Part shown: positions 1-64,000 of the stretch, piece after piece | Layout of the letters: the number at the start of each line of letters is the position of its first letter | Position numbering within the stretch: position 1 is the stretch's first letter | Position numbers and translations under genes: made by a program | The notes under the pieces: model-generated | What the model was told of the DNA's origin: nothing | Seen by the model: the letters and a program-made list of their open reading frames with translations, nothing else | Databases searched by the model: none | From: an uncultured virus (IMG/VR IMGVR_UViG_3300024999_000047) | Lineage: Duplodnaviria; Heunggongvirae; Uroviricota; Caudoviricetes | Strand: one strand, 5' to 3' | Virus record (IMG/VR): IMGVR_UViG_3300024999_000047 | Length of the DNA stretch: 64,000 nucleotides

Positions 1-32
1 AAGAAGAAATTAATAATCAAACTTCAAAAGAA

Positions 33-1265
33 ATGTCTGAAGAAGAATCTCAAGAAGTAATAAATAAACTTTTAAAAAATTTTAATAATGAATTTAATAC
101 TGTTAGAAAATATATTGATAATATAGACATAAAGAAAACTGGTCGTAGAATTATAGAAAGTTTAGTTAGATATGGTGCTTATTGCGGATTTGAAAAGAAT
201 GATGGTAACTTTCCTTATTTATGGGATTTGCCTATAAAATATGTTAGATTATATTCGATAAAAAACGGACAATACGCAGTAGAATTTAACTTCAAATATT
301 TTGAAGATTTAAATAGAGATAATGAATTATCTGAATTTGCATGGAGTATTTATCCTGATGAATTTAAAATATTATATGATAGATATAAAACTAATTCAGA
401 TAGATTAAGATATCCAGAATGGCAACCTTTACCTAGTGATAAAGTATGTTGTATTAAATTAGGTGGAGATAATGATACATTTTTCTTACCATTGTATAGT
501 CAATTATTTACTGAGTTATTTTTATTAAATGATTTAGTTGATGAAGAGATTGAAAGTTCTAGGGATGAAAAGTTAAAAATGGTAGCAATTACCTTCCCGC
601 ATGATGAGGAGTCGGGGATTCCATTGGTAGAACCTGATGTTGTCCGTCAATGGGTTGAAGTAGTTTCTCAAGGGTTGCCCGATTCTGTCTGTGTGGTGGG
701 GAGTCCTTATAAATTAGAACAAATTCCTTTTAAAAGTGTCCAAAATGAAAAAATTAGTCTAATTGAATTTTCTAAATCAATGGCATATATGCAAGGAGGA
801 GCAAATCCATTGCTTTTAGGTGGTAGTTCTACTAATTCATCTGTAGGCATTACTCAAAATCTAGTATATATGCAATCTATAGTTTTTAATATGTTAGATA
901 AAATACAAAGTTGGTTTAATTATCGTATTAGCAATGTTAATTTGCGTAAAAAATACACATTTAGATTAAATATTTGGAAGATAACTTGGTATAATCAAAA
1001 AGAACAGATTGAAAATGAGTATAAGTTAACTACAATCGGAGGATCACTTAATATATTGTCTACTAAATGTGGTCACTCGTCAGATGATTATAATGCAACT
1101 CTTATATATGAAAATTTAATTAAATCTAAAGATTTATGGATTGCTCCTCTTAATATGAATCAATCTGGAAATACAGATGATAAAGGTGGTCGTCCAACTA
1201 TTGAAGATGGTGATTTAAGTGACGGAGGGATTATTGCCAGAGATGGCGAAACAAATAAAAGATAA
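33..1265 (+). CDS. Phage portal protein (SPbeta-like), 5'-truncated by the window edge
   Basis: Frame is open from position 3. Lies upstream of the protease/capsid genes. C-terminal GGRP motif and size fit a portal. Confidence 0.75.
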   Translation: MSEEESQEVINKLLKNFNNEFNTVRKYIDNIDIKKTGRRIIESLVRYGAYCGFEKNDGNFPYLWDLPIKYVRLYSIKNGQYAVEFNFKYFEDLNRDNELSEFAWSIYPDEFKILYDRYKTNSDRLRYPEWQPLPSDKVCCIKLGGDNDTFFLPLYSQLFTELFLLNDLVDEEIESSRDEKLKMVAITFPHDEESGIPLVEPDVVRQWVEVVSQGLPDSVCVVGSPYKLEQIPFKSVQNEKISLIEFSKSMAYMQGGANPLLLGGSSTNSSVGITQNLVYMQSIVFNMLDKIQSWFNYRISNVNLRKKYTFRLNIWKITWYNQKEQIENEYKLTTIGGSLNILSTKCGHSSDDYNATLIYENLIKSKDLWIAPLNMNQSGNTDDKGGRPTIEDGDLSDGGIIARDGETNKR

Positions 1266-1290
1266 ATTTTAATTTAAGGAAGTGTTTAAT

Positions 1291-1461
1291 TTGAAACCTT
1301 TTTATTGCTATAGTAATAGACTTAAAAAGGAATTATTAAATATAGGTGAAAGATATATTGCTAGAACATTAAATGAAAATACAAATAGATATTGTTGGGT
1401 ATTTATGAGAACTGAAACATTATGTGAATATTTAACAAAACGTAAACAAGGACTGGTATAA
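1291..1461 (+). CDS. Small 56-aa protein (DUF5659-like), leader of the endonuclease gene; not in ORF track
   Basis: AAGGAAG then TTG start. Reads MKPFYCYSNRLKKELLNIGERYIARTLNENTNRYCWVFMRTETLCEYLTKRKQGLV. Same pattern as the ORF at 56492. Confidence 0.7.
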   Translation: MKPFYCYSNRLKKELLNIGERYIARTLNENTNRYCWVFMRTETLCEYLTKRKQGLV

Positions 1462-1510
1462 TAATCAGTTCTTTTTTAATTTAAAATAATTTAATTTGGA
1501 GGATGATATT

Positions 1511-3037
1511 ATGAGTAATAAAGTTAATTGGAATAGTGAACAAATAGAATTTATTAAAAATAATTATAATAATATGACTTATACTGAAATAGGTAATTTA
1601 TATAATGTATCAGAAGGTTCAGTTTGTTTATTGTGTAAAAAATTAGATTTAGTAAAAAATAATAAATGGAGTAATGATGAAATTGAAATATTAAAAAATA
1701 ATGTTGATTGCACTATTGAACAATTATTGGTATTATTAAAAAATAAAACTAATATATCAATATATAAAAAATTAAAATATTTAGGTATTAATGCAAAATT
1801 AATAAATGAAGTTTGGTCAATTAATGAAGATAAAATACTAATTAAGGCATCTGAAAATTGCAATTCAATTGAAGAGATAGAAACTTTATTGCCAAATAGG
1901 TCAATACGTGCAATATCTAATAGATTTTATAAACTTGGTTTAAAATTAAAACAAGTCGAATGTTTATTAATTACTAAATTAGATGGATACGGAAAAGGCA
2001 AATCAAAGTTATCTAATTATAGACGTAAATTTGGTATTATTTTAGATAAATCTTTAATAATTGATACATATGACATAATTCAATGGTGGAAATGGACATA
2101 TTATAGTACGCCTAATGGAAAACAATTGAAATGTATACCTCTTGAATTAATTAATTTGAATAATCTAAATATATTACTCAGATATGTTATTACAGAAATA
2201 ATTGGATATAAAACAAGAGAACAGATATTGCAATTAGATTTTAAAACTTTTAGTAAATATAGAATAAGTTTTCATCATTTTTATAAAAGTTCTTTAATTG
2301 ATTATTTAAATTTAATTTTCCCAGAATATAATATTAAACCATTTGAATTAAAAAATGTTCCTCTTGGTTATTGGCAAGACGTGAATAATTGTGATGAATA
2401 TATGGAGTATGTTTTAAAAAATTATTTTCATGTAAATGAAATGAGAAATATTAAGCAACAGATTCCATCGTTTTTTACATTTAAAAATATCAGATTACTT
2501 GGTTATAGTAAATTGGCTTGTTGTATAACTGAAAATAAACAATATTCTTCATTTTATGAATGGTTAAATAAACTTCATCCAGAATGGAATTTAACATCTG
2601 ATGATTTTAAGGAACATATAGCTTTTGATGGTAGTAAATTAAATTCTAATGAAGAAGTTTTAATTTATACTTTTATGAAAAAATATTTTAATTTAAATAT
2701 AAAAGCAATAGGATTAAATAAATCTAAATATAAATTTCATAATATAATATCAAATGAAAATTATATACCAGACTTTTTTATTAAACATAATGATAAAATA
2801 ATTATTATTGAATATTTTGGGTTATTTGATGATAATTGTAAAGATCTTAATAATTCAATGTTTAAAAATTATTATTATAAAACTTTAAGAAAAGTTGAAT
2901 ATTATAAATCAAATCCAGATATTTATTTTATAGACCTTTATCCTACTGATCTTAAAAACAACTTTGAAGGTGTTAGAAAAAAACTAACATCTTTTTTTAT
3001 GTCTAATTTTAATATTAATTTAAAGGAGGCATCATAA
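1511..3037 (+). CDS. Free-standing homing-endonuclease-like protein (Myb/SANT-like repeats plus C-terminal PD-(D/E)XK nuclease)
   Basis: GGAGG then ATG at 1511. W-S-x-x-E repeats; C-terminal YIPDFFIK...IIEYFG. Confidence 0.7.
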   Translation: MSNKVNWNSEQIEFIKNNYNNMTYTEIGNLYNVSEGSVCLLCKKLDLVKNNKWSNDEIEILKNNVDCTIEQLLVLLKNKTNISIYKKLKYLGINAKLINEVWSINEDKILIKASENCNSIEEIETLLPNRSIRAISNRFYKLGLKLKQVECLLITKLDGYGKGKSKLSNYRRKFGIILDKSLIIDTYDIIQWWKWTYYSTPNGKQLKCIPLELINLNNLNILLRYVITEIIGYKTREQILQLDFKTFSKYRISFHHFYKSSLIDYLNLIFPEYNIKPFELKNVPLGYWQDVNNCDEYMEYVLKNYFHVNEMRNIKQQIPSFFTFKNIRLLGYSKLACCITENKQYSSFYEWLNKLHPEWNLTSDDFKEHIAFDGSKLNSNEEVLIYTFMKKYFNLNIKAIGLNKSKYKFHNIISNENYIPDFFIKHNDKIIIIEYFGLFDDNCKDLNNSMFKNYYYKTLRKVEYYKSNPDIYFIDLYPTDLKNNFEGVRKKLTSFFMSNFNINLKEAS

Positions 3038-3038
3038 T

Positions 3039-3224
3039 TTGTCCTTCATATACTGTTTTGATGAACAAGAAAAACATAAACTTCAAAAAGAATTAAAGTT
3101 ATTTCAGGAATCTAAAATTGATAATAAACAATGTTGGATTTTTATTATTGATATTAATAATAAATTTAATTTTAATCAAATTGATAAAAGCAAATGTGTT
3201 GTCAGTAATAAATTAATGTTTTAA
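3039..3224 (+). CDS. Small phage head-module protein
   Basis: AAGGAGG plus TTG; lies between portal and protease. Confidence 0.65.
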   Translation: MSFIYCFDEQEKHKLQKELKLFQESKIDNKQCWIFIIDINNKFNFNQIDKSKCVVSNKLMF

Positions 3225-3250
3225 AAAATTATCAATAAAGGTGGTGAAAT

Positions 3251-4996
3251 ATGAATAAACATTCTAGTTTAAAGGTGAAATTTAATAATGATTTTGTACA
3301 AGTTAATAATTCTGAATTTGTTGAAGGTACTGCTTTAATTGCATATCAAGGAGATAATAGAAATTTATCTGATATTACAGAATTAGCATTTACCAATGCA
3401 ATGCCTAGTTTGTCATTAATACCTATAGTTGGTAATTGGTTGCCTGATAAACAAAATTTCGGTGGACATGATATTGCAATTGAATGGCAAGGCAATACTC
3501 TAGTATTAAAAGATAAAACTGTTCCTTATGGTGTAGTAAAAGAAAATCACAATGCACAATGGATTGAACTTGATGATAATGGAGTAATACATAAATATCT
3601 TCAAGCAGATGTTGTACTTTGGGCAGGTAGGTATCCAGAACAAATACAAAAGGTCATTGATGATGGAATTAATCAAAGCATGGAAATTTCAGTAAGTGAT
3701 TTTTCAATTAAAGAGAGTGGAAACTTCCAGATAAATTCATTTGAATACTCTGCACTTTGTTTACTTGGAAAAGATATAAATGAGAATGGAGAAATCGGTG
3801 AAAATAATGTAGATCCTTGTTTTGAACAAGCATCAGTAGTAGTAAATAAATATAATTTTAATGAACAATTTAAATCTCAGTTTAATAATTTGCTATTTGA
3901 ATTTAATAATCAAATTAGCAATTTAGTTAACACTTCCGTTGAAGGAGGTGATAAAAAAATAATGACAAATGAAGGAGGTAATGATATGGAAGAAAAAATT
4001 AAACTATTGGAACAGTATAATCTTACTTTAGATTCTTTTAATTTTAACATAGAAGAATTTTCTATCGAACAATTAAAAGAAAAGATTAATGAACATTTTG
4101 CTCTATTAGCTTCTCAAAAACAAGAAGAAATTGCAAACGCTTTAAGAGTAGAAAAGTTTAGAGATAGATGGGGAGATGAATGTTCAAAGTATTCTTATAC
4201 AGAACACAATGATACTGAAGTTTTTACTTATGACAGACAAGAAAATTGGAATTTATATGGATTTGTTTATACTATGAGTGGAGATAAAGTTATTATAGAT
4301 TTTGAATCCAAAAAAAGAAAGAAATTTGAAATAGTTGATTTTGTTGAAGGTGATATGGCATTTGAATTATTTCCAAAAGAAGCAGTTGAATATGAATTAT
4401 CAACAAAAGAAAAAGAATTGCAAGAGAATTTTTCTATTGAGAAAGAATTTGCTATTAAAGAAATTCAAGATAAATTTGATGTGCAACCTGAAATTGGAGA
4501 ATTGAATTTAAAAATATCTGAATATGAAGAAAATAATATTTTATTGACTGAGCAATTTAATTCTGTAAAGAATGAAAATGAAATTATTAAATCAAAAATT
4601 GAAACTATTCAATCAGAATTCAATTCTCTAAAAACAGAAAATGAAACACTTATTAGTTCAAATGAAATTCTTACTCAAACTAATACTTCCCTTCAAGAAT
4701 TTAGAACAAACATTGAACAACAGCAACAAGAAGCATTTGAAGCACAACAATTACAACTTAAAGCAGAATTAATTGAAAACTTCTCTAAAATATTAACTGC
4801 TGAAGAAATTAAAACAGTAGAAGATAAAAATTTATCACTTGAAGATATGGATAAGGAATTTAAACTTATGTTTGCTTCTAAAGAATTATCTGCAAAATTT
4901 GCAAAGAAACCTAAAAAAACTGATACAGAGATTCCAATTTTTAATTTTTCACTTAAGAAAAAAGAAGATTGGACTTCATTAATACCTAAGAAATAA
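3251..4996 (+). CDS. Prohead protease/scaffold protein
   Basis: N-terminal NFGGHD...QSMEI...FEYSALCLLG...PCFE motifs, acidic coiled-coil C-terminus, position upstream of capsid genes. Confidence 0.75.
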   Translation: MNKHSSLKVKFNNDFVQVNNSEFVEGTALIAYQGDNRNLSDITELAFTNAMPSLSLIPIVGNWLPDKQNFGGHDIAIEWQGNTLVLKDKTVPYGVVKENHNAQWIELDDNGVIHKYLQADVVLWAGRYPEQIQKVIDDGINQSMEISVSDFSIKESGNFQINSFEYSALCLLGKDINENGEIGENNVDPCFEQASVVVNKYNFNEQFKSQFNNLLFEFNNQISNLVNTSVEGGDKKIMTNEGGNDMEEKIKLLEQYNLTLDSFNFNIEEFSIEQLKEKINEHFALLASQKQEEIANALRVEKFRDRWGDECSKYSYTEHNDTEVFTYDRQENWNLYGFVYTMSGDKVIIDFESKKRKKFEIVDFVEGDMAFELFPKEAVEYELSTKEKELQENFSIEKEFAIKEIQDKFDVQPEIGELNLKISEYEENNILLTEQFNSVKNENEIIKSKIETIQSEFNSLKTENETLISSNEILTQTNTSLQEFRTNIEQQQQEAFEAQQLQLKAELIENFSKILTAEEIKTVEDKNLSLEDMDKEFKLMFASKELSAKFAKKPKKTDTEIPIFNFSLKKKEDWTSLIPKK

Positions 4997-5033
4997 TAAA
5001 ATAATAAAATTAAATTTAAGGAGGAATAATTTT

Positions 5034-5585
5034 ATGGCTAATGTAAATAATGTAGCAACTGGTAAGTATGGCATTGTAAATCTTCGTAAAGTAGCAGGTG
5101 TGAAAACAGGTGAGCATAACATTCAATATGCTTTAAATGCAACTGATTTTGCTGCTACTGCTTGTCAAAATGGTTTCCTTTTAGTAGAGAATCATTATGG
5201 AAAAACTCTTGATCTCCCTTCTGCTGCAACTGACAGAGTTGGTTTAGTGGCATGTGTAGAAAAAATGTATGATGAAAGTGATATGTCTTTAGGTAATTTT
5301 AGACTTAATCTTAATGAATATTTGCCTAGAATTTATCGTATGAAAATAGGTGATATGTTCGATACTAATAACTTTAAATATGATGATGGAGATTATGCTA
5401 ATTATGCTGCTATTGTAGCTGCTATTACTGCTGGTACTCCAGTATATGCATATCCTTCCACTAATGGTCAAATTGAATTAGAACCTATTCAAAATGCTGG
5501 AGCTGCTGTTGAATTACAGGCAACTAGAGTTGTAACTTTACCTGCTGGCGAAGCTGGTTTAATGTTCGTCTGCACAAAAAGTTAA
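5034..5585 (+). CDS. Capsid decoration/cement protein
   Basis: Strong RBS; lies between scaffold and major capsid; beta-rich. Confidence 0.65.
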   Translation: MANVNNVATGKYGIVNLRKVAGVKTGEHNIQYALNATDFAATACQNGFLLVENHYGKTLDLPSAATDRVGLVACVEKMYDESDMSLGNFRLNLNEYLPRIYRMKIGDMFDTNNFKYDDGDYANYAAIVAAITAGTPVYAYPSTNGQIELEPIQNAGAAVELQATRVVTLPAGEAGLMFVCTKS

Positions 5586-5658
5586 GTAGTAATAAATTAT
5601 AAATATAATAATATTAAATATAAATTATAAACATAAATTAAAGGAGGAATATATAGAT

Positions 5659-6660
5659 ATGGAAAGGAAATATTTTGAATTAGCCAAAGCTACATATAAT
5701 AGAAATGATTCAATTGTAGATGATGTTGTATACACTTCTGCTGAAAAAAATGAGGCATTAAGAAATGCTTTTAAGGAATTAGTACCTGATGGTAAAAATA
5801 GGTATAAAAGTTTCAGAAATAACAAGAATGAAATTTTTGAACTAATCGAAGAAAATGTTGATGAAATTCTGCCAAAAAGAGTTGATGATGCTTATGGTGG
5901 TTTTGTTGAGTATCAGATTTTAGATCAAGGACAAAAACCTAAATTTAAGACTAAAAAAGGTAAAAGAGGTTTACTTAATTTTATTACCAAAGTTGGTTTA
6001 GGTGGTGTAATTGAAAGAACAAGATTAGATGTTGATTATATTAACATGACTATGGAAGCATTTGGCGGTGCAGTATATGTCGAATTTGAGCGTTTTTTAG
6101 ACGGCGTGGTGGATTGGACTGATTTAATTAATGCTATCGTAGATGGTATTATGGAAAAAATCAATCTTCAAATTCAAACTACTTTAATTGCTTCATTCAC
6201 TGGTTTGTCTGCTAATATGAAAGTACAAGCTAACTCTTTTGTTCCTAGTCAAATGGGACAATTAATTACCAATGTACAATCTTATGGTGATAACGTAGTT
6301 ATTTTCTGTACTCCTACTTTTGCAGGTACTATCGAAGAAACTCCTGGATTTGTAAGTGATATGGATAGAACTGAACGTAGGGAATTTGGTAGAATTGGTA
6401 AATTTAGAGGTGCTAGTGTAATTGTATTACCTAACGCTTTTGCCGATGATACTAATAATAGTAAAGTATTGAGTGACCAATATGCTATTATTGTTGCAAC
6501 AAATGAAAGTAAAATTGTTAAAGTAGCATTTGAAGGTGAAACTATTGTAAGAGAAACTGAAAATGCAGATATGAGTATAGATTTCGAATCCTATAAAAAG
6601 TTCGGAATTACCATAGTTTACAGTAATTGGTATTCGATGTATAGAAATACTAGTTTGTAA
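5659..6660 (+). CDS. Major capsid protein
   Basis: 333 aa, strong RBS, followed by a terminator; synteny and HK97-fold-like C-terminus. Confidence 0.8.
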   Translation: MERKYFELAKATYNRNDSIVDDVVYTSAEKNEALRNAFKELVPDGKNRYKSFRNNKNEIFELIEENVDEILPKRVDDAYGGFVEYQILDQGQKPKFKTKKGKRGLLNFITKVGLGGVIERTRLDVDYINMTMEAFGGAVYVEFERFLDGVVDWTDLINAIVDGIMEKINLQIQTTLIASFTGLSANMKVQANSFVPSQMGQLITNVQSYGDNVVIFCTPTFAGTIEETPGFVSDMDRTERREFGRIGKFRGASVIVLPNAFADDTNNSKVLSDQYAIIVATNESKIVKVAFEGETIVRETENADMSIDFESYKKFGITIVYSNWYSMYRNTSL

Positions 6661-6700
6661 TCATTATAATTTACTATTAATATTATAAATATAATTATTT

Positions 6701-6731
6701 AATAAAGGAGTGAAATAATCACTCCTTTATT
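6701..6731 (+). terminator. Intrinsic terminator after major capsid gene
   Basis: AATAAAGGAGTGA-aataa-TCACTCCTTTATT followed by a T-rich tract. Confidence 0.75.
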
Positions 6732-6759
6732 TTATTATCTAAAATTAAATTAGAAAGAG

Positions 6760-7577
6760 ATGATTATATTAGAAACAATTAATTCGCAAATTATTACAAG
6801 TAACACTAATAATTCTGGAATCTATTTAATTATAAATTTACAAAATAATAAATTTTACGTTGGAAGTGCAGTAAATGTTAGAAAAAGGAAAAACAAACAT
6901 TTACAACAATTAAGAAAGAATAAACACGATAATCAATATTTGCAAAATTCTTTTAATAAATATGGTGAAAATAATTTTGTATTTTTATTATTGAAGATGT
7001 TCCTGATAAAAATAATTTAACTACAAGAGAACAATATTGGATAGATACATTAGATGCTTGTAATAAAAAGATTGCTTATAATATTTTACCAAAAGCTAAT
7101 AGTACATTAGGATATAAACATGGTTCAAAATCTACTGAAAAACATCGTCAAGCAGGATTAAACTTATCTCCAGAAGCAAGAAAGAAAATTGCTGAATCTA
7201 AATATAAACCAGTTATTCAATTAACTCTTGAAGGTGAATTTATAAAAAAATGGAATAGTATTAAAGAAATATGTGATACATTAGGATTTGATCAACCACA
7301 TATTTCTACATGTTGTGCTAATAAAAATAATGTAAAACAACACAAAGGATTCATATGGATATGGGAACATTTTGATATTAATAATTATAAAAGACCATAT
7401 AAAAATAATAAAGGTAAAATTACTTTACAATATGATTTAGATGGTAATTTTATTAAAGAATGGTTAAATGCTAAAACAGCATCTAGAGAGTTAGGATTGG
7501 AATATACATCAATAACTGAATGTTGTACAGGAAAAATTAATACTTCTCAAGGTTTCATATGGAAATATGTTTCATAA
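6760..7577 (+). pseudogene. Frameshifted GIY-YIG homing endonuclease with two NUMOD1-like domains
   Basis: SGIYLIIN...FYVGSA in 6760-7020. The -1 frame from about 6990 continues IEDVPDKNNLTTREQYWID...KPVIQLTLEGEFIKKW...GFIWKYVS to a stop at 7577. Confidence 0.85.
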
Positions 7578-7646
7578 AAACATTACAAATATAAATTAAG
7601 TAAACAACAATAAAACAAAATAATATAAAAAGGATGATTTATTTTT

Positions 7647-8174
7647 ATGGCAAAAACAATTCAATCTAAAAATCAATCAAACGATTTCAACACAATCGAT
7701 CCAGACACAAAAGTTAGAATAATTAACAATTCCAACTCTAGAATTCATTGGATTCAATTAAATGGTAGACCTATTAATTTAATGAAAATTGCTGCTCCTG
7801 CTTCATTGCCTTATGTAGAATTAGAAAATATGGCATATACTAGTGATTTAATTCAAACAGGAGATATTTATGTTCCAGATAAAAAAGTATTTGATTCATT
7901 AGCAATTCTAAATTTGAAACATGAAGATATTAAATTACATTCTGAATTAAAACGTATGTTAGCAAATTTAGAAGCAGAAGAATTGAAAGAAGAAATTTCA
8001 AAACTTCCAGATGGTAATAAAGAATTATTAGCTGAATTAGCAATTGTTGATTATGATAATTTAAGAGGTTCTGTTGTTAATACCATTGAGGATGAGACAA
8101 AAGTTAAAATTTCTCTTATGAAAGAAGATGAAAAAGCTAATAAAGAAAACCAAGAGAAAAATAAAATAAAATAA
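7647..8174 (+). CDS. Phage head-associated hypothetical protein
   Basis: RBS; position after the major capsid gene. Confidence 0.55.
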   Translation: MAKTIQSKNQSNDFNTIDPDTKVRIINNSNSRIHWIQLNGRPINLMKIAAPASLPYVELENMAYTSDLIQTGDIYVPDKKVFDSLAILNLKHEDIKLHSELKRMLANLEAEELKEEISKLPDGNKELLAELAIVDYDNLRGSVVNTIEDETKVKISLMKEDEKANKENQEKNKIK

Positions 8175-8196
8175 ATAATGAAAGTAGTTTGATATT

Positions 8197-8634
8197 ATGA
8201 CTATTTCTTATGATTTAATTTTTCAGAAGTTTATGCATGAAATTAATGATTTTGATTTAACATCTTTAAATGAAGAACAAATGTTAATAGAAAATAAATT
8301 AACTCTATCTAAAGCAGTGTCTTTATTTAAAAAATGTAAGCAATCATTAACTAGAGATGATGAAGATGAAGAATTTACAAATGACTTAACAGAAGAAGAA
8401 CAATGGATAATTGCAGATTATATGAGAAAAGTTTGGTTAGATGAAAAAATAAATAATGGTGAATTGTTAAAATTAAGATTGACAGATAAAGATTTTAAAA
8501 CTTTTAGTCCTGCTGATTTATTAGGGACTATGAGTAAATTAAAATCAATTTATGACAAAGAATTAAAATTAAAAGTTAATGATTATCTATATGATGGTTA
8601 TTTATACTCTAAGTTTTATAAATCAGGTGGTTAG
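8197..8634 (+). CDS. Putative head-tail adaptor
   Basis: Size, synteny and DFKTFSPA motif. Confidence 0.6.
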   Translation: MTISYDLIFQKFMHEINDFDLTSLNEEQMLIENKLTLSKAVSLFKKCKQSLTRDDEDEEFTNDLTEEEQWIIADYMRKVWLDEKINNGELLKLRLTDKDFKTFSPADLLGTMSKLKSIYDKELKLKVNDYLYDGYLYSKFYKSGG

Positions 8635-8666
8635 GAGTGATTATATTTTAGAAGGGAGATTATATT

Positions 8667-9296
8667 ATGAGTGAATTTAATTTAAAGACAGTTAGTGAAA
8701 ATTCAATAACAAGCGATATTGTGCAAGGAACAATTAAATCAAAGATTAAATTTTTGCCATTAGCTTCTTCTGCGATTTCAGGTGTTGATTTCCATAAGTT
8801 ATTTGCAATTGGTGATGTAACAGGAACAACAGCTTATGGATTTGGTGATCCGACAAAACCGACTACGGGTATTATGGGCAGTTTTGGTAGAACAGTTATT
8901 GCAACAGGAACTCCAACTGATACAGGTTTAGATATTAGAGTTATAAATAAACTTGTAAATACAGGAGCGAATACAATTCAAGGTGCTTATATTAAGGCAA
9001 AAAATTATACTGGTGGAACGGTAGGTATAGTTAAAGGTTTATTTGTAGAAGTGGTTAATGATGGAACTGCAACAACTGTATTAGGTATTGAAATAGGTTC
9101 TGATGGTACTGTACCTACAGCAGATGTTAAATTTAGTAATGGTGCATATTTAGTTGCTTTATCAACTGCAATTACAGTAAATGTAACTACTACAAATGCT
9201 CCTGCTGGGTCTCTTGGATTTACAACTAACGCAACAGGTTTAGGGAAATTATTTATGTCTGATGGTTCAAAATGGCAATACGCAGTAGTAGCATAA
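8667..9296 (+). CDS. Putative virion structural protein (G/T-rich, beta-rich)
   Basis: RBS, amino-acid composition, location in the neck region. Confidence 0.5.
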   Translation: MSEFNLKTVSENSITSDIVQGTIKSKIKFLPLASSAISGVDFHKLFAIGDVTGTTAYGFGDPTKPTTGIMGSFGRTVIATGTPTDTGLDIRVINKLVNTGANTIQGAYIKAKNYTGGTVGIVKGLFVEVVNDGTATTVLGIEIGSDGTVPTADVKFSNGAYLVALSTAITVNVTTTNAPAGSLGFTTNATGLGKLFMSDGSKWQYAVVA

Positions 9297-9321
9297 TATC
9301 ATTTTGGAGGATTAAAGTTTA

Positions 9322-9489
9322 ATGACAATTGAAACTTTAAATGAACGTATACAATTGCTACTTGCTCAAAAACAAGATGCAACTGATAGGATTAATCAAG
9401 CAATGGGAGACTTAAACGCAATTAATGGGGCGATTCAAGAAGTTAATTTTTGGATTAATTATATAAATAAATTAAATAAGGGGGAATAA
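9322..9489 (+). CDS. 55-aa coiled-coil protein; not in ORF track
   Basis: GGAGG RBS. Reads MTIETLNERIQLLLAQKQDATDRINQAMGDLNAINGAIQEVNFWINYINKLNKGE. Confidence 0.65.
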   Translation: MTIETLNERIQLLLAQKQDATDRINQAMGDLNAINGAIQEVNFWINYINKLNKGE

Positions 9490-9494
9490 TTATT

Positions 9495-9773
9495 ATGGCT
9501 AATATAACTGGGTATGTAAGTAAAAAATTGACTGCAAATCAGGCAGAACAAAGTGTCGCTCTTAATGTGAATGAATTTTATCTTATTAACAATACTTCAG
9601 CAAACATAGTTACGATTAATTTAGATAATGCAACAAATGAAGATAATGCTATCGAATTAGCTGCTGGTCAAAGTATTGAAAACTTTAAAGAATATTGTAA
9701 AGTATTATATTATAAAGCAACAGCAGATGCATCTACATTACAAATTATTGCTAAAAGAGAAAAATCTTATTAA
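9495..9773 (+). CDS. Small beta-sandwich virion accessory protein
   Basis: RBS; beta-strand pattern; followed by a terminator hairpin. Confidence 0.5.
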   Translation: MANITGYVSKKLTANQAEQSVALNVNEFYLINNTSANIVTINLDNATNEDNAIELAAGQSIENFKEYCKVLYYKATADASTLQIIAKREKSY

Positions 9774-9774
9774 T

Positions 9775-9802
9775 TTAAAAGGGAGATTTTTCTCCCTTTT
9801 AA
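9775..9802 (+). terminator. Intrinsic terminator
   Basis: TTAAAAGGGAGA-tttt-TCTCCCTTTTAA. Confidence 0.65.
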
Positions 9803-9841
9803 TAACTTGTAGAGTTTTAAAATTTAAAGGAGGTTGATATA

Positions 9842-11014
9842 TTGACTTGGTGGAATGATTATCAAGCAAGACGAGGTTTAGATAGAAAAACTTTATATGT
9901 TAACAATATGAAAAATACAATATCAACTGAATTTAAAAATTCTACAAGTTATAATTTAGTTAAAATTAATAATGTTGATAGAGATGTTCGTATTGTTGAA
10001 GAAAGTTCAATTATAAAAAATCCAAATAAAAAAAGATTATTATGTTATCCAGATGAAACTATCAGTATTGGTAATATTGTTTTATGGAATAGTGAAAATT
10101 GGATATGTACTGAAACAGATAATACTTCTGAAGTTTCAGATGTTGGATTGATTAGTAGGTGTAACAACACACTAAAATTCTATAACAATCAAAACCACAC
10201 CACACACAATATACCTTGTATCATCATTGATAAAATAAACACAACACTACAAGAAAATAAATTCCTACTAACAATTGATTGTGATATATTGGTTTTAATC
10301 CCAAATAACAACACCAACAATTTAATCTCATCAAACGACATTTTCAAAATTGGTAGATATAGTTATTACATCACAAAACCAGACGATATAACTAAACCAG
10401 GATTACTTATATTACCAATGAAATTTACTGAAGAAATGCAGGAAGAACATTTGTATAGTATTGAGATTTTGAATGGAAATTCTGTAGATGTTCAAATTTC
10501 TACTGAATTACAATTAAATATTAATGTGTACGATAATGGAATTTTAATCTCTCCTCTCCCATCTTTAACTTTTTCAAGTAACAATGAATTGATTGCAGAT
10601 GTTGATGAGAATGGATTAGTAACTGTTTATGATGTGATTGATAATTGTGATATTACTGTGAGTTTGGTAAGTGATAGTATTATTAGTCAAAATATTAATA
10701 TAAATGTGATTGAATTACCGCAAAATAATTATACTTATTCTTTAACATCAACAAGTTTACCTGATAATGAGATTATTATAACACAGACAAAACAATATAC
10801 AATTAAAAAATATAATAATGGTATTTCTATTGAACAATCATTTACTTTTTCTGTTGTTGGTGATAGTTTGTCATATCAATTAACAATTATTGATGGAAAT
10901 GATTGTCAAATCAAAGCATTAAAAAGTAATAATTATATTACTTTACAAGCAATAGATGATAGTGACAATACTAAAATTATAACTAAAGAAATTAGATTAA
11001 AGAATTTGTTTTAA
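9842..11014 (+). CDS. Head-closure/neck protein with Ig-like domain
   Basis: LTFSSNNELIADVDENGLVT is a Big_2-like motif; synteny. Confidence 0.6.
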   Translation: MTWWNDYQARRGLDRKTLYVNNMKNTISTEFKNSTSYNLVKINNVDRDVRIVEESSIIKNPNKKRLLCYPDETISIGNIVLWNSENWICTETDNTSEVSDVGLISRCNNTLKFYNNQNHTTHNIPCIIIDKINTTLQENKFLLTIDCDILVLIPNNNTNNLISSNDIFKIGRYSYYITKPDDITKPGLLILPMKFTEEMQEEHLYSIEILNGNSVDVQISTELQLNINVYDNGILISPLPSLTFSSNNELIADVDENGLVTVYDVIDNCDITVSLVSDSIISQNININVIELPQNNYTYSLTSTSLPDNEIIITQTKQYTIKKYNNGISIEQSFTFSVVGDSLSYQLTIIDGNDCQIKALKSNNYITLQAIDDSDNTKIITKEIRLKNLF

Positions 11015-11028
11015 AAGTTGGTGAAAAT

Positions 11029-11529
11029 ATGAGTGCAAGTCCAAAATTTAAATTTATAGAAAAATCTTTAATAGATATATTATTATTAATTGTATCAAAT
11101 CAAAACATCTTAAGGTATATAAAATATTTAAATAATGATCCTTTAGATCCATCTCTACCTAACATTCAAGATAATTTAATTAATACAAATATAATACTAG
11201 CACCATTTGATAAAAATATTGTAGAAGTATCAGAAGTTAAACTATTCTTCTACCCATTAAGAAGTGATTTAAAGTCAAAAGCATTAGGTAAACATATTTA
11301 TATGTTAGATATTATATGCCCTATAGAATATTTTTTACTAGATGGTAGAGGTGAAATACGAGTAATACGCATTGCTGATGAAATTACTCAGATGATAGAT
11401 CAAAAACATATAACAGGTATTGGAGAATTAACTATCCCAGAGGCTTTTCTATCTAGATTAAATAATGATACTAATTATATAATTTACTCTTTGCCAATAG
11501 AAATTAATTCTACATCAGTAAAAAGTTGA
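11029..11529 (+). CDS. Putative tail terminator/completion protein
   Basis: Size and position before the tail-tube genes. Confidence 0.55.
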   Translation: MSASPKFKFIEKSLIDILLLIVSNQNILRYIKYLNNDPLDPSLPNIQDNLINTNIILAPFDKNIVEVSEVKLFFYPLRSDLKSKALGKHIYMLDIICPIEYFLLDGRGEIRVIRIADEITQMIDQKHITGIGELTIPEAFLSRLNNDTNYIIYSLPIEINSTSVKS

Positions 11530-11539
11530 GTTGATACAT

Positions 11540-12253
11540 ATGCAAAGTATTAAACAATTTTATATCCTCGGAATCCCAATACAAATACCTAATATAGGTT
11601 CAGCACACTTCGTAAGAATATCAGATATGCCAGAATTTACATTACTTCAAAACATTCTAACTATAAATAAAGATAAAATTATATCAATGTATAAACAACA
11701 AAATACAGATGAAGAAGCAATTGATTATTTCACCAACCACATATCATTATATCAATGGATAATTAACATTCCTGAAGTTAAAGAATCATATTTACAATTA
11801 TTCTATTTTATTTTTAAAGAAGATGTATTTGACAAAGTAAATGATGATAATTTTGAATATTTAAGACAGTTAATAATGGAAATGAATTGTATCAAAGAAG
11901 AGAAAATTAATCCTAATCCTGAAATACAAAAATGGATTGATAAATCTAAAAAATTTAAACAAGGTAATGAAATATTAACTTTTGAAGATATTGTAACTAG
12001 CATTGCTGTTGGTACTGGATATACATATGAATATATAAATAATTTAACATTATATCAGTTTAATTTAACATTTCAACGTATTAGTGCATTTAAATCTTAT
12101 GATACAAGCACATTATTCTCTACCGTATCTTCAGAAAAAATTAATATTGAATCTTGGTGTAAAAATATTGATTTATTTAAAGAAGAAAGTAATGGGGTTT
12201 CAAGAGATGAATTTAATAAATTAAAAGGTTCAGTTTTTGGTGGAGGGAGGTAA
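11540..12253 (+). CDS. Tail-module protein (putative assembly chaperone)
   Basis: Synteny; INNLTLYQF motif. Confidence 0.5.
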   Translation: MQSIKQFYILGIPIQIPNIGSAHFVRISDMPEFTLLQNILTINKDKIISMYKQQNTDEEAIDYFTNHISLYQWIINIPEVKESYLQLFYFIFKEDVFDKVNDDNFEYLRQLIMEMNCIKEEKINPNPEIQKWIDKSKKFKQGNEILTFEDIVTSIAVGTGYTYEYINNLTLYQFNLTFQRISAFKSYDTSTLFSTVSSEKINIESWCKNIDLFKEESNGVSRDEFNKLKGSVFGGGR

Positions 12254-12263
12254 ATAATATAAT

Positions 12264-13100
12264 GTGAAAACAATGATTAATGATACTTGTAATATTATTG
12301 CAAAGAGATTATCTGACAATAAAATTGCTTTTTCTGCTGAAACACAATTATCTAATATTGGTCAAAAAATTACAACAGAAGATATTAGAGGTGGAATAGG
12401 TAGTAGATTAATAGCAATTAATAAAAATAATAAAGATGTTGAAATAAATATAAAATCTGTAATTTGGGATTCTGATTTTACAGAGATGGTATTTGGTTTA
12501 ATAATTACTGAAGATAATACTATATTTAAAAAAGAAGATAATTTAATTTGTATAGGCAAATCATTTGATGATTCAGTTTTAATTGATGAAGAAAGAGAAC
12601 TTGATACAGATTATCAATTTGATGATTCAGATGATATTTCTGTATTTATTAATTATTTAACAGGTATCCCTTATACTAACAAAATTGAAATTGCTAATAT
12701 TCCAAAAGAAGATGGAATTATTTTAGCAATTGATTCTGAAGGAATAAAATATGAAGTTGATGAATTTATAAATAATTATATTGTATTAATTGATGATGTT
12801 GAAGGTATTGATTTTATTGCATTATATGAATATGAAGTATCAGGAAATACAATGAATATGGATATTAGTAAATTTCCAGAAGCGTATTCACTAGAATTAA
12901 TTACAATTGAATATTCATTAATTAATAATATAGTAGTAAATGACTTATATTTTATATTTAATAAAACATTACCTTCTGGAAATTTTGATTTAAGTTTTGA
13001 GAATGGTAAAGTAATTACTTCAGAAATAGATTTTAAAGTATTGAGTATGCCTGGAACAAATGAATTAGGAAAAATAATAGAAGTACCAAGAGTTAGTTAA
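12264..13100 (+). CDS. Tail tube protein paralog with acidic insertion
   Basis: Aligns by eye with 13163-13879 (MKT.I.D.C, RGGIGS, FDLSFENGK). Confidence 0.7.
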   Translation: MKTMINDTCNIIAKRLSDNKIAFSAETQLSNIGQKITTEDIRGGIGSRLIAINKNNKDVEINIKSVIWDSDFTEMVFGLIITEDNTIFKKEDNLICIGKSFDDSVLIDEERELDTDYQFDDSDDISVFINYLTGIPYTNKIEIANIPKEDGIILAIDSEGIKYEVDEFINNYIVLIDDVEGIDFIALYEYEVSGNTMNMDISKFPEAYSLELITIEYSLINNIVVNDLYFIFNKTLPSGNFDLSFENGKVITSEIDFKVLSMPGTNELGKIIEVPRVS

Positions 13101-13127
13101 TACCTATAATTTATAGGTATTTTTTTA
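13099..13127 (+). terminator. Intrinsic terminator
   Basis: AATACCTATA-att-TATAGGTATT followed by a T run. Confidence 0.65.
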
Positions 13128-13162
13128 TTTTATAAATATAATAAATAGGAGGAATTAATAAC

Positions 13163-13879
13163 ATGAAGACTATAATTTCAGACGTATGTGACTGTTTATT
13201 GCGTAGAATTTCCGACAATAAAATAGTATTTACTGCCGAAGCACAATTATCATCTATTAATCAAAAAGTAAACGCACAGGATGTTAGAGGTGGTATTGGA
13301 TCTAAACTTTTAAGTATAGTTAAAAATGAAAAAGATATTGAACTTTCTGTACGTAATGCTGTGTTCGATTCTGATTATTTAGAATTGGTTAGTGGTACTT
13401 CTTGGTCTTCTGCAACAAATACTGTGTTTAAAAAAGAAGAAAATTTATTATCATCTAATGGTACTACTGTAACTATTACAGGTACTCCTAAAGTTGGAGG
13501 TATTATTAAAGTTATTGCTGCTGATGGTACACAATATGCTGGTACAAATAATGCTGGTACTGTAACTTTTACTGGTGGTACAAGTGGTTTATATTATACT
13601 TGTTTATATCAAGCAGATGTTACGGGTAATACATTAAGTATTGATTCTGCCAAATTCTCTGAAGCATATTACTGTGAATATAAAACTATTGAATATAATA
13701 TTGAAACAAATGCAATTAAAAATGATATTTGGTTTGTATTTAACAAGGTTTTACCAGATGATAATTTCGATTTATCTTTTGAAAATGGTAAACCAATTTC
13801 ACCTGAAATAAAATTGAGAGCATTAGTAAATCCTGGTAGTTCGGTAATTGGAAAAGTTATTGAAGTGGCACGAGGCTAA
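13163..13879 (+). CDS. Major tail (tube) protein
   Basis: Strong RBS, flanked by terminators; size and synteny. Confidence 0.7.
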   Translation: MKTIISDVCDCLLRRISDNKIVFTAEAQLSSINQKVNAQDVRGGIGSKLLSIVKNEKDIELSVRNAVFDSDYLELVSGTSWSSATNTVFKKEENLLSSNGTTVTITGTPKVGGIIKVIAADGTQYAGTNNAGTVTFTGGTSGLYYTCLYQADVTGNTLSIDSAKFSEAYYCEYKTIEYNIETNAIKNDIWFVFNKVLPDDNFDLSFENGKPISPEIKLRALVNPGSSVIGKVIEVARG

Positions 13880-13981
13880 CTCTTTATTAAAATAAATATT
13901 AAGTATTATTAAGTATTATTAAGGAAAGAGGTTATATTTTTATTCCTCTTTCCTTAAATATTTTTAAAGGAGTTGATATTG

Positions 13982-14320
13982 ATGATTGACAAAGAAAAAA
14001 CAGCATTAGAAAAACAATCAAAGCCAATTGAAATAAAAATTAAACAAAAATATTCTCCACTTGTTTTAGAAATACAAAAAAAACTTAATCAAATTAAAAT
14101 TAATGATAATCCATTAGAAATAAATGGTTTATATAATGAAGAAACAAAAAATGCAATTATTAAATTGCAAGAAATTACTGATTTTGAACCAAATGGAGTT
14201 ATTGATCAAAATTTAATATTTAGATTAAATGAAATTATAGAAAATCCAATTATAAATGATTATAATAAAAGCAAAACATTTGCAATTTTATATAGCAAAT
14301 ATAAAGGAAATAATAAGTAA
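13982..14320 (+). CDS. Peptidoglycan-binding domain protein (PG_binding_1-like)
   Basis: VLEIQKKLN...INGLYNEETKNAIIKLQ...NGVID. Confidence 0.65.
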   Translation: MIDKEKTALEKQSKPIEIKIKQKYSPLVLEIQKKLNQIKINDNPLEINGLYNEETKNAIIKLQEITDFEPNGVIDQNLIFRLNEIIENPIINDYNKSKTFAILYSKYKGNNK

Positions 14321-14345
14321 TATAATTATATGGATAAATAGAGAT

Positions 14346-14431
14346 AAATAGGGATAGGTAGGAGTAATTAACCTACTGATAAGAGCCTCACCTCTTCCCT
14401 ATTTTTATTTTTGTGAGAAAAGAAAGTGAGG
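14346..14431 (+). promoter_or_regulatory. Putative structured RNA leader, copy 1 (three stems; loop pairs with RBS)
   Basis: P1 AAATAGGGA/TCCCTATTT; P2 GTAGG-agtaattaa-CCTAC; P3 loop CCTCAC is complementary to GTGAGG at 14426-14431. Confidence 0.65.
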
Positions 14432-14437
14432 TATAAT

Positions 14438-15391
14438 ATGTTACTAACAAAAGAAGTTGAAATGATTTGTAAAACAAGAAAGAAATATTATATTGAGAAA
14501 AGATATGATTGGGAATATCTAAAAATAATTATTGTTAAATTAGAAGATTTGCCAAAAGGTAGTCATCAAATGGTAAAAGTTTTATGTGATTATTGCTCAG
14601 AAAATGGTAAAGAAACAATTGTTGAAAAACCATATTATGCATATTTAAATCAAAAGAAAAAATCACAAATTGATAAAGATTGTTGCGATGATTGTTGGCA
14701 TTTAAAATTAGCAGAAACTATGAATATTAGATATGGAAATAATAATGCTTCTAATATTAAAATGTTTCAAGATAAAAGAATCGAAACTTTTTTAGATAAT
14801 TTTGGTACAGATAATCCTATGAAGGTAAAGGAAGTAGTTTTAAAAGGGAAACAAACCAATTTAGATAAATATGGCGTTGACCATAAAATGAAATTAGAAG
14901 GTGAATATAATAAAAGAATTATAAAAATAAGAGAAACTATGTATCAAAATGGCACTGGCATAAAATCAACTCAACAAATATATTTACATAAATTATTAGG
15001 TGGAGAATTAAATTATCCATTTGGTAAATGTTTACTAGATATAGCATTTCCAGAAGATAAAATTTATATTGAATACGATGGTTCAGGTCATGATTTGAAT
15101 GTTATATTAGGGAATATAACTGAAGAAGAAAAAAAGAAAAAAGAATTAAAAAGATTTTATTTTATGAAAAATAATAATTGGAAAATGATTCGTATTGTTT
15201 CTACAAAAGATAAATTGCCTAATAATAAAATATTAAGATATTTATTTAATTTAGCTTGTTATCATTTACAAAATGGGCATGGTTATTTTGAAATAAATAT
15301 TGATAAAGGTATTATAAAATATAATAATGAAGAAATGAAAATTAATTTTTGTAAATTAAAAAAGATTAATAAAAAATCAATTTCTGCTTAA
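14438..15391 (+). CDS. Homing-endonuclease-like protein (Cys-rich region plus Vsr/DUF559-like nuclease)
   Basis: CDYC and CCDDC; TNLDKYGVD-type repeats; LDIAFPEDKIYIEYDG. Confidence 0.7.
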   Translation: MLLTKEVEMICKTRKKYYIEKRYDWEYLKIIIVKLEDLPKGSHQMVKVLCDYCSENGKETIVEKPYYAYLNQKKKSQIDKDCCDDCWHLKLAETMNIRYGNNNASNIKMFQDKRIETFLDNFGTDNPMKVKEVVLKGKQTNLDKYGVDHKMKLEGEYNKRIIKIRETMYQNGTGIKSTQQIYLHKLLGGELNYPFGKCLLDIAFPEDKIYIEYDGSGHDLNVILGNITEEEKKKKELKRFYFMKNNNWKMIRIVSTKDKLPNNKILRYLFNLACYHLQNGHGYFEINIDKGIIKYNNEEMKINFCKLKKINKKSISA

Positions 15392-15593
15392 TTTTTAGTA
15401 ATATTTATAGTTTGATACTTCTCCATACATATTTATATTAGTATTTTTTACAAATATCATAATCAAATTTGGTTTTATAATAATCAATACAATAAACACA
15501 CACGCACACACATCAATCCCCTCACACAACATTTTCATTCATTTATCATCCAACAATTTAAATACAATTTGAATACAAAACGGAGGTGATATA

Positions 15594-16061
15594 TTGTCTT
15601 CACCCATAGCAAGAATTACATCTGATAAAAAATTAAAATTAAAAGGAAATCTATATACAACACAAGATGCTTATGATTACACAACACAGTTTGATGATGC
15701 TTATCAGTTTGATGATACTTACCAAATAGACGATAATGCAGAAATTTTTACATTATTTAATTATTTATTAGGAATTGAAAATACTTCAACACAAGTTGAT
15801 AAATTTTATATTGATAATAGAGGTAATTTAGTTACTCCAGAAGTTTATACAATTTGGCAAGGATTTGATGGAAGTGAAAATATTGATACTACAATTGAAT
15901 TAAATACTGAACATAGTATTGATTCAAGTTTAGGAACGGAAGAATTTATTTCATATTTATTTGGTGGATTAACAGTTGAAGATATTTCTATAAATAAATT
16001 TAAAATATTATCAAATAAAAAGTTGTTAGTTAATGAAGTTTTAGAAAGTCAAATTTTGTAA
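15594..16061 (+). CDS. Acidic repeat protein, probably virion-associated
   Basis: GGAGGTG plus TTG; QFDDAYQFDDTYQIDD repeats and internal duplication. Confidence 0.6.
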   Translation: MSSPIARITSDKKLKLKGNLYTTQDAYDYTTQFDDAYQFDDTYQIDDNAEIFTLFNYLLGIENTSTQVDKFYIDNRGNLVTPEVYTIWQGFDGSENIDTTIELNTEHSIDSSLGTEEFISYLFGGLTVEDISINKFKILSNKKLLVNEVLESQIL

Positions 16062-16159
16062 ATTATAATTAAGCAATGTTCTATCACAATTTTAGAAAAT
16101 AAAACTCTTTAAAATTAAGGGTTTATAAATTAGTAAAATAATTTAAGGAGGTTAATTAC

Positions 16160-17125
16160 ATGGCGATTTTTCCTTTCGATGATATTTTAACAACATTTAA
16201 AAATGGAACATCAAGAGCATTAAGAGTTGTTACTGAAAATCTAATAACAGGTGGATATTCCCCTGCTAATTTAACAATGCAAAATGCAGTAACAGCAAAT
16301 GGTAATGGTACAACATTAAATGTAAATGAATATGCAACAGCAGTATTAGAAATTAGAGGTACTTTTTCAGCAACTATTAATTTTGAATGTAGTATTGATG
16401 GTACAAATTGGTATCCTGTTTTAGCAACAAAAAATGATGGAATAATTAGTAGTAGTTGTTCTACGGCAGGGTTATATGAAATTAAGGTTGCTGCTTGGAA
16501 ATCTATACGTGCAAGAGTTAGTGGTTATGTGAGTGGCAATGTAACTGTTGTTGGGAAGGTTAGTCCGTTGGTTAATGCGGAAAAGAGTATGCAACTAACT
16601 GGTAGTTTACCTTCGGGAAATGAGCATGTTGGGCAGGTAGGGTATACGCTTAAAAAAGTGGCTACTAACTTTACTCGTCCGTCTGACACAACACCGTATA
16701 CCGTAGGCGACGCTATCACAAACAGCACATCTGCCCCAGTAGTGTTTCAATTGGATTTAGGTGCTTTGGGTGCGGTAGCAGGGCAAGCGGTAGAGGTAAG
16801 AAAAATAGCGGTAATATCTAGTGCAAAACAAGCAATTTTACCGCTTATGAATATCTATCTTTCAAATGTAACCTTTACAGCAACAAACGACAACTCTGCT
16901 CTCGATATTGCTGACGAAGTTATGCAAGCAGGGGGAGCATGGTTTAACACAGATATCCAAAATTACACAGCAAGTAATAGTCGTGTATCACAACAAAATA
17001 TTTCAATCCCCATGACTCTTGCTGATGCTGACACAAAACTATATGGCATACTTCAAGATACAATAGGTTATACCCCTGCCAGTGGCGAGGTATTTACTAT
17101 TGTTGCTTGGATTGCATTGTTGTAG
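16160..17125 (+). CDS. Two-domain virion accessory protein with a junction at MQLTGS
   Basis: Strong RBS; beta-rich N-domain (FECSIDGTNW); second domain begins after the shared site at 16588-16606. Confidence 0.6.
   Translation: MAIFPFDDILTTFKNGTSRALRVVTENLITGGYSPANLTMQNAVTANGNGTTLNVNEYATAVLEIRGTFSATINFECSIDGTNWYPVLATKNDGIISSSCSTAGLYEIKVAAWKSIRARVSGYVSGNVTVVGKVSPLVNAEKSMQLTGSLPSGNEHVGQVGYTLKKVATNFTRPSDTTPYTVGDAITNSTSAPVVFQLDLGALGAVAGQAVEVRKIAVISSAKQAILPLMNIYLSNVTFTATNDNSALDIADEVMQAGGAWFNTDIQNYTASNSRVSQQNISIPMTLADADTKLYGILQDTIGYTPASGEVFTIVAWIALL
16588..16606 (+). repeat. Cassette left site L1, identical to 52187-52205
   Basis: TATGCAACTAACTGGTAGT, 19/19 identical in two otherwise dissimilar genes and in the same reading frame. 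Confidence 0.85.
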
Positions 17126-17130
17126 GTGAT

Positions 17131-17862
17131 ATGATGTATCCATTTTTTAGTAAGAAAGGGCAAAGAGGTATTGTAAAACGTGGTTTGTTTGCTTATTATA
17201 ACGCATTGCGACAATACTCTACAAACCAAGTAGGTCAGAGACTAATTGATTTTTCTGGAAATAATTACCGAGGTCAATCTGGAAGTGTCCCTGTCTCTGA
17301 CCCAAATGACCCAATATTTACATCCCAGGGTTTAAGTTTTGATGGTGTTGATGATTATATTAATGTCGGTAATATAGGTAAGTTAATGCGTACTTGTCAG
17401 ATTGTTTTCTATACGCCGACAGAGATAAACAAAACAAGTAGTAGTAGTGCTTTGATTAGTATTGAGGGAAATGATAATGGTTATATTGCCATTGGTCTTA
17501 CTACATCCCTCATAGCAGATGAAATAATTACTATATTAGATATTAGTGGCGGTAGAAGTGGGTGGTGCAGTTCGTCAGGAAATATCCCGATAGGTTGGCA
17601 TTTATTGGAGGTTGTATGGTTAGATAGTAAATATCGTATAATTTTGGATGGTATAGAAAAACCGATAACTACAGCAAATGCGCCAAGAGTTTTAAATGCT
17701 ACAAATTTAAGACTAGGCAGCGTTCCATCGGGAGGTTCTTATTTTAATGGCAAACAAGCAGAAATACTTCTGTATGAACGCACACTAACAAACTCTGAAT
17801 TAGCACAAAACAGAGCATTTATCAAAGCAGAATGTAAAAATTATGGCATTACAATTAATTAA
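17131..17862 (+). CDS. LamG/concanavalin-A-like lectin domain protein
   Basis: LSFDGVDDYI...GWHLLEVVW...IILDG...YFNGKQAEILLYERTLT. Confidence 0.75.
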   Translation: MMYPFFSKKGQRGIVKRGLFAYYNALRQYSTNQVGQRLIDFSGNNYRGQSGSVPVSDPNDPIFTSQGLSFDGVDDYINVGNIGKLMRTCQIVFYTPTEINKTSSSSALISIEGNDNGYIAIGLTTSLIADEIITILDISGGRSGWCSSSGNIPIGWHLLEVVWLDSKYRIILDGIEKPITTANAPRVLNATNLRLGSVPSGGSYFNGKQAEILLYERTLTNSELAQNRAFIKAECKNYGITIN

Positions 17863-17878
17863 AAGGGGGGCTTTAAAA

Positions 17879-18133
17879 ATGGTGGTTTTATTTCAAAGTA
17901 AAAATGATGCAGATAACACTTGCAAGCAAATTGAAATTCTGCCTAGCGGAATTTATGTTTGGTATTCTGAGGATGGAATAAATAATATGATACAGTATGC
18001 ACAAAGCGTAGATGGTCGCTGTGCCATGTCTGCTAATTTTACTTCTGAGGATATTGCTGTTTGGGGTGCTTACCCTGCCGTTACGCTTATGACTGGTTTA
18101 CCTGCTGATTGGCAATATCCCACATTAGGTTAA
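17879..18133 (+). CDS. Small hypothetical protein, last gene of cassette 1
   Basis: GGGGG RBS then ATG at 17879; stop codon abuts site R1. Confidence 0.6.
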   Translation: MVVLFQSKNDADNTCKQIEILPSGIYVWYSEDGINNMIQYAQSVDGRCAMSANFTSEDIAVWGAYPAVTLMTGLPADWQYPTLG

Positions 18134-18157
18134 CCAACTAACTAAAATGCGTTAGTT
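18134..18157 (+). repeat. Cassette right site R1 (palindromic)
   Basis: CC-AACTAAC-taaaatgc-GTTAGTT: 7-bp arms with an 8-bp spacer; matches 53877-53900. Confidence 0.8.
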
Positions 18158-18373
18158 ATATAACTCAATAATCTATAATCTATAATTAAATAATATAAAA
18201 ACACTATTTATACATATCAAATATTAAATATAATTAACACAATTAATTAAATATAATTATATTCACACTAATATCTAAAACACAATAAGGATTACTTCAT
18301 ACTAATGCATAATAAAAATGCATCAACATGGATTAATCCTTATTTTTTTAGTTTTATTGTTATAAAACTGAGA

Positions 18374-18442
18374 TTTTGTCATGATTTTGGGATTTTTAAA
18401 GTGTTGATTTATAGGGGTTTAGTGGATGTGTGATTTTTGATA
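18374..18442 (+). repeat. 69-bp dispersed repeat, copy 1
   Basis: Ungapped 55/69 match (manual count) to 54049-54117; core AAAGTGTTGATTTATARGGGTTTAG. Confidence 0.8.
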
Positions 18443-18506
18443 AATTTGTGATTTTCATGGAATGTAAGATTAGAATAAGTAAATATAATTTTAAGGAGAT
18501 GTTAGT

Positions 18507-19088
18507 ATTTCAAATGTATTAAAATTGGTATCCCCTATCGGAGTTTCAGTAAACCATTATTTGAAGCCACGTAGTTTTTTGATTTATAAAAATGGTAAAC
18601 CTGTCCCTCAAGTTACGATGTATGAAACTAAAGAAGCAAAAGATTACAAGAAAAAATTTATTAAACACATTAAAGAACAAATTAATCTTCAAGGATGGGA
18701 AAAATCAGATAATAAGTATCAGAAATATTTCGTTGATTGTACCTTCTTTTTCCCACGTATAGATATGGATAGTAATAACATGTATAAATTACTTCTGGAT
18801 TCCCTGACAGAATCAGAAGTTTGCTGGATTGACGATACGCAATCATGTGAAAGGACACAAGGTATATTCTATGATTCTGAAAATCCTAGAATTATAATTG
18901 AAATACGTCCTGTCGATTTTGTAGGTATCTTCCCTACTAACGAACAATTACAAATATTTAAAAGTAATTGCATCACATGTAGTAGATATAGAGATGGTAG
19001 ATGTAGTATTTTAGTAAAAAGTTTAGAAGGGAGAATTCAAAAAGAGATTAATGATTTAACATGTGGTAAATTTAAACCTAAAAAATAA
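18507..19088 (+). CDS. rusA: RusA-family Holliday junction resolvase
   Basis: SVNHY...DMDSNNMYKLLLDSL...WIDD...YDSENPRIII. Probable ATT start after AAGGAG. Confidence 0.8.
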   Translation: MSNVLKLVSPIGVSVNHYLKPRSFLIYKNGKPVPQVTMYETKEAKDYKKKFIKHIKEQINLQGWEKSDNKYQKYFVDCTFFFPRIDMDSNNMYKLLLDSLTESEVCWIDDTQSCERTQGIFYDSENPRIIIEIRPVDFVGIFPTNEQLQIFKSNCITCSRYRDGRCSILVKSLEGRIQKEINDLTCGKFKPKK

Positions 19089-19112
19089 TTATTAAGATAG
19101 TAAATATAATTG

Positions 19113-19206
19113 TCAGAGGATAGTGATTGCAACATGACAAGTAGTTTTCCTAGACTACTTCCTCTGATTTATTTTTTATTTAGGAAAAGAAAATATACTA
19201 TAGGAG
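19113..19206 (+). promoter_or_regulatory. Putative structured RNA leader, copy 2
   Basis: P1 TCAGAGGA/TCCTCTGA; P3 AAGTAGT-tttcctag-ACTACTT; loop is complementary to TAGGAAA (19181) and TAGGA of the RBS (19201). Confidence 0.65.
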
Positions 19207-19216
19207 GTAATAAATA

Positions 19217-20175
19217 ATGAAAAATGGCAAATGGTCTAAAGAAGAAGAACAATTTTTAATAGAAAATGTTAGTATTTTAAGTGTTTTTGAATTAGCAAAG
19301 GAATTATCTAGAACAGAAAATATGATAAGAAGTAAAAAGTTAAGAATGAATTTAAAAAGTGGTAAAAGAAATGTTTTTTCAGAAGAGGAAATAATTATTA
19401 TAATAAACTGGTATAAAGAACATCCTAATGAATTAAAATTAGATGAATTATCTACAATTATGAATAGAGACAAACATGAGATTTGTCGCAAAGCAAAAAG
19501 ACTTAATATAACAAATGTAAATAGAAAAGTATTAACAGAAGATATTATTAATGAAAGAAAAGAGATTAAAAAACAAAATCATATTCGTACAGTTAATCAA
19601 TTTATTAAATTAGTAAAAACAAATCATCCTAAAGGAATGTTAGGTAAAAAACATACATATGAAACAAAGCAAATATTATCTGAAAAATATAAATTAGCAT
19701 GGCAAAATAAAACACAAGAACAAAAAGAAAAAATTTATATTAATTTAAGAAAAGGAAGAGAAATATCTAAAAATATAGTCAAATCAAAATATTCAAAAAC
19801 TGGTGGTTATAGGAAAGATTTGGATAAATATTTTAGAAGTAAATGGGAGGCTAATATAGCACGTATTTTTAATTATTCAAATATTATATGGGAATTTGAA
19901 CCAAAAAGATTTGAATTTGATGATAAAGTAATGGAATAGAAAGTTACTTACCAGATTTTTATCTTCCAAAATTAAATGTTTGGATAGAAGTGAAAGGTTG
20001 GATGAAAGAAGTAGATATTAAAAGATTAGAAAAATTTAAGAAATATTATCCTAAAGAATATGATAATTTAGTAATTATTGAAGAAAAACTATATATAAAA
20101 TTGGAAAAAGAATTTAAATATAAAATTACTGAATGGGAATTTAAAAATAATAAAAACAATAATAAAGCAAGTTAG
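19217..20175 (+). pseudogene. Frameshifted homing-endonuclease-like gene (Myb-like, NUMOD3-like, PD-(D/E)XK)
   Basis: GKKHTYETKQILS and FRSKWEANIAR. The -1 frame at about 19927 gives SNGIESYLPDFYLPKLNVWIEVKGWM, which joins ORF 19990-20175. Confidence 0.8.
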
Positions 20176-20176
20176 C

Positions 20177-20260
20177 AATGGAGAAAGATTAAAGTTAGCA
20201 TTTGCACCATTTCAGTATGATAAATTAAACCCTAGAGTAGAAATGTTACTGGAGTATTAA
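20177..20260 (+). pseudogene. Relic C-terminus of a second RusA-like gene
   Basis: NGERLKLAFAPFQYDKLNPRVEMLLEY resembles the RusA segment YDSENPRIIIEI; no start codon or RBS. Confidence 0.45.
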
Positions 20261-20338
20261 AATTTAGTAACAAAATGTAAATATAATTAATATACTATTT
20301 TAACAATAAAACAAAAATAAAACGGAGGAATATATTAC

Positions 20339-20980
20339 ATGTCAAACAAACTTTTAACACTCTCATCTCTCAAAAGTTTAGATTCTAAAAATTTCAATGA
20401 AACAATTCAAATTTTTTTATCAGATGGTTCTACTCTACTCCTAGACAAAAAGTTTAGAAAAACTACTATAGAATTAATATTAAACAGATTATCAGAAATA
20501 CATAAAATTGTTCAAAATGATAAATCATTAGAGAATTTAGATTTAGAGAAATTCACTCAATTGCTACTAATTCTTAATTTTACTTCATTAAAGAGTTTAG
20601 AGTTAAATTCTTTACAAGAAGAATTAGTAGTAATGAATTTATTAGTAGATAATGAATTACTAGAAGAAATTATATTAAAATTTGATGAGAATTGTAAAGA
20701 ACAAATTGAATATTTTAATAAACAAACTTTTTTAATTTTACAAAAAAGATTAGATGCAATGAGTCAACAGGAAGAATTTATGAAGATATTGAATGAAGAA
20801 ATTGAAAAACAGAAATTGTTAGAATTAGGTGAGAATGTGGATTTGAAATTAAACGAAGATACTGAAATGATGGATATAATTAATAAGATTGATGATAATT
20901 TAGGTGATGATATAAATAATGAATCTACAGAAGAAACTGATGAATTAGTTAATAAAATAGAGATTACTGATACTGAATAG
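20339..20980 (+). CDS. Putative tail assembly chaperone
   Basis: GGAGG RBS, acidic tail, tail-module position. Confidence 0.5.
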   Translation: MSNKLLTLSSLKSLDSKNFNETIQIFLSDGSTLLLDKKFRKTTIELILNRLSEIHKIVQNDKSLENLDLEKFTQLLLILNFTSLKSLELNSLQEELVVMNLLVDNELLEEIILKFDENCKEQIEYFNKQTFLILQKRLDAMSQQEEFMKILNEEIEKQKLLELGENVDLKLNEDTEMMDIINKIDDNLGDDINNESTEETDELVNKIEITDTE

Positions 20981-21229
20981 TAAAACTATAGAATAATACA
21001 ATAACAGATTGTAAATATAATTGATAATTAATTATAATTAATAGAGTTAGGATTTATATGTATACCATATATTTTATATTTTGTTTGCTATCATATTTCT
21101 CCTGCTCTATTTAATTATAAATTTCACAGATTGATATGAATTTATTAGAATTAAATATTTTCAATAGATTAAAGGCATCTCATAAATAAAGAGGTGTCTT
21201 TTCTTGTGTTGAAATACAACACAAATTTT

Positions 21230-21361
21230 ACTAGATGCTTAATGGAGTAATTACCCATTAAAAAAGAGAGTTGTCCTTTCTCTCTGCATCTAGTTTTTAT
21301 ATTTTATAAAACAAAATAAAAAAGGATGAATGTTAGTGATTTAAAATAAAATGAAAAGGAC
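21230..21361 (+). promoter_or_regulatory. Putative structured RNA leader, copy 3
   Basis: P1 ACTAGATGC/GCATCTAGT; P2 TTAATGG-agtaattac-CCATTAA; P3 AGAGAG-ttgtccttt-CTCTCT; loop pairs with AAAGGAT (21321) and AAAGGAC (21355). Confidence 0.65.
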
Positions 21362-21371
21362 GTGGTATGAA

Positions 21372-23189
21372 ATGTTAGTGAAATGTATGGTTGACAGAAA
21401 AACTTTTGAAAACAAACCAAGTGGAGATCAATCTAAAGGTATCCAATTTAGAATGGCACAAACAGAAATTGAAATTGAAGAATTAGCTAATTTATTAAGT
21501 AATGGAGCAACTTTTAAACCTGCATTACTCAATGGTAGAAAAAGTATAGATTGGCTTACTCAACAATTATTTGCTTTAGATTTTGATGGTGGTACTACTA
21601 TTGAAAAAGAATTAAATAATTGTAGAGAATTAAATATATTGCCTATTTTTGGATATAAAACATTTTCTTATACTCAATATAAAGAGAAATTTAGATTAGT
21701 ATTTTGTAGTAATATAGTAATAACTAATGTAGAAACAAGAAATAAATTTCAAAAATTATTAATTGCATTATTTCCTACTAGTGACTCTGTAACATTTGAT
21801 CCTACAAGGTTATTCTTTGGTGGAAAAGAATTAATTAATTGTGATTATAATAATAGAATAAATATTAATAATATTATGATTAAATTTAAAGATATATTAA
21901 AAAGTATAGTTGATTCATCTACTTTGAGGTTAATCAATACTAATACAATAAACTCTTCTTCTATTAGTATGCAGAAAGCTCAGAATCCCCGTCCTGTAAG
22001 GGTTTACGAGGAGTTTTCCCATTTTAATGCAATAAAAAATTTAGATGTAATTTTAATGAAACATCTTCTTCAAATAAATGGTGATAAAGTTATTTGTGTA
22101 AATAAACAAGAAGTTTATGATTTTATTAATGGAATAGATTTATGTGAATTTACAAATATACATAGTATGGTAAATTGTATATTACCTGATCATCAAGATG
22201 ATACTCCTTCGGCACATATTTATACAACTGATAGTGGAACACAAATATATAAATGTTTTGGTTGCGATGCGAAATATACAATAATATCTTTAGTAGAAAA
22301 ACTAGCAAAATGTAAAAGAATTAAAGCAATTGAATTTATAAAAAAAGTATATAATATCGAATTACAACAAACAGAATGGCAAAAACAACAATTAGAAATA
22401 CTTGATATAAATATTGAATTATTATTATCTGATGAATTTAAAGAAATATATCCTCAACTCCATTCTTTAATAAGAACAAGAAAAAATAATCTTATTGCAT
22501 TAAATAACTATGCAAAAATTAATATTAAAGATGAAGATTTTTGTGTAGATGAAAATCCATTATTTTTTGCTTCTCTGACTAAAATTATGGATATTTTTGG
22601 TTCAAAAGATAGAACTAAAGTATCACAGAGTATTACATTATTTGCTTTATTAAGTTTATTAAATAAAATACCACATGAGAAATTACCTGAAGAAACTTTT
22701 AACAAAGCAAAACATATTGCAGCAAAATATGGTCTTACTAAATTAGTTAATTTTTATAGTATTGATCAATATGGAGTGGATTCTTTAGAAGAAAGCAATA
22801 AAATTGCTAAAACATTAAAAGATAACAATATATCTTTAAAAGGTATTTCTAGGGAATATTTATTAAGAACATTTGGTAAAGAATTAACAAATAAAATATA
22901 TCCTCAATATATTTATGAGAATGAATTAGGCACTTCTGAAAAATCTAATGAAAATAGTAGTAAAATAGCATCTTATATTTTAGATGAAATAGAGAAAAAA
23001 GGTTATGTTTTAGAAAAAGAATTAAAAATTGATAATATAACAGAAACACAATGGAAACGTAGTATTCAAGAAATATTGGATGGCTATGGATTAATTAAAA
23101 TAACTGCCAATAAAGAAATAAAGTTGAAATATAATATTGATGTTGCAGAAAGAAGTTATCCTAAGATTATTGTTAAAGGAGGTGAATAA
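21372..23189 (+). CDS. AEP-like primase/Rep protein with CHC2-type zinc finger, paralog 1
   Basis: FALDFDGG...YKTFS...KFRLVF; CILPDH...PSA...YKCFGC; aligns by eye with 56734-58674. Confidence 0.65.
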   Translation: MLVKCMVDRKTFENKPSGDQSKGIQFRMAQTEIEIEELANLLSNGATFKPALLNGRKSIDWLTQQLFALDFDGGTTIEKELNNCRELNILPIFGYKTFSYTQYKEKFRLVFCSNIVITNVETRNKFQKLLIALFPTSDSVTFDPTRLFFGGKELINCDYNNRININNIMIKFKDILKSIVDSSTLRLINTNTINSSSISMQKAQNPRPVRVYEEFSHFNAIKNLDVILMKHLLQINGDKVICVNKQEVYDFINGIDLCEFTNIHSMVNCILPDHQDDTPSAHIYTTDSGTQIYKCFGCDAKYTIISLVEKLAKCKRIKAIEFIKKVYNIELQQTEWQKQQLEILDINIELLLSDEFKEIYPQLHSLIRTRKNNLIALNNYAKINIKDEDFCVDENPLFFASLTKIMDIFGSKDRTKVSQSITLFALLSLLNKIPHEKLPEETFNKAKHIAAKYGLTKLVNFYSIDQYGVDSLEESNKIAKTLKDNNISLKGISREYLLRTFGKELTNKIYPQYIYENELGTSEKSNENSSKIASYILDEIEKKGYVLEKELKIDNITETQWKRSIQEILDGYGLIKITANKEIKLKYNIDVAERSYPKIIVKGGE

Positions 23190-23190
23190 A

Positions 23191-23628
23191 ATCGCCTCTT
23201 TAGCAGACCAATTAAAAAATATTGAAGCACAGATAAAAAAGAAAATACAATCCTCATTAAAAAAGGAAGTATCAGAAACGAGTAAAGATATTATGGTAGA
23301 TAAATTAGATAGTGTAGTTTATTCTCAATATACACCTACTCAATATTCAAGGTCTTATGATGATGGAGGTTTAGCAGATGAAAAAAATATAGAAACAAAA
23401 ATGATTGATGATACTACTTTGAGAATAGAAAATATTAGAAAAGATGAAGAATCGGGAAGATTAGTAACTCCCATCGTGGAGACAGGAAAAGGTTATTATA
23501 CTGAGTGGTTGGATGAACTTATTGGTGAAAGACCGTTTATAAAAGCAACAGCAGAAGAATTAAGAAAAGGCAAGGCTAGAGATGCATTAAAACGTGGTCT
23601 TATCAGGGAAGGATTAAATGTAAAATAG
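23191..23628 (+). CDS. HK97 gp10-like tail completion/neck protein
   Basis: VY..YTPTQYSR...IVETG...RPFIK; AAGGAGGTG followed by a probable ATC start. Confidence 0.6.
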   Translation: MASLADQLKNIEAQIKKKIQSSLKKEVSETSKDIMVDKLDSVVYSQYTPTQYSRSYDDGGLADEKNIETKMIDDTTLRIENIRKDEESGRLVTPIVETGKGYYTEWLDELIGERPFIKATAEELRKGKARDALKRGLIREGLNVK

Positions 23629-23709
23629 CATCTTACCTTCCTACTTTTTAAAATAAAATATAATCAAAAAATAAATTTTATAAATCTCAAAAATATTTTC
23701 ACAAATTCC

Positions 23710-23738
23710 TTGACAAATTGTAAATATAATTGTATACT
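23710..23738 (+). promoter_or_regulatory. SigA-type promoter for HU
   Basis: TTGACA-17-TATACT. Confidence 0.7.
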
Positions 23739-23810
23739 ACAAATAACCTCAGAAAACAAACAACTGAGGAAATAAAAATAATATAAATTAAAAGGAGAAA
23801 TGATTTTATT

Positions 23811-24140
23811 ATGAAAAGAGAAGAAATGATCACAAGTATGTCCGAATTAGGGGAAATGACTAAAAAGTTAGCAGAACAAGCATTAGATGCATTTTTACTA
23901 AGTGTTGAGAAAGCATTAAGTAATGGAGAAGAAGTAAAATTAAATAACTACATAATTCTTACTCCAACTTTAAGGAAAGGTAGGAAAGGTCATAATCCGC
24001 AAGATATGACTGAAATTGAAATTGCTCCTAAAAACGTAGTAAAAGTAAAGTTAGGTAAGAAATGGAAAGATGCAGTTGTAGGTATTGAGATTGCGGAGAA
24101 GATTAAGAAAACAAGGAAGAAGAAAGATGTTGTTGAGTAG
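23811..24140 (+). CDS. hup: HU/IHF-family DNA-binding protein
   Basis: TKKLAEQALDAF...ALSNGEEVKL...RKGRKGHNPQ...IEI. Confidence 0.85.
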   Translation: MKREEMITSMSELGEMTKKLAEQALDAFLLSVEKALSNGEEVKLNNYIILTPTLRKGRKGHNPQDMTEIEIAPKNVVKVKLGKKWKDAVVGIEIAEKIKKTRKKKDVVE

Positions 24141-24339
24141 GAATATGAATATGGAAGAATAATTAATACATACTTAGTATAGACTAAGAGATTCTATTTC
24201 ATATTAATAAAAATATTTAGTTTATTGGGTTAATATAATTATATAATCATTAAATATATAATAGTTTAACTAAATATTGATTGGTGATTGGTGATTGGTA
24301 TGTTGGGATTTTAATTTACAATTGAATAGAAATATTTAA

Positions 24340-24368
24340 AAGAGCAGACATAAATCTGCTCTCTTTTT
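24340..24368 (+). terminator. Intrinsic terminator
   Basis: AGAGCAGA-cataaa-TCTGCTCT followed by a T run. Confidence 0.6.
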
Positions 24369-24472
24369 ATTTTATTGTAGATTAATATATAAAGTTTAGT
24401 TTATTACATAATTTATTACAGAACAATGACTATCACATTTATTTGTGGTGGTCATTTTTGTGTGATGATATA

Positions 24473-24583
24473 AAAACAGTCTAGGGTCGCTCCCGAAAGT
24501 AGTAATCCTTAACTATTGACTGTTTTATCACTCTTTTTATAAGGATGAGATGGATAAGGAAACAAAATAAAATATTAAAGGAG
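24473..24583 (+). promoter_or_regulatory. Putative structured RNA leader, copy 4
   Basis: P1 AAAACAGTC/GACTGTTTT; P2 GGG-tcgct-CCC; P3 AGTAGT-aatcctta-ACTATT; loop pairs with TAAGGAT (24540), TAAGGA (24555) and the RBS AAGGA (24578). Confidence 0.65.
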
Positions 24584-24588
24584 ATGTT

Positions 24589-26367
24589 TTGATGGCAATA
24601 AAGTATACAGATGAAGAGATAATTGAAAAGTATAAAGATTTTGCAAGTAGATTAGGTAAAACTCCAACACAAGATGATGTAAACAATGAATCAAAAAGTA
24701 ACAAATATTTTCCAAGTGGTAAAGTTTTGTTTAGTAGATTTGGTGGTAAAACAAAACTTGATGAGGTATGTGGTTTAAAATTAAATCATATATATTTTAC
24801 TGATAATGAATTATTAGATAAACTTAAAAACTTTTATGATAAAAATGGTTTCCCTATTAAAAAAGAAATTAATAAAGATGAAGATATGCCAAATGCAGAA
24901 GTATATCGTATTAGATTTGGAAGTTTTAAAGATGCAATAATTAAAGCAAATATCCCAATACCTAAAAATAAAGAAAATAGTTTAAAAAATAATAAAGTAT
25001 ATTTAGAAGATGATATTTTATTAGAACAACTTAAACAAGTTTTAACAACACATGGTATTATTCCAATTTCTAAATTTAAAGAATATGGTTTATATAGTAT
25101 GGTTGTATATAGAAATAGATTTGGAACATATAAAGAAATCTTAAATATGTTAAATATACATATACCAGAAGATATAGAAAGTAAATATTTTTCTAAATTT
25201 AAAAATAAATCAAATGAAGAATTAATAATTTATCTACAAGATTACTATGATAAATATGGATTACCAACTACTAGAGATTTAAAAAATAATAATGATTATC
25301 CAAGTGATTATATTTATAGAGAAAGATTTGGTAGTTTTGAGAATGCATTATTAATTGCCAATATTGAAATTCCGCAAGATAAAGAATGGTTATATAATAG
25401 AGAAAGTATGGATACGGATATTATATTAAAAAATTTAAAAGAATTTATTTATAATAATTATACAGAAAAAGATATATTACCTGGAATGAAAGAATTATTT
25501 ATTTTATGTGATATTCCAAGTCAATCAGTTTTATTTAAAAAATTTTATAGTATTCAAGAATTATATAGTCAAATAAATGTAGATTATTATAAACATAATA
25601 ATCATGCTATAAAATTAGATATGATTAAAAAATATAAAGAATTATATTCAATATTAGGTAGAACACCACATAGTAGAGATATTGAGTATTATTCTAGAAA
25701 TAAAGAAGAATTTTATTCAATGGGTGCATATGAATTTCATTTTGGAAGTGTTTATCAACTTCAAGTTTATTGTGATTTTATACCTACTGTAATTGGAAGA
25801 CATAAATCAAGGAGTGATTTAATAGAAGATTTGCAAGAATTATATGAAAGATTAGGTAGAATTCCTACTCAAAAAGATGTTAATATGTGTGAATGGATGG
25901 CATCTAGTTCTAGTTATAATATAGAATTTGGTGGATTTATTGAATCATTGAAAATTTCTGGTATTATAAATGGAAAACAAAACAGTAAATGTAGTATTAC
26001 TCCACAAGGCAATTATTGTAGATCATCATATGAATTTGATTTTTGTATAATGTTAGAAAATAAAGGATTAAGTTTTAGACAAGAAGATCATTATTCAAAA
26101 TACATAAAAGATTTTACTAGAAGATTTAGATTTGATTACATTGTTAATATAAATAATATTGATTATTTTATAGAAATATTCGGTATGATGGAGCATAAAT
26201 GGTATAGTGATAAAGCAGATTATAAAATTAAATTATGTGAAGATAATAATTTAATTTTGATTGATTTATATAAAAATGACTTTAAGAAAAGTGATATAGA
26301 AACATTGTATAATTTGTTGTTAAATAAGATTGATAATATAAATAATAATTTAAAGGATGTGTCTTAA
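24589..26367 (+). CDS. Homing-endonuclease-associated-repeat protein with C-terminal PD-(D/E)XK-like nuclease
   Basis: About seven LG.TP...Y..RFGS repeats; RSSYEFDF...RFDY...FIEIFG; TAATG overlap with the recombinase gene. Confidence 0.7.
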   Translation: MMAIKYTDEEIIEKYKDFASRLGKTPTQDDVNNESKSNKYFPSGKVLFSRFGGKTKLDEVCGLKLNHIYFTDNELLDKLKNFYDKNGFPIKKEINKDEDMPNAEVYRIRFGSFKDAIIKANIPIPKNKENSLKNNKVYLEDDILLEQLKQVLTTHGIIPISKFKEYGLYSMVVYRNRFGTYKEILNMLNIHIPEDIESKYFSKFKNKSNEELIIYLQDYYDKYGLPTTRDLKNNNDYPSDYIYRERFGSFENALLIANIEIPQDKEWLYNRESMDTDIILKNLKEFIYNNYTEKDILPGMKELFILCDIPSQSVLFKKFYSIQELYSQINVDYYKHNNHAIKLDMIKKYKELYSILGRTPHSRDIEYYSRNKEEFYSMGAYEFHFGSVYQLQVYCDFIPTVIGRHKSRSDLIEDLQELYERLGRIPTQKDVNMCEWMASSSSYNIEFGGFIESLKISGIINGKQNSKCSITPQGNYCRSSYEFDFCIMLENKGLSFRQEDHYSKYIKDFTRRFRFDYIVNINNIDYFIEIFGMMEHKWYSDKADYKIKLCEDNNLILIDLYKNDFKKSDIETLYNLLLNKIDNINNNLKDVS

Positions 26368-27395
26368 TGGGTAGAAAAACAGAACAACATAGTATAGTTA
26401 CACCTGAATTATGGGAACAAGTTTCAAATGAAAATAAGGAATTAATGAATGAATTTTTGGATTACTGTAGAGGTAAAGACATGGCATCTGGTAGTATAAA
26501 AGGATACTGCAATGATATTGAAATTTGTTTAGTTTGGAATTTACAATATAATAAGAATAAATTTTATGTTGATTTTAATAAAAGAGACATTCTTAAATAT
26601 CAAAATTGGCTTGTCAATACTCAAAATCTAAGTTCTAATAGAGTTAGAAGATTAAAAGCTGCTATTAGTAGTATGTCAAACTACATAGAATCAATACTAG
26701 ATGACGTTTATGAAGGATATCGTAATATAGTAAATAAAATCCCTGCTCCACCAAAGCAAGAAGTTAGAGATAAAACAGTATTAAGTGATGAACAAGTTGA
26801 TTATTTATTAGATTATTTAGTTAAAAAAGAAAAATATCAACAAGCATGTGCATTAGCTTTGGCTGTTGCAAGTGGTTCAAGAAAACAAGAATTATTGAGA
26901 TTTAAAGTAAGTTTTTTTACTGATGAAAATATTAAATATGGTGCTTTATATAAAACACCTGAAAAGATCAAAACTAAAGGACGTAGTTCTAGGGGTAAGA
27001 TGCTCTATCGTTACGTTTTGGTTAGTAAATTTAAACCATATTTTGATTTATGGATGAAACAACGTGAAGAATTAGGTATTCAAGGAGAAGAATTATTTTG
27101 GAATAAAAGAAATGGTGTTTGGAAACCAGGAGATATTTCATTACTTAATTCTTGGGCAAATACATTCTCTAACATACTTGGTATCTTCTATTACTTTCAT
27201 TCAGCCCGTCACAAATTTTGTACGGATTTATGTAAAGCAAATATTCCAGCAGATGTAATTAAGGATGTGATTGGATGGCAGTCTACCTCGATGATATCAA
27301 TATATAATGACCAAGAAGTTGATGATGAATTAGGTAAATATTTTGATTCTTCTGGAATTAAACAAGTTGAAAATAAATCATTAGGTGATTTGTAA
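26367..27395 (+). CDS. Tyrosine recombinase
   Basis: Catalytic pattern GSRKQELL (R), KTK (K), HSARH (HxxR), IGW, IY (Y); directly upstream of the tape measure gene. Confidence 0.9.
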   Translation: MGRKTEQHSIVTPELWEQVSNENKELMNEFLDYCRGKDMASGSIKGYCNDIEICLVWNLQYNKNKFYVDFNKRDILKYQNWLVNTQNLSSNRVRRLKAAISSMSNYIESILDDVYEGYRNIVNKIPAPPKQEVRDKTVLSDEQVDYLLDYLVKKEKYQQACALALAVASGSRKQELLRFKVSFFTDENIKYGALYKTPEKIKTKGRSSRGKMLYRYVLVSKFKPYFDLWMKQREELGIQGEELFWNKRNGVWKPGDISLLNSWANTFSNILGIFYYFHSARHKFCTDLCKANIPADVIKDVIGWQSTSMISIYNDQEVDDELGKYFDSSGIKQVENKSLGDL

Positions 27396-27588
27396 TTCGT
27401 TATAAAATCCTCATTTTAATTAATAATTCTACATATTACAAATATAATTATTTACATAAATTATCGTACATAAAAAAATAATACAATAACCAAAACAACA
27501 ATCAAAAACAAATCCAAAACAAACCCCTACTCTCCAAATGTAGGGGTATTTTTATTATACCTCTACTAATACAAAGGAGTGTGAAATA

Positions 27589-30500
27589 ATGCCAAATAAC
27601 AACGATCTCTCTATCATGATCAAGACAATACTACAATCTACTAGTGTTACTAATCTAAAAACTGAAGTAGAAAATTTAGTTAAAAATTTGAGCAAATTAA
27701 ATATTGAGATAAAGATAGATGATAAAATAATTTCTACAATTAATAATATTTCAAAAGTAATGGAAAGTATGAATGTAGTAACACAACAAGCTAATAAATC
27801 TTCCACTCAATACACACAGATAACAAAGGAATTAGATGGAAGTGTAAAAAAATATTCTGAAACAATAAAAGCAAATGGTGAAATAATACAGAAAACTACG
27901 GAAATAATAGATAAAAATAAAATTGCAAAACAGCAAAATGCACAGGTATCGAATAGTATTAGCAAAGAAACAGAAGCAATTAAAAAATTAAATAATGAAT
28001 ATGGAAATTTAATTAGAACCATTAAATTAAAGAAAGCTAATGGAGATACATTAAGACAAGATCAAACATATTTAAATTCTCAAACTGGCATTAAAACTAC
28101 TGTCACTTCAAAACCAGGACAAGATAATGTATATAGATCAGACAATGACTATGGTGTTAAGAAAAATGCAGATGCATTAAAAGAACAGATGAAATTAGCA
28201 AGGGAATCTGCTAAGTTAGCGAAAGAATCTAATGATTATCATCAAAAATATTATAAAGTACAACAGAAAGCAGAAGCAGATGCTAAAAAAATAAAACAAA
28301 TAAATATAAATGAAGCAGTTAAGCAATTACAATTAGAACAAAAAGAAAGAATAAAAAATGAAAACGATTATATAAAATTATTAAGACAAACCGCAAAACA
28401 AAAACTCGATGCACATTTAACACAACAAAAAATACTGGCAAAAGAATCTAAAGATTTTTATAAAGAAGCAAATATAAGAGTTAAGCAATTAAAACAAGAA
28501 CAAAAAGATAAAGAAAAATTATTGCAAGATAGTATTAAATTATTAAGAAAAGAAAAAGAAGAAAAATTAAAAGGTTATGTTAATAGTAATAAAATACAAG
28601 GTAAAGATTTTGATGCAGAAAATAAGGAATTTTTGCGTGGAATAAGACTTCGTGAGAAATTAGAACAAGATGCACAAAAATTAAAACAAAAACAAATTCA
28701 AGATTCTGTAAAACAAATGCAACAAGAACAAAGTCAAAGAGAAAAGAATGAGCAAAATTACATTAAATCTCTAAGACAAACAGCAGAACAAAAATTAAAA
28801 GCACATCAAACAAGTATTAAATTAATAGATCAAGAAAACGCTGAATTTTTAAGAGGAATGAAATTAAGAGAACAAGAACAACAAAAATTTATTGCTAATC
28901 AAGAAAGAATAAATAAACAACTTAACACAAAATCACAAAATGCTTTAAATCTAGGTGTTAAGTTTAATAATTTATCTCCTGAACAATTTGCACCATTAGA
29001 AAAAGCATTATTAAGATATAAAACATTAATAAGCAATATGCAACAAAAAAATATATCTGGTCAAATAGTTTCTGATAAAGATATAGAAAGATTACAGAGA
29101 TTAGAAAATGCAATTAAAAGAGTATATGATCAAACTAGGATTGCTAGTAAAGATTCGCAAGGTTTTAATTTTCAACAGTATCCTAAAATGGAGAATGCTG
29201 TTCGTAATGTTACTCATGCACATGAATATTATAATAATAGTTTAATGCATGGGAAGAAATTATTAGAGGCCAATATACAAGAAACAGAAAAATACATAAA
29301 AGTAACACAAAGATTAAGAGAAGGTTCTAAAATAACAAGTGTAACTGCTTATGTCAATAAATTAACTGGTGAAACACATAAATTTAGTGAGTCTATAAGA
29401 GATTTAATGACAAGAACATGGGATTTAGGTTCTGCATTTAAGACGGCTTTTGAGAAGATAAGTCTTTGGGCGGGAGCTACGGGAATATTTTACTCAGTTG
29501 CCAATAGCATCCAGCAAATAGGAAGAGAAATTATAGATGTTGATACTAAATTAACAGAATTAAGTAAAGTTTTAGATAATAATACTAATTGGGTTAAATT
29601 GATGCGTGATACTGCTGAATCTGCTAATATGATGGCAAAATCTATAACACAAGCATTAGATGCCGAAATAGAATTCGCTAAACAAGGATATAACGCAGAA
29701 CAATCAGTAGCATTAGCACGTACTAGTATGCTTGGATCTAATGTAACCGGATTAGAAACTGGACAGATGGCATCGTATCTTACCGGAATTTTAGCACAGT
29801 TTAATGTTGAAGCTGAAAAAAGTTCGACAATTATCGACAAATTAAACGAAGTTGATAATAATTTTGCAATTACGAGTATAGGTCTAGCACAAAGTATAAA
29901 TAAGGCTGGAGAATCTGCACAACAATTTGGTGTAACACTCGACGAATTAATTGGTTTTACGACAAGTATCGGTACTGCCACGCGAGAATCTGGAAACCAA
30001 ATTGGAAATATGTTAAAATTTTCATTTGCTAGAATAAATACAGATAAAGCACAAGAAGCACTTGCTTCTATGGGTATAGCAGTTAAAGATATTACTGGTG
30101 AGTTATTGCCATTAGGTCAAATATATGGTGAAGTTGCTAATAAATGGGATTCTATGACTAGAGCAGAAAAAACATATATTGCAGAAAGTTTAGCAGGGAA
30201 ACATCATATAACGAGACTTATGGCATTATTCGACAATTTTCAAATATCTTTAGATGCTACTTCTACAGCACAAACATCATTAGGATCTGCAATTGAAGAA
30301 AATTATAAACATTTACATTCTTTAGAAAGTCAAATAAATCGCAACAAAGCAGCATTTCAAGAATTGGCTTATACAATGGGAGAATCAGGCGTAAAAAAAG
30401 CAATGAGTTCTGTTTTAAGTGTTGCTTCGCAATATATTAATGGGTTAACTGAAATGACTAAATTTAATGGTTTATTAGTAAATTCTATTATTATTTTAGG

Positions 30501-33500
30501 AAGTGTAATTTTACTTAAATTATTACCTGCAATAAAAACAGAGATTAAAGATTTTGCTATAAGAAATGGAATTGCAACAACTGCTATCCCAATAAATCAA
30601 AAATTAGCAATATCATATGCTACACTTAGTACAACTATAAAAACTGCTACTGTAAGTTTATTAGCTTTTTCTAAAGCAATGCTAAAAAATCCTTTAACAT
30701 GGGTATTATTTGCTTTAACAGCTATTCCTATGGTGTTAGGGCATTTTAAACAAGTAAGAGAAGAGCAAGAACAGCTAAATAAAACTTATGAAGAAACAAA
30801 ACAAAAATTAGATGATATTATTGAAAGATCGAATAAAGTAGGTAGTCCAGAGTTACAAGATGTTAATGATATTGATGCTACAATTAAAAAATTAGGTGAA
30901 TTAAAAGGTAAGATTGAAGAAATAGACCAAGAACATAAATCTGGGACTTTTGGATTTCAATCAACATCTGTAAAATATTTATCTAAAGAATTAAAAGATT
31001 TAGCAGTACAAATGGGAATAAATATTACACAATATCATACAGTAAATGAAGTATTAGAAGCAATAAATGAAAAGCAAAATATATTATCAGAAACTTTAGG
31101 TATCGCAAAAGATAATTCCACAGAATATCAAAAAACATTAATAGATCAAGCTAATAATCAAACAAAAGTTGCTGATAATAATGTTAAATTAATTGATACT
31201 TATACAGAATTAAGTAATAAAAGTAATTTAACAGCAGAAGAGCAGAGAAAATTAAATGATATAACTGCAATATTAACTCAAAGTTATCCACATTTAATAG
31301 ATGTAAAAGGCGATACAATAACTATATCTAATAAAGTTATTGAAGCAATGAAGAAAGAAGCAAAAGAACAAAAAGAATTAGCAGATGAAAATGAGAGTGC
31401 CACAAAACAACAATTAATAAATAATAAAATAAAATTACAAGATCAAGTTAAAACAAGTTTAGGAGTAATAAAATCTCTTGGTGGAGAAATTGCAATATTA
31501 TATTCATTAAACAATGCAAAAATAGATCAAAAATGGTTATCTGAAGCACAAACACAAAATACTTTAGATAGATCACAAGGAAAAGATACACCATATTCCA
31601 GTGATTTAGATATATTGTTAGCAGGAATAAGAAGTCCTAATTCTACTAAAATAAATGCATTAAATAAAAAATATAAAGAAGAAGATAAAAAATTAAAAGA
31701 ATTATATGATAGTATAGCAAGTATTGATGACAGTTTAAATAGTTCTTTGCCAGATTTAACACAATCTACAAGTGATAATACTAAAGAAAATGAAAAGAAC
31801 AAAGAAGCATTAGATGATCTCACAGACGCAACAAAAACATACAAAAACTCAGTAGATTCTCTTAATAACACTCTCAATAGACTTCGCAATGATAGAGAAA
31901 AAATGATTATAGGCTCAAAAGAATATCTTAAATCATTAGAAGAAGAAAATGAAAAAATAAGAGAAAGAGAAAAATTATTAAAAAATCAAATTGGTAGTCA
32001 ACCTACTTATACAACATCTGGTGTATCATCTAATTCATCTAATTCATATAAATCTACTTCTGATTATCAAAACTATTTAACAGGGAAAACTAATGTTAAT
32101 CCTATGATACTTGAAAGATTAGGTGCATTAGCAAAAGATTATAATACTAAAATTAATATAACTTCTGGTTATCGTTCATTAGCTGAACAACAAGCAATAT
32201 GGACTAGTCGTGGTGGGTCAAATGGTGGTTATATAGCACATCCTGGTAGTAGTCCTCATCATACAGGTCAAGCAGTAGATATTTCAGGTGCAATAAAAGA
32301 TTTAATAGCAAATGGTAAAATTACTAATGAAATTTTATCTAAATATGGTTTAGTTAGAAGATTAACTGGAAAAGTAAATGAACCTTGGCATATTGAAACT
32401 TCTGAATATCAAGATATTGTTTCTGGCAAAATGACAAGGGAACAATTTTATAAGATGTATGGTGGAGGAAATAATTTTGATACTTCACAATGGGGTAAAT
32501 ATAATACTACCACTCCTACAACAGTAAATATTAATGGTGTATCATCAGATGTTAAATTTGCAGACTTAATAAATAAAGCAGTAATAAATAATATTGATGC
32601 TGAAAAATTAGGAATAACTCCCGCTTTAATTGCTGGAATGATAAATATTGAATCTGGTTTTAATCCAAAAGCAAAAAATGCAAGTTCTGGTGCTAGTGGT
32701 CTTATGCAATTTTTACCTTCAACATGGAGAGAAGAAGGTAAAGGTGGAGATGTATTTGATCCAGAAACAAATATTAATGCTGGTGTGGCATATTTAATTA
32801 AACGTGTAAAACAAGCAGGTAATTTAAAAGAAGGTATTAAAGGATATGGTGAAGGAACAGAAGAGTATTATAATAAAGTTATAAACAGTTATAAAAATTA
32901 TGGTCTATCTCCTGTAACAGTATCTACCTCTTCATCAACTGATGTACAAAACGCACAAGATGCTCTAACAAATGATATGATTGCAGAGCAACAAAAATTA
33001 GCAGAAGATAGAGAAAAAAATTCTCTCCAATGGTGGGAAGCACATTGGATTAAATATGATGCTGATATGCAAGATATACAAGATAAACGTAATTTTATAA
33101 AAGAAAAATCAAATACTTTAAGTCCAGTATCACAAGAATATCGTGATAATTTAGATTTAGAAACTGATTCATTAAAAGAAGAACAAGATAAACTACATGA
33201 AGCAGCAGAATTGGCAAGGTTGGCAATGAATTCTCCTGTTTATAAAGATAATCAAAGAGCATTAAAAGAATTACAAGATAGAGTTGAAAAATATTCTACA
33301 GCTTGGTGGAATTTGCAAAAAGAAATTAATGATACTAATTTTGAAAAAATTAATTCTCAATTAACAGAATTCGATAATACTATATCTGATTTAAATAATA
33401 ATACTTCTAACCTAGAAAAAGAATTATCAATGTTAGAAAATGGTACTACTGAATATAATGATAAATTTAAAGAAGTTGTTATATCTCATAAACAAGAACA

Positions 33501-35001
33501 AATAATATTACAAAATAAACGCACTTATCTTGAAGCACAATTAATGCTTGTAGAAAAAGGGACTGTTGCTTATGAGGAATTAAAGCAAAAACTTCAAGAA
33601 GTAACTTCTGCTGAATTAGACCTTAATAAAGCACTATACGACAAAAAAATGTCTTTAGCAGATGATATTATATCAATTTATAAAGATATGTATGAGAAAC
33701 AAAAAGATTATGCTTTAGATGCTATTGATAAACAAATGGATGCAGAAGATAAAAGACATGATCAAGCAACTAAAAATATTGAATCAGAAATGAAGCAATA
33801 TGAAGATTTTATTAATGAAAAATTAGACTTATTAAATGACCAAGAAAATCAAGAAGATTATACTCAAAATTTAAATAAACTACAAAAAGAAGAATCTGAC
33901 ATCCAAAAACAAATAAATAAATTATCATTAGATGATTCATATGAAGCAAATGCTAAAAGATTTGATTTACAAAAAGAATTAACAGCAAAACAAGAGGAAA
34001 TTGAAAAATTACAAACAGATCGTTCCAGAGAATTAAGAAAAGATAATCTTAATGATCAATTAGATGCTTATAAGAAAGATAATGAAGCAAAAAAAGATGC
34101 AGAAGATGATAAGTATGATACTGTAAAAGATAGTTTGGATGACCAAAAGGATATTACTGAAAAATATTATGACAATCTAATTAATGATGAACAGAAGTTT
34201 TCAAAAATTAGAGAAGATATTATTAAAGGTAATTTTACTAATATTCAGAATGAATTAACTAAATTTCAATCTACTGCAGGTTCTAAGTTTAAATCTTTAG
34301 GAGATAATATTCAAACTAATTTTATAAATCAAGTTAGTAATGCTTTATCAATGATAAAAAGTTTTAACGATGCAAATGGTGTTAGTATAGGTGATTCTAG
34401 TAGTAGTGGAAATGGTAGCAATGATTCTGGTAGTGATAATTCAACTGTACATAGTCAGTATTATCCTTGGAAATCTCAAATTAACGAAATAGTTTATTTG
34501 AAAGGTGAATGGGAAAAAGGTAGTGAATCTGGAGATCAAACAAAAATGGCATGGGCAGCAAAAGCAGCAGAAGGTTATTATAATCAAATAGATGATGATA
34601 ATACAAAAAATTTATTACATTCAATGGATTATGATACTGCATATGATTGGTATAAAACACAAGTATATCATGAAGGAGGTTTTATTTCAAATAGCAAACC
34701 TTCTAAAATAATGGATATAGTAAATAAATTATTTAATACTAAATCTAACGAAAGTGTTGTTAAAATGCTTAAAGGAGAACTTGCTATTCCAGAAAATAAT
34801 GTGATGAAAAATTTTATGCCTAATATGCAGAATTTTATATCTAGTATTACTCCTAGTTTTAATTTACAACCACAAGTTGCTGGTGCAGGGAATGTTAATT
34901 ATAATTTAACATTGAATATAGATAATTTAAATGGAACAAGAAAAGATGCTAATATGGTATTTACTGAAATTGTTAGTGGTTTGAAAAGAATGGGTAAATA
35001 G
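27589..35001 (+). CDS. Tape measure protein with M15-type peptidase and lytic transglycosylase domains
   Basis: Central TMP core and coiled coils; TSGYRS...HPGSSPHHTGQAVDI...EPWHIE (M15); IESGFNPKA...GASGLMQF (SLT). Confidence 0.92.
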   Translation: MPNNNDLSIMIKTILQSTSVTNLKTEVENLVKNLSKLNIEIKIDDKIISTINNISKVMESMNVVTQQANKSSTQYTQITKELDGSVKKYSETIKANGEIIQKTTEIIDKNKIAKQQNAQVSNSISKETEAIKKLNNEYGNLIRTIKLKKANGDTLRQDQTYLNSQTGIKTTVTSKPGQDNVYRSDNDYGVKKNADALKEQMKLARESAKLAKESNDYHQKYYKVQQKAEADAKKIKQININEAVKQLQLEQKERIKNENDYIKLLRQTAKQKLDAHLTQQKILAKESKDFYKEANIRVKQLKQEQKDKEKLLQDSIKLLRKEKEEKLKGYVNSNKIQGKDFDAENKEFLRGIRLREKLEQDAQKLKQKQIQDSVKQMQQEQSQREKNEQNYIKSLRQTAEQKLKAHQTSIKLIDQENAEFLRGMKLREQEQQKFIANQERINKQLNTKSQNALNLGVKFNNLSPEQFAPLEKALLRYKTLISNMQQKNISGQIVSDKDIERLQRLENAIKRVYDQTRIASKDSQGFNFQQYPKMENAVRNVTHAHEYYNNSLMHGKKLLEANIQETEKYIKVTQRLREGSKITSVTAYVNKLTGETHKFSESIRDLMTRTWDLGSAFKTAFEKISLWAGATGIFYSVANSIQQIGREIIDVDTKLTELSKVLDNNTNWVKLMRDTAESANMMAKSITQALDAEIEFAKQGYNAEQSVALARTSMLGSNVTGLETGQMASYLTGILAQFNVEAEKSSTIIDKLNEVDNNFAITSIGLAQSINKAGESAQQFGVTLDELIGFTTSIGTATRESGNQIGNMLKFSFARINTDKAQEALASMGIAVKDITGELLPLGQIYGEVANKWDSMTRAEKTYIAESLAGKHHITRLMALFDNFQISLDATSTAQTSLGSAIEENYKHLHSLESQINRNKAAFQELAYTMGESGVKKAMSSVLSVASQYINGLTEMTKFNGLLVNSIIILGSVILLKLLPAIKTEIKDFAIRNGIATTAIPINQKLAISYATLSTTIKTATVSLLAFSKAMLKNPLTWVLFALTAIPMVLGHFKQVREEQEQLNKTYEETKQKLDDIIERSNKVGSPELQDVNDIDATIKKLGELKGKIEEIDQEHKSGTFGFQSTSVKYLSKELKDLAVQMGINITQYHTVNEVLEAINEKQNILSETLGIAKDNSTEYQKTLIDQANNQTKVADNNVKLIDTYTELSNKSNLTAEEQRKLNDITAILTQSYPHLIDVKGDTITISNKVIEAMKKEAKEQKELADENESATKQQLINNKIKLQDQVKTSLGVIKSLGGEIAILYSLNNAKIDQKWLSEAQTQNTLDRSQGKDTPYSSDLDILLAGIRSPNSTKINALNKKYKEEDKKLKELYDSIASIDDSLNSSLPDLTQSTSDNTKENEKNKEALDDLTDATKTYKNSVDSLNNTLNRLRNDREKMIIGSKEYLKSLEEENEKIREREKLLKNQIGSQPTYTTSGVSSNSSNSYKSTSDYQNYLTGKTNVNPMILERLGALAKDYNTKINITSGYRSLAEQQAIWTSRGGSNGGYIAHPGSSPHHTGQAVDISGAIKDLIANGKITNEILSKYGLVRRLTGKVNEPWHIETSEYQDIVSGKMTREQFYKMYGGGNNFDTSQWGKYNTTTPTTVNINGVSSDVKFADLINKAVINNIDAEKLGITPALIAGMINIESGFNPKAKNASSGASGLMQFLPSTWREEGKGGDVFDPETNINAGVAYLIKRVKQAGNLKEGIKGYGEGTEEYYNKVINSYKNYGLSPVTVSTSSSTDVQNAQDALTNDMIAEQQKLAEDREKNSLQWWEAHWIKYDADMQDIQDKRNFIKEKSNTLSPVSQEYRDNLDLETDSLKEEQDKLHEAAELARLAMNSPVYKDNQRALKELQDRVEKYSTAWWNLQKEINDTNFEKINSQLTEFDNTISDLNNNTSNLEKELSMLENGTTEYNDKFKEVVISHKQEQIILQNKRTYLEAQLMLVEKGTVAYEELKQKLQEVTSAELDLNKALYDKKMSLADDIISIYKDMYEKQKDYALDAIDKQMDAEDKRHDQATKNIESEMKQYEDFINEKLDLLNDQENQEDYTQNLNKLQKEESDIQKQINKLSLDDSYEANAKRFDLQKELTAKQEEIEKLQTDRSRELRKDNLNDQLDAYKKDNEAKKDAEDDKYDTVKDSLDDQKDITEKYYDNLINDEQKFSKIREDIIKGNFTNIQNELTKFQSTAGSKFKSLGDNIQTNFINQVSNALSMIKSFNDANGVSIGDSSSSGNGSNDSGSDNSTVHSQYYPWKSQINEIVYLKGEWEKGSESGDQTKMAWAAKAAEGYYNQIDDDNTKNLLHSMDYDTAYDWYKTQVYHEGGFISNSKPSKIMDIVNKLFNTKSNESVVKMLKGELAIPENNVMKNFMPNMQNFISSITPSFNLQPQVAGAGNVNYNLTLNIDNLNGTRKDANMVFTEIVSGLKRMGK

Positions 35002-35044
35002 TTTTGTAGATTTAAATATATAAATTAATTAAATAATAATTTAT

Positions 35045-35075
35045 ATAGGGAGAGTAATCGTACTACTCTCCCTAT
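35045..35075. terminator. Bidirectional terminator hairpin
   Basis: ATAGGGAGAGTA...TACTCTCCCTAT between convergent genes. Confidence 0.65.
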
Positions 35076-35108
35076 TATGTGCTTACTTACAAATATGTAT
35101 ATATGTAA

Positions 35109-35198
35109 CTAAACTAAAGGATGTATCCATCCCCAAATACTAGAGATTGCTCCCAAGACATATAGTGTCGTTAACAGCACATCTGCAAGTTTTTTCAT
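35109..35198 (-). CDS. 29-aa hydrophobic peptide, candidate type I toxin; not in ORF track
   Basis: RBS AAGGGGGTGA; MKKLADVLLTTLYVLGAISSIWGWIHPLV; upstream TTTACA...TGATAAT promoter on the minus strand. Confidence 0.6.
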   Translation of the reverse strand: MKKLADVLLTTLYVLGAISSIWGWIHPLV

Positions 35199-35324
35199 AA
35201 TATCACCCCCTTAATTGAAGAATCAACGGAGAGCTTGATTCTAGCAACTACTAGGCGATATTAACCACGTAAGTTAATATTATCATGTTTTATTTATTTT
35301 GTAAACAAAAAAGGAGGAATTATT

Positions 35325-35534
35325 ATGCCAAAACCAGGAAGTATGTTTAGTGTAGGAATCAATGCTTTTCTTAGTTTAGTATGGTTAACATCTATTTTAA
35401 TTTCTATTTTTAAAGGTGGTTTTTCTTCAGTATTTTGGGCAGCATGGATTAGTTTTATTTGTTTTTTTGGTGCAACTATTATTAATTTTAGTATGTTTAG
35501 AAATAATAATAAAGTTTACTATATTAAAGGTTGA
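35325..35534 (+). CDS. Small two-TM membrane protein
   Basis: AAGGAGG RBS; two hydrophobic segments. Confidence 0.65.
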   Translation: MPKPGSMFSVGINAFLSLVWLTSILISIFKGGFSSVFWAAWISFICFFGATIINFSMFRNNNKVYYIKG

Positions 35535-35737
35535 GGTTAAGAGAGTTGTGTAACTCTCTTACTTTACTTTACTTATATTTATAAGATTTATTAAATATTT
35601 TTTAGTATTAGAATATAAAAATAAATATTATTGACTTTATGAAACAGTTATGTTAATATAATTATAGATTCATTCCTATACTTTTGTAAATTACATATAC
35701 ATGGTGTATAATATATTGTGGATAAGGAGTGAATTAA

Positions 35738-35941
35738 ATGAGCGTGAAAAATAGATTGAAAGAGATATTGGATGAGCGTGGAACAAAAAATGTATGGTTA
35801 GCAGATAAAGCAAAAATTAATAATTCTACTGTTGGTAATATAATTAAAAATAGACATAATCCAAATGTTGAAGTAGCAATAAGAATTGCCAAAGCCTTAG
35901 ATATGAAAGTAGAAGATATATGGGAAGTAGACGATTTATAA
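35738..35941 (+). CDS. XRE-family HTH regulator
   Basis: KNRLKEILDERG...WLADKAKIN...NPNVEVAIRIAKAL. Confidence 0.88.
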   Translation: MSVKNRLKEILDERGTKNVWLADKAKINNSTVGNIIKNRHNPNVEVAIRIAKALDMKVEDIWEVDDL

Positions 35942-35979
35942 ATATCTTCATTATTTTAATTAATATTGTTAAAAAAGTG

Positions 35980-36008
35980 TTGACTTTTATAATAAAAACC
36001 TCTATAAT
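35980..36008 (+). promoter_or_regulatory. SigA-type promoter
   Basis: TTGACT-17-TATAAT. Confidence 0.7.
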
Positions 36009-36070
36009 ATATTTATAAGGTAGTTGAAGTTAGTCGCCCTTATAAATTATATTAAATGGAGGTTTTATTA

Positions 36071-36388
36071 ATGTATAAACAAATTACTAATAACGAATTT
36101 GAAGAAATTATGGATCAATCAATTAACAAATCTATTTGGTTGGATGCAGTAAGTGATACAGTATCAATCCCTATCCAATATCCAAATTTTGAATTCTTAG
36201 TATTTAATTCTGGTAAATATCAATTTGGACATGCAGAATACGATGAAGAAAATAATTATCAGAATTTAATAATTGATATAGATTGTGTTGCTGAAATATA
36301 TAGAAATGAATATTCTATGTTTTTTGGAGAACAGATAATCTTGACATTAATTGATGGAATACAATTGATTTTAGAATTTGGTTGTTAG
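36071..36388 (+). CDS. Hypothetical protein
   Basis: GGAGG RBS then ATG at 36071. Confidence 0.6.
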   Translation: MYKQITNNEFEEIMDQSINKSIWLDAVSDTVSIPIQYPNFEFLVFNSGKYQFGHAEYDEENNYQNLIIDIDCVAEIYRNEYSMFFGEQIILTLIDGIQLILEFGC

Positions 36389-36401
36389 GGAGGGTATTAA
36401 A

Positions 36402-36605
36402 ATGTTAATTAGAAAACCGATTATTTGTGCTGAAGGTTCAGAAAGTTTAACGCTGTTTACTTATAAGCATAAATTTGTTGGATATGCATGGAATGTGCCG
36501 ATTTTATTCTATACTGATCTTAGTTATAAACAATTCTGTAAATTTTTAGACGTTGGATTTAATAGTCAACAGATTGAAAAGTTTGAGATGACTGGTAGGT
36601 TTTGA
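36402..36605 (+). CDS. Hypothetical protein
   Basis: GGGAGG RBS then ATG at 36402. Confidence 0.5.
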   Translation: MLIRKPIICAEGSESLTLFTYKHKFVGYAWNVPILFYTDLSYKQFCKFLDVGFNSQQIEKFEMTGRF

Positions 36606-36626
36606 TCTTTTTATGTCTAATTTTTC

Positions 36627-36655
36627 TTGACACATTTATTTTTATATTGTATAAT
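36627..36655 (+). promoter_or_regulatory. Consensus SigA promoter for the antirepressor
   Basis: TTGACA-17-TATAAT. Confidence 0.75.
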
Positions 36656-36826
36656 AGTATGCAAATAGGTAACTTGTACTATTATATTGTTAATTTAAAG
36701 GTGGTGTTAATATGAGAATTAGAGATAGTCTTTTAATTATGGTTTATAATTAGTTAATAAATTTTATAAAAAATAATAAATTTAAAATTAAAGGAATATA
36801 AAATAAAAGGAGAATGTGATAATCAT

Positions 36827-37633
36827 ATGGAAAATAATTTAATGATTTTTAACAATGAAGAGTTTGGGCAAGTAAGATGTATAAAAATTGATGATAAACC
36901 ATATGCAGTAGCAAATGATGTTGCTAAAGCATTAGGTTATTCAAGACCACATGATGCGGTCACAGCACACTGTGATGGGGCGGTAACTTACCGTGTCACC
37001 GATAAATTAGGTAGATTACAGGATACTAAAGTTATTCCTGAAAGTGATATTTATAGTTTGATTTTTGAAGCTGCAAAACAATCTAAGAATCCTGATATAA
37101 AAATTAAAGCAGCAAGATTTAAGAAATGGGTTTTTGACGAAGTTCTTCCTAGCATTCGTAAGCATGGTGCATACATAAGCCCAGAGACTTTAGAAAAAAT
37201 GATTATGTCACCAGATTTTGGTATTAGATTGCTTACAGAATTAAAAGAAGAAAAAGATAAAAGAATCGAAGCAGAAAATAAATTAATAGAACAGCAACCA
37301 AAAATAGATTTATATGATGCTGTAATGGATGATAATGGTTTATTAAATTTTATTCAAGTTGCTGGTATATTCGGTGAATGTGGGCGCAATACATTGATGA
37401 AGGAATTGCGAGAATCAAAGATCTTAATGGATGGTGAATTCACAAGAAACGTCCCTTACTCTCAATATTTAGGAGAAAATGGATTTTTCGAGGTTGTAGT
37501 TAGACCAAGGAAAACAAAGGAAGGTATGCTGAATATAGCAACGACTTTGTGCAAAACTAAATCGTTGCCTTTAATAAAGAAAGTTTTAGATAAAAAGAGA
37601 GAAAAAGAAAATCAATTTGAGCAAGCTAATTAA
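36827..37633 (+). CDS. BRO-N/KilA-C phage antirepressor
   Basis: FNNEEFGQVR...DVAKALGY...FKKWVFDEVLPSIRKHGAY...QQPKIDLYD. Confidence 0.9.
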   Translation: MENNLMIFNNEEFGQVRCIKIDDKPYAVANDVAKALGYSRPHDAVTAHCDGAVTYRVTDKLGRLQDTKVIPESDIYSLIFEAAKQSKNPDIKIKAARFKKWVFDEVLPSIRKHGAYISPETLEKMIMSPDFGIRLLTELKEEKDKRIEAENKLIEQQPKIDLYDAVMDDNGLLNFIQVAGIFGECGRNTLMKELRESKILMDGEFTRNVPYSQYLGENGFFEVVVRPRKTKEGMLNIATTLCKTKSLPLIKKVLDKKREKENQFEQAN

Positions 37634-37709
37634 TCAATAATATAATAGTATTATTTTAAGATCTCTTAAATGAGGTCTTTTTATTTTGCAGAAAGTGAGG
37701 TGATGTGAT

Positions 37710-38483
37710 TTGACAATTAGAGATAGTTTGTATTTTATTTATGATAATAAAACAAGTGAAGAGATGAATTTATATAATGTTAATTTAGATAGTGGTATGT
37801 TAGAAGAGTCTTTACAAGGCAATAGAACAATACTTGAAACTCAAGTTCGTGGTAATCCATCTACTTATTTTAAAGAAATACAATATGAACCTTTGACTAT
37901 TTCGGTAAATTTTTGCTTTAAAGATACTTTTGATAATGATAAACTTGCACAAATATTATATTGGTTAACACCATCATATTATAAACCATTACAATTTAGT
38001 GAGAATCTAAGTAAAATATTTTATTGTTTGCCTATTGATAATCCTACTCTCATGCATACTGGACTAAAACAAGGATATATTCAATTAAATTTTAGATGCA
38101 AATATCCCTGGGCATTATCACCAATATATGAACAAATATATGATTGTACATCTAATAATGAAACTAATATTATATTTACTAATAATGGATATATGAATGT
38201 TTTCCCTCAATTGTATATTGAAATAGATTCAACTAATACGTTAGGCAATGTATCAATTTTTAATCTTTCTAATGCTAATAAAGAATTTGCATTTACTAGT
38301 TTATTACCAGAAGAAATAGTTTTTATAGATAATAAAACTGGAACAATTACAACAGATCAATCTAATTTATATAGATATGATAATTTTAACAATGTATTTT
38401 TAGAGTTATCCAGGGGAGTAAATTATTTAAAAGTAGTAGGAAAGTGTAAAATAAAATTCAAATATCAATGTGTTGTATTTTAA
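37710..38483 (+). CDS. Distal tail protein (Dit)
   Basis: Size, position after the tape measure gene, FRCKYPW and LSRGVN motifs. Confidence 0.8.
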   Translation: MTIRDSLYFIYDNKTSEEMNLYNVNLDSGMLEESLQGNRTILETQVRGNPSTYFKEIQYEPLTISVNFCFKDTFDNDKLAQILYWLTPSYYKPLQFSENLSKIFYCLPIDNPTLMHTGLKQGYIQLNFRCKYPWALSPIYEQIYDCTSNNETNIIFTNNGYMNVFPQLYIEIDSTNTLGNVSIFNLSNANKEFAFTSLLPEEIVFIDNKTGTITTDQSNLYRYDNFNNVFLELSRGVNYLKVVGKCKIKFKYQCVVF

Positions 38484-38507
38484 TTTAAGAAAGAGGTGGA
38501 AATAAGA

Positions 38508-41500
38508 ATGTTTTTAGAAGATATTGATTTTAGTAAACCTATTCCACAACCACAATTATTTCTTTGTAAAAATAATATAGAACGTACTACTATTGCCAAT
38601 CTAAGTGAAGCATTTAATATTGAGTTAAATTTAAAATTCGGAGGAGTTTCAGAATTAAATTTCAGTGTACCATTTCAAATTGATTCAAATAATGAATTAA
38701 TTAAAAATCCAAATATAAATAAATTGCTTTATAAATATATTATAAAAATAAAGTTAGATTCATATGAAGATTATTTTATTATTGATAAACCAAAAGATAA
38801 TATGAGTGATTCTGATGATGTAAAGAATATAACTTGTTATTCTCTTGCTTATGAGTTAAAAGATAAAAATATAAGAAATTATGTTGTTGAAGCAAAATCA
38901 ATTAATCAATTATTTAATGGATTTACTGAAGATGGTATTACTTATTCTTCTATTTTATCAGAAACAAATTGGGTCTTAGGGTATACCGATGTTGATGCAC
39001 AAATACTTTATAGAGGATTTTCTGTATCTAGCAAAACATTACTTGATTTTTTATTTGAGATTGCAGAAACATTTAGTTGTATTATTATTTTTGATAACAA
39101 AAATAAAGTAATAAATTTCTATGATCCATTGAAATTAGGAACTTACAAAGGTTTAACATTTTCATATGGGCTTTATTTACAAAATATGGACTACGAACCA
39201 GATTATGATAATGTTTGTACACATTTAAAATTATTTGGCAAAGATGATATAACGATCAATGAATACAATTCCACAGGTACAAATTTCTTAACTAATTATT
39301 CTCTATTTTTATATCCATTTGAACGTGATGAAAATAAAAATGTGTTAAAATCTAGTTTATATTTCACAGATTCGTTATCAAACACTATTTTGGATTATCA
39401 AGATTTAGTAAATAGTAAAGATACAGAATTTACAACATTAATAGAACAAAAAGAAGTAAAACAAGATGAATTAACTATATTAGATAATAGTTTAAATACA
39501 CTACTTACGGAACTTGATGTGATACAAGATAATTTCGATATTGCTCAAGCCAATGGTGATGATACTTCTGCTTTATTAATAGAAAAACAAAATAAACAAA
39601 TTGAAATAGATAATAAACAAATTGAAATAGATAATAAACAAATTGAAATAGATAATATTGATTTACAAATTGCTTCATTAAGAAGTGTATTGTCTATGGA
39701 GAATAATTTTACAGTAGATCAGATAACGGAAATCAATAATTATATAATTGTAAAAGAATTATCTAATGATAGTATTACTAATAGTAAAGATTTGATCGAA
39801 TACGGCAAGAAAGAGTTTATTAAAATAATTGCTCCTATATTAAATATAAAAATTAACACAGTAAATTTGCTTGCCTTATTTGAAGAACAAGATAAATGGG
39901 ATAAATTTTTGCCAACTAATTTAGGTGACATAATTAAGATATACTATGAAAAAATGGATATTGAGATAGAAGCAAAGATTGTAGAATTTAACTTTAACTT
40001 CGAAGAACAAGAATGCACTTTGAGCATATCTAATAGTAAAAAAATATCTGATGATAAACAAAAATTTATTGAAAATTTAAATAAAGCAATATCTACTTCT
40101 ACTACAGTTGATATGAATAAATATAATATTAGTGAAATACCACAGTTAACAAGTGAAATAAATCAGATTATTAACAATAAATGGAATGCCAATAAAAATG
40201 CGATAATATCAGGAACAAACGAAAATTATACTCTTGATAGACACGGATTAACTCTTAAATCACCTATAGATGAATTAAATTTTCTACGTGCATTACATAA
40301 TATTTTAGCGTTTACAAATGATGGTGGGAATACTTATAAAAATGCTCTGACACCTTTAGGTTTGATAGCAGAGGTAATTTTTGGAAAACTTCTGTGTGGT
40401 GTAAATCTTCAAATCGATGCTTCTGACACTCAAGGCAATAAAACATTTACAGTAGACCAAAACGGTATAGAAATTTCAGGTTTAGCATTAACTATTACAA
40501 ACGGAGGTATACCACAAGATCAATTATCTGATTCTACTCAATCATTAATAACTAATGCATTACAAACAGATAAACAACCACCTGACTTATCAACACCAAC
40601 ATTAACAGCGATAAATGACGGAACAATAAAAATATCTATCGCTAAACCTATTGATACAGATTTATCAGGATTTAATATTTGGAGAAATACTCCTACTAAT
40701 AACTCAACAACAGCAACATTAATAAAAAGTTTAACTACAACTTCTATAACTTGTCCAAGTTTATTAGAATATATTGATACTAATACTATTAGTAATACAC
40801 CATATTATTATTGGGTATCTGCTTATGACACTCAAAGTAATGAAACTAATAAAATAGCAACTACTCCAATATCTATTACCGCATTAGATACAATTCGTCC
40901 ATCTAGACCAACAAATTTAATAATTAAAGGTGGTTGGGGAAGAATTGATCTATCTTGGACAGCACCTATAGATAAAGACATAGCAAAATATAGAATACAA
41001 ATTAGTAATTTTAGTGACTTTAGTGTAATAGCATCTACAATAGATACTAATATTACTGGTTATACTGATTTTGATAGAACATATATTAGCATAAGATATT
41101 ATAGGATATATTCTATAGATATTAATAATAATATATCAATTGATTTTTTATCAGGGAATGGTCAAGCTGTAATAGCTGGAGATAATACACCACCTAATGC
41201 ACCTTCAGTACCAACGATTACATCTGATAGCAATGGAAGATTAATAATAACATTTAAAGGCTCTGGTTCTTCTGATGCTTCAAGATATAGAATTATAAGA
41301 CATACTTGTAATTCTTCTGATAAAACTGGTGATGACAATGGAATTGATATTGGTATAATTAACCATTTAGGAGGTATAACACATAAATATATTGATAGTT
41401 ATTTAGATAAAATTAAATATTATTATTATCAAGTATATACTATTGATAATTCTGGAATGTCTTCATCTACTGCATTAACGATTCCAACAACAGGTACAAT

Positions 41501-44500
41501 ACAAGCAGTAGATAATACTCCTCCAAATATACCAACAATATCAGGTGGAGAATCTAAAATTGGTGGTATCACTATATATTGGAATAGTGTTACTGATGCA
41601 GTATCGTATAACGTATATAGATATGACTCTGATGGTGTAAGCAATGAAATGTATATGGCAAACGTATCACAATTGCAATTTACAGATAATTCTATGTCAA
41701 TAAATGTTAGTAATTCATATCAATATAAGATATCCGCAGTAGATTCTTGGGGTAATATAAGTGGTAAAAGTAATTTATCTGGAAGTTTTTCATCAATGAC
41801 ACCATATACAGCTAGTGATACAACTGCTCCAACAATTGGGACTATAAATGATCCAATTGCAAATGATGATGGTTCTATTACATTATCATGGTCAGGATAT
41901 ACAGATGAATTATCTGGTGTTGGTGGATATAATATATGGAGAATTTTATCAACTCAAACTTTCGATGATAAAGAATTAATATATAGTGTTAGAAATTATA
42001 ATATTACTTCATATACAGATACTACTACAATACATAATACAACATATAAATACACAATTACTTGTTTTGATAATGCTGGCAATCAAACTGCAATAGAGGA
42101 AAATTTAGCTAATTGGAAACAAATAACTGCTAATGATATTATTGATCCTTCTGCCCCAAGTGATTTGATTATATCAGGTGGTATAGGAACAATAATGTTA
42201 AATTGGACTAAACCAGAAGATTTAGATATAGCAAATTACAGAATATGGGTTAGTGATTATTCAGATTTTAATATATATGATATAGTAAATACGTCACAAA
42301 CAAGTTATACAGATACAAATAGAGATACATTTAATAATAGATATTACAGAATATATACAATAGATAGAGCAGGTAATAAATCATGGGATGAAATTACTGT
42401 ACCTTCAACTGGTTATATTTCAGGTAGTGGTCAAACTGCTATTCCTGGAGATGGTGCTCCTCCTTCTCAATTGCCTACAATTGATAATATTAATACAAAA
42501 TGTAATTATAATGGTAGTATTACAATTACATGGATACCAAATGAAAATCCTGATGGTGATTTAGCAAAATATAAGATATTTAGAAGTGAAGATGGTACTA
42601 ATTTTTATAATATTGCAGAAGTAGATAATTTTACAACAAATTACACAAATACAGGATTAAATAATGGTCAAGGTTATTATTACAAATTATCTTGTGTTGA
42701 TTATAGTGGAATGGAAAGTATTGATAAAACAGAATCTACAAATATATTATATGCAATTGATAATGATGCACCGCCTTTACCAAATGATTTATCAGCAACA
42801 GGAGATTTGGGAGCAATAAAATTATTATGGACAGAAACAGAAAAAGGTGCTTTATATGATATTTATAGATTAAAATTATTACCTGAAGATGAATTAGAAT
42901 ATACAAAGATAATAACAATTCCTGGTTCAACAGGAGACTTAGGTAAACTAATGTTCATAGATTACGATCCTCCTACAAATACAGCAAGTACATGGTATTA
43001 TAAATTAAAAGTTTCTGATCAATGGGGTAATGCATCAGAATTTACAGATAGTGTTAGTGCTACTTCTACTATTGTTTTTGATGGAAATGTCACAGGAAAT
43101 ATAAATGGAGTACCTGCTACAACAATAAATTCTTTAATAATAAATTCAAATAATCCATATTTTGAAAAAGATAAATTATTTTGGTCTGATAGTTATGTAG
43201 GAATGGATATTCCAAATACTAATGTAGGCACTATAGTAAGCGGAGTAGGTAGTTGGGGAACTAATGTATTAGAGATTACAGGAGAAAAAAGATTATATTA
43301 TTCTAAAGCAATTCCTATAGATATTAATAGAACATATAAAATAAGATTTAAAACAAGACAGACTGTTTTACCAACAGTAGGTGGAAGATTTATGCAATCA
43401 GGGTTAATATATCTTGATAGTAATTATAATTATATTAGTATAGCTGCTATTTGTCCTAATATCGCAGCAAATAACACAAGTTGGCAAACAATAGAAAATA
43501 TTGTAAGTCCTAATACAGTAAATGTATTTCCTACCAATACTGTATATGTTCGTCCATTTTTTTTAGTAAATGCTACTGACGGAAATGGTACAGCACAAAT
43601 TGATGGATTAGATTTTTTTGATATTACAGAATCTTATAATGCACAAGTAACAGCAAATAATAGTGTACAACAAGGAATAGCATATAGTAATGGTTTTAAA
43701 TTTGATCCTAGTGCTAATGGAACAGGTTTAAGTGTAACTTTAGGTGGTACAGGAACATATTCAAATAAAATAAGGAGTATTTTTAATGCCACTGAAGGTA
43801 TTAAAATTCAAAATCGCCCAACAATTTTGTCAGGCGAAGAAGTATTAGGTAATGCTTGGAGTAATGCTGTAGACCAATTAAAAATTGATACAGACGGCAA
43901 TTTACTTTTATCAGGTAAAATACAAATTGGAGATACATTTTCAGTAACTCCAACAGGTGTTTTAAATGCCACAGGAGCAACGATTGCTGGTAATGTTGAT
44001 ATTACAGGAACATTAAAAATTGCTGGCACAAATATATTAGATACAATTGATGGGAAAATAACTTCTGCTGGATTAAATAGTACAGTTAATTCAGATATAA
44101 ATCAAGGTAAAACTGCAAGAAGTTATTTTGATTCAAATGGAAATTTAATTATGAGTCATTTGGCAAGTATTACTTGGGATAAAGTAGATACTACTGGTGC
44201 TACAGCTAGTGATGTAGGTGCAAGACCTGACACATGGACACCTACTGCTAGTGATGTTGGAGCTGTAGCAAATAATCAAACAGCAGTATTTAATACATTA
44301 ACAAATAATGCTACTCTTCCAGGATTATTTATGAACAATGGACAATTATATATAAATGCAAATTATATAAATACTGGTATATTAACTAGTGTAACTATTG
44401 ACGTTGATACAGACGCAAAGATAGGGAATAACTTGATTCTTAGTCCATCATCTTATAGTGGTGTACAATGGGGAGAAGGTATAAACACACCAGTAATTTA

Positions 44501-44609
44501 TGTTGATTCAACCCCAGACGCTGGTGGTATGCATTTAGTAAATCCTGGTCATGGTATTTATGCTAATGGTATAAGAATAGACCAAACACCTATAGCAACA
44601 TTTGGTTAA
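38508..44609 (+). CDS. Tail tip/Tal-like host-specificity protein with multiple FN3 repeats and a CBM-like domain
   Basis: Prophage-tail N-terminus; repeated D..PP..P...LSW...Y.I.R...Y.D...YYY.V.A.D..GN.S FN3 motifs. Confidence 0.85.
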   Translation: MFLEDIDFSKPIPQPQLFLCKNNIERTTIANLSEAFNIELNLKFGGVSELNFSVPFQIDSNNELIKNPNINKLLYKYIIKIKLDSYEDYFIIDKPKDNMSDSDDVKNITCYSLAYELKDKNIRNYVVEAKSINQLFNGFTEDGITYSSILSETNWVLGYTDVDAQILYRGFSVSSKTLLDFLFEIAETFSCIIIFDNKNKVINFYDPLKLGTYKGLTFSYGLYLQNMDYEPDYDNVCTHLKLFGKDDITINEYNSTGTNFLTNYSLFLYPFERDENKNVLKSSLYFTDSLSNTILDYQDLVNSKDTEFTTLIEQKEVKQDELTILDNSLNTLLTELDVIQDNFDIAQANGDDTSALLIEKQNKQIEIDNKQIEIDNKQIEIDNIDLQIASLRSVLSMENNFTVDQITEINNYIIVKELSNDSITNSKDLIEYGKKEFIKIIAPILNIKINTVNLLALFEEQDKWDKFLPTNLGDIIKIYYEKMDIEIEAKIVEFNFNFEEQECTLSISNSKKISDDKQKFIENLNKAISTSTTVDMNKYNISEIPQLTSEINQIINNKWNANKNAIISGTNENYTLDRHGLTLKSPIDELNFLRALHNILAFTNDGGNTYKNALTPLGLIAEVIFGKLLCGVNLQIDASDTQGNKTFTVDQNGIEISGLALTITNGGIPQDQLSDSTQSLITNALQTDKQPPDLSTPTLTAINDGTIKISIAKPIDTDLSGFNIWRNTPTNNSTTATLIKSLTTTSITCPSLLEYIDTNTISNTPYYYWVSAYDTQSNETNKIATTPISITALDTIRPSRPTNLIIKGGWGRIDLSWTAPIDKDIAKYRIQISNFSDFSVIASTIDTNITGYTDFDRTYISIRYYRIYSIDINNNISIDFLSGNGQAVIAGDNTPPNAPSVPTITSDSNGRLIITFKGSGSSDASRYRIIRHTCNSSDKTGDDNGIDIGIINHLGGITHKYIDSYLDKIKYYYYQVYTIDNSGMSSSTALTIPTTGTIQAVDNTPPNIPTISGGESKIGGITIYWNSVTDAVSYNVYRYDSDGVSNEMYMANVSQLQFTDNSMSINVSNSYQYKISAVDSWGNISGKSNLSGSFSSMTPYTASDTTAPTIGTINDPIANDDGSITLSWSGYTDELSGVGGYNIWRILSTQTFDDKELIYSVRNYNITSYTDTTTIHNTTYKYTITCFDNAGNQTAIEENLANWKQITANDIIDPSAPSDLIISGGIGTIMLNWTKPEDLDIANYRIWVSDYSDFNIYDIVNTSQTSYTDTNRDTFNNRYYRIYTIDRAGNKSWDEITVPSTGYISGSGQTAIPGDGAPPSQLPTIDNINTKCNYNGSITITWIPNENPDGDLAKYKIFRSEDGTNFYNIAEVDNFTTNYTNTGLNNGQGYYYKLSCVDYSGMESIDKTESTNILYAIDNDAPPLPNDLSATGDLGAIKLLWTETEKGALYDIYRLKLLPEDELEYTKIITIPGSTGDLGKLMFIDYDPPTNTASTWYYKLKVSDQWGNASEFTDSVSATSTIVFDGNVTGNINGVPATTINSLIINSNNPYFEKDKLFWSDSYVGMDIPNTNVGTIVSGVGSWGTNVLEITGEKRLYYSKAIPIDINRTYKIRFKTRQTVLPTVGGRFMQSGLIYLDSNYNYISIAAICPNIAANNTSWQTIENIVSPNTVNVFPTNTVYVRPFFLVNATDGNGTAQIDGLDFFDITESYNAQVTANNSVQQGIAYSNGFKFDPSANGTGLSVTLGGTGTYSNKIRSIFNATEGIKIQNRPTILSGEEVLGNAWSNAVDQLKIDTDGNLLLSGKIQIGDTFSVTPTGVLNATGATIAGNVDITGTLKIAGTNILDTIDGKITSAGLNSTVNSDINQGKTARSYFDSNGNLIMSHLASITWDKVDTTGATASDVGARPDTWTPTASDVGAVANNQTAVFNTLTNNATLPGLFMNNGQLYINANYINTGILTSVTIDVDTDAKIGNNLILSPSSYSGVQWGEGINTPVIYVDSTPDAGGMHLVNPGHGIYANGIRIDQTPIATFG
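39591..39653 (+). repeat. 3 x 21-bp perfect tandem repeat (NKQIEID heptad)
   Basis: AATAAACAAATTGAAATAGAT repeated three times. Confidence 0.95.
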
Positions 44610-45206
44610 TTATTTGTAATATTTACTATTAATCCATACAGTTTCCATGTATAAATTTATAGCATTAACGTCATTTGTAATAATTGTAGTTTTACCTGTA
44701 CGATCTTGATATTTTAAACTATTACTAGATTTATCATATATATAAGATGGAGAATATATATCCCCTATTTCCCTATATTGAGCATAATAATCTCTTCCTT
44801 TAAAATAGGTTTCTCCATCAACTATTATTGCATTTAATCCTTTATAGGAAGTTTTTGCTATTCCATCACTATTTACGGTAATAGGTTGTGCAGGTACAGG
44901 ATTAATAATTGGTGTAGCGGAAGGTGTAATTACGATAGGATCACTTGCTCCACTGCTACCACCAACAACAAAACTCCCAGTCTCACTATTCCATTGCAAC
45001 ATCAACCCTGATTTCGTAACAAACTTTGCACTAACATATAATTGGCCATTTTGGAATTCAGGATTAGTTTTTAACTGGTCAAACATTAATTGTAAATTAT
45101 TTATTGAAGGTAAAGTTGTGGTAGTATCCGCAAAAGCAAATGAAGTGTTAAATAGAATAGTTGTTGGAATTATAGCGAGCATTAATAGTTTCTTTAGTTT
45201 TCTCAT
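44610..45206 (-). CDS. Secreted protein with signal peptide (moron-like)
   Basis: MRKLKKLLMLAII...SFAFA signal peptide; opposite strand; AAGGAG RBS. Confidence 0.7.
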   Translation of the reverse strand: MRKLKKLLMLAIIPTTILFNTSFAFADTTTTLPSINNLQLMFDQLKTNPEFQNGQLYVSAKFVTKSGLMLQWNSETGSFVVGGSSGASDPIVITPSATPIINPVPAQPITVNSDGIAKTSYKGLNAIIVDGETYFKGRDYYAQYREIGDIYSPSYIYDKSSNSLKYQDRTGKTTIITNDVNAINLYMETVWINSKYYK

Positions 45207-45498
45207 GTGTTCACTCTCCTTTTTAGTTTTGTATTTTGTTTCATTTTACCATAGTCAATAAAATATTGCAAGTGTTAAAATAGTAAAATAAAAATTAATT
45301 TTTATTAATTATTTTATAGAATATTAAAATAATTATATTGACTTCCTATTTATATTATGATAATATATCAATAGAATTAAAAGGTTTAATAAAAAATAAA
45401 TATTGATTGGAGGTTAGATATTTTGTTTTAATATATTTATAGATTGGTAATATAATTAATTAGGTAAAATTAAAAATTTTAAAGGAGAAATGATAATT

Positions 45499-46257
45499 AT
45501 GGAAAATAAAAATGAGTTAATAGTGTTCGAACAAGTAGGTTTAGGTAAATTAAAAGTTATAAAGATAAATGATGAAGATGTATTTAATTTGAGCGATGTG
45601 TGTTTTGGATTAGGTCATATTAGATCAAATGCTAATGGAATTGAATATTTAAGAAAAGATAGAATAGAGAATATATGTAAAAATCTTGATATAAAAGCTG
45701 TGACCACAACGGACACAAATATAAATATCACAAAAGATACTGATTTTGAGAACACATACATATCTGAAGAGTCATTTTATGATTTAGCATTAGAAAGTAA
45801 AACTAATGGTGCAAGAGCATTTCGTAAATGGGTAACTTCAGATATTCTTCCTTCTCTCCGTAAGCGTGGTATCTATATAATGGAACATGCAAAAGAAGAA
45901 ATTATAGACAAGGAAAAATTATTTGGTAAACGTAGAATAAAGAATACATTTGCTAATGCTGAAATCCATAAAGTGGAAAAATTATATGATGATTTTATGG
46001 ATTATATTTCAGAAGAATATAGTGCTAAAGAAAGAATAAAAATGTTACAAAGTGTTTATAATGGACTAAATGAATTAAATTTAAAATTATCTTATAATGC
46101 TGTAAAAAATATTGGTAAATGTTATGATGTTTCTTTATTACAGAATAAAGTTTTGCAAGATAAAGCATATTTACAAAATAAAAGGAATGGTGGAATAAAA
46201 AGTTCGCAAACAAAGACAATTAATAAACTTAGACAAGGTGAATGTTATAGTTTATAA
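45499..46257 (+). CDS. BRO-N domain protein
   Basis: FNLSDVCFGLG...ISEESFYDL...AFRKWVTSDILPSLRKRGIY. Confidence 0.85.
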   Translation: MENKNELIVFEQVGLGKLKVIKINDEDVFNLSDVCFGLGHIRSNANGIEYLRKDRIENICKNLDIKAVTTTDTNINITKDTDFENTYISEESFYDLALESKTNGARAFRKWVTSDILPSLRKRGIYIMEHAKEEIIDKEKLFGKRRIKNTFANAEIHKVEKLYDDFMDYISEEYSAKERIKMLQSVYNGLNELNLKLSYNAVKNIGKCYDVSLLQNKVLQDKAYLQNKRNGGIKSSQTKTINKLRQGECYSL

Positions 46258-46410
46258 TAGAATAATAATATAATTTATATTAATAGTATGTTGTTAGTAA
46301 GTGAAACAATATACTATTAATAGATATAATGAAAATGAATACCTGTAGTCCTCCTTATATTTTTGATAAATACATATTTGTGATATAATATTATAGGGAG
46401 TGATTTGTAT

Positions 46411-46620
46411 ATGACAGTTAAAAATTCTTTAAAAGAAATTTTAGAAAAAAGAGGCTTAAAACAAAAATGGTTAGCTGAACAAGTTGGGATAGATAAACGC
46501 ACTATGAGCAATATCATATCTAATAGATATAATACAAGCCTTGAAGTAGCGTTAAAAATAGCTGAAATATTAGAAATAAAAGTTGATGATATTTTTAAGT
46601 TAGATAAACAAGAAAATTAA
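46411..46620 (+). CDS. XRE-family HTH regulator, paralog of 35738
   Basis: VKNSLKEILEKRGLKQKWLAEQVGI...SLEVALKIAEIL. Confidence 0.88.
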   Translation: MTVKNSLKEILEKRGLKQKWLAEQVGIDKRTMSNIISNRYNTSLEVALKIAEILEIKVDDIFKLDKQEN

Positions 46621-46739
46621 ATCATTAAATAAGGAAAAATATATTAAATAAAGTCTTGACATATAAGACTGCTCTCCTTTATAATTATAGATGTAAAGCA
46701 GGTCAAACATTAACTATAATTTAAAGGAGAGTGCCAATT

Positions 46740-47207
46740 ATGTTAAACTTAATTTCAAATCTCACAAACCTCAATCACATCAATCAATTTGTCAATCATA
46801 AGGTAGAAGTAACTACCAGGGAATCAAGAATTACATTTAATTATTATGACTTTAACTATGATATTTGTGACAATGATCTAATATTAATGGATGTGTCAGA
46901 TAAAGATTGTAGAGTATACATACCTATCGAAGAAATAACTTCAGTAACTAATCTTACAGATGATTTATATACTACTGTTGTAGATATTAAGTACAGAGAT
47001 AAATTTGGTAATAAGATAATCTCTATTTGTTGTGCAGAGCGTAAGCCTATTCCGATTAGGTGTAATAAATGCGGATATGTGTTTGAAGATGGTGAGCAAG
47101 TTTGGGAAATTAACCAGCAGGGACAGTATGGAAGTATATATGATGGAGATTGGTTGGTTAAAAAACTGTGCGACAGATGTGTTGAAGTTTTGATGGATGA
47201 AGAATAA
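46740..47207 (+). CDS. Hypothetical protein with C-terminal zinc ribbon
   Basis: CNKC...CDRC; upstream TTGACA-18-TATAAT at 46656-46685. Confidence 0.65.
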   Translation: MLNLISNLTNLNHINQFVNHKVEVTTRESRITFNYYDFNYDICDNDLILMDVSDKDCRVYIPIEEITSVTNLTDDLYTTVVDIKYRDKFGNKIISICCAERKPIPIRCNKCGYVFEDGEQVWEINQQGQYGSIYDGDWLVKKLCDRCVEVLMDEE

Positions 47208-47322
47208 AAATATGACGCAGGAGTTTGTAGGAGTATAATAGATTATATTAACAATAAAGACCTCATCAAAGAGGTCTTTTTATTTTGCAAAATAAAAAAT
47301 TAAAAGGAGGTGAAAATTAAAA

Positions 47323-47448
47323 ATGGCAAAACAAATAAAAAAAGAGACTGAACTAATTTCAATTCAGTCAATTAATAATAAAAATAATAAAGTAATAATT
47401 ATGGAAAACGGTGATTTAGTATTTACTGGTAGTGTTTCTATTTCTTAA
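47323..47448 (+). CDS. 41-aa hypothetical protein; not in ORF track
   Basis: AAGGAGGTG RBS; MAKQIKKETELISIQSINNKNNKVIIMENGDLVFTGSVSIS. Confidence 0.5.
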   Translation: MAKQIKKETELISIQSINNKNNKVIIMENGDLVFTGSVSIS

Positions 47449-47650
47449 TTTCAATGGTTCCGTCATTATTAATAATATAATCTTTATTAATATTAATTTT
47501 AACGGAACCATTATTGTAAATTTCAGATCTAATAATAGTATTATCAGTATAAGTTATTACACAGATTATACTTTCATTTTCTAATATTATTTCTCTTTTT
47601 GCAATATCCGCAGGTGCTTTAATTATCCAATCACCATTTAATTGAGACAT
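47438..47650 (-). CDS. 70-aa hypothetical protein
   Basis: GAAGGAGGTGA RBS then ATG at 47650 (MSQLNGDW). Confidence 0.6.
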   Translation of the reverse strand: MSQLNGDWIIKAPADIAKREIILENESIICVITYTDNTIIRSEIYNNGSVKININKDYIINNDGTIEIKK

Positions 47651-47867
47651 ATAACTATCACCTCCTTCTATTGATACTATTCGATAGTTGAGAAGTGATT
47701 CCTTTGATAAAGAATGTTGATATATGACTACTAATGTCAAATATGTGAATTATTTAGTTCAATCAACATAACAACAAAATAATAATAATAACATAATTCT
47801 TATATTATTATTATTAAAAGAGGTTTATACCTCTTTTATATTTTGTACAAAAAATTGAGGTGATTTT

Positions 47868-49841
47868 ACGTCAAATAAAACCAATCAAACAAAAAGATAT
47901 TTCATAGAATTTTATGATTCTTCAGATAAGGAATTAGTAAAGTCATTTGGTGGAATAGTTAAACATGATTTTAATAACGTTTCAGAATTAATGTCAGCAG
48001 AATTAACTTTAGAACAAGTAGAAAAATTAATTAAACACAATAAAATAAAAAATATTAAACTTGTAGGAATGTGTAAGGGTTCTTCTCAATATATGGATTG
48101 GGGTTATACTGAAACTAAAGTAAATACGAGATATAGAGGAATTTATACAGGAAATAATGTAAAAGTTGCAATAATTGATAGTGGTATAGAACATCATGAA
48201 GACTTAATTGATCCTTATGAATGGATAGATTATGTAAATAATGTTTTCTTCAGGTATGATGATTATGGGCATGGTACTTTTATTGCAGGTATAATTTCAG
48301 GACAAGATAATACTGTTGGTTATATTGGAGTTGCACCAAACGTAACATTATATGTCGCAAAAGTATTAGATGAAAATAATTTTGGTTATGTAGATGATTT
48401 TATAGCAGGGATAGACTGGGCAATATCACATGATGTTGATATTATAAACTTTTCTATAGTATCTGAAATATATGATCAATATTTAGTAAACGCAACTCGT
48501 AGAGCGTATGATGCTGGAATTATTGTAGTGGCATGTAGTGGTAATGGAACATGGAATAGTCAAACTGGATGGGATATGATTGCAAAAAATACTTTGTCTT
48601 GTCCGGCAATAGATTATTCTTGTGTTTCAGTTGGTTCAATTGATTTTTATGAAGAAAGATCAAGTTTCTCCAATTATGGTGATGGATTAGATTTGGTTGC
48701 ACCTGGAGAATATATTAGTAGTACATATAATAGTAGTTACACAAGTTATGCAGGATGGTCAGGAACATCTTTTGCTACCGCTTATGTAACTGGTCACTTA
48801 GCGATATTAAAAGAAAAATATCCTTCATATTCTCGTTCACAATTAGTTAGTAAACTATTAAGCAATTGTAAGTCATTAGGTGATTCATATCAATATGGTG
48901 CAGGATTAGTAATGGCTGAATTGGCATTGCCAAGTACACCTTCTTCTCCCCCTACTATTACATCAAGAATAGAAGGTGGCTTTAATTTATCTTGGGGAAC
49001 ATCAACATATGCTACATCTTATACATTAAGATATAAAAATTATGATGGGATTTATCATACTATTCCTGTATCTGGTACAACATATACATTAACAGGTTTG
49101 CAATATGGTGTTACACATTTCTTATCTGTTAAAGGAGATAATGCTTCTGGTAGTTCAGAATATACTCCTATTAACGATTTAGATAATCCAGGTACAACTA
49201 CTGCAAAATCACCAGGAAATTTAACAAATCCAGCAAAAACATATAATACAATTGATGTTAGAATTGCAGATGGAATGAGTGGTAATTGGGATTATATAAG
49301 AGTTTATGCTTACAATAATGGTATATCTCCATCTTATAAAGATATTAGTTATGCTAGTTATCAAAGTGGAACTAGGATTGTTACATGGACAAATCTATCT
49401 GCTGGATTGCAATATAGATTCAATGCAAGAACATATTATACATATAATACTGTAGCATTAGATAGTGTGTATTGGAGTAATGATTTATATGTTACAACAA
49501 CTAGTAGACCAAGTTTATTTAATTGGACACAGACAGAATTAGATGCATTCAATAATAATGGAAATATAAATACATTAACATATTTAAGATGGAATGAATT
49601 TGTTGATAATATAAATTTAGTGAGAGTATATAAAGGATATTCACCTATTGTTAATGATAGTGCTGGAAGAACAGTAAAAATGACAAGTAGTGATAAGATA
49701 CTATATGCCACAAGATTTAATGCTATTAGATTAGCAATTGGTGAAATTAATTCAACTGGAATTACAAATAAAGTTTCAGGTGATACAGTATATGGGAATT
49801 ATTTTGTGACGTTGTGTAATAAGTTGAATGAGATTAGTTAA
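47868..49841 (+). CDS. S8 subtilisin-like protease with I9-like propeptide and FN3 domains
   Basis: Catalytic triad IIDSG / HGTFIAG / GTSFAT; FN3-like motifs follow. The frame is open back to ACG at 47868 after GAGGTG. Confidence 0.88.
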   Translation, partial: TSNKTNQTKRYFIEFYDSSDKELVKSFGGIVKHDFNNVSELMSAELTLEQVEKLIKHNKIKNIKLVGMCKGSSQYMDWGYTETKVNTRYRGIYTGNNVKVAIIDSGIEHHEDLIDPYEWIDYVNNVFFRYDDYGHGTFIAGIISGQDNTVGYIGVAPNVTLYVAKVLDENNFGYVDDFIAGIDWAISHDVDIINFSIVSEIYDQYLVNATRRAYDAGIIVVACSGNGTWNSQTGWDMIAKNTLSCPAIDYSCVSVGSIDFYEERSSFSNYGDGLDLVAPGEYISSTYNSSYTSYAGWSGTSFATAYVTGHLAILKEKYPSYSRSQLVSKLLSNCKSLGDSYQYGAGLVMAELALPSTPSSPPTITSRIEGGFNLSWGTSTYATSYTLRYKNYDGIYHTIPVSGTTYTLTGLQYGVTHFLSVKGDNASGSSEYTPINDLDNPGTTTAKSPGNLTNPAKTYNTIDVRIADGMSGNWDYIRVYAYNNGISPSYKDISYASYQSGTRIVTWTNLSAGLQYRFNARTYYTYNTVALDSVYWSNDLYVTTTSRPSLFNWTQTELDAFNNNGNINTLTYLRWNEFVDNINLVRVYKGYSPIVNDSAGRTVKMTSSDKILYATRFNAIRLAIGEINSTGITNKVSGDTVYGNYFVTLCNKLNEIS

Positions 49842-49862
49842 ATAATTTAGGAGGCAATTAAA

Positions 49863-50252
49863 TTGAAAATAAAACTTGGTGAATTAAGTACAATTATAGG
49901 AAGTTTAAATAAATTAATAGATAAAGAGATTCCTATAAAAACATCATATAAATTAAGCAAATTAACTAGAAATTTAATGAATGAATATAAAATATATGAA
50001 GATAATAGAATGAAGTTAATCAATAAATATGCAGAAAAAGATGAAAATGGTAATATTAAAATTAATAAAGAAGATAATACTATTATGATATTAAATGGTA
50101 ATAGAGATAAATTTAATAATGAATTTATCGAATTAGTAAATATTGAAATAGAACTTGAATTTGATAAAATTAAATTAGATGATTTAAATGATGTGATGAT
50201 ATCTCCTAGAGATTTATTAAATTTAGATTTTTTATTTAATGAAGATAATTGA
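49863..50252 (+). CDS. Phage tail-region hypothetical protein (DUF1617-like)
   Basis: AGGAGG plus TTG; IPIKTSYKLSK...KYAEKDENG. Confidence 0.6.
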   Translation: MKIKLGELSTIIGSLNKLIDKEIPIKTSYKLSKLTRNLMNEYKIYEDNRMKLINKYAEKDENGNIKINKEDNTIMILNGNRDKFNNEFIELVNIEIELEFDKIKLDDLNDVMISPRDLLNLDFLFNEDN

Positions 50253-50365
50253 TTTTATTAATGAGATAATGAGTGTGTTGAGTAGTCCTGTAAAAGAAAA
50301 AGAAGATAATAATTAAAAGAAATACCTTATGATTTTTTTATTATATAAAAAGGAGGTGGATTAAT

Positions 50366-51301
50366 ATTTCAATTTTTGATTATCAAACTGCCGTAATTTC
50401 AAGACGTAGAAAAGGTGATGTATCTGATCCTTATATAGATATATCAGAATCACAACAAATAATTCAAAATAAAGCCGTAATTTCTGAAATTCCAGATAGT
50501 TTTACAAAAGTAACTGTATCAGGATTAGGTGTTACTTGGATTGAAACTACTAGCGTGCCTAGTGAAAATCAATATAGAGTAAGTTATGATTACGGATATG
50601 TTGAATTTCATTCAAATAGGAATAATGAATCCTTAACATTCTCTTATAAAGGAACTGGTGGGTACTATTTAAATGTAAAAAGAATTTTTGTTTTAGTGGA
50701 TTCTAATGGTGATGTAATTGAAACACTTCAATCTATCACAGATTCTACAATAATAGCAAGAGATGATGCGATACAAACAAATACAGATATTCAGGAAGAA
50801 GAATCAATTAGAGTTTCAAATGAAAATACTAGACAATCTCAAGAATCAGATAGACAAACAAATACTACAAACGCAATAAATAATTTAAATGATGCAGTTG
50901 ATACTAGTCAATTAATTTATAAGAGTCCTGTAGCAACATTTAATGACATTATTACTACTTACCCCACACCAGAATTAAGTTGGGTAGTACAAACATTAGA
51001 TGATTCTAAATATTATAGATATGATGAAAATTCAGAATGGATTTATATTCAACAAATACAATTATCACAGATTGATACAAAAGTATCAAAATTAGGCGAT
51101 ACAATGAGTGATTACCTAACTTTACATGCAGATCCAACCAATCCATACCATGCTTCAACTAAACAATATACAGATACTAAATTGCCATTGTCTGGGGGTG
51201 ATATGACAGGAAATATAAATATGGGAGAAAATGAAATTAATTTAGGTGGATTTAAAATTAAGCATAATGCAAATTTAAATAGTATTGATTTTGAATTTTA
51301 A
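50366..51301 (+). CDS. Tail fiber/baseplate-associated protein
   Basis: AGGAGGTG plus an in-frame ATT start extending ORF 50555; YRVSYDYGYVEFH and HASTKQYTD...LPLSGGDMTG fiber motifs. Confidence 0.65.
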   Translation: MSIFDYQTAVISRRRKGDVSDPYIDISESQQIIQNKAVISEIPDSFTKVTVSGLGVTWIETTSVPSENQYRVSYDYGYVEFHSNRNNESLTFSYKGTGGYYLNVKRIFVLVDSNGDVIETLQSITDSTIIARDDAIQTNTDIQEEESIRVSNENTRQSQESDRQTNTTNAINNLNDAVDTSQLIYKSPVATFNDIITTYPTPELSWVVQTLDDSKYYRYDENSEWIYIQQIQLSQIDTKVSKLGDTMSDYLTLHADPTNPYHASTKQYTDTKLPLSGGDMTGNINMGENEINLGGFKIKHNANLNSIDFEF

Positions 51302-51314
51302 AGGAGATGATAAT

Positions 51315-51602
51315 ATGGGTGTTCGTGTAGGATCTGGTTATCTTGGAAGTTCAGATATCCAAATAAGTGTAGCAGAGCAAGAAATTTTACCTAGTCCACC
51401 TAGTAATTGGTTAGGTAAATATAATTTTTATAAATTTAGTTTTATGAATTTAAATAATGCATGTCATGTTTCTATCAATAATGGAGATTGGATTTATTTA
51501 GCAAGTTTTATAGGGATAAATACAGATTATGTAGATTTACCTATATTTTCCTTTAGAATACAAGAAAATAATATTTCTTACTATTGGATTGGATGTTATT
51601 AA
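51315..51602 (+). CDS. Small beta-rich virion-associated protein
   Basis: AAGGAG RBS then ATG at 51315. Confidence 0.55.
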   Translation: MGVRVGSGYLGSSDIQISVAEQEILPSPPSNWLGKYNFYKFSFMNLNNACHVSINNGDWIYLASFIGINTDYVDLPIFSFRIQENNISYYWIGCY

Positions 51603-51619
51603 AAAGGAGGTGAAATATT

Positions 51620-51916
51620 TTGTCTTTATTTAATAATAATTTTTTATTACAACAAAAATTAACAGATATAGATACGGCAATTGCTAATACTAATACATCT
51701 ATACAAAATGCTAATAATGCAACTACCACAGCTAATACAGCAACTATTAATGCTAATACAGCAACTATTAATGCTAATACAGCAACACAAAATGCAAATA
51801 ATAAAGTTAATCAGTTAGATAATTTTGATTATGAAACTATGACTATGGGTAATTATAGATTAAAAAATAATATAGAAACAGATGCATTAGATATTGAGTA
51901 TTTAGGTGGTAGTTAG
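51620..51916 (+). CDS. Short coiled-coil fiber-like protein
   Basis: ANTATIN heptads from a 21-bp tandem repeat at 51731-51786. Confidence 0.6.
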   Translation: MSLFNNNFLLQQKLTDIDTAIANTNTSIQNANNATTTANTATINANTATINANTATQNANNKVNQLDNFDYETMTMGNYRLKNNIETDALDIEYLGGS

Positions 51917-52049
51917 TAGATTAAAATATTAATATAAATATATTAATATAAAAGGAAGTTTTTATTATGATTTATAAAATATAATAATTTGTTTTTAAGG
52001 GAGTATTAATACTACTCTCTTTTATTTATTTTAAAAAGGAGGTTTTTAT

Positions 52050-52382
52050 ATGGCTTTAAATCCTATTTCCGATCTACTCCAAGGGATTAAGAGATTATAT
52101 GTTGGATTACAAGGTGTTAAATCTGATGGAGTAACAATGGAAACAATTAAAACTAATGATGCAGGTGCTATGAAAGTTGATGGCACTATGCAACTAACTG
52201 GTAGTATAGTTGTAATAGGTGGCGTAACCTTTGCAGTATCAGGTGGTGATACATTACGTAATACTGTTGCCAATAAACCAGATGCGGCTACTACACATGC
52301 TGTTATACCATTTTGTTATTATTTTAGTGTTGATACTGGAGTTGTTGAGGTTACAGATGGCGTTAATTGGGTGGTGATATAG
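52050..52382 (+). CDS. Virion accessory protein with a junction at MQLTGS
   Basis: AAGGAGG RBS; contains site L2. Confidence 0.65.
   Translation: MALNPISDLLQGIKRLYVGLQGVKSDGVTMETIKTNDAGAMKVDGTMQLTGSIVVIGGVTFAVSGGDTLRNTVANKPDAATTHAVIPFCYYFSVDTGVVEVTDGVNWVVI
52187..52205 (+). repeat. Cassette left site L2
   Basis: TATGCAACTAACTGGTAGT, identical to 16588-16606. Confidence 0.85.
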
Positions 52383-52383
52383 C

Positions 52384-53871
52384 ATGGATTTAGTCACTCT
52401 AAAATCTGCTAAGAATTATACAAACACAAAAACACTACCTCTTTTTTCTGATGTAACAATCACAAATAAATTATCAAATTCAAATTTTGCTAGTGCTACA
52501 AACTGGTCATTTGTATTGTCGAATGGTAGTGTGTCTAATAATGAAGCAATATTTACAGCCACAGCACTGTATGGACAATTAAGACAAGGTGTTGCTGAAA
52601 ATGTTGTGGTAGGTAAAAAATACTACTTTAGGGCAAAAGTAAAATCATCTTCTAGTAATGTTAATTTAAGTATGGCATGGACGTCTGATGGCAGCATAAT
52701 CACAGAAGTAGCACATAGCGGAAATGGGCAGTATGCCATTCTCGAAGGTACTTTTATTGCTACAGCAAGTGCAGCGATACAATTTAAAATTATTGATTAT
52801 AATTCAGCTAATTTTGCAGAAATTAGAGTTGCAGAAGTAATGTTAACGAGTCTAACTGTAGAGTATGGAGCCGGCTATGAATCTTCTGTATCTGACTATA
52901 AATCTGTTATCCAATTGTATAATAATCAATCCTTGTTTGTCCAAACAACTCTTGCAGTAAAAGCAGTTATCACAAGGAGTACACTACCTTTATTTGTTAA
53001 TATTACTAATAACATATTAAATGTAATTGCAAAGTATAATGCTACACAAGATTTAAGATTTGTTCTAAATAAAAAAGGCCCAAATTCTATTTTTGATTTT
53101 GGAAGTATTTACAAGGTAACTAATAATGCAAATTCAGTATCAAATAACATATCAGCAGGTACTTCTTTTTGGTCAAATGGAACAGACTCGTTCGGACCAT
53201 TTACCGTAGCAGCGGTAAGTAATGCTGATGGCGACAATCCTGGCACTTCTGCATTTACTGGTGGCAATCACGGTTATAATGGTGATGCAACAGGCAGTGC
53301 AACAGGAAGAACATCTTCAATCAGCTTTTTTGTGGACGGAAGAAAAGTTACTTCATTTTCTGGATTTGCTTCTTTCGTTGAAATTGAATGGATTAACTAT
53401 ATTCAGGCATATAACACCAAAAAGGCATCTGGTGGTGGGCGTGAGGTTATAAAAAAAACCTATCGAATGTCATTTGATGGGTTAAATTGGGAAGTTAGAA
53501 ATATTATCGAGTTTTTAGAAGCATGTAATGTAGAAACTTATTATGGTTTGCAATTAAGTTGTACTTCTTGGAATGGATATTTGTTATTCCATTCTGCTAC
53601 CAACAAACAATGGAATGCAGGAAATGTTAACTGTAACTCAGGAAGTAAGACCTGTAATCTTGTCACACATAAACTTAATACTGATTTTGCAGATTTAGGA
53701 CTAGATATTTCTTTTGGACTAGCTAATTCCGTAAACCTTCATACAGCAGCTTACAATGCTTTTAGGACAAATTATGATAAGTCGTATTTTAACCTAATCG
53801 ACTACCAGAGTGGTTTTTCTGCTGGTGATGTTTTGAGTTTAAGAGGATATTACAAGTTTTATAGTGCATAG
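52384..53871 (+). CDS. CBM-like domain protein, candidate receptor-binding or adhesion protein
   Basis: NKLSNSNF...W...LRQ...GKKYYFRAKVK galactose-binding-like pattern; beta-rich. Confidence 0.6.
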   Translation: MDLVTLKSAKNYTNTKTLPLFSDVTITNKLSNSNFASATNWSFVLSNGSVSNNEAIFTATALYGQLRQGVAENVVVGKKYYFRAKVKSSSSNVNLSMAWTSDGSIITEVAHSGNGQYAILEGTFIATASAAIQFKIIDYNSANFAEIRVAEVMLTSLTVEYGAGYESSVSDYKSVIQLYNNQSLFVQTTLAVKAVITRSTLPLFVNITNNILNVIAKYNATQDLRFVLNKKGPNSIFDFGSIYKVTNNANSVSNNISAGTSFWSNGTDSFGPFTVAAVSNADGDNPGTSAFTGGNHGYNGDATGSATGRTSSISFFVDGRKVTSFSGFASFVEIEWINYIQAYNTKKASGGGREVIKKTYRMSFDGLNWEVRNIIEFLEACNVETYYGLQLSCTSWNGYLLFHSATNKQWNAGNVNCNSGSKTCNLVTHKLNTDFADLGLDISFGLANSVNLHTAAYNAFRTNYDKSYFNLIDYQSGFSAGDVLSLRGYYKFYSA

Positions 53872-53876
53872 TTTAC

Positions 53877-53900
53877 CCAACTAACTGGGGTGCGTTAGTA
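53877..53900 (+). repeat. Cassette right site R2
   Basis: CC-AACTAAC-tggggtgc-GTTAGTA, 5 nt after the stop codon. Confidence 0.8.
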
Positions 53901-54048
53901 CGGTAACTTACAATTGAATATTGATTTAATAATACATAACAAAACTTAATATTGTATTTTCTAAATTAAACAAAAATAAAAATAGTAGTTACTTAATAAA
54001 AAGTAACTACTATTTTTTAACTTAAAATAACTTAAAATAAAATAAACC

Positions 54049-54117
54049 TTTTATCATGATTTCTAATTTTAGAAAGTGTTGATTTATAAGGGTTTAGGGC
54101 ATGTGAGGATTTTGATA
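54049..54117 (+). repeat. 69-bp dispersed repeat, copy 2
   Basis: 55/69 identical to 18374-18442. Confidence 0.8.
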
Positions 54118-54346
54118 TTTTTTGATTTTTAGTTTTTGGTATTTAGTTTTTAGTTAATTATTTTTTTATCTATGTATATGAAGAGAGAAGAAATACTCCC
54201 TTCTTCTCTCTTATTTGTTTTATCAATAATGTTGGTGATTATTGATAATTATTTGAATTATATCATTAAGGGAGGTTTATGTCAATATGGAATGTGAAAA
54301 TAATTGTAATGGAGTTGATAAATTTTTAGAAGGAGATGTTGAGAAT

Positions 54347-54709
54347 ATGGCGATTGATTTAGATACTGTGGATGTGATTTTAGATCAGCATGGAAAACAA
54401 TTAGATAAATTTGATACAAGAATAAGGGTGCTTGAAATTGAATTTGCCAAGAATAACGAAACATTAAATAATGTTAAACAAGGTCAGGAATCTCTAAAAA
54501 AAAGTATGGACAAGATTGAGGGGCAAATGTTAACCAACCATAATGCCATGTTATCAGGATTAAATTCACTAATAATAAATAAGAATGACAATTCTACTAA
54601 AGTTGAGGTGGCTAAGATAGATGGTAAAAGTAAGATATACATACAAATAATTCTATTTTTTGGAGGTTTGGCAACTATTGGTGGAAGTATTTATATGGCA
54701 ATGAAATAA
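54347..54709 (+). CDS. XhlA-like/holin-associated protein (coiled coil plus C-terminal TM)
   Basis: AAGGAG RBS; coiled coil followed by a TM helix; upstream of the amidase. Confidence 0.65.
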   Translation: MAIDLDTVDVILDQHGKQLDKFDTRIRVLEIEFAKNNETLNNVKQGQESLKKSMDKIEGQMLTNHNAMLSGLNSLIINKNDNSTKVEVAKIDGKSKIYIQIILFFGGLATIGGSIYMAMK

Positions 54710-54745
54710 AATTGTTTAATTAAATTATTAATATAATAAAGGAGT

Positions 54746-55555
54746 GTGAATAATAATATGTTAACAATAAACTTACTCCCTGGTCATGGAATTAGTAATA
54801 TTAAAGGAATACCCTATGATCCTGGAGCAACGAACAAAAATGGTACTCAAGAAGCAACTGGAACAAAAATATTAGCAAATAAATTAAAATCTAAATTAGA
54901 ATTTAATGGTTTTAAGGTTAATCTATTAAATGATAGAGATGTAAATACACAAATTAACTTTGTAAATAATAATAAATGTGATTTAGCAGTAGCATTACAT
55001 TTTAATGCTTTCAATGAAAAAACATCTGGTACGGAAGTGTTGTATTCAGATATAGCACCAGGATACCATTCATCTACTACATTAAAGTTTGCAAATATAT
55101 TATTAAAACATTTAGTAAACGATACAGGATTAATAAATAGAGGAATCAAGAAAGTAAATTCTGGAGTGGGCATAATAAAAAGGACTAATTTTCCAACTGT
55201 TTTAAGTGAGAATGCATTTGTTGACAATCCTATTGAGTATGTATGGGCAAAAGATGATGATAAACTAGAGATATTATCTATCGCACACTGCAAGGCTATC
55301 TGTGAGTATTTTGGGATTAAATATAAAGATAGTAAAGAAAAAGTAGAAAAAATAATTAACAACAAGGAGGAATTAATTGATATGGCAATTGAAAAATGGA
55401 TGAAAGACGCAGGAATTAATTCATTAAATAGTTTAGTTAAAAACGGGATTATTAATGATGGCAATTTATGGAGTAATAAAATGGATGAAAAAACTGAAAA
55501 TTGGCTGTTATTTACTATGATGGCAAGATTGTTAGAAAAAATAAATAATAAGTAA
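54746..55555 (+). CDS. Endolysin, N-acetylmuramoyl-L-alanine amidase (Amidase_3)
   Basis: LLPGHG...DPGA...E...ALHFNA...GTEV...PTVLSENAFVDN. Confidence 0.92.
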   Translation: MNNNMLTINLLPGHGISNIKGIPYDPGATNKNGTQEATGTKILANKLKSKLEFNGFKVNLLNDRDVNTQINFVNNNKCDLAVALHFNAFNEKTSGTEVLYSDIAPGYHSSTTLKFANILLKHLVNDTGLINRGIKKVNSGVGIIKRTNFPTVLSENAFVDNPIEYVWAKDDDKLEILSIAHCKAICEYFGIKYKDSKEKVEKIINNKEELIDMAIEKWMKDAGINSLNSLVKNGIINDGNLWSNKMDEKTENWLLFTMMARLLEKINNK

Positions 55556-55599
55556 GATAAAATTAATAAATAATTAAATTTTAAGGAGTGTATTCTATT

Positions 55600-55956
55600 A
55601 TGGAACAATTTATAACAATTCAAAATCTATCTACTATCGGAGGATTAATTTTAGTAGTAATTTTAATTGTACAAAATTTTAAAGAAATTGTAGATAACAT
55701 CTATAAAAAAGCGTTTGGAAAAACATTGTCTACAAAATACCTAGTTTTCATGATTTCTGAGTTTTTATTATTTACTTCTAAACATTTCTTAGGAGAAAAT
55801 ATATTCAATGGTGAAGCAATATTTATAAATTTTATAAATGGAGTAATTTTGGCGAGTGTAGCAATGAAAAGTGTCGAAACATTGATGAATAAAAATAGTA
55901 ATAATGTTAATAATAATGTTAAATCCAATGGTAATATTAGTGGAGAAGTAAAATAA
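55600..55956 (+). CDS. Putative holin
   Basis: Multiple hydrophobic segments; follows the endolysin. Confidence 0.7.
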   Translation: MEQFITIQNLSTIGGLILVVILIVQNFKEIVDNIYKKAFGKTLSTKYLVFMISEFLLFTSKHFLGENIFNGEAIFINFINGVILASVAMKSVETLMNKNSNNVNNNVKSNGNISGEVK

Positions 55957-56266
55957 CCTCCTCCCTCTTTACACAATGCTTCCTCTCGCTCCTTCCCCCA
56001 CTTTCATAATGTGATTTTATTTGGTAATTATTTGGAAAGATAGAGGAGTTAAATTTGACTAGGAGAATAATAATTTAATACAAAGGAGAATTTTTATTTT
56101 AAAATATAAAAATAAATTAAAAGAAATAATTTCTAATATTTTTATACCTAAATTATCAAAGTTTAATAATTAAATTATAGATATAAAAAAATATCTAAAT
56201 AAATTTGTTGTTTGGTGTTAATTTTTACATATTGATAGTAAAATTTAATAAAAACACCTTAAATCC

Positions 56267-56311
56267 ATACAACCTACAAACCTACTATTTACAATGGTTT
56301 GTAGGTTGTAT
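56267..56311. repeat. Perfect 16-bp inverted repeat
   Basis: ATACAACCTACAAACC-N13-GGTTTGTAGGTTGTAT. Confidence 0.9.
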
Positions 56312-56491
56312 TATTTTACCATATTTTAAATATTGCGAAATTTTAAGGCTATTTTAAGAGATAAATTTGATTAGGTATAAGTTTAGGTATGAGTGATTTT
56401 AATGGTGGATTTGGAGTGAAATTTGTGAGGAAATGTGTTTTTTGTTGATTAATAAAGAGAAATTTTTAAGGAGATCTTAAATATGATAGAT

Positions 56492-56677
56492 ATGAAAAAT
56501 AATAGTAAATATTATAGATGTTTTAGTGGTAAATTAAAAAAATATTTATCAGAGAATAAAATTAAATATATTTTAAGGGCAAAAGATTTCTACACAAATA
56601 AAACTTTTTGGTTATATGAAATTAATCAAAATTTATCAAATAATTTAAAAGAATGGACTGATACTAACCCATATTGA
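56492..56677 (+). CDS. Small DUF5659-like protein, leader of primase paralog 2
   Basis: YYRCFSGKLKKYL...Y...TNKTFWLY; same pattern as 1291-1461. Confidence 0.7.
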   Translation: MKNNSKYYRCFSGKLKKYLSENKIKYILRAKDFYTNKTFWLYEINQNLSNNLKEWTDTNPY

Positions 56678-56733
56678 GGTTAGTATTTTTATTTTATTAA
56701 AAAATTTATTTTATAGAAAAAGGAGATGTTGAA

Positions 56734-58674
56734 ATGAAAATTAAATGTATTATTGATACTAAAGAATTTTTATCAAAACCACAAGGTAAAAGTGGTGGAG
56801 GAATAACTTTAAGAATGACACTTAATACAGCAAAAGAATATTCTATTGATGAAATTAAAGAGAGTATTCTAATTGGCAAAACAGTTAGACCTTCATATTG
56901 TGGAGGCAGAGAAGAAACATGGAAATCTCAACAAATGTTTATGATAGATATTGATAATAATTTGACAATTAATCAAGCAATAGATAAATGTAAGGAAGTA
57001 AATATAATTCCTAATTTTATTTATACTTCATTTTCTCATACAGAAGAACATCATAAATTTAGATTAGTATTTATTTTAGACAAAGAAGTTGATGAATATG
57101 ATACTGCTAAAAAGATACAACTATATTTAATGAATATTATGGAATATTCAGATGAACAATGTAAAAATATCAATAGATTTTATTACGCAGGTAAAAATAT
57201 TGTATTTAATAGTGGGAATGTATTAAATAGAGATAATATTATAGAATTGTCTAAGGTTATTAATTTAGATAATGTATCTTCAAAGGTCAATAAAAGTAAG
57301 AAAGATTCAGAAAGGGTGGATAATATATTAAATGGTATTGAATATAATTATAATTCACTTAATATTATGTCCACCCTTTCTTCGGAAACTCCCACTCCTT
57401 CAATTAGTAAAGAAAATTATAATATAAAAGCAATATCAAATAGAGATGTAAAATATTTGAAGGATAAAATAAATAATATTCCTATTGAATTTGATAATGA
57501 TGCAGAATTTTGGCACTATATTTATCGTATTAATATGATTGAATTGTTAGAATTAAAACATCCTAAATCTTTTAAATGTTTATTTCATAATGATCATAAT
57601 CCTTCTGCTAGTGTTTTTCAAAATGATGATGGAGTTTGGCTTTATAAATGTCATAGCAAATGTAAAATGCCAAATGGTAAATCATTAACATTAAATAATA
57701 AACAATTAATTGAAAAATTAGGTAATTATAAAAGTGAATATAAAGCAATAAAATTTATAAAAGATATTTATAATTTATCTATAAAAGAAACAGAATGGAG
57801 TATTGAGCAAAAAGCAAATTTAGATGGTATTATTTATAAATTAGATATGAATATATTTTCTGAATTATGTCCTCAAACAAATAAAAATATAAGATATGTA
57901 AAAGAATTATTTTCTGTAATGGTTCACACTGCTAAAGATAATGTATATGGTGAAAATTATACTAATTCAGATGGTGATATTATTTTCTTTGTTTCATTAA
58001 CTGATTTAGCAAAGCAAATGAATGTATCTTTAAATCATCTTAATAGAATTAGTCAAAGACTATCTGTATTAATTTATCATGATCTTGTTCGTAAATTAGA
58101 CGATGACAAAATTCCAGAATTAATGCTTAAAAAAGCACAAGCAATTTCTATTGATAATAAATTTCCTAAAAGAGTTAATTTTTATGCAATACCTTCATGG
58201 ATATTAGAACATTTAAGTAATGTAGAATTACAAGGTGTAAAATGGAAAAGTAATGGTTATACAATTAAAGGTGCATCTTATGAAATGTTTTATAGAGGCG
58301 AAGGATTAGAAGTTGCTCAGAATATATATCCTCAACATAAAAAAGTTAAAGGCAAAGAAATTAATAATGAAACTGGTGAAATTTTAGAAGTAATTAAAGA
58401 TAGAACAACTAGTAAGATAAGTAATGAAAGAGTTGATAATATTGTTAAATCAATTAATATCTTAATTAATAGAAAAAGATATACAACAGAAAAAGAATTA
58501 ATATTATATTTGTCTAATGAATATTTATGGGAAATAACTGAGATTCAATTAAGAAAAATGAGAGGGCAATTAGATAAATTAGGTTATAAAAGAATAAGAG
58601 CGAATAAAGAAATAAAAGAACAATATAATATTAATAGTTTAGGTTATCCTTTGATTATTGTTGTAAAAGATTAA
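56734..58674 (+). CDS. AEP-like primase/Rep protein with CHC2-type zinc finger, paralog 2
   Basis: FMIDIDN...YTSFSH...KFRLVF; CLFHNDHNPSA...YKCHSKC. Confidence 0.65.
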   Translation: MKIKCIIDTKEFLSKPQGKSGGGITLRMTLNTAKEYSIDEIKESILIGKTVRPSYCGGREETWKSQQMFMIDIDNNLTINQAIDKCKEVNIIPNFIYTSFSHTEEHHKFRLVFILDKEVDEYDTAKKIQLYLMNIMEYSDEQCKNINRFYYAGKNIVFNSGNVLNRDNIIELSKVINLDNVSSKVNKSKKDSERVDNILNGIEYNYNSLNIMSTLSSETPTPSISKENYNIKAISNRDVKYLKDKINNIPIEFDNDAEFWHYIYRINMIELLELKHPKSFKCLFHNDHNPSASVFQNDDGVWLYKCHSKCKMPNGKSLTLNNKQLIEKLGNYKSEYKAIKFIKDIYNLSIKETEWSIEQKANLDGIIYKLDMNIFSELCPQTNKNIRYVKELFSVMVHTAKDNVYGENYTNSDGDIIFFVSLTDLAKQMNVSLNHLNRISQRLSVLIYHDLVRKLDDDKIPELMLKKAQAISIDNKFPKRVNFYAIPSWILEHLSNVELQGVKWKSNGYTIKGASYEMFYRGEGLEVAQNIYPQHKKVKGKEINNETGEILEVIKDRTTSKISNERVDNIVKSINILINRKRYTTEKELILYLSNEYLWEITEIQLRKMRGQLDKLGYKRIRANKEIKEQYNINSLGYPLIIVVKD

Positions 58675-58752
58675 ATATACATATAAAATAATTTAACCCT
58701 ACTCATTTTTATTATTTGAGTAGGGTTAATCTTCTCATTCTCATTCTCACTA

Positions 58753-59907
58753 TTAACTTTTAATCTTTTCATCTGGAACAATATAACCAACAACATGTTT
58801 AGTAACTGCACGAACTGTACTACTACTGTTGATGACCATTGGGATACCGTTTTTAATTCTAAAACATTCTGACCACCAAGGATTATCCTTAGAGAAAATA
58901 TACCCTTTAAATCCATCAACTTGTACTGGTTCTTTTAATTTTGCTAATTTCTCCTGCCAATTTTCTAATCCATATAATTTTCTAGCAATTGTAAAATACG
59001 CATTAAATGTTATTTGTTGTATAGTTAAATCTTTATTTCTCATTTCTTGACGATTTGTGATATTGCCCATGTACTCAGATAAGAGATTCACTAATTCATC
59101 CCAAAATAAAATTAAATATTCTGCAATCTTATCTGCTTCATTTCTAGTTAATAATAAATTACTAAAATTGTTTTTAACACCATCATAAATAACCGCAAAG
59201 GTGGTAATATCATTATTTGTTTTTGCTCTTATTGAACCAGAACCAATTTTAATTTTACCATTTAATTCTGATTCATTTATTAATTTTCTTGCTACAGTAT
59301 TTGATAAATCATAAACATCTAAAAAGTTAACAATATTTTTCCCAATTTTTGTTTGCTTTCCGTTGTATTCATTGAAAAGAGCTGAAGAATCTATATCATT
59401 TAGCACATCTACACTAACTATCATTTCATATTGGAAAGGATTTACAATTAAATGTTTATCTTTTTCTTTAAGTTTTTCCCACCTATTAAGTAAAAATAAA
59501 CCACTAGTTAAGCGATGGCAGCCGTCGATCAATTCCATTTTATTTTTACAACTAAGAATTCCTGAAATTTCATCAAAATGTAGAATAGGATTTTCTTCTT
59601 TTCTAATGTTTAAAGTAATTAAATTTCCAAAAAATTTATTAGACAAGATACACGTAGTAATTTCCTTAATTTTAGATTTAATAATAAATGGTTCTGTGCT
59701 TCCGTCCTTATTTTTACGAATTCCCCTCTGTTTTAAAGGATTATAGTAAATTTGACCATCACGATACATAGAACTTAAAGTACCAAGTGAAACATTTCCT
59801 GTGTATCTAACTATTTCACCATTTTTATATAACGGACGTAGAGGAAGTTCCCATTCTACAGTATCATCCACCAAATCCATACCAATCTCCTTCTCAACAA
59901 CACTCAT
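58753..59907 (-). CDS. DGQHR/DndB-like (ParB-superfamily) protein
   Basis: YNPLKQRG...ITLN...LIDGCHRL...LFNEYN. Confidence 0.7.
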   Translation of the reverse strand: MSVVEKEIGMDLVDDTVEWELPLRPLYKNGEIVRYTGNVSLGTLSSMYRDGQIYYNPLKQRGIRKNKDGSTEPFIIKSKIKEITTCILSNKFFGNLITLNIRKEENPILHFDEISGILSCKNKMELIDGCHRLTSGLFLLNRWEKLKEKDKHLIVNPFQYEMIVSVDVLNDIDSSALFNEYNGKQTKIGKNIVNFLDVYDLSNTVARKLINESELNGKIKIGSGSIRAKTNNDITTFAVIYDGVKNNFSNLLLTRNEADKIAEYLILFWDELVNLLSEYMGNITNRQEMRNKDLTIQQITFNAYFTIARKLYGLENWQEKLAKLKEPVQVDGFKGYIFSKDNPWWSECFRIKNGIPMVINSSSTVRAVTKHVVGYIVPDEKIKS

Positions 59908-60130
59908 TTTATAAATCACTCCTCTTATTCATTAAATCTAATTTAATAACATCATTAATTTAATCATCTTATTCTAATTATATCATTTTTGTTAATTTTT
60001 ATACATACTAAATCCATAATAAATATTATTTTTTTTAAATTTTTTTAGTTCTAAAAGGATATTCTACACTCTTTGTAGAATACTATATCTATCCCTATTC
60101 TCCATAACATCATTATAAGGAGTAAATATC

Positions 60131-61654
60131 ATGGAAAATAAATTATCAGAAATCATAAAGGATATAGCAATATATCTTCGTAAATCAAGAGCAAAAAATC
60201 AAGAAGAAGAAACTGATGAAACATTATATAAACACAAAGAAATTCTTGTTGATTTTGCTAAGAAACATGATTTTAGATATGTAATTTATCAAGAAGTAGT
60301 TTCAGGTGATAGTATTGATAATAGACCTGAAATGATTAGATTGCTTGATGACGTTGAGAATGAATTATATGATGGTGTTTTAGTAATTGATCTAGATCGT
60401 TTGGGACGTGGAGGAGAAGAAGATTCGGGGAAAATTAAACGTATTTTTAAAAAATCTGATACATTAATTATTACTCCTAATAAAATTTATAATTTAGAAA
60501 ATGAAGATGATGAAACATATATGGAGTTCCAGACGTTTTTAGCAAGGCAGGAGTATCGCTTAATAAAAAAAAGGTTAATTCGTGGTAAGAAAATTGGAAG
60601 TAAAATGGGCAATTTTACCAATGGTACAGCACCTATTCCATATAAATATAATCCTCAAACTAAAGGTTTAATTGTAGATGAAGAAAAATTACCTATATAT
60701 AACCTTATTAAATATTTATATCTTGATAAATTATTATCTGTAGATAATATTGCAAATGAATTAAATAAATTAGGTATCCCTACACTTTATGACAGAGGAA
60801 CTAAATGGCATGCAAATGTAATACAAAGAATACTTATTAGTGAGACTCATTTAGGTAAGATAATTAGCAATAAAACTAAAGGCAATAGTAAAAAAGGTGA
60901 AAAAATAATACAATATTCTAGAGATAAATGGATAGTGGTTGAAAATTGTCATTCTTGTGTAAAAACTCAAGAAGAGCATGATAGAATATTAGAATTGTTT
61001 AAACAGAGAAAACAAATTGCACCAAGAGCAAAACAGGGTGTATTTGATTTTTCAGGTTTGCTAAAATGTTCATTGTGTCAACATTCGATGACGTTTTTTG
61101 TCAGAAAAGAATCAGATAAAGTATATATGAAACCTTGTTGGTATGTTGACAATTTTGGTAATAAGTGTCCTAATCGTGCTGGAAGTGTTGAAGAAGTAAG
61201 TAAGTTTGTTAAATTGAAAATTATTGAAAGAAAAGAAAGATTATTTAAAGAACTTAAAAATGGAACAAGCCATGATAGTAGTAAAATAGAATTGATTATA
61301 AAACAAAAAAATAAGCAACTAGCAAAATTTAATAAAGCATTAAATAATGCTAAAGATGCTTATGATTTAGGTGATTATACTAGAGATGAATGGATAGAAA
61401 GAAAGAGTAAATGGGAAAATGAAATAGAAAAAGTTAATAGTGATATTAATGAGTTAAATGAACAAATGTTGAAAAACAGTGTAATAAAAAATAAAGAAGA
61501 AGATATATATATTATTACTAAAGTATTAGAAAATTTAGATAAAAAAGATATTTCTTCTAAAGAAAAAAATAGATATTATAAATCAATAATTAAAGAAATA
61601 TTATGGACAAGAATTGGTAATAACGAAGAAATTATAGATATAGAATGGAGATAA
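60131..61654 (+). CDS. Large serine recombinase/integrase (SprA-like)
   Basis: IYLRKSR...EVVSG...DLDRLGR; recombinase domain; zinc ribbon LLKCSLC; coiled coil. Confidence 0.93.
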   Translation: MENKLSEIIKDIAIYLRKSRAKNQEEETDETLYKHKEILVDFAKKHDFRYVIYQEVVSGDSIDNRPEMIRLLDDVENELYDGVLVIDLDRLGRGGEEDSGKIKRIFKKSDTLIITPNKIYNLENEDDETYMEFQTFLARQEYRLIKKRLIRGKKIGSKMGNFTNGTAPIPYKYNPQTKGLIVDEEKLPIYNLIKYLYLDKLLSVDNIANELNKLGIPTLYDRGTKWHANVIQRILISETHLGKIISNKTKGNSKKGEKIIQYSRDKWIVVENCHSCVKTQEEHDRILELFKQRKQIAPRAKQGVFDFSGLLKCSLCQHSMTFFVRKESDKVYMKPCWYVDNFGNKCPNRAGSVEEVSKFVKLKIIERKERLFKELKNGTSHDSSKIELIIKQKNKQLAKFNKALNNAKDAYDLGDYTRDEWIERKSKWENEIEKVNSDINELNEQMLKNSVIKNKEEDIYIITKVLENLDKKDISSKEKNRYYKSIIKEILWTRIGNNEEIIDIEWR

Positions 61655-61656
61655 TT

Positions 61657-61704
61657 TTTTACTTTAATAGACATGACACCAATGACAAGTTTGTTAAAGT
61701 AAAA
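61657..61704. other. Putative attP site
   Basis: 48-bp imperfect palindrome TTTTACTTTAA-tagacatgacaccaatgacaagtttg-TTAAAGTAAAA immediately after the integrase stop. Confidence 0.65.
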
Positions 61705-61729
61705 TTTAAAATAATATTTTTATAAAAAA

Positions 61730-61753
61730 TAAAAGCATCTTAAGATGCTTTTA
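61730..61753. terminator. Bidirectional terminator-like palindrome
   Basis: TAAAAGCATCTTAAGATGCTTTTA. Confidence 0.6.
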
Positions 61754-61868
61754 TATCTTTTGGTAAATATTTTTCATCCAGTTTATTATTTTTAATTATT
61801 TCTAATAATATTTTTATACTATTTCTTATTGCTTCATCTGATGGTTCATTTTTTTCTTTTACTATCAT
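61740..61868 (-). CDS. 42-aa protein, candidate recombination directionality factor; not in ORF track
   Basis: GGTGA RBS; MIVKEKNEPSDEAIRNSIKILLEIIKNNKLDEKYLPKDIKAS. Converges on the putative attP; the RDF call rests on position only. Confidence 0.45.
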   Translation of the reverse strand: MIVKEKNEPSDEAIRNSIKILLEIIKNNKLDEKYLPKDIKAS

Positions 61869-61995
61869 AAACATCACCCACCTCTAAAATCACATAATTT
61901 ATTTTCATCACCCCTATACATATGTATTAACTAATCAATAAAATATTACATGGTAATTGTTCCCATTACATTACTTTAAAAAATAATAATCACAT

Positions 61996-62187
61996 CTACT
62001 TATCACATCTATTTATCACATCAAATCCCAACTGATAAAATAATAAATAAACCAATTCTTTTTCATTAGAGAAAGTATAACTAGTTTTTTCTATTCTATT
62101 ATCTGCATGTATAATATCATCATTAATAAAAATTAAATAATCTTCTTTATTTTCTAATATTTCATTGAATAATTCTTTATCGTTCAT
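61996..62187 (-). CDS. Hypothetical protein
   Basis: AAGGAG RBS; ORF track. Confidence 0.5.
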   Translation of the reverse strand: MNDKELFNEILENKEDYLIFINDDIIHADNRIEKTSYTFSNEKELVYLLFYQLGFDVINRCDK

Positions 62188-62193
62188 AATATT

Positions 62194-62376
62194 TTACTCC
62201 TTTTCTATTCTAATTATTTCAATAATTAGTTCTTCAAATTCTTCTCTTATGTCAGAATCCATTTGAATTCTCACAAAAATTTCACATAATATTTTTTTAA
62301 TTTTCGTAATATCGTTTGCATTGGATAATTCTGTGGTTATTTTATTTATGTAGTTTATGTTGACACCTCCTTTCAT
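62194..62376 (-). CDS. Hypothetical protein
   Basis: ORF track; an internal AAGGAGGTG suggests the true start is a few codons in. Confidence 0.45.
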   Translation of the reverse strand: MKGGVNINYINKITTELSNANDITKIKKILCEIFVRIQMDSDIREEFEELIIEIIRIEKE

Positions 62377-62410
62377 AGAATATTTATAATATTATTTATG
62401 TATTTTAAAT

Positions 62411-63847
62411 TTATGCACTTTTATTTTGTTGTTTTATGTATTTATCATAATCTTCTTTATACATCCATTTAAATCTTCCTGCTGAGTTCTTTTTACCTCT
62501 ACAGCAGTTATTAATATTTCTATCTCCTATATTTAATTGTCTTCCTGCTTCTGCTGCACTTTCAAATTCCGCTATGTATTTCCCTGTAAGTGATAACTGA
62601 ATTATAGGGATACTTCTTATTTTACTAACTTTTATACCATTATTTTTCATAATTTCTTTTCCATTATAATTACACCATTTTAATTTTGTACCTTGATTGA
62701 GATATTTTATAACTGTATTTTTAGCTATTTTTATAATATTGCTTATTTCTTTTATATCTTTAATTCCATCCATCCATAATATACTAACTTTTTCAACCAA
62801 ATTACTACAAGCATATTTTTCTATTTCATCCCACTCAATACTGTTTAAATCAAATAAATCAACTAATTTACTAGTTAAAATATTTTTCTTTATGTATTTT
62901 AAATTACTTTTCAAACAATCAATTCTTATCACTTCAATATTATGTTCTTTTGCTAATTTATCCTTATAATCATCTATTGCTTTAGAATCTTCTGCTGTTT
63001 GACCATTTAACGGATTATCATTCCCATGCCCTAAACTACCATCCATTTCTAATATGTATTGTTTATTATTAACTTCAAAATAAAAATCATATCTCCTTGG
63101 TTTAATCCAATCAGGGTTATATTCATATTCAAAATCAATATTTAACTGTTCTAATAAATTAAATGCAAATTTATTAGGATAACTAATTCCGTCTCCACAT
63201 TTAGGGCATGAAAAATTATGTTTTATAATAGAACGTATATCAAAAGATTTTTTATATTCACATTTAGGACAAATAAAAATGATTTTTTGGGACATTCCAT
63301 GACTTACTTTATAACCTATTTCTGTATTATCTAATAATTTAGCAATATGTGGATGAGTAGTCCATAAATCATTATAACCAATTAATATTTTCTTTGATGG
63401 AACACAACAAACATTACAACCTACATTTTTATTTAAATCATATTCATTTATTTAATCTTCATTTCCGCATTTTAAACATTTATATTTATATCCTTTTTGT
63501 GTATATTTCCCCTGGGGCATCCTAATTTGCTCTATTATTTGTATTTGACTAAAATTATTAGTAAAATTTTCTCCAATTTTATATTTAAAATTACGATTAA
63601 TCATATTTAATAATTCACCTAAAGCACATTTTAAAAAATTATCTGTATATATTCGATGACTTTTATTATTGTAATATATATAGATAGAAGGATGTTGATT
63701 TTCTTTAATATAATCAATAATTTCAACTTCTCCTTCAATATCATCATAAATAAATTTAACTTTATATCCAATGCTATTTTCCCAATCTATACGTTGTTTA
63801 TTTCCATATTTATTTTTTGGCAATTCATCTAAAAACACTTTTCTCAA
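62411..63847 (-). pseudogene. Zinc-ribbon/PD-(D/E)XK/NUMOD1 endonuclease-like gene split by one in-frame TAA
   Basis: The two track ORFs are in the same frame: KCLKCGNED*INEYDLNKNVGCNVCC...NDLWTTHPHIAK...MSQK; RYDFYF...ILEMDG; IIQLSLTGKYIAEFES. Confidence 0.8.
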
Positions 63848-64000
63848 TTCTAATTATCCTCCTCGTCAGGAGGCGTAGCTACACCATAAACTTGCAAGTT
63901 CTCCTATTATATTTATAATTTAATCATGTGAATTTCAATATTAATCATTGTATTTAATATAGGGGAATTTCATCCCACTATTTTAGTTAAACAATATCAT

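What the first reader, a model, noticed from the sequence alone, without database searches (positions are those of the whole stretch)
14346..24583. Recurrent three-stem RNA leader whose loop covaries with the downstream RBS, in front of four mobile genes
Seen: leaders at 14346, 19113, 21230 and 24473 share a closing stem P1, a small hairpin P2 (loop AGTAATTA in two copies) and a hairpin P3, followed by a U-rich tract. Primary sequences differ but pairing is kept. The P3 loops (CCTCAC, TTTCCTA, GTCCTTT, ATCCTTA) each match their own downstream sequence (GTGAGG, TAGGAAA, AAAGGAC, TAAGGAT), which always occurs at least twice: a proximal copy and one at the RBS. The downstream genes are three endonuclease-like genes and one primase-like gene. 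Known: T-even homing endonuclease genes such as I-TevI are repressed by RBS-occluding hairpins. Inference: this is a pseudoknotted cis-regulatory switch or attenuator that travels with selfish genes. I do not recognise it as a named RNA family.
Basis: partly seen in the sequence, partly recalled or inferred. Interest (0 to 1): 0.82.

Follow-up and report, generated by a model that had tools for sequence, protein, structure and literature searches.

The report
Anti-RBS junction RNA leaders on phage nucleases
Four genes of this phage, mostly selfish nuclease genes, are each preceded by a small three-armed RNA whose one loop can base-pair with that gene's own ribosome-binding site; one copy belongs to a catalogued but functionally untested RNA family (int-alpA) and the other three to an uncatalogued sister form.

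Summary
All four leaders fold as three-way junctions (P1, P2, P3) followed by a U-rich tract. Each P3 loop is complementary to two or three sites downstream, and the last site lies at the ribosome-binding site.

This exceeds chance. A structure descriptor finds 9 hits against a mean of 2.3 in shuffles. Across 46 related elements, a loop matches its own downstream region better than in any of 10,000 re-pairings.

The "unnamed family" claim is only partly right. Copy 4 (24473) matches Rfam int-alpA (RF02996) at 35.4 bits against a cut-off of 35.8. Its 18-nt core is identical in at least 114 viral contigs, and 8 of 20 of these tested pass the cut-off. Copies 1-3 form a sister variant ("type A") with no Rfam match. 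My covariance model recovers copies 2 and 3, and type A occurs in dozens of other phage contigs.

In this phage group, 12 of 19 elements precede homing-endonuclease-type genes. Promoters often abut P1, so the unit looks like a promoter-leader-gene cassette.

The most likely function is translational throttling by loop-RBS pairing, as in the P1 c4 and P4 CI antisense RNAs. No experiment or RNA data supports this yet.

This scan found the same motif before on other DNA. I class it as a new variant of a known kind.

The parts
14346..14404 (+). Leader copy 1 (type A three-way junction): P1 14346-14354/14396-14404, P2 14357-14377 (loop AGUAAUUAA), J23 GAUA, P3 14382-14395
   Evidence: used to train model R1, where it scores 80.5 bits; covariation in the type A alignment
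14386..14391 (+). P3 loop of copy 1, CCUCAC
   Evidence: complementary to 14413-14417 and 14426-14431
14413..14417 (+). Proximal target of copy 1, GUGAG, directly after the U-rich tail
14426..14431 (+). Distal target of copy 1, GUGAGG, which is the Shine-Dalgarno, 6 nt before ATG 14438
14438..15391 (+). Gene after copy 1: homing-endonuclease-like (DUF7487; PHROG 12131, E 1.3e-31)
19112..19168 (+). Leader copy 2 (type A, weak P2): P1 19112-19120/19160-19168, P3 19140-19159; TATAAT at 19105-19110 lies 1 nt upstream
   Evidence: R1 24.4 bits, E 4.4e-3, not in training; near-identical copy in relative G004
19146..19153 (+). P3 loop of copy 2, UUUCCUAG
19181..19187 (+). Proximal target of copy 2, UAGGAAA
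19201..19207 (+). Distal target of copy 2, UAGGAGG, at the Shine-Dalgarno, 9 nt before ATG 19217
19217..19939 (+). Gene after copy 2: unknown; weak Myb-like N-terminus, PHROG 323 'D5-like regulator' (E 1.8e-12)
21204..21224 (+). Hairpin directly upstream of copy 3, conserved in relatives; terminator-like
21230..21294 (+). Leader copy 3 (type A): P1 21230-21238/21286-21294, P2 21239-21261 (loop AGUAAUUAC), P3 21266-21284
   Evidence: R1 32.6 bits, E 3.2e-5, not in training
21271..21279 (+). P3 loop of copy 3, UUGUCCUUU
21321..21329 (+). Proximal target of copy 3, AAAGGAUGA (6 Watson-Crick pairs, then 2 G-U pairs and 1 A-U pair)
21355..21361 (+). Distal target of copy 3, AAAGGAC, at the Shine-Dalgarno position, 10 nt before ATG 21372
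21372..23189 (+). Gene after copy 3: primase-like (DnaG zinc ribbon; PHROG 25531). The start is probably 21372; the listed ORF starts at 21351
24425..24456 (+). Terminator-like hairpin upstream of copy 4
24473..24526 (+). Leader copy 4 (int-alpA type): P1 24473-24481/24518-24526, J12 UA, P2 24484-24494, J23 GAAA, P3 24499-24516
   Evidence: RF02996 35.4 bits, full-length match; 18-nt core shared with at least 114 viral contigs
24504..24511 (+). P3 loop of copy 4, AAUCCUUA
24540..24546 (+). Proximal target of copy 4, UAAGGAU
24555..24560 (+). Second target of copy 4, UAAGGA
24578..24583 (+). Shine-Dalgarno AAGGAG of the gene after copy 4; 5 nt (AAGGA) complementary to the loop
24592..26367 (+). 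Gene after copy 4: six 'homing endonuclease associated' HNH_repeat units (E 4.6e-50)
26367..27395 (+). Tyrosine integrase directly after that gene, matching the usual neighbourhood of int-alpA

Best explanation
Each element is the 5' leader of a small self-contained expression unit: promoter, then leader RNA, then gene.

The RNA folds into a three-way junction. P1 closes it, P2 and the junction nucleotides form a conserved scaffold, and P3 presents a 6-9 nt loop. That loop is an address-specific antisense sequence. It can pair with a site just after the structure (proximal) and with a site at or beside the ribosome-binding site (distal).

Pairing with the distal site would block 30S binding and keep translation of the downstream gene low. 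That gene is usually a potentially toxic homing endonuclease. The proximal copy competes for the same loop as a decoy or pseudoknot partner and so sets how strong the block is. In AT-rich phages such as this one, P1 plus the U tract may also stop a share of transcripts.

Shown: the fold, its covariation, the own-loop/own-target specificity, the position of the distal site at the start codon, and the gene association.

Inferred: that pairing happens in the RNA, that it represses translation, and what the proximal site does.

Copy 4 is an int-alpA RNA. Copies 1-3 are an uncatalogued sister variant.
For: **Fold and covariation**
- In 36 int-alpA-type sequences, 87.7% of cells are paired against 59.4% in shuffles. 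173 cells are changed on both sides against 54.8, with 0 of 500 shuffles as high. Slid controls give 34-53%.
- In the 12-sequence type A alignment, 11 of 15 pairs carry compensatory changes.
- Model R1 finds copies 3 and 2, which were not in its training set, at E 3.2e-5 and 4.4e-3 in 367,574 bases.

**Loop-target specificity**
- In 46 elements, the longest Watson-Crick run between a loop and its own downstream 90 nt averages 5.5, against 4.05 for other elements' downstream regions.
- 0 of 10,000 re-pairings reach this.
- At least two sites occur in 30 of 46 own pairings against 24% of non-self pairings.

**Position of the distal site**
- A site of at least 5 nt ends 2-16 nt before the first start codon in 37 of 56 elements, against 11% with foreign loops.
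- Targets need not be SD-like. GTTGACA, TTCGGT and CTCAGTTC each occur twice in Bacteroidota-type contigs.

**Same locus, different leaders**
- Before orthologous primase-like genes there are three different leaders, each with matching targets: AAUCCUUA with TAAGGA, and UACUCUC with GAGAGTA and AGAGAGA.
- The copy-1 homologue in G003 changed both its loop (AAUCCUC) and both targets (GAGGAT, GGAGGAT).

**The Rfam consensus shows the same logic**
- The int-alpA consensus carries loop CCuUua and a downstream uaAgGG.

**Promoters abut P1**
- Of 15 elements (from 65) with a sigma-70 match of at least 9 of 12, the -10 box ends 0-6 nt before P1 in 11. One is a perfect TTGACA-17-TATAAT.
- TAnnTTTG ends 3-6 nt before P1 in 26 of 33 type A loci, against about 2% expected.

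**Downstream genes**
- 12 of 19 elements in this phage group precede genes with homing-endonuclease-type domains.
Against: - There is no RNA evidence and no experiment.
- Copy 1's minimum-energy fold is not the three-way junction.
- Copy 2's P2 is weak.
- At the SD of copy 4 only 5 nt match the loop, and its better sites lie upstream.
- 19 of 56 elements lack a Watson-Crick site of at least 5 nt in the RBS window. Some of these are parsing misses, for example copy 1.
- The test for an RNA-specific signature is not significant: 19 G-U-compatible against 9 incompatible transitions, p = 0.087.
- In cis the proximal site is transcribed first and could occupy the loop. That would leave the RBS free, so the sign of the effect is not settled.
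- Elements in the statistics are partly related to each other.
- Promoters are consensus matches only.
Confidence: 0.6

Rival explanations
1. Trans-acting antisense RNA of the c4/CI kind. The junction RNA is released as a small RNA, by termination at the U tract or by processing. It then acts in trans on longer transcripts of the same unit, or of a co-infecting relative. It pairs with both targets and causes translational block and premature termination. This would be an 'immunity' between like cassettes.
For: - Rfam's C4 model has the same architecture: a closing stem, a small hairpin and a hairpin with a long antisense loop. It was seen on P4 at 8420-8507.
- The U-rich tail lies between P1 and the proximal site in all four window copies.
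- The four loops in one genome all differ, as orthogonal regulators would.
- Rfam types int-alpA as 'Gene; sRNA'.
Against: - Many int-alpA-type members have no U-rich tail.
- No C4 match appears at E up to 10 in the window.
- No target copy lies upstream, unlike a1/b1 or seqA (read).
- There is no RNA data.
Confidence: 0.15
2. Factor-sensing switch. The conserved junction and P2 bind a protein or small ligand. Binding decides whether the loop sits on the proximal site (gene on) or on the RBS (gene off).
For: - The 18-nt stretch of J12, P2 and J23 is identical in at least 114 viral contigs, while P1 and P3 vary freely.
- Type A keeps GGGA-UAG...AGUAAUUA...GAUAAG invariant or nearly so, while the P2 stem covaries.
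- There are two alternative partners for one loop.
Against: - No candidate ligand or protein is known.
- P2 differs between the subtypes and within Rfam's consensus, which argues against one universal binding pocket.
- Sequence conservation could equally reflect tertiary folding.
Confidence: 0.15
3. Plain intrinsic terminators or insulators between genes. The loop-target matches would be a by-product of purine-rich RBS sequences and pyrimidine-rich loops.
For: - P1 is followed by a T-rich tract in all four copies.
- Three of the four loops contain CCU and the RBS contains AGG.
- The generic descriptor alone has a background of about 2.3 hits per window.
Against: - Loops and targets covary in sequences unrelated to the SD.
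- Own pairings beat non-self pairings: 0 of 10,000 permutations.
- Copies 3 and 4 already have a separate terminator-like hairpin just upstream.
- Many family members lack a U tail.
- Promoters abut P1.
Confidence: 0.05
4. DNA-level repeats. One inverted and two direct copies of a 6-7 bp site would serve as operators for a DNA-binding protein, for example the nuclease itself.
For: - Homing endonucleases bind specific DNA.
- I-TevI autorepression through an operator is mentioned in the T4 review (passages seen).
- The sites differ from gene to gene.
Against: - The inverted copy always sits in the loop of a covarying RNA hairpin, on the sense strand.
- The same arrangement precedes genes that are not DNA-binding nucleases: a glycosyltransferase and a tail tube gene.
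- The same arrangement with the same sites precedes two different genes.
- G-U-compatible differences outnumber incompatible ones 19 to 9, though this is not significant.
Confidence: 0.05

Closest known systems
int-alpA RNA motif (Rfam RF02996; from the comparative-genomics survey of Weinberg et al. 2017, PMC5737381)
   Same: - Three-way junction with J12 UA(G) and J23 GAAA(A), a P3 loop containing CCUU, a U-rich tail and a downstream AAGG.
- Copy 4 aligns over the full model, positions 1-71.
- Copy 4 shares its 18-nt core with sequences that score 40-52 bits.
- An integrase gene lies nearby.
   Different: - Copy 4 scores 0.4 bits below the curated cut-off.
- Copies 1-3 are not detected at E up to 10. 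They have a different conserved P2 loop (AGUAAUUA) and J23 (GAUA).
- Here the downstream genes are homing-endonuclease-type, not alpA.
- I found no published function. The main text of PMC5737381 does not mention the motif (0 occurrences of 'alpA') and its supplement could not be read. Two other papers only list the name or use the words for a gene order.
C4 antisense RNA of phages P1/P7 and CI RNA of P4 (Rfam RF01695, clan CL00128)
   Same: - A closing stem, a small hairpin and a hairpin whose loop is antisense to target sites present in more than one copy, one of them at an RBS.
- Encoded upstream of its own targets on the same strand.
- Specificity changes by co-variation of loop and targets. 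This mechanism is recalled from the c4/CI literature; the architecture was seen.
   Different: - No sequence or model match.
- P1 is far shorter here, 5-9 bp against 17 bp.
- There is one antisense loop, not two segments.
- Both targets lie downstream; none lies upstream.
- The regulated genes are nucleases, not antirepressor or replication operons.
- Processing by RNase P is unknown here.
RBS-sequestering hairpins of T-even homing endonuclease genes (I-TevI, I-TevII, I-TevIII, segB, mobE)
   Same: Translation of a phage homing endonuclease is limited by RNA structure that hides the RBS (passages of PMC2988022).
   Different: - In the T-even cases, a simple local hairpin contains the RBS, and a late promoter inside it frees the RBS.
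- Here a distant loop of a conserved three-way junction would pair with the RBS.
- Here a second, decoy-like copy exists.
- Here the promoter lies upstream of the whole structure.

Membership tests
int-alpA RNA (RF02996) | Score at or above Rfam's gathering cut-off (35.8 bits) | tested here: inconclusive
   - Copy 4 scores 35.4 bits, E 2.3e-4 in 11 kb, with a full-length match. It gets no hit at the gathering threshold.
- Another int-alpA-type copy in relative G004 scores 48.4 bits; the primase leader of G002/G005 scores 32.4.
- Copies 1-3 get no hit at E up to 10.
int-alpA RNA (RF02996) | Three-way junction with conserved J12 (C)UAG, P2 hairpin and J23 GAAA(A) | tested here: met
   - Copy 4 has CUAG-GGUCGCUCCC-GAAA.
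- This exact 18-mer occurs in at least 114 viral contigs.
- 8 of 20 of those tested pass Rfam's cut-off.
- Copies 1-3 keep UA(G) and GAUA/AAAA but have another P2.
int-alpA RNA (RF02996) | Neighbourhood of integrase or alpA genes. This feature is recalled from the family's name and description, not from a call. | tested here: met
   A tyrosine integrase at 26367-27395 is the second gene after copy 4. No integrase lies next to copies 1-3.
C4 / CI antisense RNA (RF01695) | Match to the covariance model | tested here: not met
   No C4 hit at E up to 10 in 14000-25000 or in the small windows around copies 1 and 4. The positive control, P4, scores 74.9 bits.
C4 / CI antisense RNA (RF01695) | Antisense loop complementary to repeated targets, one at an RBS, on the same transcript | tested here: met
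   This meets the test by analogy only.
C4 / CI antisense RNA (RF01695) | Excision from the precursor by RNase P, and action in trans | not testable with these tools
   No RNA run holds the sequence.
T-even type RBS hairpin of homing endonuclease genes | Local hairpin that contains the RBS, with a late promoter inside it | tested here: not met
   - Folds of the whole leaders place the RBS outside the junction, in weak local structure.
- Promoter-like sites lie upstream of P1, not between the junction and the RBS.
Intrinsic terminator | G+C-rich stem directly followed by a U run | tested here: inconclusive
   - P1 plus a T-rich tail is present in all four copies.
- P1 closes a branched structure and has few G-C pairs.
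- The consensus scan did not call these sites.
- Many family members lack the tail.

The most novel reading that the evidence does not exclude
The junction RNAs are a host-independent, programmable 'governor' carried by selfish phage genes. The cassette has three parts: a promoter, a 5'-terminal scaffold RNA, and an exchangeable 6-9 nt address loop with two matching sites.

It would work both in cis and as a released small RNA, like c4 or CI. Cassettes of the same address would then silence each other in mixed infections, giving an immunity system among homing endonucleases. The invariant core would recruit a universal host factor.

This would give the orphan int-alpA family and its uncatalogued sister form a function, and would link them mechanistically to the classical antisense immunity RNAs.
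Probability: 0.2. Interest if true: 0.75.

Novelty: new variant of a known kind. Interest (0 to 1): 0.55.

Why it matters
Free-standing homing endonucleases are among the commonest selfish genes of phages. How their expression is kept tolerable is known only for a few T-even cases.

Here a single RNA design precedes such genes in phages of very different hosts. Its scaffold is conserved and its address loop is freely re-written. The promoter type changes with the host (TATAAT or TAnnTTTG), and the targets follow the local rules of translation start.

If loop-RBS pairing is confirmed:
- An orphan Rfam family gains a function.
- An uncatalogued sister family is added.
- A compact, orthogonal translational repressor module becomes available for testing with simple compensatory mutations.

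Tried and rejected
- **Rfam at gathering threshold.** No hit in the window.
- **tRNA/tmRNA scan.** None found.
- **Megablast of 14000-25000 against cultured phages.** No match.
- **blastn of a type A locus and of copy 1 against cultured phages.** No match, or only chance-level matches with E of 0.6 or more. No cultured host system was found for type A.
- **The window's own assembly.** Not held. G001 is the same phage and adds little.
- **RNA evidence.** No RNA holder was listed for the stretch, only groundwater metagenome DNA runs.
- **P4 as a supposed int-alpA carrier (recalled).** No int-alpA hit at E up to 0.01 in X51522. Only C4, isrK and c4-a1b1 were found.
- **A shared promoter motif, TTTGTGTTGAAATA, upstream of copies 3 and 4.** 41 matches against 41.4 expected, so it was dropped.
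- **G-U against A-C transition test for RNA-level pairing.** 19 against 9, p = 0.087, not significant.
- **MAFFT alignment of all 14 elements of both types.** Not consistent with the structure, so the subtypes were aligned separately.
- **Hammerhead-like reading of the junction (GAAA in J23).** Rejected by eye, because the CUGAUGA core is absent.
- **Literature.** 'int-alpA' gave 2 papers, neither on function. 'C4 antisense RNA' together with 'homing endonuclease' gave 0 papers. Core sequences used as text terms gave only unrelated primer-like matches.
- **Supplement of PMC5737381.** Could not be read. It probably holds the original description of int-alpA and may already note a pseudoknot or SD pairing.
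- **Notes of this scan on this genome or sequence.** None.

Full report
**What is there**

Each has:
- a closing stem P1 of up to 9 bp
- a hairpin P2
- a purine-rich joining strand
- a hairpin P3 with a 6-9 nt loop
- the 3' strand of P1
- a T-rich tract

RNAfold returns this three-way junction as the minimum-energy fold for copies 2, 3 and 4 (z = -3.98, -5.17, -3.23). For copy 1 it prefers a different inner pairing (z = -2.29). The junction also persists when the whole leader up to the start codon is folded, again except for copy 1.

A strict structural descriptor finds 9 places on both strands of the window, including all four copies. The mean over 50 dinucleotide shuffles is 2.32 with a maximum of 6. 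Shape alone is therefore enriched but not decisive. A looser version of the descriptor had found three of the four copies.

**Identity**

At its curated thresholds, Rfam reports nothing in the window. With an E-value threshold, copy 4 matches int-alpA (RF02996) over the whole model. It scores 35.4 bits against a cut-off of 35.8, E 2.3e-4 in 11 kb.

The consensus printed has the same anatomy:
- P1
- UA(G)
- a short P2
- GAAAA
- P3 with loop AaaCCuUua
- a U-rich tail
- a conserved uaAgGG

That last element is complementary to the loop.

These contigs span all G+C contents. Of 20 such loci given to Rfam, 8 pass the int-alpA cut-off at 40-52 bits, and no other family matches them. In a phage 98% identical in the primase-like protein, another copy scores 48.4 bits. 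So copy 4 is an int-alpA RNA in all but 0.4 bits.

Copies 1-3 are not seen by RF02996 or any other Rfam model at E up to 10. They share a second conserved core, which I call type A: (G)GGA-UAG, a covarying P2 stem, loop AGUAAUUA(A/C), GAUAAG, P3, then CUUCCC.

- Patterns taken from copies 1 and 3 find 33 and 15 further viral stretches. Some of the 15 are coding-sequence false hits.
- In a 12-sequence alignment, RNAalifold predicts the same junction. 11 of 15 pairs have compensatory changes.
- A covariance model built from that alignment contains copy 1 but not copies 2 or 3. It finds copy 3 at 32.6 bits (E 3.2e-5) and copy 2 at 24.4 bits (E 4.4e-3) in 367,574 bases.
- The model does not find copy 4. 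It touches an int-alpA member only weakly, at 16.3 bits and E 0.53.

The two types share UA(G) in J12 and GA(A/U)A in J23, and the same overall design. I treat them as sister variants, not as one proven family.

**Covariation of the stems**

For 36 distinct int-alpA-type sequences anchored on the invariant core:
- P1 and P3 are 87.7% paired, against 59.4% after shuffling partners.
- 173 cells are changed on both sides, against 54.8. 0 of 500 shuffles reach this.
- Sliding the partner by 1-3 columns gives 34-53% paired.

The sequences are partly related, so these numbers overstate independence. The slid controls do keep relatedness.

**The loop and its targets**

This is the heart of the finding, and it generalises.

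In the window:
- CCUCAC faces GUGAG and GUGAGG.
- UUUCCUAG faces UAGGAAA and UAGGAGG.
- UUGUCCUUU faces AAAGGAU(GA) and AAAGGAC.
- AAUCCUUA faces UAAGGAU, UAAGGA and AAGGA.

The last site in each case lies at the Shine-Dalgarno.

At the orthologous place before the primase-like gene, relatives with 87% and 72% protein identity carry different leaders. Their loops and targets have changed together: AAUCCUUA with UAAGGA, and UACUCUC with GAGAGUA and AGAGAGA. The copy-1 homologue in the complete 166,652-bp relative has loop AAUCCUC with GAGGAU and GGAGGAU.

Statistics over the wider set:
- Over 46 distinct elements, the longest Watson-Crick run between a loop and its own downstream 90 nt averages 5.5. 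Against other elements' downstream regions it averages 4.05.
- Runs of 6 or more occur in 23 of 46 own pairings, against 6.8% of foreign ones.
- None of 10,000 re-pairings reaches the observed mean.
- Two or more sites occur in 30 of 46 own pairings against 24%.
- A site of at least 5 nt ends 2-16 nt before the first start codon in 37 of 56 elements, against 11% with foreign loops. This count misses copy 1 (loop mis-parsed) and the distal site of copy 3 (earlier ATG chosen), so it is conservative.

Targets are often not SD-like. Examples are CUGUG-AGG, AGCGA-GG and UACGG-GGG in enterobacterial-type members, and GUUGACA, UUCGGU and CUCAGUUC, each twice, in type A members of other contigs. The match is therefore an address, not merely anti-SD composition.

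A test for an RNA-specific signature compared differences that keep G-U pairing with those that make A-C mismatches. It gives 19 against 9, p = 0.087. This is suggestive only.

**Context**

Two independent kinds of promoter-like sites abut P1.
- Of 65 elements, 15 have a sigma-70 match of at least 9 of 12 in the 60 nt upstream. In 11 of these the -10 box ends 0-6 nt before P1. They include a perfect TTGACA-17-TATAAT before the copy-1 homologue of relative G004. Copy 2 itself has TATAAT 1 nt before P1.
- In 26 of 33 type A loci found with the copy-1 pattern, TAnnTTTG ends 3-6 nt before the GGGA of P1, against about 2% expected. These 33 loci comprise 20 distinct sequences. From recall, I recognise TAnnTTTG as the Bacteroidota -7 promoter motif.

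The RNA would thus begin at the base of P1. The unit is promoter, leader, gene. Copies 3 and 4 are instead preceded by separate terminator-like hairpins, which argues that the junction belongs to the downstream unit.

**Genes served**

In the window:
- Copy 1 precedes a homing-endonuclease-like gene (DUF7487; PHROG 12131, E 1.3e-31).
- Copy 2 precedes a protein of unknown role with a weak Myb-like N-terminus.
- Copy 3 precedes a primase-like protein with a DnaG zinc ribbon.
- Copy 4 precedes a protein of six 'homing endonuclease associated' repeats, followed by a tyrosine integrase.

Counting all 19 elements seen in the window and three relatives (orthologous copies included):
- 12 precede genes with GIY-YIG, HNH, NUMOD, DUF4379, DUF7487 or HNH_repeat hits
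- 1 more has only a sub-threshold HNH_repeat hit
- 1 precedes a TnpB gene
- 4 precede the primase-like orthologues
- 1 precedes the unknown gene

Among 36 N-terminal fragments downstream of int-alpA-type cores from other contigs:
- 6 show HNH_3 or NUMOD3
- 1 shows Bro-N
- 1 shows Rha
- 2 show HTH
- single cases show a glycosyltransferase, a tail tube protein and others
- most show nothing

The leader is modular. The copy-2 leader, with the same targets, precedes a GIY-YIG/NUMOD3 gene in G004 but the Myb-like gene here. "Associated with selfish and accessory genes" is supported. "Travels with a given gene" is not.

**Mechanism**

The best-supported reading is that the P3 loop pairs with the site at the RBS and throttles translation. 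The proximal copy acts as a competing partner.

The closest working analogues are the c4 RNA of P1/P7 and the CI RNA of P4. Rfam's C4 model, seen on P4 at 74.9 bits, has the same three-stem plan with a long antisense loop. From the literature as I recall it, its loop pairs with repeated targets, one at an RBS. The window's elements do not match that model, and their targets are both downstream. They therefore work like c4/CI without being members.

The T-even paradigm for homing endonucleases is a local RBS hairpin opened by an internal late promoter (passages of PMC2988022). It shares the purpose but not the design.

Still open:
- whether the RNA acts in cis, in trans after termination at the U tract, or both
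- whether the proximal site relieves or assists repression
- what the invariant core does

**Known or new**

This scan has met the motif before in two other genomes, and those reports reached the same identification. I had reached it independently.

In the open literature I could search, int-alpA appears only as a name in a list, or as a gene order. The main text of the discovery paper does not discuss it and its supplement was unreadable here. I cannot exclude that the loop/AAGG pairing was already drawn there.

Type A has no Rfam entry. I class the finding as a new variant of a known kind, with a testable function for an orphan family.

Noticed in passing
window 14363-14371 and 21246-21254: The conserved type A P2 loop is A-G-UAAUUA-A/C: a 6-nt palindrome inside a 9-nt loop. 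Two such RNAs could in principle kiss through it. The stems below it covary while the loop stays fixed.
   Followed up: no
window 21204-21224: The hairpin TTGTGTTGAAATACAACACAA just upstream of the primase-like gene's leader is conserved in relatives down to 72% protein identity, although the leader itself is replaced. As a 14-mer it does not recur in the window.
   Followed up: partly
window 21351-21374: The primase-like gene probably starts at ATG 21372, not at the listed 21351. Orthologues align from residue 8, and the SD-like AAAGGAC lies 10 nt before 21372.
   Followed up: partly
window about 57 kb (seen as G001:C1:8914-9059 and neighbours): A second, diverged copy of the primase-like gene (71-79% nucleotide identity over short stretches) lies elsewhere in the same phage.
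   Followed up: no
L032:10800-12027 (relative G004): A junction element with loop CUGCAA, matching UUGCAG just 5' of the SD, precedes a TnpB (IS605 OrfB / Cas12f-like) gene.
   Followed up: partly
L153, L155, L158, L163 and similar loci: Type A leaders in contigs of 33-43% G+C have targets with no SD character. The distal site ends 0-6 nt before the ATG, and TAnnTTTG lies directly upstream. This fits hosts that do not use SD pairing.
   Followed up: partly
L150 (Klebsiella phage ST846-OXA48phi9.2, MK416022, 33.0-33.4 kb): An int-alpA-type core sits inside the head-gene module of temperate Klebsiella phages. It lies between a Mu F-like gene and a 58-aa ORF, not near int or alpA.
   Followed up: partly
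window 24282-24303 and 24341-24362: A short tandem GGTGATT repeat and a bidirectional terminator-like hairpin lie between the HU-like gene (23811-24140) and copy 4.
   Followed up: no
window 26367-27395 and 27589-35001: A tyrosine integrase and a 2470-aa ORF lie in what relatives show to be a phage of about 167 kb with terminal repeats, from groundwater metagenomes.
   Followed up: no
L021:9762-9832 (G003 69232-69162, minus strand): An atypical relative: P1 UAGGGA closes one long hairpin whose loop UUCCUUAG matches UUAAGGAAGG at the RBS of an HNH-type gene. There is no clear P2.
   Followed up: no

Follow-up and report, generated by a model that had tools for sequence, protein, structure and literature searches.

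Organisation of the two loci

The window (the whole stretch of DNA analysed, 64,000 nt) contains two loci at which a gene with a constant N-terminal part is joined in frame to variable cargo; all features given here lie on the + strand. At the first, gene 16160–17125 begins with a constant module (16160..16591, aa 1–144) that shares 46–99% identity with 15 other proteins up to ...EKSMQLTGS. This is followed by a C-terminal β-sandwich domain (cargo 1a, 16607..17125; residues 161–321, pLDDT 79–94). Structure prediction also gave a β-sandwich, at moderate confidence, for the N-terminal module, and placed the junction in a low-confidence linker (residues 136–159) between the two predicted domains. 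Structure searches with the model returned generic jelly-roll matches only, at low TM-scores, and no cultured relative emerged, a single weak match to the N-terminal domain aside. The cargo 1a domain is widespread and fused to many other N-termini, with the LTGS junction in just 2 of 18 aligned proteins. Next come a LamG/concanavalin-like lectin protein (cargo 1b, 17134..17862; PF13385, E 8e-8) and a small terminal ORF (cargo 1c, 17879..18133) of 84 aa, or 96 aa if read from 17843. Cargo 1c gave no match in Pfam or PADLOC and is one of a BLASTP cluster of 11 small ORFs of different phages, each the last in its cassette. A RusA resolvase gene lies just 3′ of cassette 1 (18525–19088).

At the second locus the constant module is shorter (52050..52190, aa 1–47 of gene 52050–52382), and its homologs in relatives L199 and L202 diverge around the left junction. 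Cargo 2 (52206..53871, G+C 0.33–0.34) consists of the 63-aa C-terminal tail of this gene and a 495-aa protein (52384–53871). The latter clusters with a 578-aa cargo protein of L037 (same site as L010) that matches GH28. The cargo families are LamG, GH28, GDSL/SGNH, alpha/beta hydrolase and polysaccharide deacetylase; judged by such matches, the cargo encodes parts that bind or cleave glycans (LamG, GH28-like, SGNH esterase, deacetylase). No toxin match was obtained for the cargo of the window with Pfam or PADLOC. Cassettes also bear unrelated genes, for example a ToxN/AbiQ-like one.

Junction sites in the window

An earlier note on this DNA had described cassette 1 as bounded by recombination-like sites. 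The 19-mer that it had seen in both genes, TATGCAACTAACTGGTAGT, occurs exactly twice in the window, at 16588..16606 (L1) and 52187..52205 (L2), and is read in frame as M-Q-L-T-G-S both times, in genes 16160–17125 and 52050–52382, respectively. No extra match was found at up to 3 mismatches, and two or more copies arose in 0 of 100 shuffles. The invariant core CTAACTGGTAG (16595–16605 in L1) is read as xLTGS, and the site spans about 12–14 nt. The direct repeat CAACTAACT, claimed for both ends of the cassette, was located at 16592, 18135, 52191 and 53878; the expected count was 0.58, and none of 100 shuffles reached these four copies. It thus stands at each end of both cassettes.

The right-hand site, R, has the consensus form CAACTAAC-N5-TGC-GTTAGT and lies just past a stop codon, 1.5–1.7 kb 3′ of each L in the window. 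R1 (18129..18165) has the core CAACTAAC-TAAAA-TGCGTTAGT at 18135–18156, with weak outer pairing (GTTA/TAAC). The palindrome reported here, CCAACTAACTAAAATGCGTTAGTT, was present at 18134–18157 with arms AACTAAC/GTTAGTT around a spacer of 8 nt, abutting the TAA at 18131–18133. R2 (53873..53912) has the core CAACTAAC-TGGGG-TGCGTTAGT at 53878–53899 and outer pairing TTACC/GGTAA; between 53877 and 53899, four spacer letters are its sole difference from R1. Reading R in the frame of L gave Q-L-T, three further residues and a TAG inside GTTAG, in agreement with the terminated joint computed before.

The cargo is richer in G+C (0.33–0.45) than the flanks (0.19–0.25), and the rise starts before L, as the earlier note had cautioned (16250–16549 is already at 0.33). 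The repeat of about 69 nt that it had placed downstream is found 3′ of both R sites (18374..18441 and 54057..54125). The copies, when aligned, are about 80% identical as judged by eye, and a 25-mer within them matches with at most one mismatch. Relatives L181 and L202 also have a counterpart of the first copy, 3′ of their last R.

Exchange of cargo between relatives

Homology to the 16160 protein broke where the earlier note had placed the junction: the 15 other aligned proteins are alike up to ...EKSMQLTGS and unrelated beyond it. Among the 120 matches listed for this protein, only the protein itself covered both halves. The same was seen in DNA, near-identical relatives carrying unrelated cargo exactly between L and R at both loci. 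The window is 97.6% identical to L181 as far as L+15 and unrelated after, and 100% identical to L184 as far as L+23, where homology ends. L203 and L217 are unrelated 5′ of the L core and identical from the L core on. At locus 2, L199 shares 96.6% identity with the window up to 52212 and is homologous again from 53873, and the blastn match of L202 stops at 52208. N-termini and cargo also assort independently: the same cargo is carried on different N-termini in L046 and L047 (78% aa identity from cargo position 2), and homologous N-termini bear different cargo in L031, L050 and L037.

The right-hand boundary could be placed more finely. Three relatives at locus 1 are identical from TGCGTTAGTT onward and differ in the R spacer, and the cargo of L047 and L192 is identical up to CAACTAAC, with different spacers and downstream DNA. 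Crossovers therefore fall on both sides of five variable spacer letters, as expected of a spacer between two cleavage points.

An integron-like row of cassettes was found in a relative, the window itself having one cassette per locus. L181 reads L-cargo-R-cassette-R-cassette-R, with spacings of 407 and 792 nt between its R sites, and the middle cassette (407 nt) recurs between two R sites in L202.

Variation was also seen within the samples. Read depth over cargo 1 was 28, 67 and 10 in three runs, against roughly 90–600 in the flanks, and alternative contigs from the same samples leave the window at 16606–16621 and rejoin it at 18135–18148. In run X5 only a small share of the words was present and the cargo had no coverage. 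The nearest record, G001, covers cassette 2 only.

Some left breakpoints lie 5′ of L and count against site-specific exchange. L047 and L192 part at L−42, the window and L199 differ in about 15 nt just 5′ of L2, and the entire L gene is swapped between L053 and L188.

Recurrence of the sites

R-only scans yielded 25 viral and 38 metagenome loci, which reduced to 43 distinct R contexts. R is present in relatives. Beyond the window about 35 R sites were found, on contigs of viral or metagenomic origin that come almost entirely from a single groundwater sample series. The L core CTAACTGGTAG was found in frame 0.5–2.2 kb 5′ of every R that has a purine-rich spacer and sufficient sequence before it. 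Matches L033, L035, L044 and L055 (17 specified bases) were set aside as chance, having non-purine spacers and no L core. A protein-level search with [LIVM]TG[SR] gave 29 sites, 26 of them coded CTA/TTA-ACT-GGT-AG[TA] and the other three being chance motifs with different codons. The codons of L accordingly show no synonymous variation (26/26 sites); free variation had been the earlier note's alternative.

Scans for L by itself were less specific. A 14-mer scan gave about 190 matches, mostly chance, and just 33 of the 128 distinct L cores in all loci examined have an R within 3.5 kb downstream. A scan of one genome per species returned 2 R matches only (L179 and L180), both without an upstream L core.

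The predicted empty site is an N-terminal gene reading CAACTAAC, spacer, TGCGTTAG. Among 67 R-like sites no L gene ran straight into R; the circular junction (R-left/L-right) was absent from the 128 L cores; and same-sample contigs contained no joint at the predicted empty-site coordinates. An ORF of L205 that apparently reads into R proved to be a spurious overlapping frame, and in L181 the ORF that enters the third R belongs to a cassette and ends at the TAG inside R. Full-text searching of the literature found no description of such a cassette system.

Folding and orientation of the sites

As single-stranded DNA the window hairpins are weak (R1, −4.2 kcal/mol, z −2.0; R2, −5.6 kcal/mol), and R of some other phages folds strongly (−10.7 kcal/mol, z −5; −19.5 kcal/mol, z −9). 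R has an inner pair of 7 bp, to which many copies add a weaker outer pair (TTA../..TAA), for a total of 22–38 nt. In the aligned stems 76% of cells pair. Covariation is modest, the inner stem hardly varying, and just one of five measures stands out from shuffles (8/500). L237 has the same change in its L core (CTATC...) as in its two R arms (AACTATC/GATAGTT).

Several features of the sites count against site-specific exchange. L is only about 12 nt long, with no second inverted arm around a 6–8 bp spacer. The spacer of R is mostly 8 nt and reaches 12 in L221 and 11 in L227, and L228 has CTATC in its L core and CTAAC in R. The letters that follow the L core are unlike the R spacers, so that a classical two-strand L×R exchange would leave mismatches. 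One phage has R sites at L034 and L047, about 37 kb from each other, with the same core and the same orientation, so an efficient R×R reaction would split its genome.

In the window the two L cores share the + strand, and in G002–G004 both copies are on one strand. The integron- or shufflon-like system of the earlier note stands in one part: L and R are recurrent boundaries of exchangeable cargo, which can occur in rows. A strict shufflon does not stand, inversion being ruled out by the direct orientation of all sites; no inverted alternative segments were seen.

Other candidates were also set aside. R as an intrinsic terminator found no support, as it has no T-run and separate terminator-like hairpins lie downstream (about 100 nt past R2). 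A diversity-generating retroelement was discarded since the pattern is one of entire domains replaced, not of adenine-specific change, and no reverse transcriptase was found among the 49 window ORFs scanned. An insertion sequence (GGTA.../...TACC ends, 8–9 bp duplication) was dismissed with ends too short and cargo lacking a transposase.

Recombinases

The tyrosine recombinase at 26367..27395 (PF00589, E 2e-14), which the earlier note had put forward as the cassette enzyme, could not be upheld in that role. No L or R core was found near it, and the family adjoining R elsewhere is another, Xer-type one (BLASTP E 0.001, 22% identity). This 280-aa Xer-type tyrosine recombinase lies 60–400 nt 3′ of R in at least eight lineages, and every copy of the family in the loci examined was at this distance 3′ of an R and on the same strand. 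The association was also seen from the enzyme's side. When 23 loci were picked by nothing but recombinase homology, an R-like site (≤3 mismatches) was located in the 700 nt upstream in 16, and four more have one at 4 mismatches that looks real. A variant R with an 11-nt spacer was found by eye in L227, where the recombinase follows a 16160 homolog with 81% nt identity to the window up to exactly 16606.

No member of the family was found in the window or in the nearest record, G001. G003, which has direct terminal repeats, and G004 contain cassettes and no PF00589 protein; both are rated 100% complete.

On TIGR02249 the R-adjacent recombinases scored 73–103 bits, in two separate stretches, against a cut-off of 265. 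Their best models were XerC, XerA and XerD, each below its own cut-off. In a profile search of the PDB the recombinase matched XerD at E 2.5e-37 and IntI4 at 1.3e-15, XerD and XerA being the nearest solved relatives. No cultured relative of the recombinase emerged, identity reaching 37% at most.

Interpretation

An integron- or shufflon-like site-specific cassette exchange shared by a phage community is the best reading of these loci, and is thought somewhat more probable than not. Belief is evenly divided on a more specific form: a docking site internal to virion genes for phage gene capture of the integron kind, in which a captured cassette at once becomes a new virion-protein tip, the parts being a small Xer-type recombinase and two sites, one in frame and 12 nt long, the other a miniature hairpin, and in which cassettes circulate among unrelated phages of one groundwater community. 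L, in the flexible linker of a virion-surface protein, would be the docking site, and R the small, palindromic, hairpin-capable site after the last cargo gene; whatever lies from L to R would be the cassette. Translation of its first coding segment would give the host protein a new C-terminal domain, and accessory genes (lectin, glycan-cleaving enzyme, small ORF) would come next. The Xer-type recombinase is presumed to act on both sites, joining L to L and R to R between co-infecting genomes; alternatively, L×R recombination may excise and insert cassettes. The enzyme, encoded just 3′ of R in some phages, would in others, perhaps the phage of the window, be supplied in trans. Host-recognition parts would be traded as an outcome, and cassettes could stack behind R as in an integron.

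The main rival does away with a dedicated enzyme. Short-homology recombination, general or phage-encoded, would swap modules at conserved linkers between co-infecting phages, selection would keep the in-frame products, and repeated exchange would homogenise the junction DNA. This is considered unlikely, though it accommodates the complete genomes with cassettes and without a tyrosine recombinase, the left breakpoints off L (L−42, about 15 nt before L2, whole-gene replacement), the empty sites and circles not seen, and the nearby RusA resolvase gene (18525–19088). The more distant L234 and L237 are also in its favour, as they keep the peptide motif (LTGS/LSGS) with other codons, which indicates that the peptide has a value of its own. 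Against this, homologous exchange would have very little to work on in L (12 nt) and R (about 22 nt), yet boundaries fall there in many independent pairs. Short homology also leaves unexplained why a non-coding palindrome should have conserved arms and a variable spacer, and why the Xer-type gene should keep its place and orientation behind R. Furthermore, R-to-R cassettes with unrelated genes and no L (L181, L202) act as site-bounded units.

A second rival, regarded as improbable, holds that R serves its neighbouring recombinase in another job (lox/dif-like dimer resolution, circularisation or phage attachment), that L codes for an unrelated structural peptide motif of a fibre family, and that the two coincide with cassette ends merely because these are where fibre genes stop. 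The 7-bp inverted arms and 8-nt spacer just 5′ of an Xer/Cre-like gene would fit such a role, as would small repressor-like ORFs on the opposite strand beside the recombinase in L032 and L053 (from translations, by eye) and the conservation of LTGS/LSGS beyond the DNA motif. It is opposed by the two or three R sites per genome, most without an adjoining recombinase, by the direct repeat CAACTAAC common to L and R with its joint change in L237, and by the invariant synonymous positions of L (26/26). The recombinase is also found inside virion-gene modules, for example between an L gene and head-tail connector genes (connector from translations), and the one-genome-per-species scan gave only 2 R matches, both without an L core. 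Nothing resembling an attB or prophage junction emerged. A purely RNA-level role, with R as an mRNA hairpin (stability, termination, processing), L as a translational or processing signal and cargo variation incidental, is very improbable: R does fold strongly in some phages and always lies just past the last stop codon, but the window hairpins are weak and lack a T-run, R2 is followed after about 100 nt by a separate terminator-like hairpin, the arm sequence is conserved and not the pairing alone, and neither the replacement of cargo exactly at the sites nor the recombinase linkage would be explained.

Host range is the main limit on phage infection, and the movement of receptor-binding parts is mostly ascribed to undirected mosaicism. 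Since many phages that share this habitat without being related have the design, often beside an Xer-type recombinase, the exchangeable cassettes in virion genes look like a trading of host-recognition parts. A dedicated fixed-junction system, if true, would let unrelated phages change their host range quickly and by modules, in a way legible from sequence, with foreign domains fused in frame to virion proteins. It would extend the integron principle (fixed-site capture by an Xer/IntI-type enzyme) from gene expression to the assembly of protein domains, and would offer a very compact site pair and a 280-aa recombinase, testable as a tool.

Comparison with known systems

Integrons consist of an IntI integrase with a family-specific extra segment, an attI site and cassettes bounded by attC, a long imperfect inverted repeat with paired inner and outer boxes. 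Site-specific cassette exchange at L and R would resemble them in that a palindromic site able to fold closes each cassette on its 3′ side, a short docking site heads the row, cassettes stack (L181, three R), the same cassette is present in different rows (L181, L202) and the recombinase is from the Xer/IntI branch of tyrosine recombinases. At 6 of 7 positions the inner arms of R agree with what is taken here to be the integron core consensus. The differences are that the docking site lies inside coding sequence, which makes a protein domain of the first cassette, that R (22–38 nt) is far shorter than attC, that the recombinase falls under the integron-integrase cut-off and its gene is 3′ of the site on the same strand, that most loci have one cassette, and that the cargo is virion-associated. 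Clusters of attC have been reported from phage genomes (PMC9892861).

The Rin shufflon of bifidobacterial prophages uses an 11-bp repeat as crossover site (PMC6109161). The same report gives a phage tyrosine recombinase adjoining a receptor-binding-protein gene (here only in relatives), a constant N-terminus with exchangeable C-termini, a very short in-frame crossover site and host range as the presumed purpose (PMC6109161), all of which have their likeness here. Rin, Min, Gin and Cin invert silent alternatives within one genome (PMC6109161), whereas the sites here are direct, each locus has one cargo and the alternatives are in other genomes of the community. The second palindromic site R, the several unrelated host genes and the R-to-R cassettes without fibre genes further set the present loci apart from those four systems.

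In polymorphic toxin loci (CdiA-CT, Rhs, phage MuF toxins) a conserved peptide motif precedes a variable C-terminus. Here too, a short conserved motif sets off a C-terminal module that varies, small accessory genes come after it, many N-terminal carriers have the motif in common, and a MuF-family gene lies near one of them (L050). The cargo here, however, is lectins and glycan esterases or hydrolases, not toxin and immunity genes; a palindromic right-end site and a linked recombinase are present, and no orphan modules were seen.

Cre/lox and Xer/dif have one site per replicon, with inverted arms around a 6–8 bp spacer, and serve resolution. R is like these sites in its inverted arms and 8-nt spacer, a few hundred bases 5′ of an Xer/Cre-like gene. 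It differs in being present two or three times per genome, with differing spacers (8, 11 and 12 nt), in being paired with an asymmetric in-frame partner, and in bounding variable cargo.

The two cassettes of the window

The window derives from an AT-rich tailed phage (G+C about 25%) with genes for a portal, tape measure protein, Dit, tail proteins, an endolysin and many HNH endonucleases, and with one tyrosine and one serine recombinase. There are exactly two copies of the 19-mer TATGCAACTAACTGGTAGT (16588 and 52187), a number that 0 of 100 shuffles gave. Four copies of CAACTAACT (16592, 18135, 52191 and 53878) were counted against 0.58 expected, and these mark the ends of two cassettes, whose left site (L) is intragenic and whose right site (R) follows the cargo: locus 1 in gene 16160 (R1, 18134-18157) and locus 2 in gene 52050 (R2, 53877-53899). 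R1 and R2 consist of CAACTAAC, five variable letters and TGCGTTAGT, with inverted arms AACTAAC/GTTAG(T)T around a spacer of 8 nt, and each is followed downstream by a repeat of about 69 nt. G+C was 0.33-0.45 in cargo versus 0.19-0.25 outside. All sequence features described in the earlier note (the paired 19-mer, CAACTAACT at the cassette ends, GC-richer cargo and the repeat) were present, and the L/R cassette feature is real.

Terminator-like hairpins lie 100-150 nt 3' of the R sites, before the repeat; that after R2 (53978-54017) was flagged computationally, and that after R1 (18285-18350) was spotted by eye and left unflagged by the same analysis. The palindrome AGTTATATAACT (18152-18163) overlaps the R1 right arm, and motifs resembling it (GTTATATAAC) recur around the promoter region of the recombinase gene at one related locus, L227 (3160-3200, 3410-3490); these motifs may be an operator or accessory site. 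Tandem 21-nt repeats (51672-51802) lie within a small gene (51620-51916) just 5' of the locus-2 carrier gene. PHROG 25531 is represented by two large paralogues encoded 35 kb apart (21351-23189 and 56734-58674), of which one has a primase-type zinc ribbon.

Cargo exchange at L and R

At locus 1, the relative L181 was 97.6% identical to the window as far as 15 nt into L, and L184 100% identical as far as L+23, both being unrelated beyond. Since L181 and L184 belong to a single metagenome record series, variants of a single phage that differ in cargo coexist. On the right side, three relatives were identical from TGCGTTAGTT on but differed in the five spacer letters. At locus 2, L199 was 96.6% identical over 3.5 kb to window position 52212, carried other cargo, and matched again from 53873.

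Relatives of the 16160 protein were sought in a collection of 5.8 billion proteins. The listed matches, at least 120, corresponded either to 46-50% of it at the N-terminus or to 50-55% at the C-terminus; among them both halves were covered by the 16160 protein alone, the next best coverage being 75%. Fifteen other proteins were conserved with the N-terminal half through ...EKSMQLTGS and unalignable beyond, and with L181 and L184 these bear out the expectation of the earlier note that similarity would break at QLTGS with differing cargo. The C-terminal domain was common on other carriers, with the LTGS junction in only 2 of 18 aligned proteins.

Cargo was also shared between unrelated N-termini at other loci, L203 and L217 being identical from the L core on and L046 and L047 showing 78% amino acid identity from cargo position 2, and homologous N-termini bore different cargo (L031, L050 and L037; likewise L188 and L226). 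L047 and L192 have 1.8 kb of cargo in common up to CAACTAAC, the spacer and the sequence beyond differing; together with the locus-1 relatives this places crossovers on either side of the R spacer. Some boundaries lie away from a core: agreement between L047 and L192 starts 42 nt before L, ~15 nt before L2 differ between the window and L199, and the entire L gene is exchanged between L053 and L188.

Contigs of three runs were compared over window 15600-19100. Depths, which are rough and summed over all contigs placed there, were 28, 67 and 10 in cargo versus roughly 90-600 in the flanks. Alternative contigs diverged from the window at 16606-16621 and rejoined at 18135-18148, once at 18284; none of the contigs held an empty-site joint at the expected coordinates. 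Horizontally exchanged cargo very probably has L and R as its preferred boundaries.

In L202 (2741-5640), counterparts of the locus-1 genes 15594 and 16160, complete with an L, cargo and R of their own, stand directly behind the R of the locus-2 gene and before the window's R2-downstream sequence (compare window 15577-16225 and 52015-54134); loci 1 and 2 are therefore neighbours in L202, against a distance of 36 kb in the window. The reverse strand of L181 (625-1905) encodes a 426-aa RRXRR and HNH protein of IscB-like architecture (PF14239, E 2e-61) between the ~69-nt repeat and a RusA gene; it is absent at the corresponding place in the window (18442-18524).

Recurrence in other phages

Scanning for R only yielded 25 loci in public viral contigs and, in the same way, 38 in metagenome contigs, nearly all from one sample series labelled groundwater in the run table; removal of duplicates left 43 R contexts. 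For every R whose spacer is purine-rich and whose contig extends far enough upstream, the core CTAACTGGTAG was found in an open reading frame at a distance of 0.5-2.2 kb on that side. The search of related phages proposed earlier returned both sites, and the pattern recurs far beyond chance. L033, L035, L044, L055 and the genome_contigs matches L179 and L180, with other spacers and no L core, are probably chance matches to the R pattern.

L was also searched at protein level ([LIVM]TG[SR], DNA unconstrained). The codons in 26 of 29 sites were CTA (once TTA), ACT, GGT and AGT (23) or AGA (3); the other three are chance motifs, closer to R and with different codons. In the core group LTGS is conserved as DNA as well as peptide. 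Conservation falls to background within two letters of the 14-nt block on either side, and the codon preceding the core varied (CAA, AAA, CCA, ACA, AAG, GAA, ATA, GTA). Two more distant systems from other sample series (L234, L237) retained the peptide LTGS/LSGS with different codons, so that the peptide matters to some degree by itself, and an invariant L DNA characterizes the core group.

Recombinase adjacent to R

Wherever its family occurs among the loci examined, a tyrosine recombinase of ~280 aa is encoded 60-400 nt 3' of R on the same strand (at least 8 lineages, 53-79% identity). To avoid selecting on R, 23 loci were fetched by recombinase homology alone. Within 700 nt upstream, R was exact in 8, had 2 mismatches in 5 and 3 mismatches in 3; sites with 4 mismatches in a further 4 (L221, L223, L234, L237) look real, L221 and L223 having 12-nt spacers, and the R-like site of L232 is doubtful. 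L227 has a variant R with an 11-nt spacer, recognized by eye, and in L228 R lies 1.25 kb upstream of the recombinase. Arm pairing was kept through changes on both sides in L237 (AACTATC/GATAGTT), L226 (AGCTAAC/GTTAGCT) and L048, where the stem has 13 bp; a formal covariation count, less clear than these individual variants, gave a near-invariant inner stem and modest covariation overall. The L core of L237 bears the same change as its R arms, and L228 is a counter-example to such co-change.

The best models for the family were XerC, XerA and XerD, each below its own cut-off, the integron-integrase model scored far below cut-off, and the nearest solved structures were XerD and XerA; the family is Xer-type. 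In L227 the recombinase follows a 16160 homolog whose similarity to the window (81%) stops at exactly 16606. The cultured Clostridium phage phiCp-D (L242, MW478291.1; 2284-6249) encodes an Xer-like 'integrase', 35% identical to the family, between a tail polysaccharide-deacetylase gene and a holin gene on the same strand, with synteny as in L053; no R or L core was found in this interval, only other short inverted repeats.

The window recombinase 26367, earlier suggested as a possible enzyme, is not supported in that role, since it belongs to a different family and has no L/R site nearby. The gene of this 342-aa recombinase begins at the very end of one for a 592-aa protein, which has six HNH-associated repeats (PF18780; both genes together 24589-27395); the pair was found in G001, the record nearest to the window, too, and may be a separate mobile unit.

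Mechanism of exchange

The best-supported mechanism, which we somewhat favour, is that the Xer-type recombinase would exchange cargo at L and R as in an integron, L serving as the in-frame docking site. It is limited by several observations. No member of the family was found in the window, which is part of a genome only, or in G001, whose 47.7 kb were rated 27% complete by CheckV; G003 (with terminal repeats) and G004, both rated complete, have cassettes and no tyrosine recombinase. L is short and without a second arm, the window R hairpins are weak (-4.2 and -5.6 kcal/mol), and none of 67 R-like sites or 128 L cores showed an empty site, a circle junction or a tandem R-L junction.

Of the alternatives, recombination by short homology at conserved linkers is rather unlikely, and an unrelated lox-like or att-like role of R improbable.

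Cargo, carriers and arrays

In window cargo 1 a confidently predicted beta-sandwich domain (pLDDT ~79-94) is followed by a LamG protein and a small ORF; one of the products of cargo 2, of 495 aa, is related to a GH28-like protein from another cassette. Elsewhere the cassettes code for LamG, a polysaccharide deacetylase, GDSL/SGNH esterases and an alpha/beta hydrolase. We infer that cargo provides surface-exposed glycan-binding or glycan-cleaving parts, putatively for host recognition. The small ORF (17879-18133) clusters by BLASTP with those of 10 other loci (n = 11; 70-99 aa, last gene before R); no family match was found for these proteins, for which an assembly-chaperone-like role is a guess. 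Carrier genes stand at varying positions in virion modules: after the portal, MuF-family or P22-type coat gene, or between sheath and tail chaperone genes. In the 16160 model the L junction lies in a low-confidence linker (residues 136-159) separating two domains, and fold searches gave generic jelly-roll matches only.

Behind the locus-1 cassette of L181 come two further R-terminated units (distances between R sites 407 and 792 nt). The first (71-aa ORF) was found again between two R sites in L202, in another neighbourhood. The second (about 2400-3131, reverse strand), preceded by short tandem repeats, holds two ORFs (126 and 62 aa) that overlap as though by a frameshift and have weak, below cut-off ToxN/AbiQ-like matches (E 9e-4 and 5e-4). 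These features suggest that the unit, the third bounded by R, is a type III toxin-antitoxin module in cassette form; its final ORF stops at the TAG inside R.

Comparison with known systems

No description of the L/R cassette system was found in searches of full texts; PMC9892861 reports classical integron parts in phages, but not this design. The Rin, Min and Gin tail-fibre switches (PMC6109161) likewise fuse variable C-termini to a constant N-terminus, but by inversion, in which the present system does not share. The system would work much as an integron does but differs from integrons proper in its integrase and probably in the form of attC. Rows of cassettes were seen in two relatives of the window phage only (L181 and L202), that of L181 having the layout of an integron cassette row.

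Follow-up and report, generated by a model that had tools for sequence, protein, structure and literature searches.

Two genes in the window, a 64,000-nt stretch of DNA from an uncultured virus assigned to the Caudoviricetes, are modular: in each, an N-terminal part is joined at a short hinge (the L site) to a C-terminal module that belongs, with the gene or genes that follow it, to a variable segment, the cargo. The right boundary of the cargo is marked in this phage lineage by a conserved inverted repeat (the R site), which occurs only at cargo ends. The best reading of these data, to which we assign a probability of about 60%, is that the C-terminal domain and its partner gene or genes are exchanged as a block through recombination in conserved flanks.

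The second locus had been described in the first-pass annotation as an L site, cargo, an R site and a repeat in succession, and each of these elements was confirmed in place. All features of the two loci lie on the + strand, apart from a hairpin to which no strand was assigned. Acceptor gene 2 (52050–52382; 77 homologues found) is an ORF of 110 aa. It consists of a 46-aa N-part (52050–52187) that starts with MALNPISDLLQGIK, the L2 site (52188–52205, ATGCAACTAACTGGTAGT), whose codons ATG CAA CTA ACT GGT AGT encode MQLTGS within this ORF, and the 58-aa C-module 2 (52206–52382, IVVIGGVTFAVSGGDTLRN...NWVVI). C-module 2 is the opening part of cargo 2 (52206–53871), the remainder of which is an ORF of 495 aa (52384–53871). 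The first ~16 residues of the 495-aa protein, MDLVTLKSAKNYTNTK, are conserved and its body is variable. A gene starting MD(A/L)V(S/T)LKLAKNYTNEK was found directly 3' of every complete C-module 2, with the remainder of the protein 18–22% identical. The description of the 495-aa protein as CBM-like can be kept as a lead and no further, the similarity to CBM_4_9 being weak and confined to residues 24–160. A structure model of this protein built from a 7-row alignment was unusable (pLDDT 34.1), and searches of PDB sequences with the protein and with the N-module profile returned nothing meaningful. The downstream protein may dock on the C-module; a complex prediction with three copies of C-module 2 (residues 40–110) and three copies of the first 60 residues of the 495-aa protein gave a score of 0.01, which is uninformative either way. 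Directly 3' of locus 2 are a holin-like ORF (54287–54709, + strand), labelled from its position and hydrophobic C-terminal tail and without a holin family match in the Pfam and PHROG scans, and an Amidase_3 endolysin gene (54746–55555, + strand; Pfam PF01520, E = 2.4e-29; PHROG endolysin). Rfam and tRNA scans of the window gave no matches, nor did blastn of positions 51000–56000 against cultured phages.

Acceptor gene 1 (16160–17125) encodes 321 aa comprising a YomS/XepA-like N-domain, a linker with the L1 site (16589–16606) and C-module 1. Cargo 1 (16607–18133) contains C-module 1, a Laminin_G_3 protein (17131–17862; Pfam PF13385, 33 bits against a cut-off of 27.6) and a 96-aa ORF (17843–18133). 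The head and virion-structural gene block ends at this locus. When region 15500–19200 was compared with cultured phages by blastn, the only match was a 168-nt RusA stretch (71–72%) in Clostridium phages c-st and D-1873, and tblastn of the two acceptor proteins against cultured phages gave weak Caulobacter-phage matches or none. A scan of genome contigs with the N-module profile gave one weak match, which was unrelated, and viral-contig scans with single proteins found only the window's own records.

L1 and L2 are identical at 18 of 18 nt, and the DNA around this island is unrelated: ungapped identity was 15/15 in the block and 1–8/15 in each neighbouring block. An 11-mer, CAACTAACTGG, is common to L2 and R2. 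With at most one mismatch it has three copies in the window (16592, 52191 and 53878) compared to 0.61 expected, and three copies were reached in 1 of 100 shuffles. The hinge peptide can be generalised as x-Q-L-T/S-G-S. The wobble positions of the G and S/T codons vary, and CTA and AGT are kept; at the junction 17 of 21 Leu codons are CTA, compared to 17 of 294 in the remainder of these ORFs. This bias was considered as a special signal of the hinge and rejected, as codon conservation extends over all of the first ~16 codons of C-module 2.

The possibility, raised in the first-pass annotation, that cargo is always fixed to its N-terminal partner fell away, as both N-part types were found with other C-modules. 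Homologues of gene 16160 numbered 3362 at E ≤ 0.001; among the best 150 of these, 82 had an HSP in the N-module and 47 in the C-module. In the closest matches the N-module alignments stop at residue 149–160 and the C-module alignments begin at 141–164. Copies of the locus 1 N-module that are 77–82% identical carry at least nine unrelated C-modules after M/I-Q-L-T/S-G/D-S, and the downstream genes of these relatives are unrelated too. Eight close N-module homologues, as well as the more distant P0206, diverge directly after the hinge. Comparison of the window with two relatives (L041 and L043) in 30-nt blocks showed 20–30 identities per block (67–100%) through L and 5–11 per block thereafter, DNA identity being at background within 30 nt past L. 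At locus 2, the N-part carries four other C-modules (in P0072, P0074, P0076 and P0077, with N-part identities of at most 87%). Gene 52050 was aligned with 33 proteins picked from its 76 other homologues; C-module 2 stands behind unrelated N-termini in 29 of them, and the remaining four have the N-part with other C-modules. In metagenome contigs of 39–53% GC, C-module 2 at 70–86% identity follows at least 24 different N-parts. The same N-part is thus joined to unrelated C-parts and the same C-part to unrelated N-parts, with the break at one point, which is the pattern of a modular locus.

One C-module type was found behind a locus 1-type N-module (P0083) and a locus 2-type N-part (P0074). The two copies are 55% identical over 146 aa (E = 4e-46) in an alignment that begins at the hinge, which supports one common pool for both loci. 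Of the earlier proposal that both loci are acceptors for one pool of carbohydrate-binding cassettes, the shared pool is therefore supported, but carbohydrate binding by all cargos lacks support beyond a few, namely the Laminin_G_3 protein of cassette 1, a GH28 protein in the cargo of a relative and the weak CBM_4_9 lead in the 495-aa protein. Tandem cassettes were not found, all 6 cargo ends with a full R having one R per locus. An empty site encoding MQLTGVR followed by a stop had also been deduced; its letters were read correctly, but this form is present in no record searched. A search for an uncharged acceptor among short homologues of residues 1–160 gave five matches (77–137 aa, 48–64% coverage), none of which ends after the hinge, and the hinge motif did not occur within 30–40 nt of the right-flank motif in viral contigs or in five related records. 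The open-access literature that we searched contained no description of this layout.

Logan contigs provided evidence from natural populations. In runs with this phage, the contig graphs have branch points at L and immediately beyond R2, from which we conclude that the cargos are polymorphic within a population. In run X4 one contig corresponds exactly to 52189–53931 at a depth of 11.7; the summed depth in this run was 109–130 just upstream (51844–52176) and 97–300 downstream. Loose ends revealed that the sequence also continues differently at 52177 and that different upstream sequences join at 52187. A relative that is ~10-fold more abundant covers 51940–52169 in runs X1 and X2. These two runs also have contigs in which 52208 is joined to 53904; they would represent an uncharged acceptor ending MQLTGSI-stop, formed without use of the L/R core, if the N-part of gene 52050 precedes the joint, and a relative if another sequence does. 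Runs X5–X7 contained 6% of the sampled words only, with parts of the flank at a depth of 2–8 in X5.

R2 (53878–53899, CAACTAACTGGGGTGCGTTAGT) is an inverted repeat, ACTAAC-N8-GTTAGT, the left arm of which repeats the hinge codons CAA CTA ACT. In the form given in the first-pass annotation, CCAACTAACT, it begins 5 nt after the TAG stop codon at 53869–53871. R1 (18135–18156, CAACTAACTAAAATGCGTTAGT; RNA fold z = −2.66) lies directly after a TAA stop codon. When the R pattern was relaxed to AACTAAY-N4-12-GCGTTAGT, the window contained exactly two matches, R1 and R2, and 100 shuffles contained none. Exactly one R was present in four of five related records, all at cargo ends, and reversed-pattern controls gave none. 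Three of the six exact R-pattern matches in viral contigs (L002, L003 and L007) were within long ORFs of unrelated contigs and were counted as chance. At five loci R is 0–5 nt away from the last stop codon or overlaps it. The sites have a core of 21–24 nt, arms of 6–7 bp, a spacer of 8–11 nt and variable outer pairing. The hinge frame runs through all five R variants to the same TAG; one spacer exceeds the others, by exactly 3 nt. No co-variation was seen between the stem pairs, and support for the R structure is therefore confined to conservation. In L053, a relative, the left arm is missing and just the right half of R is present, and no R-like site with up to three mismatches was found in the 29 C-module 2 loci other than the window's own records.

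The right flank aligns between the loci and with relatives from R onward, with no alignment before R. An AT-rich, terminator-like hairpin with a 17-pair stem was identified by a terminator scan at 53978–54017, with an equivalent one downstream of R1 and of R in L005 and L041. The repeat that had been reported after both cassettes is there, but its length is ~86 nt (18362–18447 and 54037–54122, 76% identity) rather than 69. Copy 1 of this intergenic repeat was placed at 18347–18447 (nhmmer E = 1.7e-20) and copy 2 at 54031–54122 (repeat family D3; nhmmer E = 1e-16). By nhmmer these are the only two copies in the window; a third is present in a related record, away from any cassette.

The cargo had been described as GC-richer. 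By GC3 there is a sharp step at L only in cassette 1, from 0.126 in the N-module to 0.312 after it. In cassette 2 there is no step at L2, and the N-part (0.174) is already like the cargo (0.169 and 0.212); backbone genes have a GC3 of 0.10–0.12. Within cargo 1, GC3 was 0.31 for C-module 1, 0.23 for the Laminin_G_3 gene and 0.27 for the 96-aa ORF. Overall values were 0.17–0.31 for cargo compared to 0.10–0.13 for the backbone. A GC3 above that of the backbone, together with the circulation of C-module 2 in contigs of 39–53% GC, suggests that the cargo is of foreign origin.

The AF2 model of gene 16160 (pLDDT 89.4) contains two confident beta-sandwich domains, at residues 35–135 and 163–321. The linker between them (136–162) was modelled with low confidence (pLDDT 57–62) and includes MQLTGS at residues 144–149. 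According to this model the protein would have two domains, and the hinge encoded by L would lie in the flexible linker that joins them. Gene 52050 is without the N-terminal sandwich, and the two-sandwich architecture holds for gene 16160 only. Residues ~23–136 of gene 16160 superpose on the C-domain of XepA (6i56) and on YomS (6i5o) from the Bacillus subtilis prophages PBSX and SPbeta, respectively, and have the same fold. In VIA-align the N-domain matched the XepA C-domain (6i56_C; Z 18.8, rmsd 1.7, 106 aligned) and YomS (6i5o_A; Z 17.9), the next entry scoring 8.3, and Foldseek gave E = 1e-6 for YomS; sequence identity to the two proteins is 17–21%. A search for the XepA/YomS family (PF27453) in a local Pfam copy gave no match at E ≤ 1; precomputed matches to PF27453 are present on the distant homologues P0228, P0229 and P0231 and on 11% of one ESM Atlas cluster. 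XepA is described as two sandwiches and a ~30-residue connector (PMC6834076), and gene 16160 likewise has two domains and a ~30-residue linker. YomS is a single domain on its own, which fits modularity. The present arrangement differs in having the YomS-like domain at the N-terminus, followed by a variable second domain; no exchangeable C-module or partner genes are described for XepA.

This resemblance bears on function. The products of both loci could be XepA-like lysis-associated or exported proteins, the swapped modules tuning lysis or a surface effect and not host range. XepA and YomS, whose fold the N-domain matches, are described as lytic-cassette proteins, XepA being cytotoxic (PMC6834076). 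Locus 2 immediately precedes the holin-like ORF and the endolysin gene, the place that xepA has relative to the holin and endolysin genes in PBSX. We regard this role as doubtful. The partners are lectin- or depolymerase-like (Laminin_G_3 and GH28), relatives fuse the same modules to repetitive fibre proteins of 690–700 aa, locus 1 closes the head and virion-structural block, and the nearest ESM Atlas clusters are 87–100% viral. We infer instead that these proteins are placed in the virion, where they would have a binding role and affect adsorption or host range. We put this conditionally because XepA, the closest solved relative, is described as a lysis-cassette protein of unknown mechanism and not a fibre (PMC6834076).

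The most likely explanation for the arrangement is block exchange in conserved flanks. Genes 52050 and 16160 would be paralogues in a large AT-rich phage, each coding for a modular virion fibre or adaptor. The N-terminal part, in gene 16160 a beta-sandwich of YomS/XepA fold, would stay with the phage backbone, and the C-terminal domain and the following gene or genes, encoding a lectin-like, CBM-like or depolymerase-like protein and sometimes a small ORF, would be replaced as one unit. The left edge of the block would be the hinge, ~15–18 nt common to almost any N-part and C-module of the family, and joining at this point would leave both domains intact. The right edge would be R, the opening of a conserved non-coding flank (R, AT-rich spacer, terminator hairpin and ~86-nt repeat) common to both loci and related phages, such that the conserved flanks could act as homology arms. 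When phages co-infect or reside together, ordinary recombination would most likely bring about the exchange, with selection retaining only in-frame hinge joins. The left arm of R, which carries the hinge codons in frame and the fixed TAG, may be a relic of a former gene end or of a second hinge and not a proven crossover site.

Several observations fit this explanation poorly. A left arm of R that repeats the hinge codons (CAACTAACT, 9–11 nt) is not needed by homology arms and neither is a conserved hairpin, yet the hairpin and the hinge-codon arm are found in five independent R sites. The complete identity of L1 and L2 in unrelated DNA exceeds what the peptide requires, and 15–18 nt is short for general recombination. 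There is no composition step at L2, L053 has the right half of R only, and no recombination event was seen directly. The right join of an incoming foreign block is also left unexplained, because R is absent from the C-module 2 contexts outside this lineage.

Site-specific cassette exchange would assign these features to a phage recombinase acting on the core shared by L and R (CAACTAAC...TAGT), with the cargo excised as a circle and inserted into either acceptor in an integron- or Xer-like manner. R would be a hairpin-type site and L a coding hinge site, and an uncharged acceptor would end in frame as QLT-x-x-R-stop. The core is present in L and R as a direct repeat, the arms and spacer of R have the geometry of a tyrosine-recombinase core site, R, like attC, overlaps or adjoins the final stop codon in cargo genes that are unrelated, and all five R variants end at the same TAG in the hinge frame. 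The window encodes a tyrosine recombinase (26367–27395) and a large serine recombinase (60131–61654), and in L043 an Xer-like recombinase gene begins ~330 nt after R. However, no recombinase gene is beside either locus in the window, the nearest being ~8 kb after R1 and ~6 kb after R2, and all of the recombinases fall short of the cut-offs for integron integrases and Xer in NCBIfam; the tyrosine recombinase scored at most 43 bits compared to cut-offs of 220–335, the cut-off for its best match being 220. Each locus has one R without tandem cassettes, no L–R hybrid or empty form was present in any record searched, L053 is without the left arm, and the stem pairs of R do not co-vary. In addition, the central 4 nt of the spacer differ among R sites and from L, and tyrosine recombinases are usually intolerant of a differing central spacer. 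We consider this mechanism unlikely.

Gene conversion by a homing endonuclease is in our estimate quite improbable. In this case a free-standing phage endonuclease would cut the hinge (or R) of a co-infecting relative and repair would copy the adjacent cargo. Homing enzymes typically target conserved coding sites with variable wobble positions, and the hinge is a target of this kind. An endonuclease gene (14426–15391; PHROG 12131, E = 1.3e-31) is ~770 nt upstream of acceptor gene 1, and further homing or HNH endonuclease genes are at 24589–26367 and 62411–63295; however, none adjoins locus 2, hinge codon conservation is unexceptional, since it extends over the opening ~16 codons of C-module 2, and R is left unexplained by this model. 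Static paralogues, that is, an old segmental duplication that has diverged, its shared layout inherited and no exchange occurring today, would be consistent with the primase-like gene within ~3 kb after each locus (21351–23189 and 56734–58674; 32% identity) and the 35.4–35.7 kb spacing of the repeats, but are strongly disfavoured and very improbable given the near-identical backbones with different cargos, the foreign GC3 of the cargo, and the coexistence of several cargos and N-parts in the same runs, the graphs of which branch at L and R.

Block exchange in conserved flanks, the reading that we prefer, has partial precedents. In mosaic receptor-binding and adaptor proteins of tailed phages, C-terminal modules are swapped at conserved linkers behind a conserved N-terminal anchor. 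The loci described here are similar in having a conserved, putatively virion-side part, a variable distal part, exchange across distant phages and breakpoints at a domain boundary. They differ in the defined 15–18-nt hinge across thousands of proteins, in an exchanged unit that includes the downstream partner gene or genes and has its right edge marked by a conserved inverted repeat, and in that a single genome has two acceptor loci. CdiA-CT/CdiI and Rhs systems swap C-termini at VENN or PxxxxDPxGL motifs and have orphan modules. There too a short conserved peptide joins a constant N-part to a variable C-part with a cognate downstream gene, and vestiges of the junction can remain downstream, as the left arm of R may be; however, the genes here are phage structural or lectin-like genes and not toxin and immunity genes, and orphan modules were not seen.

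Integron attC sites are ~57–141 nt with paired R and L boxes and cores of RYYYAAC/GTTRRRY. R resembles them as a hairpin-forming site at the 3' end of a compositionally foreign cassette, on or beside a stop codon, and AACTAAC...GTTAGTT is one mismatch per arm from RYYYAAC/GTTRRRY. In contrast to integrons, there is no IntI (no window protein matched an integron integrase), there are no arrays, the site is 21–24 nt, and the cargo begins within coding sequence and holds up to three genes. The invertible tail-fibre segments of Mu (Gin), P1 (Cin) and p15B (Min) and the Rci shufflons have sites in inverted orientation, an invertase gene alongside and alternative segments that are resident. They likewise provide alternative C-terminal fibre parts with a partner gene on a constant N-part, whereas the cores of L and R are in direct orientation on the + strand, with one cargo per locus and no adjacent invertase. 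As for a diversity-generating retroelement, no reverse transcriptase was found among 51 ORFs compared with PHROGs and no near-identical repeat pair was found at the cargo.

The hinge x-Q-L-T/S-G-S is a natural, widely used join point for anchoring and binding modules, in a family that has more than 3000 detectable members and is almost unannotated. For the orphan XepA/YomS fold it becomes plausible that it serves exchangeable binding devices as their constant domain on the particle side. The unit of exchange is a domain with its partner gene or genes, marked at its right edge, found twice in one genome and polymorphic in nature. The mechanism of module capture is thus directly testable, and the loci offer a template for binding-module swaps in laboratory phages. 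If the site-specific reading were true, an integron-like mechanism would operate inside a structural gene and build fusion proteins. Block exchange would let the phage change what it binds.

The second cassette opens within acceptor gene 52050-52382, where L2 (ATGCAACTAACTGGTAGT, 52188-52205) encodes the hinge MQLTGS. L2 is identical over all 18 nt to L1 (16589-16606, within ORF 16160-17125), and the flanking DNA on both sides shows no relationship from one locus to the other. The pattern AACTAAY-N4-12-GCGTTAGT matched the window only at the cargo-terminal inverted repeats R1 (18135-18156) and R2 (53878-53899) and gave no match in 100 shuffles. The 11-mer common to L2 and R2 occurs three times in the window versus 0.61 expected. 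Each R is followed in order by an AT-rich spacer, a terminator-like hairpin and a repeat with 76% identity between copies. The layout proposed for cassette 2 in the first-pass annotation was borne out, as L2, cargo, R2 and repeat are all present in the claimed order; the repeat, given there as 69 bp, is longer (~86 nt). A further copy lies remote from any cassette in a related record, and the repeat looks like a dispersed intergenic element rather than a cassette part. Full or partial copies also occur in related loci L060 (G002 5783-5862), L005 (73-133) and L053 (552-599). Some copies sit just upstream of long fibre genes, and the element could act as a promoter or operator. The compositional step at L was clear in cassette 1 alone (GC3 rising from 0.126 to 0.312). 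In cassette 2 the GC3 of the short N-part (0.174) is already close to that of the cargo (0.169 and 0.212), compared with 0.10-0.12 in backbone genes.

The window is AT-rich (26.4% GC) and, by its gene content, looks like a segment from a large tailed phage: a portal, virion structural genes, a tape-measure gene of 2470 aa, Dit-like and Tal-like genes, a holin-like ORF, an Amidase_3 endolysin, RusA, two primase-like genes, a tyrosine recombinase, a large serine recombinase and several homing-type endonuclease genes. The nearest virus record in the collection searched (47.7 kb, rated 27% complete by CheckV) has 65% of the window's sampled words in common, and the one connection with cultured phages is 168 nt of RusA with 71-72% identity to Clostridium phages c-st and D-1873. 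Within the tail module, 47991-49841 encodes a subtilase (Peptidase_S8, E = 2e-46) that also has an fn3-like domain. The primase-like paralogues (21351-23189 and 56734-58674; PHROG 25531, CHC2 zinc finger, 32% identity) each lie ~3 kb downstream of one cassette locus, and repeat families D2, D3 and D13, spaced at 35.4-35.7 kb, suggest an old segmental duplication wider than the cassettes. Three homing-type or HNH endonuclease genes were seen at 14426-15391 (DUF7487/PHROG 12131), 24589-26367 (six HNH_repeat units) and 62411-63295 (PHROG 4538/9084), one of them ~770 nt upstream of acceptor gene 1. A DndB-like protein (58753-59919, minus strand) adjoins the large serine recombinase (60131-61654, plus strand), both located downstream of the second primase-like gene.

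An AlphaFold model of the 321-aa product of acceptor gene 1 (67-row alignment, mean pLDDT 89.4) contains confident beta-sandwiches at residues 35-135 and 163-321, separated by a low-confidence segment (136-162) that includes MQLTGS (144-149). The best superpositions of the N-domain were with XepA (6i56, C-terminal domain; Z 18.8, rmsd 1.7 Å over 106 residues) and YomS (6i5o; Z 17.9), far ahead of the next entry at Z 8.3. The published account gives XepA a dumbbell shape, its two sandwiches linked by a connector of 30 residues, and equates YomS with a single domain of that pair (PMC6834076). With MQLTGS in the linker of this two-domain model, L codes for an inter-domain hinge. This fold also raises the doubtful alternative, independent of how cargo is exchanged, that the function is XepA-like and lysis-associated instead of adsorptive.

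A HMMER search with the 321-aa protein returned 3362 proteins at E <= 0.001. On blastp realignment of the best 150 of these, HSPs fell in the N-module for 82 and in the C-module for 47; in the closest hits, matches to the N-module stop at residue 149-160 and those to the C-module begin at 141-164. Residues 1-149 are kept in eight close homologues and in the more distant P0206, and past the hinge (M/I/V-Q-L-T/S-G/D-S; T-L-T-G-S in P0206) each of the nine has a different C-terminal sequence. Locus 1 DNA compared with related loci L041 and L043 has 20-30 of 30 identical positions per block through L, falling to 5-11 of 30 within 30 nt past it. The 110-aa product of acceptor gene 2 had 77 homologues, of which 33 were chosen for alignment with the query. 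Its C-module, QL[ST]GS-xVEIGGVSFAVSGGDTLRN...NWVVI, stands behind unrelated N-termini in 29 of the 33, and its N-part (MALNPISDLLQGIK...) is joined to other C-modules in the remaining four. From these alignments the hinge appears to be a natural recombination joint. A test named beforehand for a cargo pool shared by the two loci, namely whether cargo types cross between them, came out in its favor: P0083, of the locus-1 N-part type, and P0074, of the locus-2 type, have C-modules with 55% identity across 146 residues (E = 4e-46), in an alignment that begins at the hinge, so that one C-module type follows both kinds of N-part.

Beyond the C-module, the exchanged block takes in the next gene or genes. 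C-module 2 was found behind at least 24 different junction contexts (28 metagenome loci, one of them the window's own sequence, and two further viral contigs), on contigs of 39-53% GC. Wherever the contig goes on, a gene starting MD(A/L)V(S/T)LKLAKNYTNEK lies directly 3' of it. Because this start is constant and the rest of the partner gene is only 18-22% identical between loci, the conserved unit is the C-module plus the first ~16 partner codons. By inference, the N-terminus of the partner would dock on the C-module. The common first ~16 residues (MDAVSLKLAKNYTNEK), followed by divergence, were seen in L011, L014, L016, L018, L025, L031 and the window (52384-52431); this edge is a second, nested junction one gene past the hinge. 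In L016, the gene after the partner protein (3912-5312) carries near its start ...NAVALTGSLENYVTGSLP, another LTGS hinge, and donor-phage blocks can apparently have hinge-coding repeats on both sides. Where a partner could be assigned to a family, it is lectin-like or depolymerase-like, with Laminin_G_3 identified in cassette 1 (33 bits vs a cut-off of 27.6) and GH28 in the L005 cargo (25.1 vs 22.9). The 495-aa protein of cassette 2 gave a weak CBM_4_9 lead and no other.

Four other records of this lineage also carry R sites. The last stop lies 1 nt before R in L005 (CAACTAACTAAGGTGCGTTAGT), within R in L041 (CAACTAATTAAGGTGCGTTAGT) and overlapping R in L043 (TAACTAACCAACGAAAAGCGTTAGTT; spacer 3 nt longer); own-like records match R1 and R2, with the stop placed as in the window. 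A looser R pattern matched exactly once, always at the cargo end, in four of five related records, the gene in the fifth running past the contig end; the reversed pattern had no match in these five. Three of six exact hits in the whole viral collection lay inside ORFs of unrelated contigs and were counted as chance. R-like sites with up to 3 mismatches were absent from 29 C-module 2 loci of other phage types. Because conservation among five aligned right flanks begins at R and runs rightwards, with none to the left, R is the element that opens the conserved flank of the backbone. The ~7 nt immediately to its left show weak TTAACC-like conservation and are often the source of the stop codon. 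When the sequences are read directly in the frame of the hinge, each of the five R variants begins CTA-A(C/T)(T/C)... and ends at one common TAG (LTKMR, LTGVR, LTKVR, LIKVR and LTNEKR before the stop). The inner stem AACTAAC/GTTAGTT is conserved; a single C-to-T change would preserve a G-U pair, and no co-variation of stem pairs was found among the aligned sites. Folding z-scores were -2.0 to -2.7 at four sites and -0.46 at R2. Beyond this inner stem, each R has extra pairing of the last cargo codons with the right flank (e.g. TTACC/GGTAA, GGTTA/TAACT), as seen at window 53868-53912 and 18125-18170 and at L041 2058-2103. In L043 (7048-12447), the R variant gives way directly to a terminator, a small ORF on the minus strand and repeats of the ATAACTCATAT motif; a Xer-like tyrosine recombinase (7400-8242) is next, ahead of GC-rich phage tail genes. 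The arrangement reflects either integration of an element beside R or a chimeric assembly. The relative L053, with a distantly related cargo of three products (fibre, 703 aa; lectin-like protein, 576 aa; ORF, 104 aa), retains only the right half of R (GTTAGTTAA), as the end of its last ORF.

Sampled words of 51900-54200 were present at 83-91% in four sequencing runs, and Logan contigs of these runs were mapped on 51400-54700. In run X4 one contig covers exactly 52189-53931 at depth 11.7, versus summed depths of 109-130 just upstream (51844-52176) and 97-300 from 53842 onward. Loose ends include an alternative continuation past 52177, reading as the ...KVSAELTGS form of homologues P0072, P0074 and P0076, and three contigs that differ upstream meet the window sequence at 52187. 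A relative that is ~10-fold more abundant shares 51940-52169 in runs X1 and X2. By these contig ends, depths and loose ends, the graph branches at L and ~30 nt past the last variant-specific base (~53901), as would be expected if one backbone carried alternative cargos. A single contig in each of X1 and X2 joins 52208 to 53904, omitting cargo and R2, at depths of 56.1 and 9.3 (cargo contig 69.6 and 8.84). In window letters it reads MQLTGSI, then TAA, and is a different joint from the L-R core joint that had been predicted. It has only 22 nt on its shorter side, and relatives or repeats are a frequent source of such joints; it counts as a lead, not as evidence.

The most likely mechanism, to which we assign a probability of about 0.6, is block exchange by recombination in conserved flanks. 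The hinge backed by the N-module would serve as the left homology arm, R plus the conserved flank as the right arm, and selection would retain in-frame hinge joins. A dedicated site-specific system acting on L and R would better account for their directly repeated core, the R hairpin and its placement on stop codons, but we regard it as improbable: a scan of the window proteins found no adjacent or integron-type recombinase, no cassette arrays and no L-R hybrid joint were found in the records searched, spacers differ between R sites and L053 has a half-site only. Endonuclease-driven conversion is weaker than the site-specific reading, and static paralogy, weaker than it too, is the least credible of all.

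Mosaic fibres with swapped distal modules are of an already known kind. As far as our searches of the open-access literature show, what is new here is a defined hinge common to a very large family that lacks annotation and has a YomS/XepA-fold anchor, cargo exchanged as a block, a marked right edge of that block, and two acceptors within one genome.
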